Part shown: piece by piece, positions 1 through 64,000 of the stretch
Position numbering within the stretch: position 1 is the first letter of the stretch
How the letters are laid out: each line of letters begins with the position of its first letter
NCBI GenBank assembly: GCA_036339735.1
Contig: JAYZAL010000005.1
Location: 1 to 64,000 of the forward strand
Reading direction: 5' to 3'
DNA length: 64,000 bases
From: Candidatus Poribacteria bacterium
Lineage (GTDB): Bacteria; Poribacteria; WGA-4E; UBA9662
The notes under the pieces: model-generated
The model's database searches: none
Told to the model about the DNA's origin: nothing
The model's input: only the letters and a program-made list of their open reading frames with translations
Made by a program: the position numbers and the translations under genes

Positions 1-2934
1 GGTGTCGATTCGACCAAAGTGTATCGTTACGATATGCAAACTACTTTGGGTGAAGTGGTTGAATATGATCTATCTGGACTTGGTATTACTAAGGTCCAAA
101 ATATCACGGTATCTCATCCCACATCCTCACAGACTATTTTATATGTAACCGATTCGGAAGACAGTGAAAGAGTTTCAGCTTTTGATATTTCTACGGGGAC
201 ACCCACCCCAGTATCGATGACAACCGTTAACAGCGCTGATGAAGTTTTTGTTGGTCGAGATATCAACGGCGATCAGATAGTTCACTTTGTAGATGACTCA
301 ACCATGTACACCATGAGTGACCTGACAGCCACTAATTCTTTTATGAGTGCGCTAAATATGTCAGAAGATAGTGGAACTGCGGGTAAGGATTTGATAGGTA
401 GCTTGAACGGTGTTGAGTTTCAGAGAAATGCCAATGAAAACAGGGATCTGCTCTCAGGTGTAACACTGAATTTCAAAGGAACTACCAATGTTGGTTCGCC
501 TATATCGGTAACAGTTGAACCAGACTCTGACTCAGTTGTAGAATCAGTCAAATCATTTGTAGACCAATATAATCAGACTGAAACAGCATTGCGCCAAGCA
601 GTTAACGCACAGCGAATTTTCAATCCACGTACTGAAGAAGAATTAACACAAGGCGTCTTAGCTAACGATACTATGCTTCGAAGTCTAATGATGAGATTGA
701 GTTCTATTTCTTCACTACCCGTAGTTGGAACAGGGGCAGTGAAGCGCCTGGGAGACCTTGGAATAAATAGAGGACGAGCTGGCTCAGTCTCTATTGACCA
801 AATCAAATCTGGTTTGGAATTGAAACTGGATGAAGGTAAGTTGAGGTCAGCCATTTCAGCTAACCCTGAAGGGGCCGCTTCGGTATTTGGCAGTATTTCT
901 TCTTTGGGAACAAAAGCACATCGCCCAGTACCAAAGGATACTGAAACCACTGTTACAGTGAGCTCTGCAAACTACTCCTTACTAGAAACCAAGATTGGAA
1001 AGCAAGTTTTAATCAAAAATGGTACTACTGGAGCAACCGTTCCAATGACCTTATCAGGAGTAAATTCTTCGGGGAAGCAGCTGAACCTAACTAGTGGTAC
1101 TTTTAGTACCGCTGACTATAGCGGATACCAACTAGAGTTATTGGTAGATAATACTCAACCGTGGCATTCCATTCCGGTCAACAGTACTACTCCCAACTCG
1201 ACAAACAAAGAAACAGTTTTAAAAATTAATGATGGTGGAACAATCAATACTCTGAAAGACCAGCAAAACTTAAACCGAGTTGCTAATAAGCTAAACAGTG
1301 CTGTTGATTTACAGCTCAAAACCACTTTAGGTTCAGATATATCTAATAGCGCCACCTCAATTACCCTGAGTGATGCTAGTAGATTCTCAGACTCCGGAAC
1401 CATTGTGGTTTCGCAGATCAATAGTGGTAGTCTGCAATATGAAGTCATGAACTACACTAGCAAAAGCGGAAATACACTGAGTGGCCTCACTCGCGGCGTT
1501 GATGTCAATACCACGTATACCACATCTCCGACAGCTTTCACTACATCGAATAGTGCGAAAGTTGCACAAACACTATTTACAGTAAATGTAACCGATGTCG
1601 ATATGGATGAGAGTTTCGTTACAGTTGGTAGTTACCTAGATACCGATATTGTTAATCCTAGCAATTCAACGATTGTATCAGTTGATGGTACAACCGCAGA
1701 TATCACCATGACATCCATCGAGCAGTCCGCGGCTAATCGTTCGCTTATGAAAGTCGCCCCCGGTTTGATCAAGGACTTTTCTATTGGATCGAGACTACGT
1801 CTGAAGCAAGGTAATAAAACTAATGACTTTAACATTCTGACATTGGATACTAACCGAGTGTCGGGCTTCAATAGTAAGACAATGCCACCCGCCGGTGGAA
1901 GTAACGGAAACATCACCAAATCGACTAATACTTCAGGCAAAATTACAACTACTAGTGGCAGTTCTGGAACCACAGTTATGACAGTCTGGGCTGACGATCT
2001 CCGGTCATTTATCGGTCGGTCAAGGGTGCTTTTGAGTAATGGTACGCAGGACGAGGAAGCAACTATCAATAGTATAGATTCTAATACTCGATTGTTAAGT
2101 GACTACACAAATTCGACTTTGTTCGTAACAGGTGGTTCTACCAGTCAAGCAGGTATTACTGCAGCTTCTTCATTATTTAATGCAGGATTAAATCTAGGTA
2201 CGGGGTCAAATAAAGGAAAATTTGAGGTTCATGTCGGCGACGCTGTTAATGAAGTCGACTTATTCGGTGGTAGCTATACTGTAGGCGCAACTATATCTCT
2301 TTCGACTTTGGCCAGTCGAATCAACAGTGTTTCGGGGGTGTCAGCGTCAGTTACTGACTCCAATTATATTCGGGTTGAGGCCGATTCGAGTGTGGCTGGA
2401 GTAAACTCAGATACACCGATCGTAATAACTGGAAAGTACACTAGCGCTTCCAATTATGGAATTAATCTTTTTAGCCCAACTAATCGAAACGAAGATTTAA
2501 TCAAATTTTCAGGTATTGCCGAGGTCACCTTGAATACACCAGCGAATGTACCTAACTTAACAGGATTTAATACTATCAAAGCGGCTTATAACGATACCAT
2601 GCTTGTACAAGGTTCTTTACCTACTATGACCACAGGTGATTTACTAGTCGAAGGTGTAGCTGAAAGTACAGAAAATACTTTAGCGGCTTATACTAGGTTA
2701 TCAACTGGTATAATCGGCAAACGATTACAAAATATCGTATCACAGGCCAAGAGAGTTTATGAGGATATGGATACCTTCGATGACAAGATTCGCCAAAAAG
2801 AACTCAAGCTGCTCCGTGAGTATGGTTCTCTGGAAGCCGCTCTAGGTGAAACGCAAGTCCAGTCCCAGTATTTAACGGCACAATTAGCAAACCTACAATC
2901 TACCGCACAATCTATTTCGAAGCGGAAAAAATAA
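1..2934 (+). CDS. fliD: Flagellar filament cap protein FliD, unusually large, 5'-truncated by the window edge
   Basis: Frame is open from base 1. FliD_C motifs (DLLSGVTLNFKG...VKSFVDQYN...GVLANDTMLRSL...LGDLGI...LDEGKLRSAISANP) and a C-terminal coiled coil (LLREYGSLEAALGETQVQSQYL). Adjacent to flgM. Confidence 0.85.
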   Translation, partial: GVDSTKVYRYDMQTTLGEVVEYDLSGLGITKVQNITVSHPTSSQTILYVTDSEDSERVSAFDISTGTPTPVSMTTVNSADEVFVGRDINGDQIVHFVDDSTMYTMSDLTATNSFMSALNMSEDSGTAGKDLIGSLNGVEFQRNANENRDLLSGVTLNFKGTTNVGSPISVTVEPDSDSVVESVKSFVDQYNQTETALRQAVNAQRIFNPRTEEELTQGVLANDTMLRSLMMRLSSISSLPVVGTGAVKRLGDLGINRGRAGSVSIDQIKSGLELKLDEGKLRSAISANPEGAASVFGSISSLGTKAHRPVPKDTETTVTVSSANYSLLETKIGKQVLIKNGTTGATVPMTLSGVNSSGKQLNLTSGTFSTADYSGYQLELLVDNTQPWHSIPVNSTTPNSTNKETVLKINDGGTINTLKDQQNLNRVANKLNSAVDLQLKTTLGSDISNSATSITLSDASRFSDSGTIVVSQINSGSLQYEVMNYTSKSGNTLSGLTRGVDVNTTYTTSPTAFTTSNSAKVAQTLFTVNVTDVDMDESFVTVGSYLDTDIVNPSNSTIVSVDGTTADITMTSIEQSAANRSLMKVAPGLIKDFSIGSRLRLKQGNKTNDFNILTLDTNRVSGFNSKTMPPAGGSNGNITKSTNTSGKITTTSGSSGTTVMTVWADDLRSFIGRSRVLLSNGTQDEEATINSIDSNTRLLSDYTNSTLFVTGGSTSQAGITAASSLFNAGLNLGTGSNKGKFEVHVGDAVNEVDLFGGSYTVGATISLSTLASRINSVSGVSASVTDSNYIRVEADSSVAGVNSDTPIVITGKYTSASNYGINLFSPTNRNEDLIKFSGIAEVTLNTPANVPNLTGFNTIKAAYNDTMLVQGSLPTMTTGDLLVEGVAESTENTLAAYTRLSTGIIGKRLQNIVSQAKRVYEDMDTFDDKIRQKELKLLREYGSLEAALGETQVQSQYLTAQLANLQSTAQSISKRKK

Positions 2935-2966
2935 GCTGCTTCATAACTAGCAAAGAGGCCTAAAAG

Positions 2967-3332
2967 GTGAAGATCAGTCGTCCCCCACTCGATGCAGTGT
3001 CCGCCTACAGCTCAACTAAAGTTGGTCGGGAAAAATCCGATCGAGCCAAGCGGAAGCCAGCTAGCCCAACGTTGGAAAAACCCATTTTTGAGTTGTCGGA
3101 AGAAGCCCAGTTACGTAGTCAAGCAAGAGAAGTTGCTGAACAAGCACCCGATATTCGGCCGGACGTGGAACAACTCATCGCTGAAATTCAAAAAAAATTG
3201 AAAGACGGTTCGTATTTAGAAGAGATTTCAGGGCAGGCAATTGTCGAATCGATTAAGGCAGCCCTCAAAGAAGAATCGGAAGCACTAAAATCAGAATCAT
3301 TACCTAGTGACCAGCTAAGTTTAGATCCTTAG
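2967..3332 (+). CDS. flgM: Anti-sigma-28 factor FlgM-like protein
   Basis: FELSEEAQ...APDIRPD...IQKKLKDGSY...QAIVESI resembles the FlgM C-terminal motif; small; follows fliD; AGAGG SD before the GTG start. Confidence 0.7.
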   Translation: MKISRPPLDAVSAYSSTKVGREKSDRAKRKPASPTLEKPIFELSEEAQLRSQAREVAEQAPDIRPDVEQLIAEIQKKLKDGSYLEEISGQAIVESIKAALKEESEALKSESLPSDQLSLDP

Positions 3333-6300
3333 TCAGTGTAATGTGGCTGACCTTTCGAACGAATTCCCTCAATAATGTAGTATAAGGCTGGCATTACAAA
3401 TAGTGTCAGCATTGTAGAAAATAACAAACCAAAAATGATCGTGCTGGCCAGCGGTTGCCAGATTGGAGACTTCCCACCCAATCCCAAGAACATCGGAATT
3501 AGACCGGCGATTGTAGTCAAGCTAGTCAATACAATTGGTCGAAGTCGTAAACGTGATCCTTTCAAAACAGCATCTCTCAAGTCGTCAACCGCACCATCAA
3601 CTTCTTCCTGGTCATTAGTGCTTGATTTGTGGTTGCGCCTCTGGTTAATAAAATCGATTAAGACAATGGAGTCATTGACTACGATACCTGCTAGTGCTAC
3701 TACCCCAAACAAAGCAATTAAACTAAGGGTTGACTGTGTAATTAGTAAACCAACCATAGCTCCAATAACGCCGAAAGGTATAGCAAACAAAATAATGAAG
3801 GGTTGAAGAAAGGATTTGAATTGTGCGCCCAGGATAAAGTACATCAACATCACACCCATCGGTAGAAGTTTTAGGCCCAATTCTTTGAAGGATTCCAATA
3901 TTTGATCGAACTCACCACGAAAATCTAGACTATATCCAGGATAACGAAATCCTATATTCTCAAAAGCTGTTTGTAATGCCTGTGTAGCAATGGCTGGGGT
4001 GGTTACCTCCCGATCAACTGACGCGGAAACTGTAATTGACCGCTCGACATCAAAACGTTTAATATCAACGAGGCTTTCTTCGCGACTAAGCTGAGCGATA
4101 TCTTTCAAAGGCACGGATATGCCACTAGGGGTGGCAATCATCATCTGGCTTAATGCATCAACTGTGTTCATTGAATTTTTTCCGTATTTAACGACCACAT
4201 CTATAGCTTCATCGGCATCACGGTAAACCGTACAGATATTTCCCTCAATAGCATGTCGAACATTATTAGCCACTTGAAAAATAGTTAAACCAAATTGTCT
4301 TAATTTTTCCCCCTTTGTCCTCAGGCGTATTTCAGGCTTGCCCGACTTGAAATCGTCTTTTACATCAAAAACTCCATCTATTGAGTTCAATTTTTCCTTC
4401 AATTGGTTTGCGATGGCGACTAACTGTGGAATTCGATCTCCTTTTACCTTGACTTCAACATCTTTCCCCCGAGGTGGTCCACCTTCTTGCTTGTCAAAAT
4501 AGATTTTTTCCGCTCCTGTGATCTCAGTCATTTGTAGTCGTAAGAATTCAATGATTTCATCACGGCTTCTATTGCGTTCATCTTTAGGGACCAATTCCAC
4601 CAAAACTTCAGCCACATTAGAACTAATACTGGTCCCTTCTAGCCCATTTGTTGGAGTTTGCAAACCAATATTCGTGACTAATGCGACATACTCTTCTCTA
4701 GGTAATGAGGTTACAACCCCTTCTAATTTTTCCATGAATCGGGTAGTTTCTTCTATACCATAATCAGTTGGCATATCAACCTTAATGTAGAACTGGGGAA
4801 AATCCTCACCTGGAAAAAGTTCTTTAGGTAAGGAAATGAAAGCTAAAATCGAAAAAACGAATGTTCCTAGTACAGTTCCGAAAACGACCACGTATCTCCA
4901 ATCAAGTATTCGATTTAACAATTCAACGTATCGATCTTGAATACTAACAAACCAATTGGAACGGTTATCCGAATTAGAATCATTATTGGGTTTACTCCAT
5001 TCGGCAATGTGGGCAGGTAAAATTGCAAACACCTCAACTAGGGACGCTAATATAACCACTACCCCAGTTATTGGTACTACTCTCATGAATTGACCAGGAA
5101 TTCCGGACATTAGGATCAGTGGGAGAAATGCTGCCATCGTAGTCAAACTAGCGGATAATACTGGCCATGCCACCTCTTGAGCTCCTACTATAGCAGCCTT
5201 TGTCGGTGGCAACCCTTCCTCGATCCGACGAAATACATTTTCAATTACTACAATTGCATCGTCTACTACAATACCAATAACCAGTATTAGACCAAATAAT
5301 GTGGAGGCATTTATACTAGACCCCATGAGCTTGAGTATCCAAAGTGCGCCGAGAATAGCAACAGGGATACCAAGAGCTGCAAAAAAAGCATTTCGACTAC
5401 CCATGAAAAGCCATAAAAAGACAACAACCAACACTAAACCCAATAATGCGTTATTTTGTAAAATCCCCAACCGTTCCCTTAGAAGAACTGATGAATCGTT
5501 GACTAGTGAAATTTTGGTTTCTGGCGGGAGTTCGATTGGAATCAGTTTGGGTGATGTTTTTTGAATAATCAGGTTGGCTCGATTAGTTTGCCCTTCTGTA
5601 TAGGGGGCTACTATTTTACGAATTTGGTCAATTATTCTAATTGCATTTCCATCATTTTTTTTCTGAATAGTTAGGCTGATTGAAGATTGACCATTGATTC
5701 GAGACAAAGTGCGCGCGTCCTGATATGTATCTCGAACGCTTGCTACATCTTTCACCCGAACAGGAGTGCCATATGCGGTGACTTTGATGATAGTTTCTGC
5801 AATTTCAGCCACTGAACGGAATTCGCCCATGGTCCGTACCAGAAATTCGGACTCTCCGACTTCTAATACACCTGCTGGAAGATTTAAGTTTCGCTGACTT
5901 AAAGCTAATGAAACTTGTTCTGCAACCAAATTGTATGATTTGAGGCGATCGGGATCTACCTCGACCCAAATTTCTCGATCTCGAACCCCAGCGACCTGAA
6001 TATTAGAGACTCCATCAATTTTGGTAATCTGTTTCTCTAGAACTTCAGCTGCTAATTTCATTTGGCTTTCATCCAGATTTCCTGAAACAGCTACAGTAAC
6101 CATAGGAACACCATTACTGATGTCCACGGCTACGACTTCGGGTTGGTCTAGAAGCTCATTTGGTAAATCCTTAATTCGGTCCACAGCATTACGTAAATCT
6201 TGTACCCGTTTATCAAAGTCTCGATCACTGATTTCCTCAAATTGAACACTAATATCTGAACGACCTTCAGACGATTTGGACGTAATTAAGTCAATTTGAT

Positions 6301-6523
6301 CAACTTTTTCAATTGCATCTTCAATTTGAGCTGTAACTAGCTTTTCAACGGTCTCAGCCGAAGCTCCGGGATAAAAGGTACTAATTCTCGCTGTGTACGT
6401 AACAATTTCCGGAATTAAATCTCTGGGCAAGGTAAACCAAGCGTATACACCTAAAGCGGTGATAATTACCATTAATAAGTTAGACAGAACAGGATTACTA
6501 ACAGAAAGTTTGGGGATTGACAT
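3329..6523 (-). CDS. RND efflux transporter permease (AcrB/AcrD/AcrF family)
   Basis: 1064 aa; YPGASAETVE, GIVVDDAIVVIEN, GIVVNDSIVLID and RLRPIVLTSLTT motifs; multi-TM pattern. Confidence 0.95.
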   Translation of the reverse strand: MSIPKLSVSNPVLSNLLMVIITALGVYAWFTLPRDLIPEIVTYTARISTFYPGASAETVEKLVTAQIEDAIEKVDQIDLITSKSSEGRSDISVQFEEISDRDFDKRVQDLRNAVDRIKDLPNELLDQPEVVAVDISNGVPMVTVAVSGNLDESQMKLAAEVLEKQITKIDGVSNIQVAGVRDREIWVEVDPDRLKSYNLVAEQVSLALSQRNLNLPAGVLEVGESEFLVRTMGEFRSVAEIAETIIKVTAYGTPVRVKDVASVRDTYQDARTLSRINGQSSISLTIQKKNDGNAIRIIDQIRKIVAPYTEGQTNRANLIIQKTSPKLIPIELPPETKISLVNDSSVLLRERLGILQNNALLGLVLVVVFLWLFMGSRNAFFAALGIPVAILGALWILKLMGSSINASTLFGLILVIGIVVDDAIVVIENVFRRIEEGLPPTKAAIVGAQEVAWPVLSASLTTMAAFLPLILMSGIPGQFMRVVPITGVVVILASLVEVFAILPAHIAEWSKPNNDSNSDNRSNWFVSIQDRYVELLNRILDWRYVVVFGTVLGTFVFSILAFISLPKELFPGEDFPQFYIKVDMPTDYGIEETTRFMEKLEGVVTSLPREEYVALVTNIGLQTPTNGLEGTSISSNVAEVLVELVPKDERNRSRDEIIEFLRLQMTEITGAEKIYFDKQEGGPPRGKDVEVKVKGDRIPQLVAIANQLKEKLNSIDGVFDVKDDFKSGKPEIRLRTKGEKLRQFGLTIFQVANNVRHAIEGNICTVYRDADEAIDVVVKYGKNSMNTVDALSQMMIATPSGISVPLKDIAQLSREESLVDIKRFDVERSITVSASVDREVTTPAIATQALQTAFENIGFRYPGYSLDFRGEFDQILESFKELGLKLLPMGVMLMYFILGAQFKSFLQPFIILFAIPFGVIGAMVGLLITQSTLSLIALFGVVALAGIVVNDSIVLIDFINQRRNHKSSTNDQEEVDGAVDDLRDAVLKGSRLRLRPIVLTSLTTIAGLIPMFLGLGGKSPIWQPLASTIIFGLLFSTMLTLFVMPALYYIIEGIRSKGQPHYTD

Positions 6524-6620
6524 AAACTAAAATTTAGCTGAATGGATTTCAGTATAACCTGATGATCTCACAACCATCATCATTGAAGATATAAGATAAG
6601 AATATTAATTTATACAATAA

Positions 6621-8198
6621 CTAATGATTTAATGAAAATTCAGCAGAATTGAGAAGGGACCAGTAAAGATCTTCGTAAGCCAAATTTTTGTTTCTATAAA
6701 GACTTTTTTGTATATACCGGTCAAAGTAACGAATTTCTTTCGTTGTTGGTCGGCGGGAAAGTACCGTCAAATAAATTTCACTGACGCGATCAGCAACAGT
6801 CCGTTTCTTTTTCAATATGTAACTCAAATAACTTCCTCGTTCGTCATGGTCAGCACTATCATTTACTAAAGGACCATTAATCATCATTAATGCTTGTGGG
6901 ACAGTTCCATTAAAAGCTTCAATCTCTTCCATTTCACCATTGTCTAACAAGTACAAAAATCGTCGCATATAGTCTCTTTTCATAGACTCTAAACGACCTC
7001 GGTTTCGCCTCTTCTGTTGTCTTTCAAACCCGGTGGCCTGCAACATTGAGTTGAAAAATTGTTTGGCTGTCAATGGCTTGAGATAAGCATGAGAATAAAA
7101 ATCTTCATCATTCTTATTGTTTTTATTCGTTTGAGAACTGCGTTGATAAGCATCGGTATTGAGTATGGTTTTCATCAAATAATTCATGTCATAGCCATGA
7201 ATCCTGAAATCTTCAGCCAGCCAGTTTAACAATTTTGGGTGTGAGGGTGGATTCTCTTCACCAAACCCATCGAGTGGTTCAACAAAACCTTTTCCCATTA
7301 GCTGGGTCCACACACGATTGACTATAGCCTGACTAAAATATGGATTTTTTTTGTCGGTAATCCACTTCGCTAAGACCTCACGCTTCTTTTTTTGCGGTCC
7401 ATTATACTTTGTTCCATCCAATAAAATGGGCTGAGAGTTCTTTGATTCGCCTGGTATGCTTATTGATCCTTCATGTTCGTCTACGATATCATAGCCAACA
7501 ATTCGTCGATTTCCGTTCACGTCGTTTTGGTAAATTCCCTTACTTTTAACGTTAGTCAAGAATGCAGCCATGTTGTAATAATCTTCCTGATACCACGCTT
7601 CGGTTTTGTGGTCATGACATTGTACACAGTGCATTGGCAACCCCAAAAAGAGTCGTGAGATATGAGCCGTTAAATCGACAGGTGACGCGTTATAACGTCT
7701 GATATAGTAACTAGCCCCATTTTGTCGAGTGTCTCCGGTCGCAGTTATTAATCGTGAGACAAATTCGTCGTAGGGAGTGTTATTTGCAAACTGTGCTCTC
7801 ACCCAAGTCTGTAAACCTTCCTGGACATCTGTTTGATTATTCTGTTCTTGTCCGATTAACCAATTTGTCCAAACGCCTGACCAATAATCGAGGTAAGCGT
7901 CGCTGTTAAGCAACTCACTAATTTTTTGGGTCCGTTTGTTTTTGCCTTCGTTTTTAAAAGCAAGAATCTCATCTGTAGTTGGAATCTTACCAGTTAAATC
8001 TAGATAAACCCTTCTCAAAAACACTTCATCTTGTGTTTGAGGGGATGGTTTCAATTTTTTTTCTCTGAATTTGAGATTTAAGTAACGATCAAGATGCTTA
8101 GTACTGGAGGATATTCTACTTTCAGCCACTCGAGGCATAATAACTAGCATCAAAATTATAATTATATTGACTAAGCTATAGAATTTTTCTAATTTCAT
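6621..8198 (-). CDS. DUF1549/DUF1553 (PSD1) domain protein with CxxCH
   Basis: FLRRVYLDLTGKIPT, CVQCHDHK, NRVWTQLMGKGFVEP, PSHPKLLNWLA, QALMMING; N-terminal signal-like segment. Confidence 0.9.
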   Translation of the reverse strand: MKLEKFYSLVNIIIILMLVIMPRVAESRISSSTKHLDRYLNLKFREKKLKPSPQTQDEVFLRRVYLDLTGKIPTTDEILAFKNEGKNKRTQKISELLNSDAYLDYWSGVWTNWLIGQEQNNQTDVQEGLQTWVRAQFANNTPYDEFVSRLITATGDTRQNGASYYIRRYNASPVDLTAHISRLFLGLPMHCVQCHDHKTEAWYQEDYYNMAAFLTNVKSKGIYQNDVNGNRRIVGYDIVDEHEGSISIPGESKNSQPILLDGTKYNGPQKKKREVLAKWITDKKNPYFSQAIVNRVWTQLMGKGFVEPLDGFGEENPPSHPKLLNWLAEDFRIHGYDMNYLMKTILNTDAYQRSSQTNKNNKNDEDFYSHAYLKPLTAKQFFNSMLQATGFERQQKRRNRGRLESMKRDYMRRFLYLLDNGEMEEIEAFNGTVPQALMMINGPLVNDSADHDERGSYLSYILKKKRTVADRVSEIYLTVLSRRPTTKEIRYFDRYIQKSLYRNKNLAYEDLYWSLLNSAEFSLNH

Positions 8199-8307
8199 AC
8201 CAATACCAGTGAGATTAATTAAAGAGGAACGAATCGATCGGTGTTAGTTAGTTATTCAGGAAGTTTTAATATACTTCCGTCAGTCTAGGAGGGAATCCAG
8301 CATCCAC

Positions 8308-8880
8308 CTACGTTTGACTAGGTACTACATCCTTTTTCAGTATACCATAGACCATGAAATCGTGCCACTTTTGCCCGATTAAAAACCCCTGCCTCCGGCA
8401 ACCTTCTAGCCGAAATCCTGATTTTTCCAGAACTCTAGCTGAAGCAGCATTTTCTCTTACACAACCCGACTCTACTTTGTGTAGAGATAGTTGACTAAAA
8501 GCAAATTCAACTACACTTGATAAGGCTTCAGTCGCATATCCATTACCCCAACTTTCAGGGAAATAACGATAACCTACATGACCAATTCGGCCAGCTTCGC
8601 TTGGATTGAAGCCAATCTCTAAGCCGCACATACCGATCATCAATTCTTTGTTTTTTAGGAACACTACAAAATGGTAGGCGGAACAAGGCTGTTTTTGTTG
8701 ATTTCGAATCCAACGCCCGACTAGACGATTTGCTTTTGCTAAGTCAATTGGCTCCCAATACTCATATCGGGATGACTCAGGTAATGAGTATAGTTGGTAA
8801 ATCGATTCTGCATCCTGGTGTGTAGCTGTGCGCAGTAACAGTCGATCCGTCTCTATTATGGTGCTTATTTTTTTATCCAT
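8308..8880 (-). CDS. GNAT family N-acetyltransferase (RimJ/RimL type)
   Basis: IETDRLLLR, WGNGYATEA, NAASARVLEKSGFRLEG. Confidence 0.9.
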   Translation of the reverse strand: MDKKISTIIETDRLLLRTATHQDAESIYQLYSLPESSRYEYWEPIDLAKANRLVGRWIRNQQKQPCSAYHFVVFLKNKELMIGMCGLEIGFNPSEAGRIGHVGYRYFPESWGNGYATEALSSVVEFAFSQLSLHKVESGCVRENAASARVLEKSGFRLEGCRRQGFLIGQKWHDFMVYGILKKDVVPSQT

Positions 8881-8911
8881 AAATACATCCGTTCTAAATC
8901 AACAGATCTTG

Positions 8912-8940
8912 TTGACTTACTGCAATTAAATTGTTATAAC
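8912..8940 (+). promoter_or_regulatory. Sigma70-type promoter for the SDR gene
   Basis: TTGACT-N17-TATAAC with an extended -10 TG, in a divergent intergenic region. Confidence 0.55.
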
Positions 8941-9006
8941 GCACACTGTGATTATTTAGTCATAGGATAACTAAGATCAAAGTTTATTTAAAAGGAAATC
9001 AGACAC

Positions 9007-9771
9007 ATGTTAAGTATCAATTTGGCTGGCAAGATAGCAGTAGTCACCGGGGCTAGTGGAGAACTTGGCCGTGTGATGTGTCGCACGCTTGCCGATTGTG
9101 GCGCTGATATCGCTATTCACTACTTTCGTAACCAGCAAGAGGCCGAATCTTTGGCTGAAGAAATTACAAAGAAAGGCAGAAAGACCATATTAGTACAAGC
9201 AGATGTAACCGATCAAGAGAGTGTTTTTGCGATGAGAGATAAAATAGTAAAAACACTCGGGAATCCACAAATTATTGTTAATAATGCAGTTGTTCAGTAC
9301 TCTTGGACGAGTGTATTAGACCAAGCAATTGATGATTATGAAAGTCAATTTCAGTCTTGTGTGTTGCACAATGTTTTAATGGCAAAAGCGTTCGTTCCAT
9401 CAATGATTGCAGCTAATTATGGCCGTGTTATAGGTATTAATACAGAGTGTGCTATGCAAACTTTTAAGAACCAATCCGCATACGTAGCCGGGAAGAGAGG
9501 AATGGATGGTATCTTTCGGGTTTTGGCCAAGGAAATAGGTGAGCACCAAATTACAGTTAACCAAGTCGCTCCAGGTTGGACGATTAGTGACAAAGACCGA
9601 AAAGATGGTCTTAAACGCCAGGAAAGCTACGAGTCCAAAGTACCGCTTAACCGCCGGGGAACAGACCAAGAAATTGCCAATGTCGTTGCCTTTCTGGCAT
9701 CCGATCTTGCTAGTTATATTACCGGTGCTTATCTGCCTGTTTGTGGTGGTAATGTAATGCCCCGTATTTAA
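9007..9771 (+). CDS. SDR family oxidoreductase
   Basis: TGASGELG Rossmann motif, NNA, YVAGK catalytic YxxxK, VNQVAPG. Confidence 0.92.
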   Translation: MLSINLAGKIAVVTGASGELGRVMCRTLADCGADIAIHYFRNQQEAESLAEEITKKGRKTILVQADVTDQESVFAMRDKIVKTLGNPQIIVNNAVVQYSWTSVLDQAIDDYESQFQSCVLHNVLMAKAFVPSMIAANYGRVIGINTECAMQTFKNQSAYVAGKRGMDGIFRVLAKEIGEHQITVNQVAPGWTISDKDRKDGLKRQESYESKVPLNRRGTDQEIANVVAFLASDLASYITGAYLPVCGGNVMPRI

Positions 9772-9774
9772 AAA

Positions 9775-10617
9775 CTATCCGTATGCACCATGATTTAAGA
9801 AACCTAGTAATCTTTTGAGTCGATCATCCGCATTTCTGTAAACATGTTCAGGCATAACATAATTCATAAACGGATAGTATTTATGACCAATTAATCGACG
9901 CGCATATGTAACCTGAGTAATATAACGGTTGCGACTGCTTCGGTTAGGACCGCCTCTATGCCAGACTTGATTATTAAACATGATGACACTACCCGCAGGG
10001 CCTAGATTGTGGTGGACTTTATCTTTCCACGGTGTACTTTCAATTTCTCCTGAAGGAGGGCGAGCACCAAATAAATGAGAACCAGGAATGACTTCAGTCC
10101 CACCATGTTCTACTTTGGCCACATCAGTCAAATAGTAGTTAGCAGTAAAAAGTAGAACTGGCAACCGAACATTTTTAGGTGGTTGACCATCTAATACTTG
10201 ATAATGTAGTCCATCATCTTGATGCCAACCTGTAATTCCACCACCAGGCCTTGTGACAAACGAGTTGTTGTGAATGACATGGCAATGAGCTTCAACGAGA
10301 GCCTCGGCGAAACTGACAATTGGTTCCAAGTCAAATAGGTTTAAATTCGCCTGGCTATGCTCAAACATCCGGTGGCATAAGTGCATCGATGAGCTTGCGT
10401 TCCCACTATTCAAGCCATTTGGATTGTTTTCTAGAGACCATTCTAAATCTGAACGCAATTGCTGACAGTGGTCATTTTTCAAAACCTGAGGTAGAAAGAG
10501 AAATCCTTCTTTGTGGAATTGTTCCACCCAATTTTTTATCTGCGATTGATCTACATCATAATTGGATTCAAATCGTCGATAGCTAATACTTCTTCCTTCC
10601 ATTTTCACTCCTAGCAT
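9775..10617 (-). CDS. Phytanoyl-CoA dioxygenase (PhyH) family Fe(II)/2OG dioxygenase
   Basis: WHQD, GGTEVIPGSH, GSVIMFNNQVWHRGGPNRS (HxD...H triad). Confidence 0.92.
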   Translation of the reverse strand: MLGVKMEGRSISYRRFESNYDVDQSQIKNWVEQFHKEGFLFLPQVLKNDHCQQLRSDLEWSLENNPNGLNSGNASSSMHLCHRMFEHSQANLNLFDLEPIVSFAEALVEAHCHVIHNNSFVTRPGGGITGWHQDDGLHYQVLDGQPPKNVRLPVLLFTANYYLTDVAKVEHGGTEVIPGSHLFGARPPSGEIESTPWKDKVHHNLGPAGSVIMFNNQVWHRGGPNRSSRNRYITQVTYARRLIGHKYYPFMNYVMPEHVYRNADDRLKRLLGFLNHGAYG

Positions 10618-10816
10618 TCGAGGATTGTCTTAACCATAAAAGCCTATCACATTTTCAATTTTTGGTTTTTCTCTGTTACAAAACCAGAAATTGAATCAAG
10701 ATAGTATACTGGGATTTTATTGGCTGAACATGCCCTATTTTCTGTTCGTAAATAGATCGGCTAACTAAAAATCCAGTGCAGCAAATCTAACCATGACATA
10801 AGAAACGAACTTCAAG

Positions 10817-11650
10817 TTAGTTTCCAGTTAAATCCCGCCAGATTCGGTCTAGTTCACCCCGAATAGCCTGAGCATCTTTCCAAAGATCTGGGAAAATTGA
10901 TAAAGCATAACCAGGTGGACCTTGTTCCGGGCACGCATACATAACATGGTCTTCGGTGGCTGATTCTAGCCAAGTTTTGATCACCATTTCTGCAAAAGGC
11001 AACCAATCGAGGAATTCTGGGGTGAAATTTCCATCATGATCTAATGCTGAAACCTGGCAGTGGTGGCCATTAAATGGACGGAAGTGAAACTGGGACGCAT
11101 ATTGAATCAAATCTACCCGCTCTGCCAAACGATCCCAGTAAGGTGGAGATATATGCTTGATTATAGCCGGATGTGAAAAATCCCAAGTAATTTTCATCGG
11201 ACGACCTTCGGATTGCTCATATCCTTCAGCTAATGCATAAGTCTTTTCTGGTGTTTCGGTACAAGTATCTCGGTGAACTTCAATCCCAACATCTAATTCT
11301 AAGTCATCAGCTATGCGAAGAACTTCAATTGCTAAAGGAACTGCCATTTCGGTTGGCGAATCATGGTCGAGCATTTGTACGTTAACACAAGCCGAACCAA
11401 CCGATTTGAGTTGTTCCAACTCGGCTCGAATATCGCTATTCAATCCAATATCGTGGATAGCACAAAATACCAATCCGGAGTTTTCTATAAGTTCCGAAGT
11501 AACTTGTGAAATTCGACCAGCGAACCCTGTAAAGCCAGCAGAACGGATAGAATCTAGTTTTTGTTCTAGATTCCACTCACTACCCTGGTTGCCATAACCA
11601 GTCAAGGTCCAAAGACTCGCTACGTGATGAATTGTTGGTTTGTTGTCCAT
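10817..11650 (-). CDS. Xylose-isomerase-like TIM barrel (sugar phosphate isomerase/epimerase)
   Basis: IEVHR, TWDFSH, FHFR and CPEQGP metal-ligand pattern. Confidence 0.75.
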   Translation of the reverse strand: MDNKPTIHHVASLWTLTGYGNQGSEWNLEQKLDSIRSAGFTGFAGRISQVTSELIENSGLVFCAIHDIGLNSDIRAELEQLKSVGSACVNVQMLDHDSPTEMAVPLAIEVLRIADDLELDVGIEVHRDTCTETPEKTYALAEGYEQSEGRPMKITWDFSHPAIIKHISPPYWDRLAERVDLIQYASQFHFRPFNGHHCQVSALDHDGNFTPEFLDWLPFAEMVIKTWLESATEDHVMYACPEQGPPGYALSIFPDLWKDAQAIRGELDRIWRDLTGN

Positions 11651-11732
11651 TGTACCTCCAAAGAATAAAAATCAAAAAACGGACTGAAAAAACCAGTCCT
11701 GACGACATAAAGAATGGGAACTATATAAGATC

Positions 11733-13355
11733 TCAGTCAGTTGCTTCGTCTTTATCAGTTGTTTCGTCGTCCTTATCCTCATTCTCAGTCTTGGCTTTTT
11801 CTTCTAAAAAATTCTGCTTTTCTACTGCAGATTCTACTAGCTTTCTTGCGGTTTCCAAATCATCTTTTGATACTAGGTTAACTAATGCTTCGATTGCTCC
11901 CACTGTTGATAACTGTACGGCTTTCCCCACTGGCTCTTCTAAGTGACTTAGTAATTTTTTCTTCAGCTCATATTCCCAGCCAAGATTAACTGTTAAATCT
12001 GGACGCTCAGTCATTAATTTCTCCGCCGCAACTTCAGATATCTGGGTTTTCCATAAGTAGACTTGCTCCAGTTTTTCGAGTAGTTTTAAATATTCTATCG
12101 AGGCATCACTTACCTCAGTATTAAACAAATTCAAGTAGACCAAATTCTTTAAGGCTGGTAAATGGGATATACCAATGTCCCCAACGTTGGTGTTTTCTAG
12201 GTGTAGACGGGTCAGGTTAGGATAATCTACCAATTTTTCCAACCCCGAGTCAGTTATTTTAGTCCCGCCAATATCTAACCAACGCAATTGTTCCTTAAAA
12301 GATTCCAAGTAGGAAAGTTGATTATCGCCAATTTCATCAGCAATTTGGCTAAAATCAATCTGAATGAAATTTGTGTCCTGTGCTATCGGAGCCGCTAATG
12401 CTCCCATTTGTACAAGGTTAGCTAAAGAATCCTTGTCAGCTGGTGGTATAACCTGTTCGACGATTTGATTTTTCTCAACTTTTACCTCTTCCGCTTGCTT
12501 GAACTTAGTACCCTGACTAATCCAAAGCCGAATCAATTCTTGGTCTTCGGCGGAAAGTGGAGGCCCGAAATTGGATGGAGGCATTACTTCATAGTCATCT
12601 TCAGGTAACGTCAGACGTCGAAATAGTTCGCTGTCTACTGGGTTACCAGCTACTAATAGAGAATTATCAAAGTTAGCCTCTACAATATTGGCAGCCGTAT
12701 CCAACCGGAGCCCCTTGATTTGTTCATCTGGGCCATGGCAAGTAATGCAATTTTTTTGGAAAATAGGTAATATTTGCTTGTCAAAGCTGACAAGATCTCC
12801 AACAATACTTTCTATTTCTTCTTTATTATTATTTTCGCTGGTTATAGATGTGGAGCTAGACTGATCCTCTTCAAAATTCTTGAAACTAGGCCACTCAGCT
12901 CCACGGTGAATCCAGTGGATAATTTGTATAGATTCTTCAGCTGTCAATCGGGGTCTATCTGTTCCTGGAGGTGGCATACTTCTGCTGTCTTCCACCGGCA
13001 AGGTGATGCGTTGAACAATAGTACTTGCTAGTGGATCATTGGGAATAATTGCGGCGACTCCACTGTTTCCTCCTTTTAATGCACTGGGTCGATCATCTAA
13101 ACGAAGTCCACTTTTCTGCCGATCTACCCCATGACAGTCGAAACATTTGGTTTTTAATAATTCCTGAATCAAATATGATTCTTGATCTGCAGTTTGAGAT
13201 TGATCTTCTGCTGATACACTGTACACACAAAATGTCAGAGAAAAAATTAGTAAAGCTGCCCACATGCAGGTGGAAGATAATAAAATTTGCACAAGATTAT
13301 GATTTGATCTATCCATAGTATTACTTATCCTGAGGTAACTTATTAGGGGGCGCAA
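11733..13355 (-). CDS. Two planctomycete-type cytochrome c domains plus leucine-rich repeats
   Basis: CFDCH and CITCH with GLRLD...MPP...WI.xG; LRRs (LRWLDIGGTKITDSGL, LTRLHLENTNVGDIGI, LVYLNLFNTEVSDASI). True start may be a downstream Met. Confidence 0.85.
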   Translation of the reverse strand: MRPLISYLRISNTMDRSNHNLVQILLSSTCMWAALLIFSLTFCVYSVSAEDQSQTADQESYLIQELLKTKCFDCHGVDRQKSGLRLDDRPSALKGGNSGVAAIIPNDPLASTIVQRITLPVEDSRSMPPPGTDRPRLTAEESIQIIHWIHRGAEWPSFKNFEEDQSSSTSITSENNNKEEIESIVGDLVSFDKQILPIFQKNCITCHGPDEQIKGLRLDTAANIVEANFDNSLLVAGNPVDSELFRRLTLPEDDYEVMPPSNFGPPLSAEDQELIRLWISQGTKFKQAEEVKVEKNQIVEQVIPPADKDSLANLVQMGALAAPIAQDTNFIQIDFSQIADEIGDNQLSYLESFKEQLRWLDIGGTKITDSGLEKLVDYPNLTRLHLENTNVGDIGISHLPALKNLVYLNLFNTEVSDASIEYLKLLEKLEQVYLWKTQISEVAAEKLMTERPDLTVNLGWEYELKKKLLSHLEEPVGKAVQLSTVGAIEALVNLVSKDDLETARKLVESAVEKQNFLEEKAKTENEDKDDETTDKDEATD

Positions 13356-13358
13356 AAA

Positions 13359-14825
13359 TCAGGCTAAAATGTCATCAATAACTTTAGCTTCTTCAACACC
13401 TGTTAGTCGGTGATCCAACCCCTGAAATTTAACCGATAGAAGACGGTGATCAACACCTAACTGATCAAGAATCGTAGCATTCAGCTGGTGAATGTGAACT
13501 GGGTCCCGAACAATGTTATAACTAAAATCGTCGGTTTCACCATAGACGATTCCTGGCTTAATCCCCGCTCCTGCCATCCAGACTGTGTAACACTTCGGGT
13601 GATGGTCTCGCCCATAATTTTTTCGAGTTAGAGACCCCTGACAGTAGATAGTTCTACCAAATTCCCCGCCCCAAACCACGAGCGTATCGTCCAGCATACC
13701 TCGTTGCTTTAGATCTTGTATGAGCGCCGTTGCTGGTTGATCAATGTCTCTTGCTTGATTAGGTAAATCACCAGTGACATTACCATGTTGATCCCAGCCT
13801 CTATGAAAAATCTGGCTGAACCTAACACCACGTTCAGCTAATCTCCTAGCCATTAAGCAGCAATATGCGAAAGTGCCGGGTTTGTGCACATCAGGACCAT
13901 ACATATCCAATATGTAGTCTGGCTCACTGGAAAAATCAGTTAATTCAGGGACGGAAGTTTGCATTCGAAATGCCATTTCATATTGCGAAATTCGCGCGTG
14001 TATTTCCGGGTCTCCGACCTCTTGGTAATTTTTCCTATTTAGTTGATTTAATGCGGTAAGCATTTCTTTTCGGGTTTGAGGCTTTACACCGTCTGGGTTC
14101 GACAAAAATAGAACAGGATCACCACTACTTCTGAGCAAAACTCCTTGATGCTGAGAAGGCAAAAAACCAGAACCCCATAGCCGGTTATAGAGTGCTTGAG
14201 CTGATTTCCTTCCGGTCCACGTAGCATTCATTACTACAAAGGCCGGTAAATCTTCGTTATCACTACCCAACCCGTAACTCAACCAAGAGCCTAAACTGGG
14301 TTTGCCTGGTAGCTGGTCACCAGTACAAATATAAGTGATAGCAGGATCATGGTTGATAGCTTCAGTGTGTACCGTCTTTATAATTGCTAAGTCACTAACC
14401 ATGGTTGAGTGGTACGGTAGGAGTTCACTTACCCAAGCCCCGTCTGCACCATTATCATATTTCTTGAATTTATAGACCGATGGTGCTATCGGAAATCTGC
14501 TTTGTCCTGACGTCATCGTAGTTAGACGCTGACCTTGACGAACAGACTCTGGCAACTCCTTGTCGAACCAATCGACCATCTTAGGTTTATAATCAAACAG
14601 GTCCAATTGTGAGGGAGCTCCTGACATAAATAAGTAGATAGCTCGTTTAGCTTTTGGTGGGTTGTGAGGCGATTTCAAAATACTCTTGTTTGATTCGCCT
14701 GCGATTGATTGGGAAATTGACGGGCCCATCAAAGTTGACAGGGCGGCTGTACCCAATCCTAAGGCAGCTTTACCAAAAAACTGGCGACGAGTCTCGTTAT
14801 GTAAATAATCTTTTATGGGTAGCAT
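13359..14825 (-). CDS. DUF1501 family protein (Tat signal)
   Basis: TRRQFFG Tat motif, [35 protein letters not shown]. Confidence 0.95.
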
Positions 14826-14842
14826 TGGTAGGCCCTCTCTTA

Positions 14843-17800
14843 TTATCCCTTTGTTAAAACCTCATCCAAGTTCAAAATTAGGTTTGCAATCATTGTCCAA
14901 GCTGCTAACTCTACGACTTCAATGGAATCGTCGACTTCGGATTCGCTGATTTTTATTAATTTCATACCAGCATCAGAATCTGACTCAAACTGATGTAGAT
15001 GCTTTTGCAGATTTTCTTCTAAAATGGCTAACTCTTCCGTATCTGGTAGCCGAGCAGTTGCTAACTCAAAGGCAAAGATTAATTTTTCCTGAATTGTTGT
15101 TCCACCTTCTTTGATAACACGCTTAGCAAAAGCTCTAGCCGCTTCCACAAACTGTGGATCATTCATTAACATTAAGGCTTGTAAAGGTGTGTTAGTTCGT
15201 TCTCGACGAACAGTACACACCTCACGAGATGGTGCATCCATGATAGCCATTTGAGGTGGAGGTGCTGTCCTTTTCCAAAAAGTATACAAACTGCGGCGAT
15301 GAACTTTTTCTTTACCCGTATCCGATACAAATCGGGCAGTATTAGAATCAGTATAGGCTACAGCATTCCACAATCCATCTGGTTGTGGTGGTTTCACACT
15401 TGGGCCTCCAATTTTTTCATACAGAAGGCCACTAACAGCTAAAGCCTGATCTCGAATCATTTCAGCATCTAAACGAAATCTTGGGCCACGGGCATAAAAA
15501 CGATTCTCAGGATCTTTTTCTAGCTTCGTGGGGGTTACTTCGGTTTTCTGCTTGTAAGTATCTGAGCTAACAAGCAAACGCATCATTTGCTTGACATCCC
15601 AACCGGTTTCAATTAACTCAGTCGCTAACCAGTCAAGTAATTGGGGGTGGCTGGGTCTTTCACCTTGACTACCAAAATCTTCTGCTGTTTTGACAATACC
15701 AGTACCAAATACCTGTTGCCAAAATCGATTGATAGTTACCCTGGCTGTAAGTGGATGGTTTGGATGAACCAACCATTTGGCTAAACCCATTCGATTTGGA
15801 GGATTATTATCATCCATAGGTGGTAAAACTGCAGGTGTATTGGGCTGTACTTGTTCTCGTCTCTGCGTATAGTCTCCTCGGTGTAAAATATAAGCTCCAC
15901 GCGGGGTTTCCCTTTCAGCCATGATTAATGTGGTCGCAATAGAACCCTCGACCTTAGACTTCTCCATTTCCTCTTGTTTGATTGCTTTACTAATTTCTTT
16001 TAAAGTCGAATGACTGGAGACATTCTGCCGGTAATAGTTTTGTAACTCTTGTCTTTGAGCTTCAGAGCGATCGGATTCGGATAATAACACCAAATCGAAC
16101 AATTGTGCTGGAATCAGTTCAACCTTTCCGGGTAAGTTGAAATAGAACCCCGAAGCACCACCATAGTTTATGATTTTAAGTAAAATTTTATTTTGTCCTT
16201 CTTTTAAGGGGACAACCACTTGATCTTGATCTGCCGCGACTCCCCGACTAACATCCTTACTGAATATCTCTAGGCCGTTAGCCCAAACCTTTATCGCATC
16301 GTCACTTCCTAGCGAGAAAGTAACCTTTTGGTCGGTAAAAGAATGAATGTTACGGTACAAAAACATGGCACTCGTATCTGGTATTTGAATGGAATGGATT
16401 TTCCCATCAATATACTCTTTTTGCTCTTCCCAAGTAAGTGTTTTCTCCCCTACCAAAAATTTCTGATTAATATCTATCTCTGATTCCTCTGGTGGATGAA
16501 CTTCGGCGAAATTTTCCACTGGGAAAGGACCCATCGCATACCAGTTCTCAGGAAGTGGTAACTTTTCCATCTCAGCATATTTACTTGATTGTGTAACAGC
16601 CAAACGTATTCGACCGAAATTATGCTGACTGTGCGGGGATTGATGTTTAACCAATAACCTAAGGGTGATGCTTGCATTTGTACCAAAGGTTTCACGGGCC
16701 AAGAAAATCGCTTGCCGGCTTTCTCGAAGCTTAAACCCTTCTGTAGCCCAACCTGTTTCAGCATTCCCATCAATAGCGTTGACAATCTTAAAATCACCAT
16801 TGGGCTGTTCATGATCAGCCCATGCTTGACTGAAAACAATCTTTTCCCATTGATCAGGTTGATCAACAGTGGAAAACTCAGCTTCAAATTCGCTTAATAC
16901 AACATTACCGTTTTCGCTTCTACCAGCCCCCTTGTGGGGTAGGGAATCATCGACTAGACCCTGTAGCCTAATACTTGTGTAACGACCTGCAGGCAATTTG
17001 GCAGAGATTTCGTACACTTCGTGATCTGGATTTGCACCACTAACTAGGACCGAATTGTCATTCAACAATTTAAGCTTGGCACCACTAGCCGCAGAATAGG
17101 AAATTGGTTGTAAAATTGTCCATCGGGGCAATTGACTTTCCCATTTTTTTTGATCAGCATCTACCTCAGGCATTGGTTCTCGTTGTTTCGTTCTCAGTTT
17201 GCTTAACTTTTGATTAATTTTTTCTAATTCTTCTTTTTGGTCAGTTGTGGCAACTTTTACGACAGGAGGTACAGCTTGCGCATTACCATCCATTGCCCGT
17301 TCGGTAATATTGTTAAAGTAGGAGTAAAATTGATAAAATTCTTTTTGTGTGATGGGATCAAATTTGTGATCGTGACAAGTAGCACAACCCATAGTCAGCC
17401 CCATCCAAACGGTTGAGGTCGTACTAGCCCGGTCAATAGCGTAACGGACATAGTATTCTTCATCGATTGATCCACCTTCGCTAGTGGTGACATTGCAACG
17501 GTTAAAGCCTGTGGCGACCTTTTGCTGTAATGTAGGGGTTGGTAAGAGATCACCAGCTAACTGTTCAATAGTAAACTGGTCAAATGGCATATTTGTATTG
17601 AATGCATTAATGACCCAATCCCTATAAGGCCACATTTGTCGGAAATTATCTAAGTGCAACCCGTGTGTGTCCCCATAACGAGCAACGTCCAGCCAAAAAC
17701 GTGCCATGTGCTCACCATATTGAGATTTTTCAAGTAGTCGGTCAACTAAACTCTCATATGATTTTGAACTTTTATCGGCAAGGAAACGATGAACCTCGCT

Positions 17801-18406
17801 TGAGGTAGGCGGCAAGCCTGTTAAATCGAACGTAACTCTTCGAATTAAATCTCTTTTATCCGCGATTTCAGAGGTAGTTAAGCCTTCAGAGTTCAAGCGT
17901 TTTCGAATAAAAAAGTCAACTGGATGTCCTTCCCAATCATTTGGTATTACGGGTTTTTGGATCGGATCTAGGGACCAATGTTCCTTCCACTCTGCACCTT
18001 CCTCAATCCAAGATTTCAGCATCTCAATTTCTTTCTGAGACAGAGAACGCTCAGAGTGAACTGGTGGCATCAGATCTTTTTTGTCTTTCGCTATCACGCG
18101 AAGATATAACTGGCTTTGAAGTGGTTTATACGGCGTGACAACCGATTGTTCCCCACGCTGCTTGAAAGCCCCCTCTCTTTGGTCTAGTCTCAAATTAGCC
18201 TGGCGTTGTTTTATGTCCGGACCATGGCAAGCGTAGCACTTATCAGACAAGATTGGCTGAATATCTCGAGTGAAGTCAATTTTTTCGGCCGACACAAAAT
18301 TCGGAGAAAGAAAATAACTAATCGCGACTGCAAAAAGTAACAGCCAATACGCGGAGATCGACAGCCGCCCCAACTTAAGTTCCCTGAAACTCATACTATT
18401 ACCCAC
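14843..18406 (-). CDS. Planctomycete cytochrome c + DUF1549 + beta-sandwich insertions + DUF1553 protein
   Basis: [42 protein letters not shown] (discoidin-like); [13 protein letters not shown] (PA14-like); [22 protein letters not shown]. Confidence 0.93.
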
Positions 18407-18688
18407 ATACCATTTCTGTTCGTGAAGACATTAATTTTCCGAACTTGAATTAGAAAACATTCCCATTATTACAAAGGCAAAATAGCTTGTCAAGACAAAA
18501 GAAAACACTTGTCTTTTAGCCAAATACTATCTTGACAAAGAGAAGATTCCATTGAGTTGGAAGGCTTGCTTTTATTGTCTTGCGTATTTTCAGGCATTCT
18601 GCTATAATCAGCCACCATGTGGTAGTCATCTGCATTGTATTTGCCACCTGTGAGATAGCGTCAAAAACGATACGGGGAAAATGGTAGT

Positions 18689-20014
18689 ATGGATCGTCTA
18701 AAAATCGTATTTGTTACATTGCTTCTTTGTTCTTTTTTCTTACTTGGTTTATCGGCTGACAATCATAAAAAATCGAGTGAAACTCTGAAGATCGCTTGGG
18801 CTGAGTGGGCTCCCGCTGATTACTTACAAGAACTGTCTAAAGATTTTACTAAAGAAACCGGGGTCTCAGTTGAGATTATCCAAATACCCTGGGTCAGTTT
18901 TTTAGAAAAAATATTTACCTCCTTCAGTGGGAAGAGTGATCTTTACGACATTGTAATCGGAGATAGTCAATGGCTGGGTGTGAATTCTAAAGGTGGACAT
19001 TACATAGAACTAACGGAATGGATTAAAAATAATATCAATATCGAGGAAATCTATGGTCCAGCCATGACAGCGTTTGCCGAATACCCCAAGGGAAGTAAAA
19101 AGTATTGGGCATTGCCAGCGGAAGTAGATGCTAACGGTTATGTTTATCGAAAAGACTTATTTGAGAACCCGGTAGAGCAAAAGTCTTTTCAATCGAAGTA
19201 CGGCTACGAACTCGCGCCTCCCAAAACCTATATCCAACTGCGAGACGTTGCTGAATTTTTCACACGTCCTGAGCAGAACTTATACGGTATTGCTACTTAC
19301 TATAGCAAGGGAGGAGATGGGATTACTATGGGGTTTCAACAAGTGATGTGGTCGTTTGGCGGTTCTTACGGAGATCCTGAGACCTATGAAGTTGATGGAT
19401 ACCTGAACAGTGAAGATAGTCTTAAAGCCCTCGAATACTATAAGGACCTTATTCGGTTTTCACCACCGGACGCACCCAATTACTATTGGCAGGAAACTTT
19501 AAAGGCTTATACTTCTGGTCAGGTTGCGATGGCCATGGATTATTATGCTTTTTTCCCTGGCGCAGTTGACCCGAAAGAAAATCCGAAATATCATGACAAG
19601 AGTGGTTTTTTTATAGCACCTGCTGGACCAAAGGGTCATTACATTAGTATCGGTGGTCAGGGAATGTCTGTATCTGCATACTCAAAAAAACAAGATCTCG
19701 CTAAAAAATACATGAAATGGTTTATTCAAAAGCCTGTACAAGAGAAGTGGGCTGAGTTAGGTGGATTCACTCCAAACAAGGAAGTTCTCCAGTCAGAAGC
19801 ATTTCTAAATGCCACCCCTTATAACAGAGCCTTTGCAGCAAGCTTCCCTTATTTAAGAGATTTTTGGGCTGTGCCAGAATATGCAGAATTATTAGACGCA
19901 TGCCAGTCTAATTGGAATGCGGTTATTGTTGGGACTAAATCACCTCAGAAAGCTTTGGATGCTATAGTCCGTAAGCATGAGGAAATTTTTGAGGACGCTG
20001 GTTACTATGACTAA
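18689..20014 (+). CDS. Carbohydrate ABC transporter substrate-binding protein (CUT1)
   Basis: Signal peptide; DIVIGDSQWLG, YRKDLFE, PPKTYIQLRDVAEFFT, IGGQGMSVS. Confidence 0.92.
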   Translation: MDRLKIVFVTLLLCSFFLLGLSADNHKKSSETLKIAWAEWAPADYLQELSKDFTKETGVSVEIIQIPWVSFLEKIFTSFSGKSDLYDIVIGDSQWLGVNSKGGHYIELTEWIKNNINIEEIYGPAMTAFAEYPKGSKKYWALPAEVDANGYVYRKDLFENPVEQKSFQSKYGYELAPPKTYIQLRDVAEFFTRPEQNLYGIATYYSKGGDGITMGFQQVMWSFGGSYGDPETYEVDGYLNSEDSLKALEYYKDLIRFSPPDAPNYYWQETLKAYTSGQVAMAMDYYAFFPGAVDPKENPKYHDKSGFFIAPAGPKGHYISIGGQGMSVSAYSKKQDLAKKYMKWFIQKPVQEKWAELGGFTPNKEVLQSEAFLNATPYNRAFAASFPYLRDFWAVPEYAELLDACQSNWNAVIVGTKSPQKALDAIVRKHEEIFEDAGYYD

Positions 20015-20228
20015 AGTGAACGGTGTTGCTTGTAAACATTTGTTCCCTGTTCGGTGATGTGAGTTGGCTTTATTGTCAGGTATAATGTCAGATTTATAAG
20101 GAATTTGGCTAATTCAATTATCCTGTATTATTAAATAAATTAGAGGCGGAAATATAGTTCACCCTGCTTTAAGGTCGAATTTCCCCGCATGTTATTAAGC
20201 TTGAGCCTTTGAAAGAAGGAGTTCTCTC

Positions 20229-22934
20229 TTGAACGAAGCAGAAGCACGAGAAAACACTGACGACGAAAATAACGAAGAGCTTCAGACTGCTGAAGAATCT
20301 GCATCTGAAGAATCTGCATCTGAAGAATCTGCATCTGAAGAATCTGCATCTGAAGAATCTGCATCTGAAGAATCTGCATCTGAAGAATCTACATCTGAAG
20401 AATCTACATCTGAAGAATCTACATCTGGAGAGTCCGAATCTGGAGAATCTACCGAAGATCCTGAGATCGATGAAGAAGAAGAAGGTGTAAAGAAAATTGC
20501 CCGCTCACCAATGCAGGAAAAGTTGCTAGCTTTTGTTAACAACCCAGTGGTTAGCAGCTTAATGATGATTGCGACAATTTATGCACTGATTGGACTGGAT
20601 TTTGTCGCTTGGTTCAAAATGCCGAGTAAGTATGACATGATAATTGATGTCACCTCAGCAATTGCATTGTTCCTATTTTTCGCAGAATTTGGCCTCAAAA
20701 CCTATGCGGAGCAGGGTTATGTATGGAGCTTCTTCTTTTGGCTTGATTTCGTTGCTGCTGTATCCTTAGTTCCAGACGTACCTTGGATAGTTGATCCTAT
20801 AAAGAATTACTTTGGTCTGGGTGTGGGGGGGTCGGCCCTTAGTTTAGCCAGAGCTGGCCGTGCTGCCCGTGCAGGAGCTAGAGCTGGTCGAATTGCTCGA
20901 GTATTTAAGGTTCTTAACAAAATTGGTCCTTTCCTAGACCGATTGAGGGGTAAAGGCAATGATGTTGAAGGTTCTGATGATGACGATTTGGAAGGTTTAG
21001 AGCCAAGTGCCATTGGCAATGTTTTTTCTGAAAAAATGACACAAAAGGCAATTCTTGGTGTAATGGGTATGTTGATCATGACATCTATGTTCGACTATCA
21101 ACCCCCAACACCTTTCCCGGAATTTGCACTTCGATCCTTAGAAGTCAAAAGCGACGAGCAAGATGACGTTATTGACAGATATATTGCCAATACAAAAAAG
21201 GTTGACAAAGATGGAAAATTGATCAACCCAGCATTAATTTACCTCGCAGTTTCTGGACTGAATCAGTCTGAAAATTCAGGTCAAAAAGATGTCGTTGAGA
21301 AAACCTGGAAAAAAGACTTAGTAAAGGACATTTACTTTGAAGGAGAGGTCATCGCACTTAATGCGGATGGCGGTGTTTATGTTGCGCTGAATAAGCCTAG
21401 CGACGCAGAGAAATTGATGCGTACCGGAAATGTATTCCACGTGAAGGTTGGTGATAGTACCGATACTAAAGCTCGTTTGGTTGTCAAAGAACTTCGAGCC
21501 TCAGATGCTGATGGCCCCGAACTTAATGGGATTTCTTGTCGGATTGTTGATGCCAAGAGTGTCGCTCATAAACCAAGGAGTAGGGATATAGAACGTGGCA
21601 TTACCCAGTTTAGCGCAGGGCAACAGGATATTGTCGCATTGAAGAATTTACCAGAAGGTGGGGATGTGGCAGTTGGAGACCGAATTAGTTATCGAAACTT
21701 CGATGTCAAAAATTCTCAAATGCGTGCCAGAGACGTCTTATTCTATGAAACGCCTAATGGTAGTCGAGCGTGGTTCGATAAGCGTAACATTAATGCAGAA
21801 ATGGGCTTTAATGGATTTGTTATCATTGTCTTCGTTGTGGTTTTACTTGGTTTAGGTACTTTTGCTTTCCAAGCAGATGCACAGACTTTGTTCATTACAC
21901 CGATAGAACGGATGACTTTCATGGTCAAGACCTTAGCCGAGAATCCCTTGCGAACTGTTGAGACCACAAGGCGAAGAGGATCACATGAGACTGGTGTTAT
22001 TCAAGATGCCATGGTTAAGATCAGTAGTTTATTACAACTTGGGTTTGGTGAAGCAGGGGCAAAGATAATTGCTGAAAATCTGGCGCAGGAGGGGGAGCTG
22101 AACCCTATGGTGCCAGGACAGAAAGTTGATGCAATTTATGGTTTCTGTGACATTCGCAACTTTACTGATGCAACCGAGTGCTTACAGGAAGATGTAATGC
22201 TATTTGTTAATTCTGTAGCAGGTATATTACATCAGGCCGTCGCCGAAAATGGTGGTTCTCCAAACAAAAACATTGGTGATGCATTCCTTCTTGTTTGGAA
22301 GGATGGTGAAGATGGATCTCAAAATCCCGCAGATGGAGCATTACGTGCGTTCCTTCGTACGATGGAAGAAGTTAAGGCTGATGAGACTTTGAAAGAATTA
22401 GCCAAAAATAGTGAATTGCAGGAACGATTGCCTGGGTTTGAAACACAACTAGGATTTGGATTGCATCTTGGTTGGGCAATCGAGGGAGCTATTGGTTCAG
22501 AACAAAAAATTGATGCAACCTACCTCTCACCTCATGTGAATATCAGTGCTCGACTTGAGTCAGCAACCAAGCAGTATGGCACTCAACTTCTGATGTCAGG
22601 TGAGTTTGTTGAAGGGTTATCTCACGAAATGCGACCAAGTTGTCGTAAAATTGATGTGGTTACAGTGAAAGGCAGTGAACAACCAGTGATCTTATACACA
22701 ACCGATCTGGATGAGCCTTCAGAGTTTACACTGCTAGAATATTATGATACTTTTGAAATAGCAGTAGATCACTATCTAGCCGGTGAGTGGGATGAAGCCG
22801 TCGAAAACTTGACCATCTGCTTGGATGCTTGGCCGTCAGATCAGGTTGCCGAAGCTCTATTATCTTTCATGTCTGATCATGGCAATATTGCTCCTGACGA
22901 TTGGCCCGGTTATAGAGTTCTGGATTCTAAGTAA
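20229..22934 (+). CDS. Voltage-sensor (ion-transport-like) domain / class III adenylyl cyclase / TPR fusion protein
   Basis: S1-S3 helices (FFAEFGLK, FFFWLDFVAAVSL); S4 LARAGRAARAGARAGRIARVFK; two more TMs; LLQLGFGEAG; cyclase motifs FCDIRNFT, KNIGDAFL, KIDATYLSPHVNISARLES; C-terminal TPR-like helix pair. GAAGGAG SD before the TTG start. Confidence 0.92.
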   Translation: MNEAEARENTDDENNEELQTAEESASEESASEESASEESASEESASEESASEESTSEESTSEESTSGESESGESTEDPEIDEEEEGVKKIARSPMQEKLLAFVNNPVVSSLMMIATIYALIGLDFVAWFKMPSKYDMIIDVTSAIALFLFFAEFGLKTYAEQGYVWSFFFWLDFVAAVSLVPDVPWIVDPIKNYFGLGVGGSALSLARAGRAARAGARAGRIARVFKVLNKIGPFLDRLRGKGNDVEGSDDDDLEGLEPSAIGNVFSEKMTQKAILGVMGMLIMTSMFDYQPPTPFPEFALRSLEVKSDEQDDVIDRYIANTKKVDKDGKLINPALIYLAVSGLNQSENSGQKDVVEKTWKKDLVKDIYFEGEVIALNADGGVYVALNKPSDAEKLMRTGNVFHVKVGDSTDTKARLVVKELRASDADGPELNGISCRIVDAKSVAHKPRSRDIERGITQFSAGQQDIVALKNLPEGGDVAVGDRISYRNFDVKNSQMRARDVLFYETPNGSRAWFDKRNINAEMGFNGFVIIVFVVVLLGLGTFAFQADAQTLFITPIERMTFMVKTLAENPLRTVETTRRRGSHETGVIQDAMVKISSLLQLGFGEAGAKIIAENLAQEGELNPMVPGQKVDAIYGFCDIRNFTDATECLQEDVMLFVNSVAGILHQAVAENGGSPNKNIGDAFLLVWKDGEDGSQNPADGALRAFLRTMEEVKADETLKELAKNSELQERLPGFETQLGFGLHLGWAIEGAIGSEQKIDATYLSPHVNISARLESATKQYGTQLLMSGEFVEGLSHEMRPSCRKIDVVTVKGSEQPVILYTTDLDEPSEFTLLEYYDTFEIAVDHYLAGEWDEAVENLTICLDAWPSDQVAEALLSFMSDHGNIAPDDWPGYRVLDSK
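20292..20456 (+). repeat. In-frame 15-bp tandem repeat (VNTR) encoding EESAS/EESTS
   Basis: 6x GAAGAATCTGCATCT, 3x GAAGAATCTACATCT and 2 degenerate units, read directly. Confidence 0.97.
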
Positions 22935-23004
22935 GTCTTTAGCTTGATAGATTCCAAATAAATCTGTTTTTTGGGGATCTATCAAGCTTGTTCCCATATT
23001 TTTC

Positions 23005-23970
23005 TTGATGGAGCTTGAAGTAACCGATATTAACACACCTTCGAATCCTACAGCACCGTTTGCTCCAATGCGAAGCGGACTGAGCGACTATCAAATCAAG
23101 ATTGCATTCATCATGCCTACCATGATATTGCTAATTCTGATGAATATTTTTCCTCTTTTGTGGTCGCTAGCGCTCAGTTTTTACAAATACCGAACAAACC
23201 TTCCCAATATTCCGCCTAAATTCGTTGGATTCAAAAATTATACTCGCCTACTTTCTGACCCAGACGTGTGGGAATATTTCCGTACAACAGCATACTTTGT
23301 CGTGTCCGCTGTTATTACACAATCTCTCGCCGGTTTTAGTATTGCCCTTTTACTCAATCGAGAATTTCGCTATAAGGGCTTTATTACTACACTAATTCTT
23401 TTACCAATGATGTTATCCCCCGTAGTCGTTGGTTTATTTTGGAGATTCTTATTTAAATCTGATAATTCGGGCCTAATCAACTACTTTTTGCAACCACTTC
23501 TCAGTTTATTCCAATCTCAACCAATTCCTTGGACAACTGCCCCTAAGTTCGCCATGCTTTCAGTTGTCATTGTAGACACGTGGATGTGGACACCATTTAT
23601 GATGCTGATCTCGTTAGCTGGGTTATCCGCCATACCAAAGTATCTCTATGAAGCGGCCGATGTTGATCGAGCCTCGAGCTGGTTCAAGTTCCGTTGGATT
23701 ACCTTACCATTGGTATCACCACTGCTGATGATAGCAATACTATTCCGTACCATGGATGCGTTTAAAATGTTTGACATCGTTTATGTCTTGACAAGGGAAG
23801 GTGGACCTGGTACTGCAACCGAAACTGTGTCTATGAACCTGTACAAACTAGCTTTTCGTAATTTTGACACAGGTAAATCTTGTGCAATGGCTTATATTTT
23901 ACTGATTTTGATTGTAGCTTTGAGCAACATTTATGTTAAATACCTTAACCAGTTAAAAAATTCGACATAG
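23005..23970 (+). CDS. Carbohydrate ABC transporter permease (MalF/UgpA type)
   Basis: FVGFKNY, WMWTPFMMLI, EAA loop YEAADVDRAS. Confidence 0.93.
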   Translation: MMELEVTDINTPSNPTAPFAPMRSGLSDYQIKIAFIMPTMILLILMNIFPLLWSLALSFYKYRTNLPNIPPKFVGFKNYTRLLSDPDVWEYFRTTAYFVVSAVITQSLAGFSIALLLNREFRYKGFITTLILLPMMLSPVVVGLFWRFLFKSDNSGLINYFLQPLLSLFQSQPIPWTTAPKFAMLSVVIVDTWMWTPFMMLISLAGLSAIPKYLYEAADVDRASSWFKFRWITLPLVSPLLMIAILFRTMDAFKMFDIVYVLTREGGPGTATETVSMNLYKLAFRNFDTGKSCAMAYILLILIVALSNIYVKYLNQLKNST

Positions 23971-23975
23971 ACTTC

Positions 23976-24806
23976 ATGCTATTAGAAAAAAAGACATATT
24001 ATTACGCGTCTCGATTTTTGATTATTTTTGTGGTTTTTATTTATTTAATTCCGATCTACTGGATTATTTTGACTTCTTTGAAATCGGGTAGCGATATCTC
24101 AGCACAGACACCGCAGTTTTTTTTTAGAATAACTTTTGAAAATTATCAGAAACTGGTTGAATCTCAGTATTTCTCTCAGTTGAGGAATAGTATTATTATC
24201 GGTTTTACTAGCACCATTTTAGCGGTTGTTATTGGAACTTTGTCTGCTTATGCTTTCTCACGCTTTAAAGTGTCTGGTGAAGATGATCTCCTATTTTTCA
24301 TTTTGAGTACCAGGATGTTACCACCCATCGTAATTGTTATTCCTGTTTATCTCATGTACACGGTATTGGGGTTGAGAGATACACACTTTGGTCTTATCTT
24401 ACTCTATACTACTTTTAATCTTTCTTTTGCTGTTTGGCTCATGAAAGGTTTTATTGATGAAATACCAAGAGAATATGAAGATGCTGCTTTAGTCGATGGC
24501 TACACCCGATTTCAAGCCTTCCGGATGATTGTCTTACCGCAAGCAGCAACAGGTATTGCTGCCACGGCCGTATTTTGTCTTATTACCGCTTGGAATGAGT
24601 TTGCTTTTGCTCTTGTTTTAACTGAGGTTGGTGGAAATACTATTACCGCTCCTCCTTCTATAGTTAGTGCGACAGGAAAAACTGGTTATGATTGGGGGAA
24701 AGTCGCCGCGGGAACTTTTATATTTCTTGTTCCAATTGCTATTTTCACTTTTTTAGTTCGAAAACACTTATTGAGAGGTGTTACGTTTGGAGCAATAAAG
24801 AAGTAG
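23976..24806 (+). CDS. Carbohydrate ABC transporter permease (MalG/UgpE type)
   Basis: IPREYEDAALVDG, WNEFAFAL, RGVTFGAIK. Confidence 0.93.
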   Translation: MLLEKKTYYYASRFLIIFVVFIYLIPIYWIILTSLKSGSDISAQTPQFFFRITFENYQKLVESQYFSQLRNSIIIGFTSTILAVVIGTLSAYAFSRFKVSGEDDLLFFILSTRMLPPIVIVIPVYLMYTVLGLRDTHFGLILLYTTFNLSFAVWLMKGFIDEIPREYEDAALVDGYTRFQAFRMIVLPQAATGIAATAVFCLITAWNEFAFALVLTEVGGNTITAPPSIVSATGKTGYDWGKVAAGTFIFLVPIAIFTFLVRKHLLRGVTFGAIKK

Positions 24807-24809
24807 ATT

Positions 24810-25904
24810 ATGGCAAATATTTTTTTAAATTCCTTAACAAAATATTATGGTGATCATATTGCATTAGATGGTCTTGATTTAGATATTTCTGACCGAGAAT
24901 TTTTTGTTTTATTAGGCCATACTGGAGCGGGAAAAACAACAACACTCCGCTGCATTTCAGGATTAGAGAAATTAGACCGAGGTGAAATATATTTTGGCGA
25001 ATATCTTGTTAACGATCTTGAACCCTCGAGCCGTGATGTAGCATTTGTCTTTCAATCACATATCCTATACCCCCACTTAACAGCATTTGAAAATATGGCT
25101 TTTCCCCTTAGGCCTCGTAACTTGACAGAAAATGAAATTAAAATTCGAGTACACGAAATTGCTCAAATGTTACATATCGAAGATTTACTAGACCGAAAGC
25201 CAAATCAGCTAAGTGGAGGTGAGACGCAGAGAGTAGGTTTAGGACGGGCTATGGTACGTCGGCCACAGCTTTTTTTGATGGATGAACCTATTTCCAATTT
25301 GGATGCGAAATTGAGAAGTGAGATGAGAAGTGAAATTAAATGGAGGCAAAAACAACTTGGTATAACTACACTTTATGTAACACATGATCAAATTGAAGCA
25401 ATGTCTATGGCGGATCGAGTTGCGATCTTAGATCAAGGCAAAATTCGACAAGTTGGAACCCCAATGGAAATTTATAGTCAACCAGCTAATATTTTTGTGG
25501 CAAACTTCATAGGATCACCATCCATGAATTTGATTCCATGCGAACTATCGACTAGTGGTGATACGATTTTTGCCCAATTAATCGGCCAATTAAAAATTTC
25601 TATTCCCCAAGAATCCATCAGTAGAAATATAAGTAATCGAGAGGTCTGGTTAGGCATCCATCCTGAAAATTTAGTGGTCTATAAAAATGAAACAGCAGGC
25701 GCTCTCGCTGTAGAAGTCTATAACTGCGAGGAACTGGGGGTCGAAACAATTGTAGATCTGAACCTAGGACTAGATGAACAAGACAAGAACGTGATTTTGA
25801 AGGGACGCATACCGCCCGACCAAACAGTAGGAATTGGTCAGACAGTATGGATGGGAATCGAGGCTTGTTCTATATTTGACAAACGGACGGGCGATGCTAT
25901 TTGA
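24810..25904 (+). CDS. Carbohydrate ABC transporter ATP-binding protein (MalK family)
   Basis: Walker A GHTGAGKTT, LSGGE, MDEPISNLDAKLR, YVTHDQIEAM, FIGSPSMN. Confidence 0.95.
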   Translation: MANIFLNSLTKYYGDHIALDGLDLDISDREFFVLLGHTGAGKTTTLRCISGLEKLDRGEIYFGEYLVNDLEPSSRDVAFVFQSHILYPHLTAFENMAFPLRPRNLTENEIKIRVHEIAQMLHIEDLLDRKPNQLSGGETQRVGLGRAMVRRPQLFLMDEPISNLDAKLRSEMRSEIKWRQKQLGITTLYVTHDQIEAMSMADRVAILDQGKIRQVGTPMEIYSQPANIFVANFIGSPSMNLIPCELSTSGDTIFAQLIGQLKISIPQESISRNISNREVWLGIHPENLVVYKNETAGALAVEVYNCEELGVETIVDLNLGLDEQDKNVILKGRIPPDQTVGIGQTVWMGIEACSIFDKRTGDAI

Positions 25905-26778
25905 ACCGATTTACTTTTTTCTTGAATTTGCCACCGAGGCGTGCATTTTTTTCTCTTTCCGCATTTAATTGGTTTTCTTTAAGTTTGATTTCCATGCAAT
26001 ACTTGGAGATTTGATCATTCATTTGCATTTCAACAAACGGGTCATTAAACCCGAATTCAAACCCAAAGCAGTCATTATCTGGCTTTTCTTGATGAGGAAA
26101 AGAGCGTACGATTTGTCCTTCAAAAATAGCGGCGTTGTTATTATGGGGTTGCTTTTCTACCGTCGTATAATCAATACCGTAACCTGGAAATTTTCTATCA
26201 CTTATGTGGAGTTCAAAAAATGAGCCAACGTCAAGCCCTGAACCCTTTTTACAACTCAGTAATGCTCCGTTTCCACCGATGTCTACAGTCCGAAAAGTCA
26301 CTTCTGTCGGCTCACGGCCGGGACGCTCATTGGGAATTATTGTTTTAGCTATTACCTCGTGGTTGATTCTCATAAATTTGCGAGACCTAATCCCAACGCC
26401 ATCGTTTTCAACTTGTAAGACATGACCTAAGTCGCCTTCGAAGAAAGATTTTGAAACTAGACTGTTGGAACTTTCGGGTACACTTCCATCTTGCGATTTG
26501 ATTTTAGCAGAAGCAGATGTTAGAGCATTTTCAGCAACAGCTTGACTCGTGGCTCCTACTGGCGGTATAACAATCAGAAAGGCCTCTGGATGAACAAAAC
26601 GAACCTTAGCTGGTATAGGACCAGAACTAGGAAAGCCTTCTATGTTTTTTTCTAAACTGAGTTCGACTTCTATGTCTCTTTTTACCTCAGATTCATTAAT
26701 AGCTTCTACAATTTCCGCTTGTGTAGTGGGCAACTCAGCAATATCTTCCGACGGCTTGCGTACTTTAACGAAAGACAT
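25897..26778 (-). CDS. PilZ-domain protein (c-di-GMP receptor, YcgR-like layout)
   Basis: RKFMR (RxxxR) followed by DIGGNG (DxSxxG-like); C-terminal beta strands GQIVRS...FGFEF and a closing helix. Confidence 0.6.
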   Translation of the reverse strand: MSFVKVRKPSEDIAELPTTQAEIVEAINESEVKRDIEVELSLEKNIEGFPSSGPIPAKVRFVHPEAFLIVIPPVGATSQAVAENALTSASAKIKSQDGSVPESSNSLVSKSFFEGDLGHVLQVENDGVGIRSRKFMRINHEVIAKTIIPNERPGREPTEVTFRTVDIGGNGALLSCKKGSGLDVGSFFELHISDRKFPGYGIDYTTVEKQPHNNNAAIFEGQIVRSFPHQEKPDNDCFGFEFGFNDPFVEMQMNDQISKYCMEIKLKENQLNAEREKNARLGGKFKKKVNRFK

Positions 26779-26921
26779 AATTGTTCATCTCCTGGGAATA
26801 TTTTTTGGTGTAAGGGCAAATAAGGTATAAGCTTCATCACAGGACTAATGATAGTTCCGTTCGAAAAGGGTGTCAAGCAAAAAATATTATAGCAAAATCG
26901 AAATTTAAGGTATGATAAAGT

Positions 26922-28934
26922 ATGAAACAGATTGTTATGGGTAAAAGGCTTTTTTTTGTCTGGTTTTCCTTCTTGTTTATTACTCAGCCGATTCTAGCTC
27001 AAGTCTCCATTTTTTTTAAGAATGGAGACAATATTTCTGGAGAATGGATCGGAGGAGACAATCAGAAGATTTATCTAAAAATAGATAACCAAGAGGTACG
27101 CTTTCAGGTTTCTACAATCGAATCTATTCTGTTTAAGACATCTGAGATCAATGCTAATGCCAGAAAGTATCTCAAAAATGGTGATTTATTTAACCAACGA
27201 GGTTTAACTCAAGAAGCAAAGTCCTTGTATCAGAAATCATTGGAAGAATCCCCAAACTTTTCAAAAGCTTACTTTCGATTAGCAGAAATTGCGTATAGAG
27301 AAAATAATATTGATTCTGCTCTCGATTATATAAAATTTGCATGTTTAACAGACAATCCTGAATCTAATATCGCTCAATTACTCAATGAGTTAGGAAATCA
27401 ATTTGTTGAAGCAGCTTCTCTCATGAAAGCGACTACAGCTTACGGTCTAATCTTAAAACATTTTCCAGATTATCCTAGCCACAAAAATTTATCTTATTCA
27501 ACGGGGTTCTTATTAGGACAAGATTCGTCTCAGGCAGAAAAAGCACTGGAGTTTCTCCAGCTAGCAATGGATAAATATCCCAACCATAAGAATTTTGAGA
27601 GAGCTTCATACCTTGTTGGTGACCTTCAATGTAAAAGTGGCCAACCAGACTTGGCAGTATTGACATTGACCGACTTCATACTATCTTATCCCGATAGCCC
27701 ATGGCTTTCTGAAGCTTATCTAGCTCGCGGCTCCGCCTTTATTGTGCTAAACCAAAATCAAAAAGCTATTTACGACTTCAACTACGTTATTGAAAATTCT
27801 AAAAATCTAGAACTTCGGAGAGAGGCGCGTAACCGTCGAGACGGGAGCGCTTGGTCAGTTTATAAAGTGTCAGAAGGTCTACCTAGTAATCAGGTTCAAG
27901 CTATTGCCATCGATAATGATGTTGTCTGGGTCGGTACCTCAAAAGGTTTGGCTTATATCGATCTTTCCAGTCAAGTTGGACAAAATAATATAGAGGTAAG
28001 TGAAGAAATCAACAACATGTTTGATCGAGGACCAATCAACGTTCGCGCACTCGAAGCTACGAAGGAAGGTGTTTGGGTGGGTACAATGAACCATGGATTG
28101 ATATACTATGATAAAGAAACTCAGACTTCGATGAACTATACTGTTTCGGATGGTTTACCTCACAAACTAGTCTATGATATTGAGATGGATGAGTTGAATA
28201 ATGAGTTATGGGTTGGAACCTTTTCAGGATTAGCTAGATATCGCCAATCAATCAATACGTGGGTTGTATATAACAGGGAAGAACACGATCTGCCTGGCGA
28301 TGATATTGTTACTTTGGCTGTTACTCCGGTTACGGTTTGGATTGGAACTTCTCAGTCAGGTTTGGCTTATTACAGCCGTACTGAGGATATGTGGCGACGG
28401 TATGGTGTTCTAGATGGATTAGATCGGATTGTGGGTAAGTCGATTATCAGTTTTGATACAACTGAAGATCGTATTTTTTTCACTTGGTATAATCGACAGC
28501 GTCAAAGCAATGGGTACGTGGAGGCTGATTTACGAGGTTTTAATAGCATACCTGAAACAGTAATTAGCGGAACGGCTAGTTCATTGGATAACATCCACAT
28601 TGTTGCGAGTGATAATTCATTATGGATTGCTACGAATGAAGATATATACAAGAGGTCACGATATTCTGGTGAATGGGACCAAATCGCCTACCCTGTCAAC
28701 AGGACAGGTAAAATTCAAATTAACTGCATCGAGCTAAATAATGACGTCGCTTGGGTCGGTACTACGAATGGATTAGCTCAGCTAAGTACGTTGACTCTAA
28801 CGGATAATCAACCTGATTCTGTCAGTCAACCAACGGAAAACGATGAGTTCAATCCAGAAAAAAATGACGGAAATTCTGTTTTACCCAACTTACCCAATTT
28901 TTTACCACAAGGAGTAGGAAATCAAAATGAATGA
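26922..28934 (+). CDS. Secreted TPR + beta-propeller (Reg_prop-like repeats) protein
   Basis: Signal peptide; TPRs; repeats [11 protein letters not shown]...VWVGTSKGL and [11 protein letters not shown]...LWVGTFSGL. Confidence 0.8.
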
Positions 28935-29967
28935 TTATAATATTGGCATTGTCGGATTAGGATGGGTCGCCGGGGCACACATCGAAACATTCAAAAATGT
29001 TACCGGGGCAAATGTGACAGCTATCTGCTCACGCAGGACACATGACCCAAAGGATTTGGAAGCACAATATGGGATTCCACTAAAGGTTTACAATGACTTT
29101 GAACAAATGATAGCAGATCCTGAAATCGACATCATCGACATTTGTACCCCACATCCTTTTCATCCTGACCAGGCCGTAGCAGCAGCAGAAGCCGGGAAAC
29201 ACTTAATTATCGAGAAACCGATTAGTATTAGTTATGATGAAGCGAAACGGATTCAAACTGCAATTCAAGCTCAACAGATTCAAGCCTGTGTCTGTTTTGA
29301 ATGTCGGTTCAGCAAGCATTTTACAATGATTCGTTCCATTATTGACCAAGATTTACTTGGCCACCTACATTACGGAGAAGTTGATTATTATCATGGGATT
29401 GGTCCTTGGTACGGCCAATATGAATGGAATATTAAAAAAGATTTCGGTGGGTCTAGTTTATTAACAGCTGGTTGTCACGCACTTGATGCTTTGCTGTTTT
29501 TTATGGATGGAGCAGTAGAAGAGGTTACCAGTTATCAAACTAAATCCAAGGGAAAATATTTTGAGCCTTACGAATACCAAACCACTAGTGTTACATTGCT
29601 TAAGTTTGAAGGAAGCGAAAGATTAGCCAAAGTTACATCTTGTGTTGATTGTCTCCAGCCATATTATTTTCATGTCCACTTGGTTGGTAGCGATGGAAGC
29701 CTATTAGATAACCGAATATATTCTGATAAAATCAGCGGTATGAATAAGGACAAGTGGTCAACTTTAGAAACGGCTCTGATTGATTCTGGCGATGTTAGCG
29801 ATCATCCCTATGAACCCCAATTTCAAGCTTTTATCGACAGCTTGAGAAAAGGAGAAAAAATGCCACTAACTGATTTCGACACGGCTTTTAAAACACATCA
29901 GGTAGTTTTTGCGGCCGATCTATCAGCAAAAGAAGGAAGAACCGTCAAATTATCGGAGTTGAGTTAA
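28927..29967 (+). CDS. Gfo/Idh/MocA family oxidoreductase
   Basis: [33 protein letters not shown]. Confidence 0.93.
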
Positions 29968-29997
29968 ACAGACCTAGAAGAGTCTAATTTCTAACAT

Positions 29998-30040
29998 CCA
30001 GGAAGTCAGAAGGCTACAATGTAAACAACTGACTTCCTGG
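29998..30040. terminator. 12-bp perfect inverted repeat between convergent genes (possible bidirectional terminator)
   Basis: CCAGGAAGTCAG-N19-CTGACTTCCTGG; no strong U-tract. Confidence 0.5.
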
Positions 30041-30051
30041 GCCCGTAGTAG

Positions 30052-30453
30052 TTAATTAGTTGATTGCAAAACAGCCTGATATCGGCCGCCAAGGTTCACG
30101 ACTGCATCAACTAATTGTTGACTCGTGACCTCACCTTTGTTTATTGTAACGACAGCACTATTTGGCATAGCAACGTCGGCTTTAACTACACCGGCAATTT
30201 CTGTGAGTGCAGACCGCACTCTGGTGACACAGCTGGCACCTCACGTCATCCCAGAAACTTTAAGCGAAACAGTTTCTGTTACTACATCATTGCCCGAAGC
30301 TGTTTTTGTATTTGATTGATTTGTCGAGTGATCTTTTTTTTCGACGTTTGTCTGTCCAGTTTCCGTCTCAATTTGACTTTGTTTCGAACACCCCAAAGTC
30401 AAAAGTAGACTTAAACTGACCAGAAAAACGCAAAAGTATTTCTGTTTTAACAT
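30052..30453 (-). CDS. Selenocysteine-containing heavy-metal-associated (HMA/CopZ/MerP-like) lipoprotein, 133 aa, UGA at codon 71
   Basis: AGAGGT SD plus ATG at 30453; lipobox LTLGC. In-frame TGA (30241-30243) in VSGMT-U-GASC; the frame continues 62 aa as an HMA fold (VRSALTEIAGVVKADV...QLVDAVVNLGGRY) to TAA at 30052; SECIS-like hairpin just downstream of the TGA. Confidence 0.88.
30201..30232 (-). promoter_or_regulatory. Bacterial SECIS element
   Basis: mRNA GAGUGC-GGUCU-GCACUC hairpin, loop starting 25 nt after the UGA; lower stem CUGU/ACAG; resembles the E. coli fdhF SECIS apical GGUCUGCAC. Confidence 0.8.
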
Positions 30454-30493
30454 ACAATATACCTCTAGCTGGAAATTGCACACAATTGTATAA

Positions 30494-32755
30494 GTGATTG
30501 CTGGCTATTGTCAATTCGATTTTGGGTTATCAAAAATGCAGTTGGTATTATTATTAAATGGTCGCCTAATTTTTATATTCTACATATTGGTTTTAATATC
30601 AATTAAGTCTATCTCAGCATTAGCTAGTGACGAATCTAATTTCCAGACAGCGGTAGAAAGATATCGAGAGAGAATCAACCAAGACCCTAAAAATTTAGAT
30701 TTACACAGAGAAATGATACTTTATGCGACCAAAACCAATCGAATAAATGTACCATTGCATATTTACAAAAATATTCAGGCTAAACAGCCTAATAACCCTC
30801 TCTTTTGCTATCTATTAGCTTATACCTACTTTCACTCTAAACATAGTATAGAACAAGCGATAGATTTAGCTAAAAAAACTTTATCTCATCAAAATAATTT
30901 CTGGCAAGCTAGTCAATTGTTAGGTGAATGCTATACACAAACAGGTAATACAAAATTGGCGGAGGAGATTTTCTTGCAAGCTGTTGAGGCCCACACGGAT
31001 GCTTGGCCTATAAAACTGCAATTAGCCAAGTTATACCAAAGTCAACAAGCTTATTTACGAGCTCTTACATATTATCGTCAACTTTCTTCCAACGAGCCGA
31101 AGTCAGCTTCCATACACTTTGAGATTGGTTTAATCCTACGTCATTTAAAGCGTTTACCCGAAGCTCAATCAGCTTTTCAAAGGTCTATTCGTCACGACAA
31201 AAAATATGTTTCAGCTCATTATCAAATAGGACAGATTTATGCTCTTCAAAAACGGCCTAACAAGGCAATAGACCAATACCGGAGAGCCCGTAAGTTTGAT
31301 CCTGCGCCCAAGCCTAAACCACGTTACGAGTTAGCAGCTATTTTTCTAAAACAGGAAGATGGACGTAATGCTATTTTAGCTTTAAGGAGCGGCATATCAC
31401 TGGATTCAAAGTATGCAAATTACACTAATCAATTCCAAAATGTTAGTACTTTGAATGCCGCTAAGAAACTTTCTGAAATATTGACTAATCTTCCAATAGA
31501 AACAGAAGATGATTGTTTCCTACACTTTTTTGTTGCCCATTTACATATCAAGACAGAACAGTTTGAAACTGCTCGTTGGCATTTAGAGCAAATTATATCA
31601 TTACAGCCGAACCACGCCGAAAGTCATGCCTTACTTGGTCAAATTTACGAACAATCCAATATGCCTGAAGCTATCAATGCCTTTGAACAAGCCGTTGAGC
31701 ATGGAAATGAAAAGGTTGAGATCATGCTCAAGCTAGCTCAAAATTATCAGAGGCAGAAAAAAAATGATAAATTCGTGGTAATTGCAGAAAAAATTTTGGC
31801 TTTGTCGCAGCATCCAGAAATTCACTATCAACTTGCTCTTTACTATGAAGAACAGGCTTTAATTAGAAAAGAATTTCTGGAAGAAGAAGCCATTACAAAA
31901 TTAGAGGAAAAAGCTTTATACCATGTTGACCAAGCGGTAAAAATAAATCCCGAATCGGCCAAGTATAATCTGAAACTGGGTTCTTACTACGATCAACGAA
32001 AAAAATTAAAAGCTATCCGGTTCTACGAAAAAGCAATTCAACTCGACCCACAAAACCCAGAAGGTTATTATAAACGGGGATTATTCATGTCTAACTACAC
32101 TTTTGGGGCAGCCAAAGTTTTATTATATGCTCCTGAAGATGTGATGGCAGATTTGACAAAATCGATTCAACTTGATCCAAATTCGATTGGTGCTCACCGA
32201 GCAATGGGTATTGTCTATGACCGAATGTATGATGTACCCAATGCCATCAAGTCTTTCAAAAGGGTAATTCAGTTAAACCCTCAAGATAGTTACGCCCAAA
32301 TTTATTTGGCTGAAAAATATGCGAATTCGGGACAAATACAGTTGGCAGTTAGCGCCTTGGAGCAAGCAATTAAAGGTAGTCCGAGCGATGTTGAAGCATT
32401 GAAAGATTACGCTTTCTTATCTTTGAAGTTTAATCAAGAATTGTTATGGAAGAAGGCTAAGAAGGCCCTGGAAACAGCTAACAAAATTCGTCCTGACGAT
32501 GCAGAAATTCTAATGAACTACGGATACACACTTTATCTAAGTGGTGAAATAGAGAAATCAGTTGAACAATATAAAAAATCGATTCAGCAAAAACCTGATT
32601 GGGATATAACATACTATAATCTAGCTTTAGCCTATGAACGTCTTAGGAAATATGATCTAGCAAAACAATCTTATCAAAAAGTATCTGAAATTAATCCAAA
32701 TGGTCCTTTGAACAATAAATCTATCAATCGACTGATCTTACTAGAGGGAAAGTAA
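30494..32755 (+). CDS. Tetratricopeptide repeat protein
   Basis: Many TPRs (AHYQIGQIY, YYNLALAYE, AHRAMGIVY); N-terminal hydrophobic segment; start uncertain. Confidence 0.9.
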   Translation: MIAGYCQFDFGLSKMQLVLLLNGRLIFIFYILVLISIKSISALASDESNFQTAVERYRERINQDPKNLDLHREMILYATKTNRINVPLHIYKNIQAKQPNNPLFCYLLAYTYFHSKHSIEQAIDLAKKTLSHQNNFWQASQLLGECYTQTGNTKLAEEIFLQAVEAHTDAWPIKLQLAKLYQSQQAYLRALTYYRQLSSNEPKSASIHFEIGLILRHLKRLPEAQSAFQRSIRHDKKYVSAHYQIGQIYALQKRPNKAIDQYRRARKFDPAPKPKPRYELAAIFLKQEDGRNAILALRSGISLDSKYANYTNQFQNVSTLNAAKKLSEILTNLPIETEDDCFLHFFVAHLHIKTEQFETARWHLEQIISLQPNHAESHALLGQIYEQSNMPEAINAFEQAVEHGNEKVEIMLKLAQNYQRQKKNDKFVVIAEKILALSQHPEIHYQLALYYEEQALIRKEFLEEEAITKLEEKALYHVDQAVKINPESAKYNLKLGSYYDQRKKLKAIRFYEKAIQLDPQNPEGYYKRGLFMSNYTFGAAKVLLYAPEDVMADLTKSIQLDPNSIGAHRAMGIVYDRMYDVPNAIKSFKRVIQLNPQDSYAQIYLAEKYANSGQIQLAVSALEQAIKGSPSDVEALKDYAFLSLKFNQELLWKKAKKALETANKIRPDDAEILMNYGYTLYLSGEIEKSVEQYKKSIQQKPDWDITYYNLALAYERLRKYDLAKQSYQKVSEINPNGPLNNKSINRLILLEGK

Positions 32756-32759
32756 AAAA

Positions 32760-33407
32760 TTGATAAATTTGGCTAAGCCTATCGGCCGCTTACATGTTAT
32801 TACTGACACGACTATCCAAAACCGATTTAGTCATACGCAATTAGCAGAATTGGCAATTTCTGGGGGGGCCGATACAATCCAATTTCGGCAAAAAAATACA
32901 TCAACGCGCCAGCTTATTGAAACTGCCAAGCAGCTAAGATCTATCTGCCGCTCGGAAGATGTTCCTCTTCTCATAAATGACCGCGCTGATATTGCCATTT
33001 CGGTTTCTGCTGATGGCGCTCATTTTGGTCAAGACGATCTACCCATCCACTTTGCTCGAAAAATCTTGCCAAACCAGTCAATCATTGGTGCTTCTGCGAG
33101 GAGTGAGGATAAAATTTTACAAGCTGTTTCCGAAGGGGCAGATTACATTGGGTTCGGCCCTATTTTCGCTACTTATAGCAAATCCGATGCAGAACTTCCA
33201 AAAGGATTAAAAAGTCTGGAACGAGTGACAAAACTAGTTGACTGTCCCATCATTGCAATTGGTGGTATTACTCTAAGTCGAATCTCAGAAGTTCTGATGG
33301 CAGGAGCTTATGGTGTGGCGGTTATTTCTGCAGTCTGTCAATCGAGCGCCCCTAAGCAAGCTACGATTGAACTAATGGCCGAAATCGAAAAAGGGATAGG
33401 GAAGTGA
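32760..33407 (+). CDS. thiE: Thiamine-phosphate synthase
   Basis: IQFRQK, LINDRADIA, HFGQDD, GADYIGFGPIFAT, AIGGI. Confidence 0.95.
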   Translation: MINLAKPIGRLHVITDTTIQNRFSHTQLAELAISGGADTIQFRQKNTSTRQLIETAKQLRSICRSEDVPLLINDRADIAISVSADGAHFGQDDLPIHFARKILPNQSIIGASARSEDKILQAVSEGADYIGFGPIFATYSKSDAELPKGLKSLERVTKLVDCPIIAIGGITLSRISEVLMAGAYGVAVISAVCQSSAPKQATIELMAEIEKGIGK

Positions 33408-33997
33408 CATTTTACCCAAACCAACCGATTCCCTTTGATATTAATCTCCATCGTTATTGTCGTGACCGAAAATTCCCCCCCTATCGCCATATTCCAGGTT
33501 TTACACCACACCCAGTCAAGCACCCTAGAGGACACAGTTATAAAAAAGAACATAAAAGATCATCTAATACCACCACCTTAGTATTGCCTCCCGAAAAGTG
33601 GCAATACAATCAACAATATTTGTATGGAGTCGATCTTTTCAACTTTTCTTACTGGTGGGAGGCTCATGAAGTTTGGGAGGAAGATTGGTATCAGTCTAAG
33701 GGGAACCAAAAGAAATTTCTACAAGGTTTGATTCAAATCTGTGCAGCAATGATAAAACAACATGTTTATCAATGGCGAGGCGTAAAAAAATTGTCTAAGC
33801 GCGGGTGTGCTAAACTATCTGAGGTTGAATCGAATCATCCTGTCTATATGGGAATTAGTTTGGCCTGCTTACTGCACAGGCTTGATTTGTTCTTCAGAAA
33901 TATCATTGATCATGGAGAATCTAATAAACCAATCGATTCATCTCTGCTCACTTCGCCACCTTTAATTCAATTAGTTTTCCCTACGAATGTCAAATAA
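33404..33997 (+). CDS. DUF309 domain protein
   Basis: GVDLFNFSYWWEAHEVWEEDW, LQGLIQICAA. Confidence 0.85.
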   Translation: MTFYPNQPIPFDINLHRYCRDRKFPPYRHIPGFTPHPVKHPRGHSYKKEHKRSSNTTTLVLPPEKWQYNQQYLYGVDLFNFSYWWEAHEVWEEDWYQSKGNQKKFLQGLIQICAAMIKQHVYQWRGVKKLSKRGCAKLSEVESNHPVYMGISLACLLHRLDLFFRNIIDHGESNKPIDSSLLTSPPLIQLVFPTNVK

Positions 33998-35906
33998 CCA
34001 TACGACACAAATCATTACTAAGAGAGCCGTTCTAGTTGGACTATTTTTGGTCATTGTTAATGCTTACTGGGTTGGCATTGCTAGTGAACTTTGGTATGCG
34101 GTTTACACACTGGTGTCACCTTTCTCTAATGCAGTATTCACATTGGCTTTACTCCTTCTTATCAATGCAGGATTGAGCCGATATGCAGAAAATCTGGCAT
34201 TCACAGCAGGCGAGTTACTCTTAATATATACAATGGTAACGATGGTTTCTACGATTTCTGGCCATGCCATGATGGCAATTTTGATGGGAGGATTAGCTCA
34301 TCCTTTTTGGTTTGCCTCACCAGAGAATGAGTGGTCTGAACTATTTCTACATCATATTCCATCTTGGATGACGGTTAGCCAAACGGAGGCTCTGCGCGGC
34401 TACTATGAAGGTGGAACCAGTGTTTTCAGATCGGAATCGTTTAAGGCCTGGTTATTACCAGTTTCTCTATGGTCAGGTTTCATTCTGGTTTTATATTGTT
34501 CTTTACTATGTATTGGATTGATATTACGTAAACACTGGATGGAACGAGAAAAATTGAGTTTTCCACTAACCCAACTACCACTACAGATGACAACCAACAG
34601 AAATTTTTTCAAACTGAAAACACTCTGGATTGGTTTTTCTATTTCTGCAATCATTAGAGTAACAAATGGGCTTCACGACATTTTTCCTGCTTTACCAAGT
34701 TTTCCTAGTAATTTCGTGCTCGATCGCTTCTTTACCGAAAAGCCATGGAATGCCATTGGTTATAGCTCTATGTCCTTTAATTTAGCAATCGTAGGGTTAA
34801 CGTACTTTATGCCTCTGGATTTAGCTTTTTCAACTTGGTTTTTCTTCTGGTTGACTAGAGCCGAACGAATTACTGCTAGTCTCGTTGGTATTAACATTTC
34901 CGACTTACATCTTAACGACCGAGCTACAGGAGGTTGGATTGGGATTGCAGTTATTACTTTGTGGGGGGCAAGACGTCATCTATCCGATATTTTTCGAAAC
35001 CTTGTTGGCCAGTTAGATGCTAATGAATCGGATGAACCAATATCTTTTCCAACTTTAATTACAATGACATTAATTTGTATTATTCTAGTTTTTGCTTTTT
35101 GCTATTTAGCAGGTATGTCAATTTGGACCATCTCGGTTTTTTATCTTATTTTTATAGCTTTTGCGCTGGCTATTGGTAGAGTACGAGCTGAATTGGGACC
35201 ACCCTATCATGAGGTCATTGGGATTAATCCTAGACAAATGATGGTCGATATTTTTGGTACTCGCCGGCTTGGAGGAAACAATCTAACCATCATCAGTTTC
35301 TTGTACGCATTCAACCGTTGTAACCGCTCACACCCGATGCCCAATCAAATCGAAAGTTTACGTGTCGGCGATCGTGCTAGAATACCTGCACTGCCACTCA
35401 TTATAGCATTGGTACTCGCAATTGGATTTGGCGCTTTTGCCACCTTTTGGTCTTACTTAGAATTTATGTACCGTTATGGTCTAGATCGATGTCATGGAGC
35501 TATTGGCCATTTCGGTCGAGAAACGTTCAACCCTCTCCAGAACTGGTTACAACACCCCCGTGAGACCGAGGTTCGCGGGATTTCTTTCATGTTCGGTGGT
35601 TTGGGGTTCGTCTTTCTTCTACAGTTCTTGCGAAGCCATTTCATCTGGTGGCCGCTTCATGCTTCCGGTTACGTCTTGTCCGGGGCCAACTGGGGTGGGC
35701 TGATCTACTTTTGGTTTCCTGTGATGGTTAGTTGGCTAATTAAGTCTTTGATTCTGAAGTTTTCAGGCTGGCAGACGCACAAAAGATTAGAACCACTTTT
35801 CTTGGGGTTAGTCTTGGGAGACTATGTGCCCAGAAGCATCTTGAGCATATTAAGTTTTGTTCTAAATCTCTATATGCCTTCGTCTGGAGCAGGTCATACT
35901 TTATAA
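33987..35906 (+). CDS. Multi-pass membrane protein, DUF6785/DUF6784-like (putative transporter)
   Basis: Many TMs; RKHWMEREKLSFPL, RVRAELG, WWPLHASGY, FLGLVLGD. Family name is from recall, not from a search. Confidence 0.65.
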   Translation: MSNNHTTQIITKRAVLVGLFLVIVNAYWVGIASELWYAVYTLVSPFSNAVFTLALLLLINAGLSRYAENLAFTAGELLLIYTMVTMVSTISGHAMMAILMGGLAHPFWFASPENEWSELFLHHIPSWMTVSQTEALRGYYEGGTSVFRSESFKAWLLPVSLWSGFILVLYCSLLCIGLILRKHWMEREKLSFPLTQLPLQMTTNRNFFKLKTLWIGFSISAIIRVTNGLHDIFPALPSFPSNFVLDRFFTEKPWNAIGYSSMSFNLAIVGLTYFMPLDLAFSTWFFFWLTRAERITASLVGINISDLHLNDRATGGWIGIAVITLWGARRHLSDIFRNLVGQLDANESDEPISFPTLITMTLICIILVFAFCYLAGMSIWTISVFYLIFIAFALAIGRVRAELGPPYHEVIGINPRQMMVDIFGTRRLGGNNLTIISFLYAFNRCNRSHPMPNQIESLRVGDRARIPALPLIIALVLAIGFGAFATFWSYLEFMYRYGLDRCHGAIGHFGRETFNPLQNWLQHPRETEVRGISFMFGGLGFVFLLQFLRSHFIWWPLHASGYVLSGANWGGLIYFWFPVMVSWLIKSLILKFSGWQTHKRLEPLFLGLVLGDYVPRSILSILSFVLNLYMPSSGAGHTL

Positions 35907-35913
35907 TCGACAT

Positions 35914-36087
35914 TCACGACCGGCGAATAAAATTTACCAAACCCTTAATGGGTCTGAGTAAACCAATAAATAGCGCAGACAAAATCCCCAAGATAACTAA
36001 CAGCTGTAGTGACTCTGGACCAAGTGCAAATAGACCAATGTAAGCTATGAGGGATATGAAACCAATCAGGCCTATCTTCTTGAACAT
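35914..36087 (-). CDS. Small (57 aa) two-helix membrane protein directly downstream of sdhB
   Basis: ATG immediately follows the sdhB TAA; MFKKIGLIGFISLIAYIGLFALGPESLQLLVILGILSALFIGLLRPIKGLVNFIRRS; fills the gap to the convergent gene; absent from the supplied ORF track. Confidence 0.6.
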   Translation of the reverse strand: MFKKIGLIGFISLIAYIGLFALGPESLQLLVILGILSALFIGLLRPIKGLVNFIRRS

Positions 36088-36828
36088 TTAACCAATGATA
36101 GCTTTCATATACTCTCGTCGCATTCGGCCTATATTGGAAATAGAAATTTCTTTCGGGCAAACGGCTTCGCACTCACCATGATTTGAGCAGTCCCCGAAGC
36201 CTTCTGCATCCATTTGCTCAACCATTCGTAGAACGCGTGTTTTGCTTTCAGGTTTTCCTTGCGGCAAGATTGCTAATTGAGCAACTTTTGCACCAACAAA
36301 CAAGGACGCAGATGCATTTGGACATGAAGCAACACAGGCTCCACAACCAATACAAGCTGCGGCATCCATAGCTTCGTCTGCGACTTCTTTAGCAATCGGC
36401 AAAGCATTTCCATCAGGTGCATTTCCAACATTGACAGATACATATCCACCACTAGCGACAATTCGGTCAAAGGCAGATCTATCAACGACGAGGTCTTTGA
36501 CTACCGGAAATGCATTGGCTCGCCAGGGTTCAATAGTAATTGAATCTCCATCACTAAATGAGCGCATGTGAAGTTGACAGGTAGCCGTGCCTGTTTTAGG
36601 CCCATGGGCAACACCATTAATGACTAAACTGCACATGCCACAGATTCCTTCCCGACAGTCATTATCAAACTCTATTGGTTCATCTCCCCGACGAATTAAA
36701 TCTTGGTTTAATTCATCTAGCATTTCCAAAAAAGACATGTCCGGTGAAACACCTTCTACCGCATAATCGACCATATTCCCAGAGACTAAGTGATTATTTT
36801 GTCTCCAAATTTTCAGATTTAGTTTCAT
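36088..36828 (-). CDS. sdhB: Succinate dehydrogenase/fumarate reductase iron-sulfur subunit
   Basis: [34 protein letters not shown]. Confidence 0.96.
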
Positions 36829-36841
36829 AATTTACCCATTA

Positions 36842-38761
36842 TTATTTATAGCTTCTTTGGGTCAACTCAACATTTTCGAAAACTAGTGGTTCTTTATGTA
36901 GTCTCCAATTGATGTCTCCCTGCACCTCGATCCTTTCCCAGGCTGAAGTGTAGCTGTAATTCTCATCATCTCGGAGAGCTTCACCTTCAGGGGTTTGACT
37001 CTCTTCACGAAAATGACCACCACAGGATTCGGCACGATCTCTTGCGTCGATAGCCATTAATTCTGCTAGTTCTAAGTAATCGGCAATCCTACCAGCAAAC
37101 TCTAAATTCTTGTTCATGGTATCCTGGTTTCCTACTACATTGACATTCTGCCAGAACTCATCTCGAATTTGAGAAATGTCTTTCTTGGCAAGAAGCAATC
37201 CCTCTGCATTACGAGACATCCCAACATAATCCCATAGAATTTGACCGATTTGGCGGTGGAATTCTTGTGGTGTTTTTTCGCCTTTTACTGACAGTAATCG
37301 GGTGAGTTTACCCTTAGCCTCTGATTCAACTTGACGAAAAGCAGGGTCCTCTACTGTGACAGAAGGTATTTCCGTACCTGCCAAGTAATGGCCTAGAGTA
37401 TATGGAATAACAAAGTAACCGTCAGCTAACCCTTGCATTAATGCACTAGCCCCAAGTCTATTTGCTCCATGATCAGAGAAGTTAGCTTCGCCCAATACAT
37501 GTAATCCTGGAATGTTACTCATCAAATTATAGTCCACCCACAAACCACCCATCGTGTAGTGTACTGCAGGGAAAATCCGCATAGGCGATTGATAAGGGTT
37601 TTCATCAGTGATACTTTGGTACATGTCAAACAAATTTCCGTACTTATCCCGGATTGTTTGCTCTCCCATACGTTCAATAGCATCAGCAAAATCAAGGTAA
37701 ACAGACAAACCTGTTGAACCAACACCTCGGCCATCGTCACAAACTTCTTTTGCATTGCGTGAAGCTACGTCACGAGGCACCAGATTACCAAAGGATGGAT
37801 ATTTCCGTTCTAAGTAATAATCACGCTCATCTTCGGGAATCTGATCAGGTGGCCTCAAGTCACCAGCTTGTTTAGGAACCCAGACCCGACCGTCGTTTCG
37901 TAGGCTTTCACTCATAAGTGTTAGCTTCGACTGGTGATTGCCTGACACAGGGATACATGTTGGGTGAATTTGTGTATAGCAAGGGTTAGCGAAGTAGGCT
38001 CCTCGTTGGTGACATCTCCAAGCAGCGGTTACATTGGAGTTAATAGCATTAGTCGACAGATAGAAAGCATTACCATAACCACCTGTACAAAGTAGAACTG
38101 CATCACCGGCGTAGCTTTCAATTTCTCCAGTAACTAGGTTTCGAACAACAATACCTCGAGCTTTGTCATCAACTAGTACTAGGTCTAGCATTTCTCTACG
38201 AGTGAACAAATCAATCGCACCAAGGTCAACTTGTCGCATCATTGAACTGTAAGCCCCCAATAAGAGCTGTTGTCCAGTCTGTCCACGAGCGTAAAAGGTC
38301 CGAGATACTTGGGCACCACCAAATGAACGATTGGCCAATGTGCCACCATACTCGCGAGCAAATGGAACCCCTTGTGCAACGCACTGATCGATAATATTAG
38401 AACTGATTTCAGCCAAACGATGAACGTTTGCCTCTCGAGACCTATAATCACCGCCCTTTATGGTGTCGTAAAAAAGTCTCCAGACACTATCACCATCATT
38501 TGGGTAGTTCTTTGTGGCGTTGATACCACCTTGAGCAGCAATACTGTGAGCACGACGAGGTGTGTCTTGGATACAGAATGATTTGACGTGATAACCAAGT
38601 TCTGCCAGTGTCGCCGCCGCAGAAGCCCCAGCCAAACCTGTACCCACTATTAAGATAGTGAATTTTCTTTTGTTGGCAGGATTGACTAACTTCATGTCGA
38701 ATTTGTAGCGTTCCCATTTGGAACCTAAGTCGCCTGCGGGTACTTTTGAATCTAGTCTCAT
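36842..38761 (-). CDS. sdhA: Succinate dehydrogenase/fumarate reductase flavoprotein subunit
   Basis: [45 protein letters not shown]. Confidence 0.97.
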
Positions 38762-38838
38762 TTCGTATCCTCTTCTCCTATCTTATTTCTCAACAGCAAT
38801 GTTATAATCATTATTCCCATCAGTAAAGATAAGACTTT

Positions 38839-39537
38839 TTATTTCAGCGATTTAGCAAATACGATAAGAGGGACAGCTAAAAAGCCAAACGACATGAGCA
38901 GGGAAAACAATAATCCTGCTTGATGGATAGCTATTTCAAATTTTGGAAATCGAATACCGAGAGATTGGAAAGCACTCCAAAAACCGTGTCGTAAGTGCAA
39001 GCCCAACATTAGCATGGTCACCGTGTATAGAGCCACCATGTGGAACTTACCAAACTCTTCAATCACGAACTTGTATAAGTCTCTGACGGTCTCACCATGT
39101 AAAACGGTTTGATAACCCTCTTCCATCCCGGGACCAAACTTAAAATGCTTGACATGCAGTACTACAAAAACTAGTAATAGAAGTCCAGTAAAAGCCATCG
39201 ATAAAGAGGAGAGTGTCTTCTGGCTATTTCCCCCTGCATTGCCATCTTTTCGGTATGAAATGGGGCGTGATCTTATTTTGTTTAGAGCTATTGAGACACC
39301 AGTGATGATGTGGGTCAGAAAAAAGGCTATTAAGCCTAGCTCCATTAGATACAAAACTTTTCCATGTCCAACTGTGTGAAGAAAATGAGCATACTCGTTA
39401 AAAGGATCAGGATTGTCTGTCAGGAGCAGTAAGTTTCCCGTCAAGTGAACAGCCACGAACCCACAGAGGCCTAGCCCAGTTATACCCGTCAATAGTTTTT
39501 TGCCGACTGACGACCAGAGTAATTTGGCAAGTTGCAC
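38839..39537 (-). CDS. sdhC: Succinate dehydrogenase cytochrome b558 subunit (type B, 5 TM)
   Basis: SSVGKK...TG, HLTGN, FLTH, VVLHVKHF, HLRHGFWSAFQSLG. Confidence 0.93.
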   Translation of the reverse strand: MQLAKLLWSSVGKKLLTGITGLGLCGFVAVHLTGNLLLLTDNPDPFNEYAHFLHTVGHGKVLYLMELGLIAFFLTHIITGVSIALNKIRSRPISYRKDGNAGGNSQKTLSSLSMAFTGLLLLVFVVLHVKHFKFGPGMEEGYQTVLHGETVRDLYKFVIEEFGKFHMVALYTVTMLMLGLHLRHGFWSAFQSLGIRFPKFEIAIHQAGLLFSLLMSFGFLAVPLIVFAKSLK

Positions 39538-39756
39538 CGTTTATTGTTCCTTGAGGACCAGTTAGGTCTAATTACTAATTATCCAGTAAAAAATAACACA
39601 TTTATAAGGTTGATTCAAATATCATTTGTAATGAATAACAATTAACGTCCGTCTCGTCTTATCTACGAAAAAGGCCTATAATTGACGATTATAGAGTATT
39701 TGTAGTAGAATGAAGAAGATGATAGATTAGAATCTGTTCCGAGGCGAATCCGAGAG

Positions 39757-40503
39757 ATGGACTTAAATACAAAAGTAGCAGTTGTAACCGGTGCAGGACA
39801 AGGAATCGGTCGAGCAATCGCACAAAGGTTAGCTAAAGCCCAAGCCCAAGTTATACTGCTGGATATTCGGCTTGATGCTATTGAGTCAGTAGCTGAGGAA
39901 ATTTATTCCCATGGAGGTTCGGCAAAGCCAATCAAAATTGACGTAACTGATGGAGACAGGATTCGATACATAGTACAACAGATAATCTCTGAATTTCGGA
40001 GAATCGATATTCTCATCAACAATGCCGGCATTACTGGTCGAACTGCTCCAATGATTCAATTGAACGAACAAGACTGGGATCAAGTGATGGACTTAAATCT
40101 CAAATCCGTGTTTTTGTTTTGTAAAGCCGTACTTGGACCTATGATCGAGCAAAAATATGGTAAAATTGTTAATGTAGCATCGATTGCTGGCAAGGAAGGA
40201 AACCCAACGTTACTTCCTTATTCTGTTTCTAAATCAGGTGTGATTTGCTTGACTAAAGCGCTAGCTAAGGAAGTCACATGCCACGGAATTAATGTTAACT
40301 GTGTCTCACCAGCTGTCATACAGACACCCATCTTGGATGGGATGGCAACTTCGACCGTAGACTATATGATTGGTAAAATTCCTATGGGGCGGGTTGGTCA
40401 ACCAGAAGAGGTCGCGGCTGTAGTCCATTTTTTAGCTTCTGATGATGCTAGCTTCGTAACAGGCCAGTGCTATGATGTTAGTGGCGGACGTGCGACCTAC
40501 TAG
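39757..40503 (+). CDS. SDR family oxidoreductase (FabG-like)
   Basis: TGAGQGIG, NNAG, YSVSK, FVTGQCYDVSGG. Upstream TTGACG-N18-TAGAAT at 39682-39711. Confidence 0.93.
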   Translation: MDLNTKVAVVTGAGQGIGRAIAQRLAKAQAQVILLDIRLDAIESVAEEIYSHGGSAKPIKIDVTDGDRIRYIVQQIISEFRRIDILINNAGITGRTAPMIQLNEQDWDQVMDLNLKSVFLFCKAVLGPMIEQKYGKIVNVASIAGKEGNPTLLPYSVSKSGVICLTKALAKEVTCHGINVNCVSPAVIQTPILDGMATSTVDYMIGKIPMGRVGQPEEVAAVVHFLASDDASFVTGQCYDVSGGRATY

Positions 40504-40948
40504 TCAACAGTTACTTACTTCCCAAGCAGGAATGACATGGCTTCAGTTCTTAGTATTACTGTTTATAACAATTTTTTTTCTTTCAATGTCTGTTCCATTA
40601 TGGCTAGAACAACGAAGAGTCACTCAAGCTGATGTGGACGTAGAAGTCATTTCTGAAGCTATCAAGAAGTATCATCGTCATACTAACCAATACCCCAAAT
40701 TTCTTGACGATTTGGTTTCAGATTCGGGGGTAGACGGGTGGCGTTATCCTTACTTAAACGAGATTCCAAAAACACCATGGAGAGGTACATATGTCTTAAT
40801 ACCCAAAATATACAAAGTTTGTATGGCAAACGATGGGAAAAATGTTTCGGAAAAATATCTTCTTGGTGGATCTTCGGAAATCAGTCGTGTGTATTTAGAG
40901 GGGCGGCAGGCAATACAATATTGGTGGCAAACCGGGTCTGTAGACTAG
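40472..40948 (+). CDS. Type II secretion GspG-like pseudopilin
   Basis: AG|MTWLQ prepilin-like site plus hydrophobic helix; AIKKYHRHTNQYP..LDDL...GWRYPYL...PKTPWRGTY resembles the GspG domain. Confidence 0.7.
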   Translation: MMLVADVRPTSQQLLTSQAGMTWLQFLVLLFITIFFLSMSVPLWLEQRRVTQADVDVEVISEAIKKYHRHTNQYPKFLDDLVSDSGVDGWRYPYLNEIPKTPWRGTYVLIPKIYKVCMANDGKNVSEKYLLGGSSEISRVYLEGRQAIQYWWQTGSVD

Positions 40949-42996
40949 AACTTTATGGTTAGTTCACCAGTCCAAGTTCTAGACTTGTTCTTACTTGCAA
41001 AGACCATGTAAGGGTCTCCAGAAGCATCAAAATAGCGTCGTGTCATATTGTGGCTGTTAAATGCAGGGTTGAAATCACTATATTGAACCCAGAGATTGAC
41101 GTTTCGAAAAATATCCCAATTAGCTCCTAGGGAAACTGATTTAGCGATCCCATCGTCTTCGTTTCTCTGGCGATTGATTTCTGGGTAAGCCCCTTTGTCT
41201 AACTTGTATGTGTATGCGTCTTTCCGCTCCGCATATAAATTAAGTTCTTTGTAGTTATAAGGATTCGGGTTAGTAATTAATTTTAAACTGGTCACCAGCG
41301 TATTATCCCAAGAATGAGAGTCAAAATCTGAAGCATCCTCGGCTCTTGTTGGAATATAGTAAAGTGAATCTTGCTCGCTGTATGTTGATACGTTTGCTAA
41401 CATGAAGTTAGTCCTTTCGGATAAGTCATAATTCCAGAATAGATTCGAACCACCACTGAATTGGCTTGAATCCTGTTTCAAGTCGGGTCTTAGATCCAAG
41501 TCTTCGTAGTCTTCAATGTAAGTGTTATCGTAGGTGTTAACATTTGTTTTGTACAGTGCGTTCATTTGCGACGCTTTGACAGTAAACCCCTGAATTGCAT
41601 ACTTCCGAATGGTCGATTCACTCTGATCCTTCATGTAAACGTGCCCTGTTTTATCCAAGGTCAGGAATGATAAATCGTGATAGTCGTGGCTCTGCTTATT
41701 AACTTGATAAATTACTCGGCCGCTATAACGCCCTTTGCTATCAAACTTTTGTATTCGGCTTATGATTCTATGGTAAATAGTGGCTCGGACAGCTGCTGCT
41801 TTTAAATCTTCAGCCGACTCTGCTTGATTTTCCATCTCATCTGCGAGCATAGTTGTCTCATAGAGCCTAAGGTACTCAGCTTCCTCAAGCAATCGCAGTC
41901 GCCGGTCTAACATACCTCCACCAGCAATATCATTAAGGGGTAAGTCAGGAAAGATAGAATTACGTCCCAGTAAGTCTCTTTCAGGATGTAACGGATCGGA
42001 CAATACGTCAGCCAATCCGACTCCAGCTGGAGAAACCAAAGACAGCGCCCCCCCAGCGGGCAAGCCACCCAAATGCCGCTTAAACTGACTCGCGTCTTTG
42101 ACTAGTACAGTTCCATCCATAAGAACTGCTAGTGTTGCCGGTTTGGTAAATTCCCCCTTACCGCGCCCTCGACGATTAATACCAACATTCCGCAGGAAAT
42201 TCCCATCAGAATCAAACTTTACTACTCGGTGATTGAGGGTATCAGCCACCCATACATTTCCTTCATTATCTACAGCTAGATCGCTAGCTTGCTTATCTAA
42301 TTCGCCATCTCCCCTCCCATAACCGGCAAAGGATATAATTTTTTCGCCTGTTGTGGAAAATTTGTGAATGAAGAAAGTCGGCACCGTTGATTTCCCTTTA
42401 TATGGATCTAGAACAAACAGCTGTCCCAGAAGATCAACGTCAATTCTCAACTCACGTTCGGAACCACTCAGCTTATATGCAAAAGCTGACTTGCCTTCGT
42501 TATCTACCATTAGCTTTACGGGTTGGGCAATCAAAGACCAAGGAGTCGAATCAACGGTGGTAATGTATAAGGTCTGTAAGTAAATACCATCAGAAGAAAA
42601 CTTATGAACACAAGGCGCATAACGATAAATTTTGGGATTTTCAGTCTCTGCTATGTGGTGAATGGTGGTGTCAGCGACAAAAATATTGTTTTCTTTGTCA
42701 ACCACGATATCATTCGGGTTGGTTAAAATAATACTACCACCTAAGGTCGTATTTGATATTTGGCTTTTATACTCCCCTTCAGCACTGAGAATATAAATCG
42801 TTTTGTGGATTTTGTCGCTCACATAAATTTGGCCATCGTACCCAAAGGCCAAATGTATCTGGTCGCTGAATCGACCACTGGTGTTACCTTTGCCACCAAA
42901 TTCAGATTCAAATTTAAGATAATTTAGAGCAGATAGAGGCTGTATCGTAAGCAGAAAAATCAAGACTGCCGGCACTAGATACCGTCTAGATTCCAT
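40945..42996 (-). CDS. NHL-repeat beta-propeller protein with a probable C-terminal outer-membrane beta-barrel
   Basis: Signal peptide; NHL repeats (DLAVDNEGNVWVADTLNHRVVKFDSDGNFL); C-terminus WTGELTIKF. Confidence 0.75.
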   Translation of the reverse strand: MESRRYLVPAVLIFLLTIQPLSALNYLKFESEFGGKGNTSGRFSDQIHLAFGYDGQIYVSDKIHKTIYILSAEGEYKSQISNTTLGGSIILTNPNDIVVDKENNIFVADTTIHHIAETENPKIYRYAPCVHKFSSDGIYLQTLYITTVDSTPWSLIAQPVKLMVDNEGKSAFAYKLSGSERELRIDVDLLGQLFVLDPYKGKSTVPTFFIHKFSTTGEKIISFAGYGRGDGELDKQASDLAVDNEGNVWVADTLNHRVVKFDSDGNFLRNVGINRRGRGKGEFTKPATLAVLMDGTVLVKDASQFKRHLGGLPAGGALSLVSPAGVGLADVLSDPLHPERDLLGRNSIFPDLPLNDIAGGGMLDRRLRLLEEAEYLRLYETTMLADEMENQAESAEDLKAAAVRATIYHRIISRIQKFDSKGRYSGRVIYQVNKQSHDYHDLSFLTLDKTGHVYMKDQSESTIRKYAIQGFTVKASQMNALYKTNVNTYDNTYIEDYEDLDLRPDLKQDSSQFSGGSNLFWNYDLSERTNFMLANVSTYSEQDSLYYIPTRAEDASDFDSHSWDNTLVTSLKLITNPNPYNYKELNLYAERKDAYTYKLDKGAYPEINRQRNEDDGIAKSVSLGANWDIFRNVNLWVQYSDFNPAFNSHNMTRRYFDASGDPYMVFASKNKSRTWTGELTIKF

Positions 42997-43067
42997 TATT
43001 CACACCCAAGATCATCGACATTCTAGCATCCGGATTTCTAAAAATCAAGGAACCAAAAGTTTAGCTT

Positions 43068-43272
43068 TTGACATAAAAACGAATGATATGTTATATTTCG
43101 CACTGTTTTGTATTTAGATAACGGAATTAGAATCACGTCTCCTGATCTGTTCTGGGGTCTTTCATCGTTTGAGTAATAGACTCAGTTTGGAAGTCAGATT
43201 CGGATTTGAGGGGGGCGGTCGCCTGTTGGTAATCCCCAGCAGAACAACCCATTTTGGATTGAGGAGTTTTTT
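43068..43272 (+). promoter_or_regulatory. rpsB promoter and structured 5' leader (candidate S2 autoregulatory element)
   Basis: TTGACA (43068) with extended -10 TGtTATATT; ~170-nt leader in which TGTTCTGGGG (43148-57) can pair with CCCCAG/AGAACA (43234-46); GGGT/ACCC pair; GAGGAG SD; TTG start. Confidence 0.55.
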
Positions 43273-44043
43273 TTGAACGTATCAATGAAAGAATTGCTAG
43301 AAGCTGGTGTTCACTTTGGCCACCAGATGAGGCGGTGGAACCCAAAAATGGCAAAGTATATCTTTGCTGAGCGTAATGGTATTTATATTGTAGATTTGCA
43401 GAAGACACTTCGCTTACTGGGAGTGGCATATGAATTTGTTCGTCAAACTGTCCAAAACGGTGGAAAAGTGCTGTTCGTTGGGACGAAGAAACAATCGCAA
43501 CAGGCTGTTGAGCAAGAGGCACTCCGTTGCCAGATGTTTTATGTAAACCAACGCTGGTTGGGAGGAACATTGACTAACTATGATACAATTTCCAAGAGTA
43601 TTGATCGCTTGAAGAAGCTGGAAACGGATGATGCTAACGGTATTTTAGACAATTTTGTAAAAAAAGAAGCTATGAAACTTCGTCGGCAGATGCAAAAACT
43701 GAATACCAACCTGTCTGGAATCAAGGAGATGGGGGGGTTACCTGACGCTGTAGTTATTACTGATACCAACAAAGAAGAAATTGCTGTTCTAGAAGCAAAA
43801 AAGTTGGGTATTCCGATAGTTGCCATTGTAGATACCAACTGCGATCCGGATTTAATTGATTACCCAATCCCAGGAAATGATGATGCGATTCGTTCCAATA
43901 ATTTGATTTGTCGTGCATTGGCTGACGCTGTCGTTGATGGTAGGGGTATTGCCACAGAAGGTCAAGATCATCCTGAATCCCAAGAATCCAATGAAGAATC
44001 CGGTGTGATTGAGCCAGAAGAAAACCAATCAGAAGAAGAATAA
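43273..44043 (+). CDS. rpsB: 30S ribosomal protein S2
   Basis: [34 protein letters not shown]. Confidence 0.99.
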
Positions 44044-44099
44044 GCATTTTGTTGATATAAGAATTTGAGGCATAAAACCGACGGAGGCGTTCCAAAAAA

Positions 44100-44696
44100 A
44101 TGAAAATTACGGCAAAAATGGTTGGTGATCTGAGATCTAGAACCGGCGCAGGAATGATGGATTGCAAAAAAGCATTGACGGAAACCGATGGAGACGTCGA
44201 CCTTGCGATCCAGCTCTTACGTGAGAAAGGACTAAAAGCTTCAGAACTAAAAAGTTCTCGTCAAGCTTCAGAGGGTACGATCACTTCTTATATTCACCCT
44301 GGTAGTCGTGTTGGAGTCCTTGTTGAGATTAACTGCGAAACGGACTTTGTTGCTAGAACCGACGAATTTCAGGAGTTGGCCAAGAATATTGCTATGCAAA
44401 TTGCGGCATCAAAACCCAAATACCTCGACCGAGAAAGTGTACCCGCAGATGTCGTCGAGTCTGAGAAATCAATTTTAAAACAACAAGACGACATTCAGGG
44501 CAAACCAGAGCAAATCATTGAAAAAATCGTAGAAGGTCGAATCGACAAATTTTTTGCTGAAGTATGCTTGATTGAACAGTCATACATCAAAGATAATGAT
44601 AAAACGATTGCAGAAATCGTGAAAGAGGCTGTCGCAAAATTGGGTGAGAACATTGTTATTAATAGGTTTTCCCTTTTTGTGTTGGGACAAACCTAA
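44100..44696 (+). CDS. tsf: Elongation factor Ts (short form)
   Basis: LRSRTGAGMMDCKKAL, EINCETDFVA. Confidence 0.99.
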   Translation: MKITAKMVGDLRSRTGAGMMDCKKALTETDGDVDLAIQLLREKGLKASELKSSRQASEGTITSYIHPGSRVGVLVEINCETDFVARTDEFQELAKNIAMQIAASKPKYLDRESVPADVVESEKSILKQQDDIQGKPEQIIEKIVEGRIDKFFAEVCLIEQSYIKDNDKTIAEIVKEAVAKLGENIVINRFSLFVLGQT

Positions 44697-44765
44697 ACTT
44701 ATTCCTTTTCTATTCATTTCATTAGATATAGAAAAGGTTAATTATTCAAGTGTGAGGGGGGTGGC

Positions 44766-45323
44766 ATGCCAGACATAGTCGTTTTGGAAGCTGAAGAGCG
44801 CATGGAAAAATCGGTTTCCTCAATTGTGAAAGAATTTGGAAAGGTTCAGACTGGCCGAGCGTCTGCTTCTCTTCTGGATAACGTAAGTGTTGATTATTAT
44901 GGAGCAAAAAATCCAATTAACAAAGTAGCAACAATAACGACGCCTGAAGCACGCTTGATTGTTATTCAACCTTGGGATAAATCGATTATCAAAGATATTG
45001 AAAAGGCAATTGCCTCCTCAGATTTGGGGTTAAACCCAAACAGCGATGGAACTTTGATTCGTATTGGTATTCCAGAGTTGACTACGGAGCGTCGTCAGCA
45101 ATTGACTAAAGTTGTATCTAACATTGCTGAGGATGGTCGAGTGTCAATCCGTAACATCCGTCGTGATGCTAATGAAAACCTAAAAAAAATGGAAAAAGAT
45201 AAGAGTATTTCGGAGGATGACCTTCATGGATACATGGGAGATATCCAAGATTTAACGGACCAACATATCGAACAAATCAATCAGCAACTCCAGAAAAAAG
45301 AACAAGAGCTTTTGGAAATTTAG
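44766..45323 (+). CDS. frr: Ribosome recycling factor
   Basis: TGRAS, VDYYG, IQPWDKS, RVSIRNIRRDAN. Confidence 0.99.
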   Translation: MPDIVVLEAEERMEKSVSSIVKEFGKVQTGRASASLLDNVSVDYYGAKNPINKVATITTPEARLIVIQPWDKSIIKDIEKAIASSDLGLNPNSDGTLIRIGIPELTTERRQQLTKVVSNIAEDGRVSIRNIRRDANENLKKMEKDKSISEDDLHGYMGDIQDLTDQHIEQINQQLQKKEQELLEI

Positions 45324-45339
45324 CCGATTTTAGTAGGCG

Positions 45340-46191
45340 ATGCAGTTTATGCTACTGCGCATCCTGAGCTCCCTAGTTTTAATTCCACTCACCATTCTCG
45401 TTATTTGGCAAGGTGGTTTTCTGTGTGTGCTGGCAACTGTCTGTTTGGTTGTTGTTACGTCGTTGGAAATGTGCCAACTGACGGAATCCATTGGTGCTAA
45501 ATTCAGCCGACTGTTGACTGTTTTTTGCAGTCTGCTCATTTGCTTACCATCTGTACTTGCATACCTTCCAAATTTTGAATATCCCAATTGGTTTTCTGCT
45601 GAGCCAGTTATCTTTCTCGTTTTATTGCTTAGTTTCTGTTATCAAATACAACAAGGGCAGTCTGATTTTTTTCCGCCATCCGCTAATTTCATTAACGTTG
45701 CATATATAGGGTGGGGGTTCGGCTACCATATACTTAGATTGCGGCAAGTAGGTGGCCAGAAATCTTTTTTTGGCTTTTGTTTAGTACTTTTTCTCTTAGG
45801 CGTAATTTGGACCGGGGATACACTAGCTTACCTAATCGGCAAGCTAGTTGGCCGTCACAAGTTACGGCCAGATATTAGTCCAGGAAAAACAATTGAGGGC
45901 ACAATAGCAGGTCTAGGAGGTAATATTCTAGCTGGTATTGCTATCTGGCACTTTCTATTGGTTGACCAAGTTCCCATGATGACTTTATCTCTAACATTAA
46001 TTATATCATTACTTATTGGTATAACTAGTCAGCTGAGTGATCTGAGTGAATCAATTATGAAGAGATGTGCGGGCGTTAAAGATTCTGGACACCTTATCCC
46101 AGGACACGGGGGGCTTTTGGATAGACTAGATAGTATGATGTTTGCAACCCCTACTTTTTATTATAGTCTAGAATTATTTCAGCTAATATGA
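45340..46191 (+). CDS. cdsA: Phosphatidate cytidylyltransferase
   Basis: ISPGKTIEG, KDSGHLIPGHGGLLDRLDS. Confidence 0.97.
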   Translation: MQFMLLRILSSLVLIPLTILVIWQGGFLCVLATVCLVVVTSLEMCQLTESIGAKFSRLLTVFCSLLICLPSVLAYLPNFEYPNWFSAEPVIFLVLLLSFCYQIQQGQSDFFPPSANFINVAYIGWGFGYHILRLRQVGGQKSFFGFCLVLFLLGVIWTGDTLAYLIGKLVGRHKLRPDISPGKTIEGTIAGLGGNILAGIAIWHFLLVDQVPMMTLSLTLIISLLIGITSQLSDLSESIMKRCAGVKDSGHLIPGHGGLLDRLDSMMFATPTFYYSLELFQLI

Positions 46192-47369
46192 AGCGTATAG
46201 TGATACTAGGTTCAACTGGTTCAGTTGGTCAGAACGCCCTGTCAGTGGTAGCTGCACATCCTGATGAGTTTGAAATTGTAGGACTTTCTACGAATCAATC
46301 AATTGAAAAACTAGAAACGCAAATACAACAATTTAGGCCTAGGGTCGTAGCCGTAGCGAATCCCTGTTCGGCAAAACAATTGAACGATAAACTGAAAGAT
46401 ACGATTGATCTAGATATTCTGGTTGGCCAGGATGGGATAATTGCTCTAGCTGAAATGACAGATGCTGATCTGATTCTCGAGGGGATGGGTGGGAGTATTG
46501 GGTTAATACCAACTTTGTCCGCAATAAAAGCTGGAAATGACTTGGCTTTTGTTAACAAAGAAGTTTTAGTAATGGGTGGTTCACTTGTATTGGAAGCAGC
46601 TAAGAAAAATAACGTTCAGCTATTACCCGTAGATAGTGAGATTAGTGCAGTGTTTCAATGTTTACAAACCTCTTTGAAAAACGATGAAATACCATGTAAA
46701 GAAGAAATTAACCGACTGATTCTTACCGCATCGGGTGGGCCATTTCGTGATACTCCACTTTCAGAACTATCTCACGTAACCCAAGAGCAGGCTCTAAAAC
46801 ACCCAAACTGGAATATGGGCAAGAAAATCACTATTGATTCAGCAACCATGATGAACAAAGGTTTAGAAGTTATCGAAGCAAAGCTTTTTTTCGACCTTGA
46901 ATTATCCCAAGTTGAGGTTTTGATTCATGCTGAAAGCATTATTCATTCTATGGTTGAATTCATTGATGGATCGATATTAGCTCAGTTGGGAGTAGCAGAC
47001 ATGCGAGTGCCAATTCAGTATGCTCTCACTTATCCTAAACGCTTACCGAACCCAGCACCAAGACTGGATTTTTCCCAGATTCAAGAATTACACTTCGCTC
47101 AACCTGACTTTAGTCGCTTCCCTTGTTTAAAACATGCATATACTGCGGCTGAGGTCGGGGGCACTTTACCTGCTGTTCTTAGCATAGCCGATGAGGTAGC
47201 TGTAGATGCATTTCTAAAACGCAAAATCAGCTTTGTTGATATTCCACGAGTCTTGGATCAGGTTTTGAATGCTCACATTGTTACCCATGAACCATCTTTG
47301 GATGATATTCTCACATCAGTTCACTGGGCCGAAATAACTACCAAAGAAAAAATATCACACGTAACATAA
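46188..47369 (+). CDS. dxr: 1-deoxy-D-xylulose 5-phosphate reductoisomerase
   Basis: ILGSTGSVG, LPVDSE, LTASGGPF, HPNWNMGKKITIDSATMMNKGLE. Confidence 0.98.
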   Translation: MKRIVILGSTGSVGQNALSVVAAHPDEFEIVGLSTNQSIEKLETQIQQFRPRVVAVANPCSAKQLNDKLKDTIDLDILVGQDGIIALAEMTDADLILEGMGGSIGLIPTLSAIKAGNDLAFVNKEVLVMGGSLVLEAAKKNNVQLLPVDSEISAVFQCLQTSLKNDEIPCKEEINRLILTASGGPFRDTPLSELSHVTQEQALKHPNWNMGKKITIDSATMMNKGLEVIEAKLFFDLELSQVEVLIHAESIIHSMVEFIDGSILAQLGVADMRVPIQYALTYPKRLPNPAPRLDFSQIQELHFAQPDFSRFPCLKHAYTAAEVGGTLPAVLSIADEVAVDAFLKRKISFVDIPRVLDQVLNAHIVTHEPSLDDILTSVHWAEITTKEKISHVT

Positions 47370-47387
47370 CCGCTCAGTAGGAGAATT

Positions 47388-48977
47388 ATGAGTTTTCTGG
47401 ACATAGCCCAATTGATACAAGCTTTGCTGGCCTTCGGGTTGTTGATTTTCGTTCACGAACTTGGCCACTTTATTGCAGCTTTGTACTGTGGCATAACTGT
47501 CGAAAAATTCTCGATTGGTTTTGGTCCTCGTTTAATTGGATTTACCAAGAACGATATAGAGTATTGTATTTCTATTATCCCTTTTGGTGGGTATGTGAAA
47601 ATGGCAGGAGAAGATCCAACTGAAAGAGACGAAGAGGAAGAAAAAACAGTTTCAACTGAAGGAAACCCAACAGGTGAATTTCATACAGCTCCTGTTAGGC
47701 ATCGAATCTTGGTTGCCATTGCAGGTCCATTAGTTAACTTAGCCTTCGGTCTTATCTTATATAGCTTTATGTTCATGGTTTGGGGCGAAGAAACAGTAGG
47801 TTCAATGAAATCTACGAGGATTGGACATATCCAAGTTAATAGTGCAGCAGAAGCCGCGGACTTGAAAGTTGGAGACAAGATTGTTTCTGTTGATGGCAAA
47901 AAAGTTAGAAATTGGTCTGAATTGACTGAGACTATTATGCTAACCCCACCGAATAATAGAATTGAACTGAACTTGATACGAGAAGGGCGAACAATAATTA
48001 CTTCTGCTACGACAAAATCACGGAAAATTGGATCTAGAACAGTTAGCCAGCTTGGTATTTTGCCTTACCAAACTTTATTTGTATCGGGCCCTTCCCAAAT
48101 TAGTGGGCTACAAGACCAGGATCAAATTATTGCCATCGATGGCCAAGAAATTCATTCCCAAGTGGCTTTTAACACGAAATCACAAAAAGGCCCCGTTGAC
48201 CTTACAATTGAGAGAGATGGGAAGCCATTCACAATTAAAAATGTTCTAGTAAATTGGCATTTTCAGATCAGCGGCATACCAAAAGGAAACACCTCTGGCA
48301 AATTTGAATCTGGTGATAAAATCCTAAAAATCAACGAGGAACCAATTTCTGCAGCTAATTTGAATGAATTGTTTCAAGAGTTGGATAATTTTGCTCGTAA
48401 TAACAATGGTTTGCCAGTCAGTTTTCAATTAGAAAAAAATGACCAACAGCCAACTAATGCAGAAATAAAACCGGCAATTCGGAATGGACGATCCAAAGAT
48501 AACTCAGAAATAGACTGGCATGGTTTAGGCATTAGGCATACTTACACGAATTTGGTCTGTAGAGAAAATGTAGAAACAATTAGTTATAACTTTTTTACTG
48601 GGTGGAAACGGGGCGCTGAAGAAAGCGTAGAGGCTATATACCGGACGTTCAACGTAGTCCAAAAGTTATTTACACAAACTAACACTATTGGTCTAGTTAG
48701 TGGCCCTGTCGGAATCTTAAGAATTATTACCAAACAGTCTGGACCTTCCTTAGTTTTTTTGATTGCGTTTATTAGTATTAATTTAGCTATTGTCAACTTA
48801 TTGCCTTTAGCAATTACTGATGGTGGCCAAATTCTACTGTTTCTGATAGAAGCCATTCGAGGTAAACCAATAAAGCTAAAATATCAAGTTGGTATCCAGA
48901 CAGTGGCTGTTGTACTTCTAATTTTACTAGCAGTCTATATTACTATAAACGATGTTAGAGATTTATTTAGTGGTTAA
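47388..48977 (+). CDS. rseP: RIP metalloprotease RseP (site-2 protease with several PDZ domains)
   Basis: HELGH, FSIGFG, AGPLVN, NLLPLAITDGG. Confidence 0.95.
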   Translation: MSFLDIAQLIQALLAFGLLIFVHELGHFIAALYCGITVEKFSIGFGPRLIGFTKNDIEYCISIIPFGGYVKMAGEDPTERDEEEEKTVSTEGNPTGEFHTAPVRHRILVAIAGPLVNLAFGLILYSFMFMVWGEETVGSMKSTRIGHIQVNSAAEAADLKVGDKIVSVDGKKVRNWSELTETIMLTPPNNRIELNLIREGRTIITSATTKSRKIGSRTVSQLGILPYQTLFVSGPSQISGLQDQDQIIAIDGQEIHSQVAFNTKSQKGPVDLTIERDGKPFTIKNVLVNWHFQISGIPKGNTSGKFESGDKILKINEEPISAANLNELFQELDNFARNNNGLPVSFQLEKNDQQPTNAEIKPAIRNGRSKDNSEIDWHGLGIRHTYTNLVCRENVETISYNFFTGWKRGAEESVEAIYRTFNVVQKLFTQTNTIGLVSGPVGILRIITKQSGPSLVFLIAFISINLAIVNLLPLAITDGGQILLFLIEAIRGKPIKLKYQVGIQTVAVVLLILLAVYITINDVRDLFSG

Positions 48978-48998
48978 ACTAAACATGTCATTGAATCA

Positions 48999-49727
48999 GT
49001 GAATATACGTCGACAGTTAGCCCAAATCGTTACTACAACAAGAGAATATATCGAAGAACAAGTGCAACTTGGCTTTTTGGATATAGATGAGGAGACCAAG
49101 GGCACTGTAGACCAACAAAATTTCTTTCAGGACAATGACTTAAAGACTCGGGAACCTCTTTATACAGGCCTTAATCTGGAAAATTTGAAAATGGAGGCAC
49201 TCGATTGTCACAAATGTCAACTTGATCAATCTAGAACCCATGTGGTTTTTGGGATTGGAAACCAAAAAGCTGATTTGATGTTTGTAGGTGAAGCCCCTGG
49301 AGCAGAGGAAGATCGAACAGGTAAACCCTTCGTTGGTCGAGCTGGCCAACTACTAACCAAAATCATTCAGTCGATCGGTTTGACTCGAGATGATGTCTAC
49401 ATAGCTAATGTCCTGAAATGTCGTCCACCCAGTAACCGAAACCCAAAACTTAATGAAATTGAACAATGTGAACCCTATCTACTTAGGCAAATAGAGCTAA
49501 TTAAACCAAAAGTTATCTGTGCTCTGGGTACTTTTGCTGCACAAATCCTATTAAGAACAGACGAACGGATCTCTAAGCTACGTGGTGATTTTTACAGTTA
49601 TCATGGCACCAAAGTAATGCCAACATATCATCCGGCTTATCTACTGAGGAATCCCGAAAATAAACGCCAAGTTTGGGAAGATATCCAGAAAGTGATGGCA
49701 GAATTAAGATTATCAATCCCAGACTGA
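48999..49727 (+). CDS. udg: Uracil-DNA glycosylase family 4
   Basis: [24 protein letters not shown]. Confidence 0.93.
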
Positions 49728-49728
49728 A

Positions 49729-52269
49729 ATGCAAAGCACGTCCGGCCAAAACTCTGAGAAAGCATCTCAATATGCCGAAGTAGCATTCCCAATTCCCATA
49801 GACTTTAGGGGTTACAAAATTGATTCGGCATCAACTGAATATCAATCTACCTACACTTATATCATCCCATCTCACTTGTTATCGATAGCTCAAGTTGGTT
49901 GTCGTGTAATTGCACCTTTAGGTAGGTCTCGGCGTGAGGGTGTGATAATTGAACGCAATAATCAAACGAAGATAGACATTTCAAAAATTAAACTTAGAAA
50001 CTTGATTGACTGCCTTGAAGACACACCAAGTTTCTCTACAAATATGCTTCATTTAACTCGCTGGGTTGCTGAATATTACCTTAGTTCTTGGGGGGAAGTT
50101 CTATCGGCAGCAATACCTGGAGTTATTCGAACGAAACAAAAACAAATCTACAAGTTGATTGCTGACGCGGAAACTATTGCTAAATTTGGTTATCAAGCAA
50201 AATTACAACGACGTATCTTAGATTTATTACAGGAAGAAAATAATCTCACTCGTACTCAGATTTCTCGACGCTTACGTAGGCCTGAGTTAGCTTTGAGATC
50301 CCCTTTGTCTAGATTAGCACATGATGAACTAATCGAAGTGTCATCGAAATTTCAACCAAAAAGTCAAAACCAATATAAAAATCTAGTTAGTTTAGTCCAC
50401 AAGAAAACTGAAACAAAGGTGGCACTCGAAAAATTAAAGAATGCCCCGAAACAAACAGAAGTACTAGAACTACTGCTTGACTCAAATCAGAAAGATTACC
50501 CCAATTCGACCCTGATTGATCAAACTGGTTGTAGTCTTTCAACACTTAGATCTTTAGAAAAAAAGGGGTTAATCAGTTTTAAGCGAAAAAAAATAACCCG
50601 AAACCCACTGAGTTTGGAGCCAGTAGTCAGAACTCAGCCACTTCTACTCAACCCGGAACAGGATCAAGCCGTATCTTCTATCACCCAGTCAGTTGAAAAT
50701 GTAGAGAATACCACGTTCTTGCTACATGGCATCACCGGTAGTGGAAAGACCGAAGTCTACCTACAATCTATCGCTAAAGTTTTAGAAAAAGAGAAATCTG
50801 CAATCCTATTAGTACCAGAAATTTCATTAACTCCACAGACAGTCTCACATTTTGTAGGTCGGTTCGGTGATTTAGTAGCTGTCTTACATAGCCGTTTATC
50901 CGATGGTGAGCGTCACGACCAATGGCAACGAATCCGAAATGGTATAGCACAAATTGTGATTGGCGCGAGGTCAGCGGTTTTTGCTCCATTAGAAAATTTG
51001 GGTTTGATTGTTATTGATGAAGAACATGAAAGTTCTTATAAACAAGATAGCACACCTCGTTATCACGCCAGAAATGTAGCCGCTAAAAGGTCTGAAATTG
51101 AAAACTGTACATTAGTACTGGGTAGCGCCACGCCAGCATTAGAAACTTACAGGCTAGCCAAGCATAATAAATATCGATTGCTCACCTTGACAAATCGAGC
51201 TACGAAAGTTGGCTTGCCTGATGTTGCAATTGTCGATATGAGACAGGAGTTAAAAAGTGGTAACCGGACTATATTCTCACAAAAGTTAAAATCTAGCATT
51301 GTAGATCGCTTAAAAAAGAAGCAACAAGTAATACTTTTTTTAAATCGGCGCGGACACTCGAGTTATGTGTTCTGTAGAGAATGTGGTTATATCGAACGTT
51401 GTCATAACTGCGACATCTCGTTGACTTTCCATCTCACCCGAAAGCAGCTAATTTGTCACCATTGTGCCGCAGAGAGAGCTACCGTTGATCATTGTCCATC
51501 CTGCGGAAGTATGTATATTCGATATTTTGGCTTGGGTACAGAAAAAGTTGAGCAACAAGTTAAAATAAATTTCCCGCAAGCTCGCGTACATAGGATGGAT
51601 ATGGATACCACATCAACTAAAGATGGGCACCAAAAAATCCTACAAACTTTTCAGGAAGGAAAAATTGATATCCTAATCGGCACACAAATGATTGCAAAAG
51701 GCCTAGATTTTCCAAATGTGACACTCGTGGGTGTTATCAGTGCAGATACTTCTCTTAATTTGCCTGATTTTCGGTCAGGCGAGAGAACTTTTAATTTGTT
51801 AACTCAAGTGGCAGGCCGTTCGGGTCGTGGTCCACTTGGTGGAAATGTAGTCATCCAAACTTATCTACCCGAGCACCAAAGCATTCAAGCTGCGCAGACA
51901 CATGATTACATTCAATTTTACCAAGAAGAAATTGAGCAAAGACAGCATTTAAAGTATCCTCCATTCAGCCATTCGGCTTCCATTCTGATGCGTTGTAGAG
52001 ATGAAAAAGTACTTATTGAAAATGCGCATCAGTTGTTCGAAATATTTTCTCGTTTTCAGATCGAAACATTCATTGATGTTCAAATCCGTGGTCCAGCACC
52101 AGCACCTCTTTCCAAAATTAAAAACCAATACCGTTGGCACTTTTTAATTCTACATGTAGATCATTGTACGTTACTGAGGTTTTTAAAGAAATCCTTAGCC
52201 CATTACACTTCATTCCAACCGAAAGTCATCGACTTAACTATTGATATAGACCCAATTAATACCCTCTAG
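49729..52269 (+). CDS. priA: Primosomal protein N'
   Basis: GITGSGKTEVY, DEEHE, Cys-rich Zn region, GTQMIAKGLDF, QVAGRSGR. Confidence 0.98.
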   Translation: MQSTSGQNSEKASQYAEVAFPIPIDFRGYKIDSASTEYQSTYTYIIPSHLLSIAQVGCRVIAPLGRSRREGVIIERNNQTKIDISKIKLRNLIDCLEDTPSFSTNMLHLTRWVAEYYLSSWGEVLSAAIPGVIRTKQKQIYKLIADAETIAKFGYQAKLQRRILDLLQEENNLTRTQISRRLRRPELALRSPLSRLAHDELIEVSSKFQPKSQNQYKNLVSLVHKKTETKVALEKLKNAPKQTEVLELLLDSNQKDYPNSTLIDQTGCSLSTLRSLEKKGLISFKRKKITRNPLSLEPVVRTQPLLLNPEQDQAVSSITQSVENVENTTFLLHGITGSGKTEVYLQSIAKVLEKEKSAILLVPEISLTPQTVSHFVGRFGDLVAVLHSRLSDGERHDQWQRIRNGIAQIVIGARSAVFAPLENLGLIVIDEEHESSYKQDSTPRYHARNVAAKRSEIENCTLVLGSATPALETYRLAKHNKYRLLTLTNRATKVGLPDVAIVDMRQELKSGNRTIFSQKLKSSIVDRLKKKQQVILFLNRRGHSSYVFCRECGYIERCHNCDISLTFHLTRKQLICHHCAAERATVDHCPSCGSMYIRYFGLGTEKVEQQVKINFPQARVHRMDMDTTSTKDGHQKILQTFQEGKIDILIGTQMIAKGLDFPNVTLVGVISADTSLNLPDFRSGERTFNLLTQVAGRSGRGPLGGNVVIQTYLPEHQSIQAAQTHDYIQFYQEEIEQRQHLKYPPFSHSASILMRCRDEKVLIENAHQLFEIFSRFQIETFIDVQIRGPAPAPLSKIKNQYRWHFLILHVDHCTLLRFLKKSLAHYTSFQPKVIDLTIDIDPINTL

Positions 52270-52272
52270 AAC

Positions 52273-52302
52273 TTGACTCTGATTTCTTTGTTTCGGTACA
52301 AT
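52273..52302 (+). promoter_or_regulatory. Sigma70-type promoter for the iscS cluster
   Basis: TTGACT-N18-TACAAT about 50 nt upstream of iscS. Confidence 0.45.
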
Positions 52303-52352
52303 CTTAAGGCGATTGTATTTACCTATTTTGTGACTTCAGGCCTCTTATAACA

Positions 52353-53570
52353 ATGGAATCACCTATTTTTTTAGACCATCATTCCACTACGCCAATTGAT
52401 CCAGATGTTTTATCAGAAATGATACCGTTCTTGACTCAAAACTTTGGTAATGCTTCTAGTAATCACATTTTTGGTCAAGAGGCTCGCAGGGCCGTTGAAA
52501 AAGCCCGTACGCAAGTAGCAGACCTAATTGGGGCTAAACCACAAGAAATTATCTTTACCAGTGGGGCTACAGAATCTGACAACTTGGCTATCAAAGGTGT
52601 TGCGGAGAGTTATCATCGTCGGGGAAATCATATAATAACGACACAAATCGAGCATAGTGCGATCTTAGATACCTGTTACTTTCTAGAGAAATTAGGTTTT
52701 GAAACAACCTATCTACCCGTGGATAAATACGGCATGGTTGACCCAGAGCAGGTCGCGTCAGCTATTAAACCAAACACAATCTTAATCAGTATAATACATG
52801 CCAGTAACGAAGTTGGAACAATCAACCCTTTGGCTGAAATTGGCCAAATTGCTCGCCAAGCAGGCGTTCTGTTTCATTCAGATGCCGTACAGGCTATCGG
52901 AAAAATTGATGTTAATGTTGATCATTTAAATATTGATCTGATGTCATTGACAGCCCATAAAGTTTATGGCCCCAAAGGAATTGGTGCACTTTACATTCGA
53001 CGAAAAAAACCAAAAATCCGTATCAAGCCTCAAAACTATGGTGGAGGACAAGAAGGAAAAATTCGTTCTGGCACACTGAATGTATCAGGGATTGTCGGTT
53101 TTGGCTATGCTTGCCAAATAGCACAAACCAAGATGCAGAAAGAATCAGAACAGCTAATTAGCTTACGGTCTCGTTTGTACGAAGGACTCAAAGAACAAAT
53201 TGATTTTCTACATTTAAATGGTCACCCGCAAAAACGACTACCTGGGAACCTCAATGTCAGTATTGAATTTGTTGACAGTGTAACCCTATTGGAAAAGTTA
53301 AAGGATATCGCGTTATCTACAGGTTCAGCATGTTCATCCAATTCATCAGCACCATCTAAAGTTTTGACAGCTATGGGAATTGACGACAATCTCGCACGTA
53401 ATCCCATACGATTTGGTTTGGGACGAAGTAATACCAAAAATGAAATAGATTTTGTTGTTTCGCGAGTGGTAGAAGAAGTGAAAAATATGAGAGAGTCATC
53501 CCCTCTTTACAAATTAATGGGATCAGAAGTTGAATTATCTCCCCCAAATCGAATGAAAAGGGTTAATTAA
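52353..53570 (+). CDS. iscS: Cysteine desulfurase (IscS/NifS group I)
   Basis: FTSGATESDN, HSDAVQ, TAHKVYGPKG, RSGTLN, STGSACSS. Confidence 0.95.
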   Translation: MESPIFLDHHSTTPIDPDVLSEMIPFLTQNFGNASSNHIFGQEARRAVEKARTQVADLIGAKPQEIIFTSGATESDNLAIKGVAESYHRRGNHIITTQIEHSAILDTCYFLEKLGFETTYLPVDKYGMVDPEQVASAIKPNTILISIIHASNEVGTINPLAEIGQIARQAGVLFHSDAVQAIGKIDVNVDHLNIDLMSLTAHKVYGPKGIGALYIRRKKPKIRIKPQNYGGGQEGKIRSGTLNVSGIVGFGYACQIAQTKMQKESEQLISLRSRLYEGLKEQIDFLHLNGHPQKRLPGNLNVSIEFVDSVTLLEKLKDIALSTGSACSSNSSAPSKVLTAMGIDDNLARNPIRFGLGRSNTKNEIDFVVSRVVEEVKNMRESSPLYKLMGSEVELSPPNRMKRVN

Positions 53571-53573
53571 ATA

Positions 53574-54971
53574 ATGCTGAAACAATTTCCATTTATAGCA
53601 TTTACCTCATTATTATTTGTAGCCTTGATTATAATAGGTTGTGATGAAGGAGATATGGAAGACCAAGATAGCTTAGTTGGATCAGATGTTGACAAATCAC
53701 AATCAACATGGTCTTTGATCCAAGAGAACATTCTTCAACCAAACTGCGTTAGCTGTCATGTCGCCGGGAGTTCAGTTGCTCAGCAGACGGGATTAATTTT
53801 AACGGCAGACGAAGCCTACAACGAATTAGTAGACAAACCACCTAAAAATCCAGCTGCACTGGCTGACGGGTTGATGAGAATTGGCAGGAAAGGCCATGAA
53901 AGCTTAGCTAAGAGTTTCTTTTGGGAGAAAATTAATGCTCCTAACGAAGATCATTTCTATAATGATCACCCCGAGTATGGTGGAATGATGCCTCCACGCC
54001 CTGCTGAACCACTAACATATGGTCAGCTAGAATTTGTTCGTCAATGGATTATCCAAGGAGCGCCAGAAAGTGGAGTTGTCGCCGACGAAAAACTTTTGGA
54101 TGAAATGGATCGTTATACTCCAAAAGTATTCACATCACTTTCGAAACCGTTGAATGGAGTCCAACTTCACTTGGAACCATTCGAAGTCTTACCCAATTAT
54201 GAGCGTGAGTTTTACCAATTCCATGAACTAAACAACCCAGAACCTGTTTATATCAACAGGATTGAGATTGCGATGAGGCCTGGCAGCCACCACTTTATAC
54301 TATATACTTTTGGAGACCGAACCCCTGAAATATTTAAACCTATCCCAAATATAGACAGAGATCTAAGAGATGAGAGTGGTAACTACATTCTGCAAAATTT
54401 ACTCCCAATGCGTTACCACCAATTTTTTACAGGAACACAATGGCCTAAAATGGACTACCAATTACCAGAGGGTGTTGCTTTAGAATTGCCAGCTAATAGT
54501 GGCTTAGATTTAAACAGCCATTATGTTAACAGAACCGCGAATTCTCTGCGCGGTGAAGTCTTTGTCAATTTGCATTATCAGGATAAGAAGTCGGTAAAAC
54601 ATATTGCCAAAATCATCAGCTTTAATCATACCGACATTGAGTTGCCGGCAGGTCAAATCACCACATTAACCAAGGATTTTTATTTTCGAGAGGCTGCAAA
54701 TGTTTTCCAACTTTTTTCGCATGCGCACGAATTGATGACCGAGTTTCGTGTACAAGCAATTGGGGGACAAAGAAATGGAAAAGAAGTTTATTTTACTGAT
54801 GACTGGGAACATCCTCCCATCATGTCATATAATCCACCCATGAAGTTTGGGGTGGGCGAAGGGTTGCGTCTAATTGCCACTTATAATAATGTTCATAACC
54901 GAGAAGTAAACTTTGGTTTTTTGAGTACTGATGAAATGATGATTCTATTTGGCCTATATTATGAAGACTGA
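53574..54971 (+). CDS. Lipoprotein: cytochrome c domain fused to a copper type II (PHM/DBH-like) monooxygenase
   Basis: Lipobox IIIGC; CVSCH...GGMMPP; SHHF, LNSHYVN, SHAHELM, TDEMM. Confidence 0.75.
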   Translation: MLKQFPFIAFTSLLFVALIIIGCDEGDMEDQDSLVGSDVDKSQSTWSLIQENILQPNCVSCHVAGSSVAQQTGLILTADEAYNELVDKPPKNPAALADGLMRIGRKGHESLAKSFFWEKINAPNEDHFYNDHPEYGGMMPPRPAEPLTYGQLEFVRQWIIQGAPESGVVADEKLLDEMDRYTPKVFTSLSKPLNGVQLHLEPFEVLPNYEREFYQFHELNNPEPVYINRIEIAMRPGSHHFILYTFGDRTPEIFKPIPNIDRDLRDESGNYILQNLLPMRYHQFFTGTQWPKMDYQLPEGVALELPANSGLDLNSHYVNRTANSLRGEVFVNLHYQDKKSVKHIAKIISFNHTDIELPAGQITTLTKDFYFREAANVFQLFSHAHELMTEFRVQAIGGQRNGKEVYFTDDWEHPPIMSYNPPMKFGVGEGLRLIATYNNVHNREVNFGFLSTDEMMILFGLYYED

Positions 54972-55031
54972 TAGTGATTTTTTAACTCATCAAGAATTCA
55001 ATTTCTATAAACAAAACTGAATAGGAGTGAA

Positions 55032-55985
55032 ATGAAGTTATTTGGAAAAGATAATCAAGCATCAGGTAACCAAGCAGGAACTACAGAGAAGCGAAATCCT
55101 TCTAAGCAACACCCTGAGCTAAAAATAATCAGTGGAAACCAGATTTCCCCCCCCTCATCTTCACAGAAAGAAGTTCAACCCGAATCCCAAACAACACTCC
55201 TACCCAAAGTCAATCATGCAATTGCTATATCGAGTGGAAAAGGTGGGGTTGGGAAATCCACTGTGGCCGCAAATTTATCTTTGGCTATGGCAGGAAAAGG
55301 CTTTAAGGTTGGATTGATGGATGCGGACGTTTATGGTCCTAGCATTCCAACTATGATGGGAGTAAAACAACAACCTAAAATAACAAAAGAAAAAAAACTA
55401 ATACCTATTGACCAGCACGGCATCTCGTTGATGTCAATAGGTTTCATGGTAGAAGACGAGCAAGCGATGATCTGGCGCGGACCGATGTTACATAGTGCGA
55501 TGCGTCAATTTTTGGGCGATGTTATCTGGGGAGAGCTTGATTATCTATTTATTGATATGCCACCGGGGACTGGCGATGTTCAACTTTCTTTATCCCAGAT
55601 TACAAGTTTAAGAGGGACTGTCGTTGTAACAACGCCACAAGAGGTAGCACTTTCTGATGTTAAGCGTTCAATTTCCATGTGTAATCGAATGGAAACACCA
55701 TTATTAGGAATCGTGGAAAACATGAGTTATTATATTGACGATAGCGGTAAAAAGATAGAGATATTTGGTAATGGTGGTGGCAAAAAAATTAGTCAGAAAC
55801 TTGGCACTAACTTACTAGGCCAAATTCCGATTGACCCTCAGATCTGCCAATGTGGGGATTTGGGAATACCTATCGTTCTTGGGTATCCAGACTCACCACA
55901 ATCTTTGGTTTTTCAAGAGATTGCAGACGGTCTCGTGAACCAAATTGATCAATTGGATCCCCAAGATGAATTAGTTATCGAATGA
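55032..55985 (+). CDS. mrp: Mrp/ApbC/NBP35 Fe-S cluster carrier ATPase
   Basis: SGKGGVGKS, DADVYGPS, WRGPM, DMPPGTGD, VENMS. The usual CxxC after ENMS is absent. Confidence 0.93.
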   Translation: MKLFGKDNQASGNQAGTTEKRNPSKQHPELKIISGNQISPPSSSQKEVQPESQTTLLPKVNHAIAISSGKGGVGKSTVAANLSLAMAGKGFKVGLMDADVYGPSIPTMMGVKQQPKITKEKKLIPIDQHGISLMSIGFMVEDEQAMIWRGPMLHSAMRQFLGDVIWGELDYLFIDMPPGTGDVQLSLSQITSLRGTVVVTTPQEVALSDVKRSISMCNRMETPLLGIVENMSYYIDDSGKKIEIFGNGGGKKISQKLGTNLLGQIPIDPQICQCGDLGIPIVLGYPDSPQSLVFQEIADGLVNQIDQLDPQDELVIE

Positions 55986-56053
55986 GGAAAGTCATTTTTT
56001 CCAACTTCCAGTTCGATACTCGGATCATCTTAAATTAACATTTCGGCTTAAAA

Positions 56054-56644
56054 GTGTTTGTCAATAAGCAGGTTGATCGTCTAGAAAGCCGATACGGAAT
56101 ACCCAACAAGGATTGGTCCGAATGGGAGATGACAAAGAAGGAGTTCAATCTCGTCAAGGCTAGTATGCTGTCTGGTCGACAGCACGACGTCACTTTACTC
56201 ATTTTTCAGCGTCCATTTTTTAATTTTCGAAAAATTAGTATTGATAGTCCAATCGCCGTAATTCGAAAACCATATTACCAACCTGATGTCTATCGGCCAC
56301 CAAGCGGTGGTATCAGTCCCAGTGAAAATTTTGAATTCGGTGTTAAGAGAGAAGCAAAAGAAGAAACTGGTTTAATGGTAACTATCCATAGTTATCTACT
56401 AAGATCAAATGTGCGATTTACTTACTGCCATCAGGCAATTGACTGGCAGACGCATGTTTTTGTGGCTTCAACTTTAGATCGAGTTTTACATCCGACTGAC
56501 ATCAAAGAAATTTCTAATGCTCGATGGGTAGCTTGGGGAAAGTTGGAAACAGACCTTTTGAAAAAGTTGAAAAAAGCACCAAGCATAGGTCTACAGTACA
56601 GAGGCCATTTGCAAGAAAAAATAGTCGGATATTGTACCAGGTGA
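56054..56644 (+). CDS. NUDIX hydrolase
   Basis: Complete Nudix box G-GISPS-E-NFEFGVK-REAKEETGL. Confidence 0.9.
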   Translation: MFVNKQVDRLESRYGIPNKDWSEWEMTKKEFNLVKASMLSGRQHDVTLLIFQRPFFNFRKISIDSPIAVIRKPYYQPDVYRPPSGGISPSENFEFGVKREAKEETGLMVTIHSYLLRSNVRFTYCHQAIDWQTHVFVASTLDRVLHPTDIKEISNARWVAWGKLETDLLKKLKKAPSIGLQYRGHLQEKIVGYCTR

Positions 56645-56791
56645 GATCGAAATTGTTAGCTTAATGAAGTCGTCTGACTTTAGCTATCAACTAAACGGAA
56701 ACTAACACAAGTCCCCAAGGATAACCCGTTTTCTGAATAACTCTGGTAAATAAAAACAAAACAGCAGAATATTTTAGAACTAGAAAGACTC

Positions 56792-56820
56792 GGCACTTTA
56801 CCCTTTGAAGGTAAAGTGTC
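56792..56820. terminator. Hairpin between convergent genes
   Basis: CACTTTACC-N7-GGTAAAGTG perfect 9-bp stem, extendable with G-U and G-C pairs. Confidence 0.45.
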
Positions 56821-56866
56821 ATAGATGTTTTTTCGTCGTCCTGTAAACGATTTATTTATTTGGTGT

Positions 56867-58552
56867 TTAGTGTTCTACTGTCTGGCGCAATATACTTTGC
56901 TGTCCATGGTTGTTTACGAGACGATAGATAGCGGTATAAGTGCCAGGTCGAGTTATTAACTCATCAAGATTGATATTGGGCTTAAAGGCAATAGTTTCAC
57001 TTCCATCATTGGGAACCTCTATTTTTTGTGATGCTTTTTGTAATGGAATTTTTTCTCCTGAGGGGTTGAGAAATTTACTGTGGACTTCTATCCATTCAGG
57101 TCTTGGCTTAGTGTCTACATACATTATAATATCCTCGCCAATTACGCCTAACTTTGATAACGTTTTGCTTGTCGAATCGATGTCTTCCATGTAACCTCGA
57201 CCTGGAATTGGATACCAATTTCCACCTGTTGCTAGAGCGAGTTGTTTTATTGGTAGGTAATCAATTCCAATACTTTCAACTCGTACTCGTTTTTTTTGTA
57301 ATTTAGTGATAACTTGGTCTAGGGTATACGGGGATTGGCCATCATAATCCAAATCATGAAATGTGCCATCGGAGATAAAAACGAATATTGGCTGACTATT
57401 TCGGCGAAACCTGGTTTGCTCCAATGCTACCATGATGGCATCTAATCCTGATTCAGCTAAATCACCACCACCAACTATCTGGATTTTTTGCATCCACTTA
57501 TTGAACTTGCGAAATTTTTTCGTCAGACCATTAAAGTTGATGTACTGACGGTCAGAAAATGAAACAAGACCAACGGCAATGTCTCTTCTCGCTAAATGAA
57601 ATTGGTCTAGAAATTTTCCCATATAAGCTCGGATAGCTCTAATATTATCTGTCATACTAGCAGTTTTATCTAAAATGAAAACCAGATCAATTTTTTTGGC
57701 TCCTTCATCAGCGATCAAATTGACAGCTAAACGTCTCATTAGCGAAGGATAATCGCTCGCAGGTGAACTACCAATGGTAGAACTACTGGAAGACTGACCG
57801 CCACCGATTAGATTATCATTGATTAGACGCCCTTTTTGACTAGTATCTAAACCCATTTCAACTGAAACTTGAGGAGAATCTGATTTTAATTCCCTTGTTT
57901 TGATTTCTGATATGAGTGGTTGATGATTACTAGTATTATTCAGTTTTCCCAAATCTTTTTCAGCGGTGCCTAAAGTTCCATGAATGATTTTTCTTTTTAT
58001 TCTTTTCTGGGTTGTTTGTGTCGTAAAGGTCCCACTGGACGTAGTCAAAAAATTTTCAGGTTGAATTCCGGGCTCGTCTATCCTCATTGAGCTGTTAACG
58101 ACTTGATTAATCAACCTCTGTTCGGTTAGGAGGTGGTCTCTTTTTTTTAGTTCCGGGGATAAATCAAGAGACGAATCAGTAAGAAACGCTGGCTTTGGAC
58201 GCTTAATAGATTTATCAGTTGATTCTATTAATTTTGGTTTTAATACCGGATCGTTTATCTTCTCTAAGTTTAACTTAGTTTCGGTTAGTGCCTGATCGTT
58301 AGCCTTAGGTAAGGAATCAATTGGCCTTATGTATACGGTTTCTTGAGCAATTAAACCGATAAACTTACGCCGGCCCTCCAGATTTATACGAGAAACCAAG
58401 GGTAGCAAAATTAAATGTAGGAGGATTGAGGTGGAATAAGCCCAGTAACGTATTTTTCGATTTTTATCCAATGAAGCCGATTTCATTTGAAACTTAATTG
58501 ATTTGGATATCTTATTTTCGTTTACCTCAAACAGGATTGGTCCAACGAACAC
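56867..58552 (-). CDS. Membrane-anchored von Willebrand factor A domain protein
   Basis: SILLHLIL TonB-like anchor; long linker; MIDAS-like DKTASM; GGGDLAESGLDAI; VFISDG. Start uncertain. Confidence 0.8.
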   Translation of the reverse strand: MFVGPILFEVNENKISKSIKFQMKSASLDKNRKIRYWAYSTSILLHLILLPLVSRINLEGRRKFIGLIAQETVYIRPIDSLPKANDQALTETKLNLEKINDPVLKPKLIESTDKSIKRPKPAFLTDSSLDLSPELKKRDHLLTEQRLINQVVNSSMRIDEPGIQPENFLTTSSGTFTTQTTQKRIKRKIIHGTLGTAEKDLGKLNNTSNHQPLISEIKTRELKSDSPQVSVEMGLDTSQKGRLINDNLIGGGQSSSSSTIGSSPASDYPSLMRRLAVNLIADEGAKKIDLVFILDKTASMTDNIRAIRAYMGKFLDQFHLARRDIAVGLVSFSDRQYINFNGLTKKFRKFNKWMQKIQIVGGGDLAESGLDAIMVALEQTRFRRNSQPIFVFISDGTFHDLDYDGQSPYTLDQVITKLQKKRVRVESIGIDYLPIKQLALATGGNWYPIPGRGYMEDIDSTSKTLSKLGVIGEDIIMYVDTKPRPEWIEVHSKFLNPSGEKIPLQKASQKIEVPNDGSETIAFKPNINLDELITRPGTYTAIYRLVNNHGQQSILRQTVEH

Positions 58553-58624
58553 GGTTCAATTTTGAACGAGACTTAGATCGTAACATTCAAACACCTCTGG
58601 AATAATCTACCTTTGTTAAGATTT

Positions 58625-59980
58625 TTATTTGGCTTTTTGATCCATTACTACAGGGATAAATTCCTGTAGTAATTTTCCAGTTTTGAGATCAAACGTTCTC
58701 AGCCACCCATCAAATCCACCAGCCGATATCTGTTTTTTTACCGGGTTGAAGCTTAAAGCGAAGACTGCCGTTGAATCAGCAGTAATTACCTGTGATCGAT
58801 TACCATTTTCCGTTTCGTATATATAAACTTTTCCGTTATCATTCCCCGTAGCGAATCGATTACCATTCGGACTAAAAGCAACTACATTAACCGCAGCTAG
58901 CTGGCGATCAAAAGCACGAATTAAGTTGAAGTCTGTATTACCTACATCTCGACGAATAGTACGAAATATTTGATACAACCGAGGTATACCGTCCTCACCT
59001 GCTGCTAAAATTTGGTCTTTGCTAGGATGACGAGCCAAACTATAAATTTCTCCATACCCCTTATTACTAGCGTTGATATCGTCTATAAAGGACCCACTTT
59101 CAACCTCTATCAATTTTAAAGCCCGGTCTCTTCCTGTAGTCACTAAGTGGGTTCCGTCAACTGAGAATACTGTCCCTAAAACCCAATTGCTATGATTATC
59201 AAATTTTAGCTTTTCACTTAAATTACTAATTTGAAGTAAGCGAGCGGTGTTATCAGCTCCTCCATACGCAACGAGCTGACCATCGGGTGAAATAGAAACT
59301 CCATAAAGAGTGTCATTTGTATTTTGAGTAGACTGAGCCAGTTGATATGTATCGGTATTCCACACCTGTAGTTCCCCTGAAACAGCAGGGACACCACCCG
59401 AAACAACCAAGATTTTCCCATCTAGAGTATAGGCGATTGACTCTATTCGGTCAGATTTTCCGATTAGCCTAGCAATGAGTTCGGTTCCGTCTGCCCGATG
59501 AACTAACACTTCACCATAACCCGAGATCGCTAATTGTTGACCGTCTGGAGAAAATGCCAAAGCAGAAATAACCGGTGGTTTTTGGTATTTGGGTGCTTCC
59601 ATTAAGACTTTAGTTGACTTGATGTTCGTATCGTCGATAGCACCTTCCAAAATCCATTGACGAATTAAACTCACTTCATCCTCAGTCAACGGTTCCAAAT
59701 TGATAGGCATCTCTGGAGGATCACCAACGATGAAGTCAAAAATGATACTATGTTCAGGACTACCGCCAACAAAAAGAGGGCCTGTAGCTCCCCCCTTTTC
59801 AAAACCAGTATAACTAGTCAGGCTTAAATCACCCGCAGGGTCCTTTGGGTTATGACAACCTTGACAAGTGCGTTGTAATATAGGTTGAATTTGATCTTGG
59901 TAACTAACTCTTGCTACGGAGTAACTCACTCCAGAAAAAAGTAAGTAAACGAAGAGAAAATAGAGCCTCAGCACACCCAA
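58625..59980 (-). CDS. Planctomycete-type cytochrome c + WD40 repeat protein
   Basis: CQGCH...MP...IRQWILEGA; WD40 repeats (ALAFSPDG, VSISPDG, VAFSPNG). Confidence 0.9.
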   Translation of the reverse strand: MGVLRLYFLFVYLLFSGVSYSVARVSYQDQIQPILQRTCQGCHNPKDPAGDLSLTSYTGFEKGGATGPLFVGGSPEHSIIFDFIVGDPPEMPINLEPLTEDEVSLIRQWILEGAIDDTNIKSTKVLMEAPKYQKPPVISALAFSPDGQQLAISGYGEVLVHRADGTELIARLIGKSDRIESIAYTLDGKILVVSGGVPAVSGELQVWNTDTYQLAQSTQNTNDTLYGVSISPDGQLVAYGGADNTARLLQISNLSEKLKFDNHSNWVLGTVFSVDGTHLVTTGRDRALKLIEVESGSFIDDINASNKGYGEIYSLARHPSKDQILAAGEDGIPRLYQIFRTIRRDVGNTDFNLIRAFDRQLAAVNVVAFSPNGNRFATGNDNGKVYIYETENGNRSQVITADSTAVFALSFNPVKKQISAGGFDGWLRTFDLKTGKLLQEFIPVVMDQKAK

Positions 59981-60084
59981 TCACCTCAAACCTTGTTCTA
60001 CTCGACAGTCTATAGCAGCTTAACCCAGCTTTAAGCTGTTGTCAAAGAAAAGAAATTCTTGATTCGCAGCGATTTTTCAGGAGA

Positions 60085-60777
60085 TCAATTTGTAAGTTGG
60101 AAGGTGCGAATAGTAGTACAGGAAGGAAATGGTTGTTGTAGTAGTGCCCGAGAGAGATGGATTTGATTAACCTGAACCGTACCCAGTTCAACATCTCTGA
60201 ACTGACGTATTCTATGTTGTAATTGACTGATACTTTTTTGAGATTTTATGCCAGCTAAGCTGAGGTGAGGTAGCCACTCTTCACCCTCTAGGGGATATAT
60301 GGGGATATCAGCTGCGTCCTGGTGCAATCTGCCTTGTAAGCGTGCTATAGCACCATTATCGCTCACTTCACAAACTACAAAACTACCTAGACCATTGAGT
60401 CGTTTTAGGCAAATCTCGAAGGATGGTATCTTCCCTATAATATTCTCAGCCTGTTCAATAATCAGATCAAGCGTATTCGCTTCTATATCATAGTCCTTTT
60501 CTTTTCTATCAGTGAAAAATCCCAGCCATTTTACTGTTACATGATAGTATTCCTCGGGCATTAGATAAATACCATCTAACCCTTGAAGTTTAGCTGATAT
60601 TTCTCGGATTTTATGAATGATTTCGGGTTGATGGATCGGGATACTCAAGGTCAAGCTAGTCTTTCGACCATCAAAACCAGCTACTCTCTCAGGGTCATAC
60701 GCCGAAGGCCTAAATCCATTCTGGAAGTGCTGCCAAACTTGTCCAAACTTATCTGCATGAATATTAGAATCTTTCAT
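60085..60777 (-). CDS. 2H phosphoesterase / 2'-5' RNA ligase family protein
   Basis: Two Hx(T/S) motifs, YHVTV and PHLSL. Confidence 0.8.
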   Translation of the reverse strand: MKDSNIHADKFGQVWQHFQNGFRPSAYDPERVAGFDGRKTSLTLSIPIHQPEIIHKIREISAKLQGLDGIYLMPEEYYHVTVKWLGFFTDRKEKDYDIEANTLDLIIEQAENIIGKIPSFEICLKRLNGLGSFVVCEVSDNGAIARLQGRLHQDAADIPIYPLEGEEWLPHLSLAGIKSQKSISQLQHRIRQFRDVELGTVQVNQIHLSRALLQQPFPSCTTIRTFQLTN

Positions 60778-60977
60778 TTGTTATTAAAAATCATTTTGAA
60801 TAAAAATCGAAATAATAGTACTCATCGCCAAATGCCGCACAAATGTATCACAACAAAACCAAAGATTCAATAAAAGCTTACAAGTTAATTCGTTATTTTT
60901 ATTCAAAATGCCAAGAAATGAAATAAGGATTTTCACTAGGCTAACAGTAATGCCCGATTATCGGTTAGTTTTGTAAA

Positions 60978-62270
60978 CTAAGAATTCCGAATAGTAATAG
61001 ACGCAGCATGCCCATCTAGGTTTTCGGTCTCTGCTAACTTGATAATTGGTTGGCTAACTCTTTCCAAGGCTGATTTTGTGTACTGAATTAAACTGGTTTT
61101 TTTAACAAAATCATCTACGCTCAATGGTGATGCAAACCTTGCTGTACCACCTGTTGGTAAGACATGATTAGGACCAGCCATATAATCACCCACAGATTCA
61201 GGCGTGTATTCTCCTATCATAATTGCACCTGCATTTCGAATTTGACCTAAAATGCTATATGGCTCTCTAACAATTAGTCCCAAGTGTTCTGGAGCAATTC
61301 GATTGGCTAAATCTATTGCTTGTTCTAGATTATCAACTAATAAAACAAATCCATAATTGGCGAAGGATCCAGTGATTTCGTTCTTTCTAGGTAGAGACGT
61401 TATTTGAATTTGGATTTGATCTTTGACTGATTCAGCCAAGGTATCACAAGTCGTTACTAATATAGCCGAGGAATCAGTTCCATGTTCAGCTTGAGAAATC
61501 ATATCTGCTGCTACATATGCTGGATTGGCTTGTTTATCAGCAATCACCAAAACTTCGCTTGGGCCAGCAATTTTATCAATGTCAACTAGGCCCATAACTT
61601 GACGTTTAGCTTCTTGAACATAAGGATTACCAGGACCTACAATTTTATCTACCGCTCGTATACTCTCTGTTCCATGGGCCATTGCGCCAACTGCAGGAGC
61701 TCCACCACATTTGTACACCTCATTGATTTTACATATACTTGCGGCTACCAACATGTGTGGATCTATTGTTCCGTCGGGTTTGGGGCCTAAGAAAACTACG
61801 ACCTCTTCCACACCAGCCACCTTAGCCGGTAAAACATTCATCAAGAGAGACGACACTAAAAGTTGACTAACCGATGGAACACAAACGCCTACTCTTTTGA
61901 GTGGACGAATCAAATGACCTAAAATAACACCTGAATCTTCTGTTGTGAACCAAGATTGCCGAATTTGACGCTGGTGAAACCGTTGAATATTTTTCTTTGC
62001 TTCATTAATAGCCGATACAAAGTCGCTATCCACCATCCCGTTGGCCTCAGTAAATTCCTTCTTTGTTACTCTCAAATTCTCTGTGTCAACTTGATCCGAA
62101 TCGTATTTTTCAATATATTTGACGACTGCTTTGTTACCTTCTAATTTGACGTCTTGCAAAATTTCACTAACGATTTTCTGAACCTGCAAATTTTCAAATT
62201 GGCCCCTACGATCGATTTTATCCATAAAATCGTTAGCTTCAGGTGATGAAAAATGAGCAATACGAATCAT
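60978..62270 (-). CDS. hisD: Histidinol dehydrogenase
   Basis: KIVGPGN, AGPSEVLVIAD, SQAEHG, APEHL, GDYMAGPNHVLPT. Confidence 0.95.
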   Translation of the reverse strand: MIRIAHFSSPEANDFMDKIDRRGQFENLQVQKIVSEILQDVKLEGNKAVVKYIEKYDSDQVDTENLRVTKKEFTEANGMVDSDFVSAINEAKKNIQRFHQRQIRQSWFTTEDSGVILGHLIRPLKRVGVCVPSVSQLLVSSLLMNVLPAKVAGVEEVVVFLGPKPDGTIDPHMLVAASICKINEVYKCGGAPAVGAMAHGTESIRAVDKIVGPGNPYVQEAKRQVMGLVDIDKIAGPSEVLVIADKQANPAYVAADMISQAEHGTDSSAILVTTCDTLAESVKDQIQIQITSLPRKNEITGSFANYGFVLLVDNLEQAIDLANRIAPEHLGLIVREPYSILGQIRNAGAIMIGEYTPESVGDYMAGPNHVLPTGGTARFASPLSVDDFVKKTSLIQYTKSALERVSQPIIKLAETENLDGHAASITIRNS

Positions 62271-63532
62271 GTGTTAAGCCTCCTTATATCAGCTCCAACA
62301 GCTGAAAGTTTTGCCTCTACTTTTTCGTAACCACGGTCAATATGGTAAACCCTTGAAACTAACGTTTGACCTTGAGCTGCCAGCCCACCCAGAACTAAAA
62401 CGATACCTGCCCGTAAATCAGACGCCATAACAGGAGCACCACTCAACTGGCCCACACCATGAATGACAGCCATATTACCATCAACTCGAATGTTAGCCCC
62501 TAATCGATTTAGCTCGGCTACATGCATAAATCGATCCTGATGGATGGTTTCGGTAATAACACTAACGCCAGATACTAAACTGAGTAATCCCATGATTTGT
62601 GCTTGCATATCAGTTGGGAATCCGGGATACACATCAGTACGAACATCGGTAGGATGTAGCTGACGATCCGCCCAAACTCTTACTCCATCGTTCTGCCAAG
62701 ACATTTTGACTCCAATCTGAACTAATTTTTCGGTAACAGCCTGAACCTGTACCATGTTAGCACCTTTGAGAAAGAGATCTCCCTTAGTCATCGCTGCGGC
62801 CACCATAAATGTACCCGTCTCGATATCATCAGACAACACTGAATGACGAGTTCCACTCAAAGAATTAACACCATGAATTTTCAGTTCAGTTGTTCCAATC
62901 CCTTCAATACTGGCACCCATTTTTATGAGGAAATGAGCCAAATCTGTGATATGAGGTTCGCAAGCAGCTGGGCGTATGGTAGTTGTACCTTGGCCCAGTG
63001 TCGCGGCCATCATCACGTTAGCTGTAGCCCCAACACTTGCTCCAAAAACCCCCTTAAGGTAGATATCGGTCCCTTGCAAACTATCAGCATGTGCATCAAT
63101 ATACCCACCAAGTACCTCAATTTTAGCACCTAAGCGTTTTAGCCCTTCTAAGTGTAAATCTATTGGCCGAGGTCCAATAGCACAACCTCCCGGGAAAGAA
63201 ACTCGCGCTCGACCCACTCTTGCCAATAAGGGGCCGAGAACATATATGGAAGCCCGCATCTTTCTAACTAGATCATAAGGAGCTTCATATGATGTCTGGT
63301 CAATAGGTTCGATTGTTAATTGATTATTCTCTAAATGGGTCTTTGCTCCTAGTTTTTCCAATAATGAACAAAGTGTTTTTACATCAGTTAGGTGGGGAAC
63401 ATTAGTAATGATACTTTTTGATTGACCTAAGATACCTGCAGCCACGATTATTGGTAGGGCTGCGTTTTTAGATCCACTAATGTCGATTGTTCCTTTTAAG
63501 GCTTTCTCACCATTAATGAGAAGTTTATCCAT
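62267..63532 (-). CDS. murA: UDP-N-acetylglucosamine 1-carboxyvinyltransferase
   Basis: GSKNAALP, MRASIYVLGPL, PGGCAIGPRPIDLH, YPGFPTDMQ, DLRAG, HIDRGYE. Confidence 0.98.
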   Translation of the reverse strand: MDKLLINGEKALKGTIDISGSKNAALPIIVAAGILGQSKSIITNVPHLTDVKTLCSLLEKLGAKTHLENNQLTIEPIDQTSYEAPYDLVRKMRASIYVLGPLLARVGRARVSFPGGCAIGPRPIDLHLEGLKRLGAKIEVLGGYIDAHADSLQGTDIYLKGVFGASVGATANVMMAATLGQGTTTIRPAACEPHITDLAHFLIKMGASIEGIGTTELKIHGVNSLSGTRHSVLSDDIETGTFMVAAAMTKGDLFLKGANMVQVQAVTEKLVQIGVKMSWQNDGVRVWADRQLHPTDVRTDVYPGFPTDMQAQIMGLLSLVSGVSVITETIHQDRFMHVAELNRLGANIRVDGNMAVIHGVGQLSGAPVMASDLRAGIVLVLGGLAAQGQTLVSRVYHIDRGYEKVEAKLSAVGADIRRLNT

Positions 63533-63670
63533 AAAGGGCTCCGTTTTATTTATTCGTATTGGATATTATTTATTATTAGTTGGTATATAACTCTCGGGTA
63601 GCTCACTTGATCGCAATCTGTACCCAAAACCATAGGTTATCACATACAATTTGTTTTTTTCAAAATGCTC

Positions 63671-63699
63671 TTGACAGGCAAACCCAAATGTGCAAGAAT
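63671..63699 (+). promoter_or_regulatory. Sigma70-type promoter divergent from murA
   Basis: TTGACA-N17-AAGAAT with an extended TG. Confidence 0.5.
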
Positions 63700-63705
63700 A
63701 TGGCG

Positions 63706-63938
63706 GTTTTATTACAGCTAAGTTAACGGAGACAGAGCTAGGCCGATTCGTCTAGTGAAGTAGGTGGCACTTTAGCCCCTATCGATAATGTTAGTAAATT
63801 TACGACCTGCCTTTCTGGGGGTGGGCGGCTTTCCTGTTTTTATGCAACTTGGCTTGCTCCTTACGATTCCCACTACTTGCCGTTTGATTTCAAGTGTTTC
63901 TTCGATTATTCTCCATCAGCCCGGCTCTGTCGTTTTTT
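63706..63938 (+). ncRNA. Candidate structured ncRNA (~200-230 nt, 6S-like size) or structured leader
   Basis: No ORF; promoter upstream; 63731-63747 pairs with 63915-63931, followed by T6; inner stem 63758-63767/63870-63878; G-U-rich hairpin 63806-63825. Confidence 0.45.
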
Positions 63939-64000
63939 CGATTTTGGCATATTAAAATATAATAACTAAATGGCTCAGTGATTTTCGTTCGTAAAGCAAT

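What the first reader, a model, noticed from the sequence alone, without database searches (positions are those of the whole stretch)
30052..30453. Hidden selenoprotein: exported HMA lipoprotein with a U-x3-C metal site and SECIS
Seen: the ORF track stops at KVSGMT*, but the TGA sits exactly at the first Cys of the HMA motif GMxCxxC. The frame continues as GASCVTRVRSALTEIAGVVKADV..., completing the domain, and a hairpin GAGUGC-GGUCU-GCACUC lies at SECIS distance. Established: Sec recoding needs selA/B/C/D, and MerP/HMA-type selenoproteins are known. Unusual here are the three-residue spacing (UGASC) and the lipoprotein signal with a polar linker. Inference: a membrane-tethered chaperone for soft metals (Cu, Hg), and the organism uses Sec.
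Basis: partly seen in the sequence, partly recalled or inferred. Interest (0 to 1): 0.75.

Follow-up and report, generated by a model that had tools for sequence, protein, structure and literature searches.

The report
Hidden selenocysteine metal-binding lipoprotein gene
A small gene that looks cut short by a stop codon most likely encodes a membrane-tethered metal-binding protein with selenocysteine at its metal site, conserved in three related marine Poribacteria-type genomes and missed by routine annotation.

Summary
On the minus strand, 30453..30052 is one 133-codon frame broken only by TGA at codon 71 (30243..30241). Read through, it gives a signal peptide with a lipobox Cys, a polar linker and a complete HMA domain. 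The TGA falls on the first metal-ligand Cys (GMT-U-GAS-C).

It is neither a sequencing error nor a pseudogene. Two syntenic genomes, a Candidatus Poribacteria MAG and an uncultured-bacterium MAG, keep the TGA, the frame and the TAA stop. Their proteins are 92% and 67% identical to the window's. Downstream of the TGA, dN/dS is 0.07 at dS about 1.45.

In the protein collections, 22 of 22 N-terminal fragment clusters end exactly at ...SGMT. One cluster reads W there and none reads Cys.

A 6-bp hairpin with loop GGUCU lies 25 nt after the UGA. It meets all four published bacterial SECIS criteria and stays fully paired in all three genomes.

TGA is an ordinary stop for 12 of 46 window ORFs.

The x3 spacing is not unique, because Cys-form C-x3-C HMA domains exist. 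HMA-type selenoproteins are already known, but this protein falls below the cut-off of every curated model.

Sec machinery could not be checked in this genome. The metal specificity is inferred.

The parts
30485..30514 (-). Sigma-70-like promoter, TTGACA-18 nt-TACAAT
   Evidence: It matches 11 of 12 consensus positions. Both hexamers are invariant in the window, L001 and L002, although L002 is only 76% identical overall.
30462..30465 (-). Shine-Dalgarno-like GAGG, 8 nt before the ATG
   Evidence: Read directly from the sequence. The window and L001 have GAGG and L002 has GAGA.
30052..30453 (-). Full coding sequence: 133 codons with TGA at codon 71, then TAA
   Evidence: Translation with TGA=U. 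The same architecture is present in L001 and L002. Relatives' predicted proteins start MLKQK or MLRQK, which supports ATG 30453 over the upstream GTG 30483.
30388..30453 (-). Signal peptide ending in lipobox-like L-T-L-G-C (Cys22)
   Evidence: A hydrophobic stretch followed by G21-C22-S23, which are invariant in 6 of 6 aligned relatives. There is a weak, below-cut-off NCBIfam lipoprotein hit (NF033216, 21.6 bits against 42). No signal-peptide predictor was available.
30280..30387 (-). Polar, low-complexity linker (residues 23-58)
   Evidence: AlphaFold pLDDT is below 50 over residues 20-51. It is the least conserved part of the protein, and upstream dN/dS against L002 is 0.18 compared with 0.07 downstream.
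30058..30279 (-). HMA (ferredoxin-like beta-alpha-beta-beta-alpha-beta) domain, residues 59-132, spanning the TGA
   Evidence: Pfam PF00403 scores above its gathering score. AlphaFold pLDDT is 92-98 in the 10-residue blocks from residue 61 on, with elements E59-67, H73-84, E89-95, E99-105, H111-119 and E126-132. Foldseek matches HMA7, CopA, MerP and CopZ at target-normalised TM 0.83-0.92.
30241..30243 (-). In-frame TGA, codon 71, proposed selenocysteine; aligns to the first metal-ligand Cys
   Evidence: TGA is kept in L001 and L002 while the adjacent Thr codon varies (ACG or ACA). 22 of 22 N-terminal fragment clusters end here and one reads W. It aligns to Cys in P0141 and in PDB HMA domains.
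30229..30231 (-). Cys75 (TGT), the second ligand, four residues after U71
   Evidence: Cys is invariant in the window, L001, L002 and fragment P0174.
30205..30221 (-). SECIS-like hairpin: 6-bp stem, 5-nt loop GGUCU, 25 nt after the UGA
   Evidence: Present in the minimum-free-energy fold, at -9.5 kcal/mol for the 19-nt segment. 18 of 18 cells are paired in the 3 sequences, with one G-C to G-U change. All four bSECIS constraints of PMC13188914 are met. It shares GGUCUGCAC with the E. coli fdhF SECIS.
30000..30040 (.). Inverted repeat between the convergent gene ends (possible bidirectional terminator)
   Evidence: The 10-bp stem is visible in a chance sub-threshold Rfam alignment. It is kept in L001 and replaced in L002 by a different hairpin followed by a T-run. 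The consensus terminator scan did not call it.

Best explanation
The gene encodes a 133-residue selenoprotein.

- Expression: transcription starts from a conserved sigma-70-type promoter.
- Recoding: the ribosome reaches UGA at codon 71. A hairpin 25 nt downstream (6-bp stem, loop GGUCU) recruits SelB carrying Sec-tRNA(Sec), and selenocysteine is inserted instead of termination.
- Export and anchoring: the N-terminal signal peptide directs export. Cys22 of the lipobox is lipidated, so the mature protein hangs from a membrane on a flexible polar linker of about 36 residues.
- Metal site: the C-terminal HMA domain presents Sec71, in the loop between beta-1 and alpha-1, and Cys75, in the first turn of alpha-1, as a selenolate/thiolate pair. 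This pair binds a soft metal ion in the periplasm or at the cell envelope. Cu(I) is most likely and Hg(II) is possible. The protein would act as a high-affinity chaperone or scavenger.

Shown here: the frame, the domain, conservation of the UGA, purifying selection after it, the conserved hairpin, and that TGA is otherwise a stop.

Inferred: Sec rather than another residue, lipidation, metal binding, and which metal.
For: - Frame and domain: the single frame with TGA at codon 71 gives an HMA domain that spans the TGA.
- Conservation of the UGA: three genomes keep TGA, the frame, the length after it (62 codons) and the TAA stop. They are collinear over 20.4 kb at 91.2% and 14.7 kb at 76.1% nucleotide identity.
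- Selection after the TGA, window against L002: dS 1.45, dN 0.10, omega 0.07. Differences by codon position are 11, 3 and 30.
- Pattern of conservation: the post-TGA part is more conserved (50 of 62 residues identical) than the pre-TGA part (57-58% in related N-terminal fragments). The 12 residues before the TGA (beta-1 plus GMT) are identical.
- Protein collections: of 28 related clusters, 22 are N-terminal fragments ending ...SGMT, 1 reads W (a code-4 gene call, so TGA), 1 diverges earlier, 4 are C-terminal fragments, and 0 carry Cys.
- Cys homologues: secreted P0141 (GMSCEVNC) is 46% identical over 70 residues, with Cys aligned to U71.
- Hairpin: loop 5 nt, stem 6 bp, GG first in the loop, spacing 25 nt, -8.0 to -9.5 kcal/mol. 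This meets the constraints of a 3-9 nt loop, a 4-16 bp stem, G in the first two loop positions, 16-37 nt spacing and an energy of -7.5 or lower. Only 1.1% of 2593 TGA triplets do as well.
- TGA is a normal stop: it ends 12 of 46 ORFs.
- Sec use in the phylum: a Poribacteria MAG of another order is listed with SelA, SelB, SelD and tRNA-Sec (PMC13582414, Supplementary Table 1; main-text passage).
- Precedent: HMA-type selenoproteins are known (NF041115 UxxU, and a P-type ATPase with UxxC; tables in PMC13188914 and PMC9312934).
Against: - No selA, selB, selD or tRNA-Sec was found in the 64 kb window or in the flanks of the two loci. They need not be linked, but the trait is unverified for this genome.
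- Only three DNA sequences were available. The hairpin shows no compensatory double change (0 of 6 pairs), and its conservation could partly reflect the conserved peptide R-V-R-S-A-L that it encodes.
- The 45- and 64-nt segments fold no better than shuffles.
- No Rfam family matched.
- In L002 a different long hairpin starting at the UGA is the minimum-free-energy fold.
- No metal-handling gene (copA, merT, merA, cus) lies beside the gene.
- The best curated selenoprotein model is far below its cut-off (49.4 bits against 95).
- The lipobox is non-canonical at position -2 or -3. In L002 it reads A-W-G-C.
- No signal-peptide predictor was run.
Confidence: 0.72

Rival explanations
1. The protein is a selenoprotein, but the Sec71/Cys75 pair works as a redox centre (a selenenylsulfide) and not as a metal ligand. 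The HMA fold would have been recruited as an exported thiol-type oxidoreductase.
For: Most prokaryotic selenoproteins are redox proteins with UxxC or CxxU motifs (tables and text of PMC13188914 and PMC2398784). No metal transporter or mer/cop gene lies nearby. An oxidised MerP with a disulfide has been crystallised (1osd, listed).
Against: The fold, the GM-T motif before the first ligand and all nearest solved relatives are metal binders. The review passage says Sec may act as a metal ligand in several exported selenoproteins. No thioredoxin-like feature is present.
Confidence: 0.13
2. The UGA is read through without selenocysteine. Near-cognate or programmed insertion of Trp, Cys or another residue would give a full-length non-seleno HMA protein.
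For: Purifying selection after the UGA shows only that the frame is translated, not which residue is inserted. Sec machinery is unverified for this genome.
Against: The UGA sits exactly on the metal-ligand Cys position. It is followed at the right distance by a conserved hairpin with GG in the loop that shares 9 nt with the E. coli fdhF SECIS. TGT or TGC is one step away, yet it is seen in 0 of 3 genomes and 0 of 23 clusters that reach the site. TGA terminates 12 of 46 ORFs.
Confidence: 0.07
3. The UGA is a true stop. The locus would make a 70-residue lipopeptide and, separately, a 55-residue peptide started at the GTG eight codons downstream of the UGA (as the gene callers predict), or nothing downstream.
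For: Public gene calls split it this way: 22 N-terminal and 4 C-terminal fragment clusters. The ORF listing finds the GTG-started 55-aa ORF.
Against: The split would cut one compact domain between beta-1 and alpha-1, where AlphaFold confidence is high on both sides (pLDDT 92-98 in the 10-residue blocks from residue 61 on). The most conserved stretch of the N-terminal piece is beta-1 plus GMT, right at the TGA. Gly72 and Cys75, which lie between the TGA and the GTG, are conserved with synonymous changes around them. No Shine-Dalgarno sequence precedes the GTG (sequence).
Confidence: 0.05
4. The TGA is a sequencing error, an assembly artefact or a recent nonsense mutation (a pseudogene).
For: None was found beyond the bare in-frame stop.
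Against: The same TGA occurs in three independent assemblies of different species-level lineages (91% and 76% nucleotide identity) and in 23 protein clusters from many contigs. Omega is 0.07 downstream at dS about 1.45.
Confidence: 0.01

Closest known systems
NCBIfam NF041115, UxxU metal-binding (seleno)protein (listed as 'putative mercuric reductase' or 'metal-binding protein' in PMC9312934 and PMC13188914)
   Same: A single small HMA-fold protein with selenocysteine in the metal-binding loop. It is the best NCBIfam hit (E 3.8e-13, residues 58-127).
   Different: The score of 49.4 bits is far below the cut-off of 95. That family has two Sec residues in U-x2-U, whereas this protein has one Sec in U-x3-C. 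This protein also carries a signal peptide, a lipobox and a linker.
MerP, the periplasmic Hg(II)-binding protein (TIGR02052; PDB 1afi, 1osd)
   Same: An exported single HMA domain with GMT before the first ligand. Foldseek gives target-normalised TM 0.85-0.90 and 35-37% identity. The sequence E-value is 2e-7.
   Different: The score of 37 bits is below the cut-off of 92.55. There is no merT, merA or merR in the 64 kb window. MerP has C-x2-C and is soluble in the periplasm, not lipid-anchored.
CopZ/Atx1-type copper chaperones and the N-terminal HMA domains of Cu(I) P-type ATPases, including the known UxxC selenoprotein form of a cation-transporting ATPase
   Same: The same fold and the same ligand positions. 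The ATPase form shows that Sec can replace the first Cys of an HMA motif (tables).
   Different: Those proteins are cytoplasmic or fused to a pump. This one is a stand-alone exported protein with x3 spacing. All CopZ models score below their cut-offs.
Cys-form C-x3-C HMA domains (for example P0141, a 107-aa secreted protein with GMSCEVNC, and multi-domain proteins with repeated GMMCQKNC)
   Same: The same one-residue-longer ligand spacing. P0141 is 46% identical over the domain and also has a signal peptide.
   Different: They carry Cys, not Sec. P0141 has no lipobox Cys. The library gives no names or genomic context for these proteins.
NF045683, MerT/CopZ fusion-like heavy metal transport selenoprotein
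   Same: An HMA-like module within a selenoprotein linked to heavy-metal handling.
   Different: The score is 21.6 bits against a cut-off of 375, and this protein has no MerT membrane domain.

Membership tests
Pfam HMA (PF00403) | Profile score at or above the gathering score | tested here: met
   29.6 bits against 24.8, residues 64-122 on profile positions 2-60 of 62.
Pfam HMA (PF00403) | Beta-alpha-beta-beta-alpha-beta ferredoxin-like fold | tested here: met
   The AlphaFold model (Cys substituted for Sec) has pLDDT 92-98 in the 10-residue blocks from residue 61 on, with the expected order of elements. Foldseek matches solved HMA domains at target-normalised TM 0.83-0.92.
Pfam HMA (PF00403) | Two ligand residues at the beta-1/alpha-1 loop and the start of alpha-1, after G-M-x | tested here: met
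   U71 and C75 align to the two Cys residues of solved HMA domains and of P0141.
Pfam HMA (PF00403) | Canonical C-x2-C spacing | tested here: not met
   The spacing is x3, seen as a one-residue insertion in every alignment to a solved domain. The same spacing occurs in 108 Cys-form motifs, against 466 x2 motifs, in 155 near hits.
Bacterial selenoprotein (UGA decoded as Sec) | In-frame UGA conserved in orthologues | tested here: met
   3 of 3 DNA sequences. 22 of 22 N-terminal fragments stop there and 1 reads W.
Bacterial selenoprotein (UGA decoded as Sec) | Coding constraint continues in frame after the UGA | tested here: met
   Omega is 0.07 (against L002) and 0.05 (against L001) over 62 codons, and the TAA stop is the same.
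Bacterial selenoprotein (UGA decoded as Sec) | Homologues with Cys aligned to the UGA | tested here: met
   P0141 and PDB HMA domains. No close Cys orthologue above 46% identity was found among 1.84 billion representatives.
Bacterial selenoprotein (UGA decoded as Sec) | bSECIS hairpin: 3-9 nt loop, 4-16 bp stem, G in the first two loop positions, 16-37 nt from the UGA, energy of -7.5 kcal/mol or lower (PMC13188914, Fig. 2 legend) | tested here: met
   5-nt loop GGUCU, 6 bp, 25 nt, -8.0 to -9.5 kcal/mol, and kept in 3 of 3 sequences. bSECISearch itself was not available.
Bacterial selenoprotein (UGA decoded as Sec) | selA, selB, selC (tRNA-Sec) and selD in the same genome | not testable with these tools
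   None was found in the window or in L001 and L002. The only support is indirect: a Poribacteria MAG of another order has them.
Bacterial selenoprotein (UGA decoded as Sec) | Selenium shown in the protein | not testable with these tools
   This needs 75Se labelling or mass spectrometry.
NF041115 UxxU metal-binding (seleno)protein | Score at or above the curated cut-off, and a UxxU motif | tested here: not met
   49.4 bits against 95. The motif is U-x3-C with one Sec.
MerP (TIGR02052) | Score at or above the cut-off, and a mer operon context | tested here: not met
   37 bits against 92.55. No MerT, MerA or MerR family was hit among the 46 distinct window ORFs scanned.
Bacterial lipoprotein | Signal peptide followed by a lipobox with an invariant Cys | tested here: inconclusive
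   The hydrophobic region and G21-C22-S23 are invariant in 6 of 6 relatives. Residues at positions -3 and -2 are atypical (T-L, and A-W in L002). Only below-cut-off lipoprotein model hits were found. No LipoP or SignalP was available, and the lipobox rule is recalled from memory.

The most novel reading that the evidence does not exclude
This is the founding member of an unannotated family of extracytoplasmic, lipid-anchored HMA selenoproteins specific to pelagic Poribacteria-type bacteria. Its selenolate/thiolate U-x3-C site would give an unusually high affinity for Hg(II) or Cu(I) at oceanic trace concentrations, a selenium-based envelope defence or scavenging device with no dedicated partner genes. 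Alternatively, it is an HMA fold converted into an exported selenenylsulfide redox protein.
Probability: 0.15. Interest if true: 0.65.

Novelty: new variant of a known kind. Interest (0 to 1): 0.45.

Why it matters
It adds a selenoprotein family that current annotation misses. Every public gene call found in the two length ranges searched, apart from one made under genetic code 4, truncates or splits the gene.

It is sequence-level evidence that a free-living marine Poribacteria-type lineage uses selenocysteine.

It places Sec in a metal-ligand position of an exported, membrane-tethered HMA domain. That bears on the open question of whether bacterial Sec serves as a metal ligand as well as a redox catalyst, a question raised in PMC13188914 and in the 2022 bioRxiv preprint 10.1101/2022.07.06.499078 (passages seen).

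In practical terms, it is a clean test case for UGA-aware gene calling in metagenome-assembled genomes.

Tried and rejected
- Rfam: the local E-value search gave only three sub-threshold chance matches to eukaryotic miRNA and lncRNA models. The whole-window gathering search gave 0 matches. No SECIS family matched.
- First search for related loci attempt: a 10-row alignment that included the Cys homologue failed for lack of a conserved stretch. A 6-row alignment of close relatives worked. In that scan 57 stretches matched a pattern and 2 were confirmed.
- 'MerP' selenoprotein of the ocean-sampling survey (PMC2398784): its two reads in the held supplement bear no similarity to this protein. The strings SGMTU and GMTUG are absent from the 4 supplement files held as text, which may be truncated.
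- Other selenoprotein candidates in the window: a scan for frames bridged by one or two TGAs with both pieces of at least 40 codons listed 12 frames, this one included. Judged by coordinates alone, the other 11 lie in alternative frames of annotated ORFs or at gene junctions. I did not test them individually.
- Copies of the hairpin elsewhere in the window: none with up to 2 mismatches, apart from the site's own reverse strand.
- Long alternative hairpin starting at the UGA, which is the minimum-free-energy fold in L002: it is paired in only 83% of cells and fails the loop-G and spacing constraints in the window. It is rejected as the common element but not excluded for L002.
- Covariation: uninformative with 3 sequences.
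- Genome-wide TGA reassignment (genetic codes 4 or 25): rejected, because 12 of 46 ORFs end in TGA.
- Literature: searches for 'selenoprotein' with 'heavy metal-associated', 'bacterial' and 'SECIS', and for 'selenoprotein', 'HMA domain' and 'selenocysteine', returned 0 papers. Searches with MerP and CopZ, followed by in-paper searches for PF00403, UxxxC, HMA and lipoprotein in PMC13188914, turned up no description of this family.
No complex prediction, atlas search or 'longer' homologue search was run, so fused forms were not looked for.
Full report
**Observation.** The feature lies on the minus strand. Under table 11 the ORF list shows an 80-aa ORF (30483..30241) ending ...KVSGMT at a TGA. 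A separate 55-aa ORF (30219..30052) follows in the same frame. Translating 30453..30052 with TGA=U gives one 133-residue product followed by TAA. It consists of:
- a hydrophobic N-terminus ending L-T-L-G-C;
- a polar stretch rich in Q, T, N, K and E;
- the motif GMT-U-GAS-C and the rest of an HMA domain.

Pfam HMA matches residues 64-122, across the TGA, above its gathering score (29.6 against 24.8 bits, E 9.2e-7). All elements of the observation are therefore real.

**Organism and setting.** The window is 40.6% G+C and about 94% coding. It carries PSCyt1, PSCyt2, PSD1 and DUF1501 genes and housekeeping genes.

- L001 is contig PAYP01000002.1, titled MAG Candidatus Poribacteria bacterium. Its protein is 92% identical.
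- L002 is contig CAYVHK010000055.1, an uncultured-bacterium MAG. Its protein is 67% identical.

The window is collinear with L001 over 20.4 kb at 91.2% nucleotide identity and with L002 over 14.7 kb at 76.1%. Gene order is the same. The gene is monocistronic. It lies between a divergent TPR gene and a convergent GFO/IDH/MocA oxidoreductase gene. No metal-handling gene is adjacent.

**Is the TGA real and is the downstream frame translated?** Several lines of evidence agree.
- All three DNA sequences carry TGA at the same codon, while the neighbouring Thr codon varies between ACG and ACA. All keep 62 further codons in frame and the same TAA.
- Downstream of the TGA, window against L002, dS is 1.45, dN is 0.10 and omega is 0.07. 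Of 44 differences, 30 fall at third codon positions. Against L001 omega is 0.05.
- Upstream omega is higher, at 0.18 against L002, because the linker drifts. The 12 residues just before the TGA (strand beta-1 plus G-M-T) are identical.
- In the protein collections, 28 related clusters were found: 6 and 22. Of these, 22 are N-terminal fragments that all end ...SGMT. One full-length call reads W at the site, meaning a gene caller used genetic code 4 and the codon is TGA. One diverges before the site, and 4 are C-terminal fragments. None has Cys or any other sense residue there.
- TGA is not reassigned in this organism. It terminates 12 of the 46 long ORFs in the window, alongside TAA (21) and TAG (13).

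Sequencing error, a recent nonsense mutation and a pseudogene are excluded.

**Domain integrity.** An AlphaFold model was built from a 14-row alignment with Cys in place of Sec. One row, P0141, was misaligned by MAFFT. The model gives pLDDT 92-98 in the 10-residue blocks from residue 61 on. The elements are E59-67, H73-84, E89-95, E99-105, H111-119 and E126-132, and residues 20-51 score below 50.

Foldseek against the PDB returns the HMA7 copper domain, CopA N-terminal domains, MerP and CopZ, at target-normalised TM 0.83-0.92 and rmsd 1.0-1.7 Å. The TGA therefore falls inside one compact domain, in the loop between beta-1 and alpha-1. This argues against two independent products.

In HMMER alignments to solved HMA domains, U71 aligns with the first ligand Cys and C75 with the second, with a one-residue insertion between them.

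**The x3 spacing.** It is non-canonical but not unique. Among 155 near hits examined, I counted 466 GMxCxxC motifs and 108 GMxCxxxC-only motifs, the latter in 37 proteins. One of these, P0141, is a 107-aa protein with a signal peptide and a single HMA domain (GMSCEVNC). It is 46% identical to the window protein over 70 residues, with Cys aligned to U71. This protein is therefore the Sec form of an existing C-x3-C HMA subtype.

No closer Cys orthologue exists among 1.84 billion representatives. In that search 1636 proteins had E of 0.001 or lower. Apart from fragments, the best hits are multi-domain HMA proteins.

**SECIS.** A 2026 review (PMC13188914, Fig. 2 legend; passage seen) gives the bacterial consensus:
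- apical loop of 3-9 nt;
- upper stem of 4-16 bp;
- a G in the first two loop positions;
- 16-37 nt between the UGA and the loop;
- energy of -7.5 kcal/mol or lower.

The hairpin here has a 5-nt loop GGUCU, a 6-bp stem and 25 nt spacing. Its energy is -8.0 kcal/mol when evaluated as 17 nt and -9.5 kcal/mol when folded as 19 nt.

With a simple contiguous-stem implementation of those rules, 1.1% of 2593 TGA triplets in the window (about 29, this one included) have a hairpin at least as stable.

The hairpin is fully paired in all three genomes (18 of 18 cells). The only stem change is G-C to G-U, and there is one loop change, U to C. Both are synonymous.

It shares the 9-mer GGUCUGCAC with the apical part of the E. 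coli fdhF SECIS, which I fetched and folded for comparison. That G and U of that loop contact SelB is recalled knowledge, not tested here.

The SECIS evidence has four weaknesses:
- There are no compensatory double changes, and three sequences are too few to expect any.
- The 45- and 64-nt segments are no more stable than shuffles (z -0.56).
- Rfam gives no match.
- L002 has an alternative long hairpin starting at the UGA (z -3.2). That hairpin is only 83% paired across the three sequences and breaks the loop and spacing rules in the window.

**Expression signals.** A TTGACA-18-TACAAT promoter (11 of 12 matches) lies at 30514..30485. Both hexamers are invariant in all three genomes, even though the surrounding sequence diverges. 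A GAGG lies 8 nt before ATG 30453. Relatives' proteins start at the same Met. An inverted repeat at 30000..30040 separates the convergent genes.

**Export and anchoring.** The N-terminus has a hydrophobic core followed by G-C-S, which is invariant in 6 of 6 aligned relatives. This fits a lipoprotein signal. The residues before the Cys are atypical, and only below-cut-off lipoprotein models match. No dedicated predictor was available, so lipidation is probable but inferred.

**Sec machinery.** No tRNA gene was found in the window, L001 or L002. No SelA, SelB or SelD family was hit among the 46 distinct window ORFs scanned. The nearest relevant gene is an IscS-type cysteine desulfurase at 52353..53570. 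The rest of the genome could not be searched.

Indirect support comes from the literature:
- A 2026 study lists Poribacteria among phyla with Sec-containing hydrogenase variants (PMC13582414, passage). Its Supplementary Table 1 records SelA, SelB, SelD and tRNA-Sec for a Poribacteria MAG of another order.
- A sponge-microbiome study notes that SelA and SelB co-occur in symbiont bins of various phyla (PMC5649159, passage).

**Comparison with what is known.** HMA-type selenoproteins are established in the literature and in NCBIfam:
- the UxxU 'metal-binding (seleno)protein', NF041115;
- a UxxC cation-transporting ATPase;
- MerT-type transporters;
- a MerT/CopZ fusion, NF045683.

These appear in tables of PMC13188914, PMC9312934, PMC2398784 and PMC1976440 (passages seen). 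The window protein hits NF041115 best, at 49.4 bits against a cut-off of 95. MerP, CopZ and the fusion model are all below their cut-offs as well. It therefore works like these proteins but belongs to none of the curated families.

The 'MerP' selenoprotein reads in the ocean-survey supplement are unrelated. I found no description of a U-x3-C HMA lipoprotein in the searches, or in the in-paper searches. Supplements other than those cited were not read.

**Mechanism.** I commit to SelB- and SECIS-dependent insertion of Sec at codon 71. The product would be an exported, probably lipid-anchored HMA protein whose Sec71/Cys75 pair binds a soft metal ion in the cell envelope. By analogy with the nearest relatives, Cu(I) is most likely and Hg(II) is possible.

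Confidence that the gene is a selenoprotein is about 0.85. Confidence in the whole statement, including the metal-binding role, is 0.72. Rivals:

| Rival | Confidence |
|---|---|
| Redox role for the Se-S pair | 0.13 |
| Read-through without Sec | 0.07 |
| True stop with split products | 0.05 |
| Artefact or pseudogene | 0.01 |

**Verdict.** The novelty is moderate. It is a new, unannotated variant of a known kind (HMA selenoproteins), distinguished by the x3 spacing, the single Sec, the export and anchor architecture, and its occurrence in a Poribacteria-type lineage. Interest is 0.45.

Noticed in passing
window 20023-40452; L001 1-20399; L002 1-14728: The window is collinear with a Candidatus Poribacteria MAG contig at 91.2% nucleotide identity and with an uncultured-bacterium MAG contig at 76.1%. 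The window therefore comes from a Poribacteria-type genome that appears to be a different species from both.
   Followed up: partly
proteins P0010-P0145: 37 of 155 near hits carry HMA domains with C-x3-C spacing. Many are long proteins with 3-5 tandem GMMCQKNC-type domains plus one canonical C-x2-C domain. The library gives them no names or context, and what this subtype binds is unknown to me.
   Followed up: no
L002 10208-10249: In the more distant relative, the 42 nt starting at the UGA fold into one long G-U-rich hairpin (-20 kcal/mol, z -3.2, 1 of 200 shuffles as good). This competes with the short conserved hairpin and is only partly possible in the window.
   Followed up: partly
window 30000-30040: A 10-bp inverted repeat lies between the convergent ends of the HMA gene and the GFO/IDH/MocA gene. 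It is kept in L001 with changes and replaced in L002 by a different hairpin followed by a T-run. It is likely a bidirectional terminator, but the consensus scan does not call it.
   Followed up: partly
protein P0002: One public gene call, on a 591-bp contig, reads the TGA as W. The gene caller evidently switched to genetic code 4 on a short contig. The call happens to be full length but names the wrong residue.
   Followed up: no
window 53574-54971 (+): A 465-aa ORF has no Pfam or NCBIfam match. It lies between an IscS-type cysteine desulfurase (52353-53570) and an Mrp/NUBPL-type P-loop ATPase (55032-55985), which suggests a possible Fe-S-related role.
   Followed up: no
window 6621-18406 (-): This is a cluster of PSCyt1, PSCyt2, PSD1 and DUF1501 genes typical of Planctomycetes-like genomes. 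It includes a PSCyt1 protein with leucine-rich repeats at 11733-13355.
   Followed up: no
window 19-3332 (+): A very long (971 aa) ORF has a FliD C-terminal domain only at residues 128-294 and is followed by a FlgM-like anti-sigma-28 gene. The remaining ~680 residues of the FliD-like protein are unassigned.
   Followed up: no
window 20229-22934 (+): A 901-aa ORF with only a weak Ion_trans match (26.6 bits) lies between a solute-binding protein gene and the permease and ATPase genes of an ABC sugar-type transporter.
   Followed up: no
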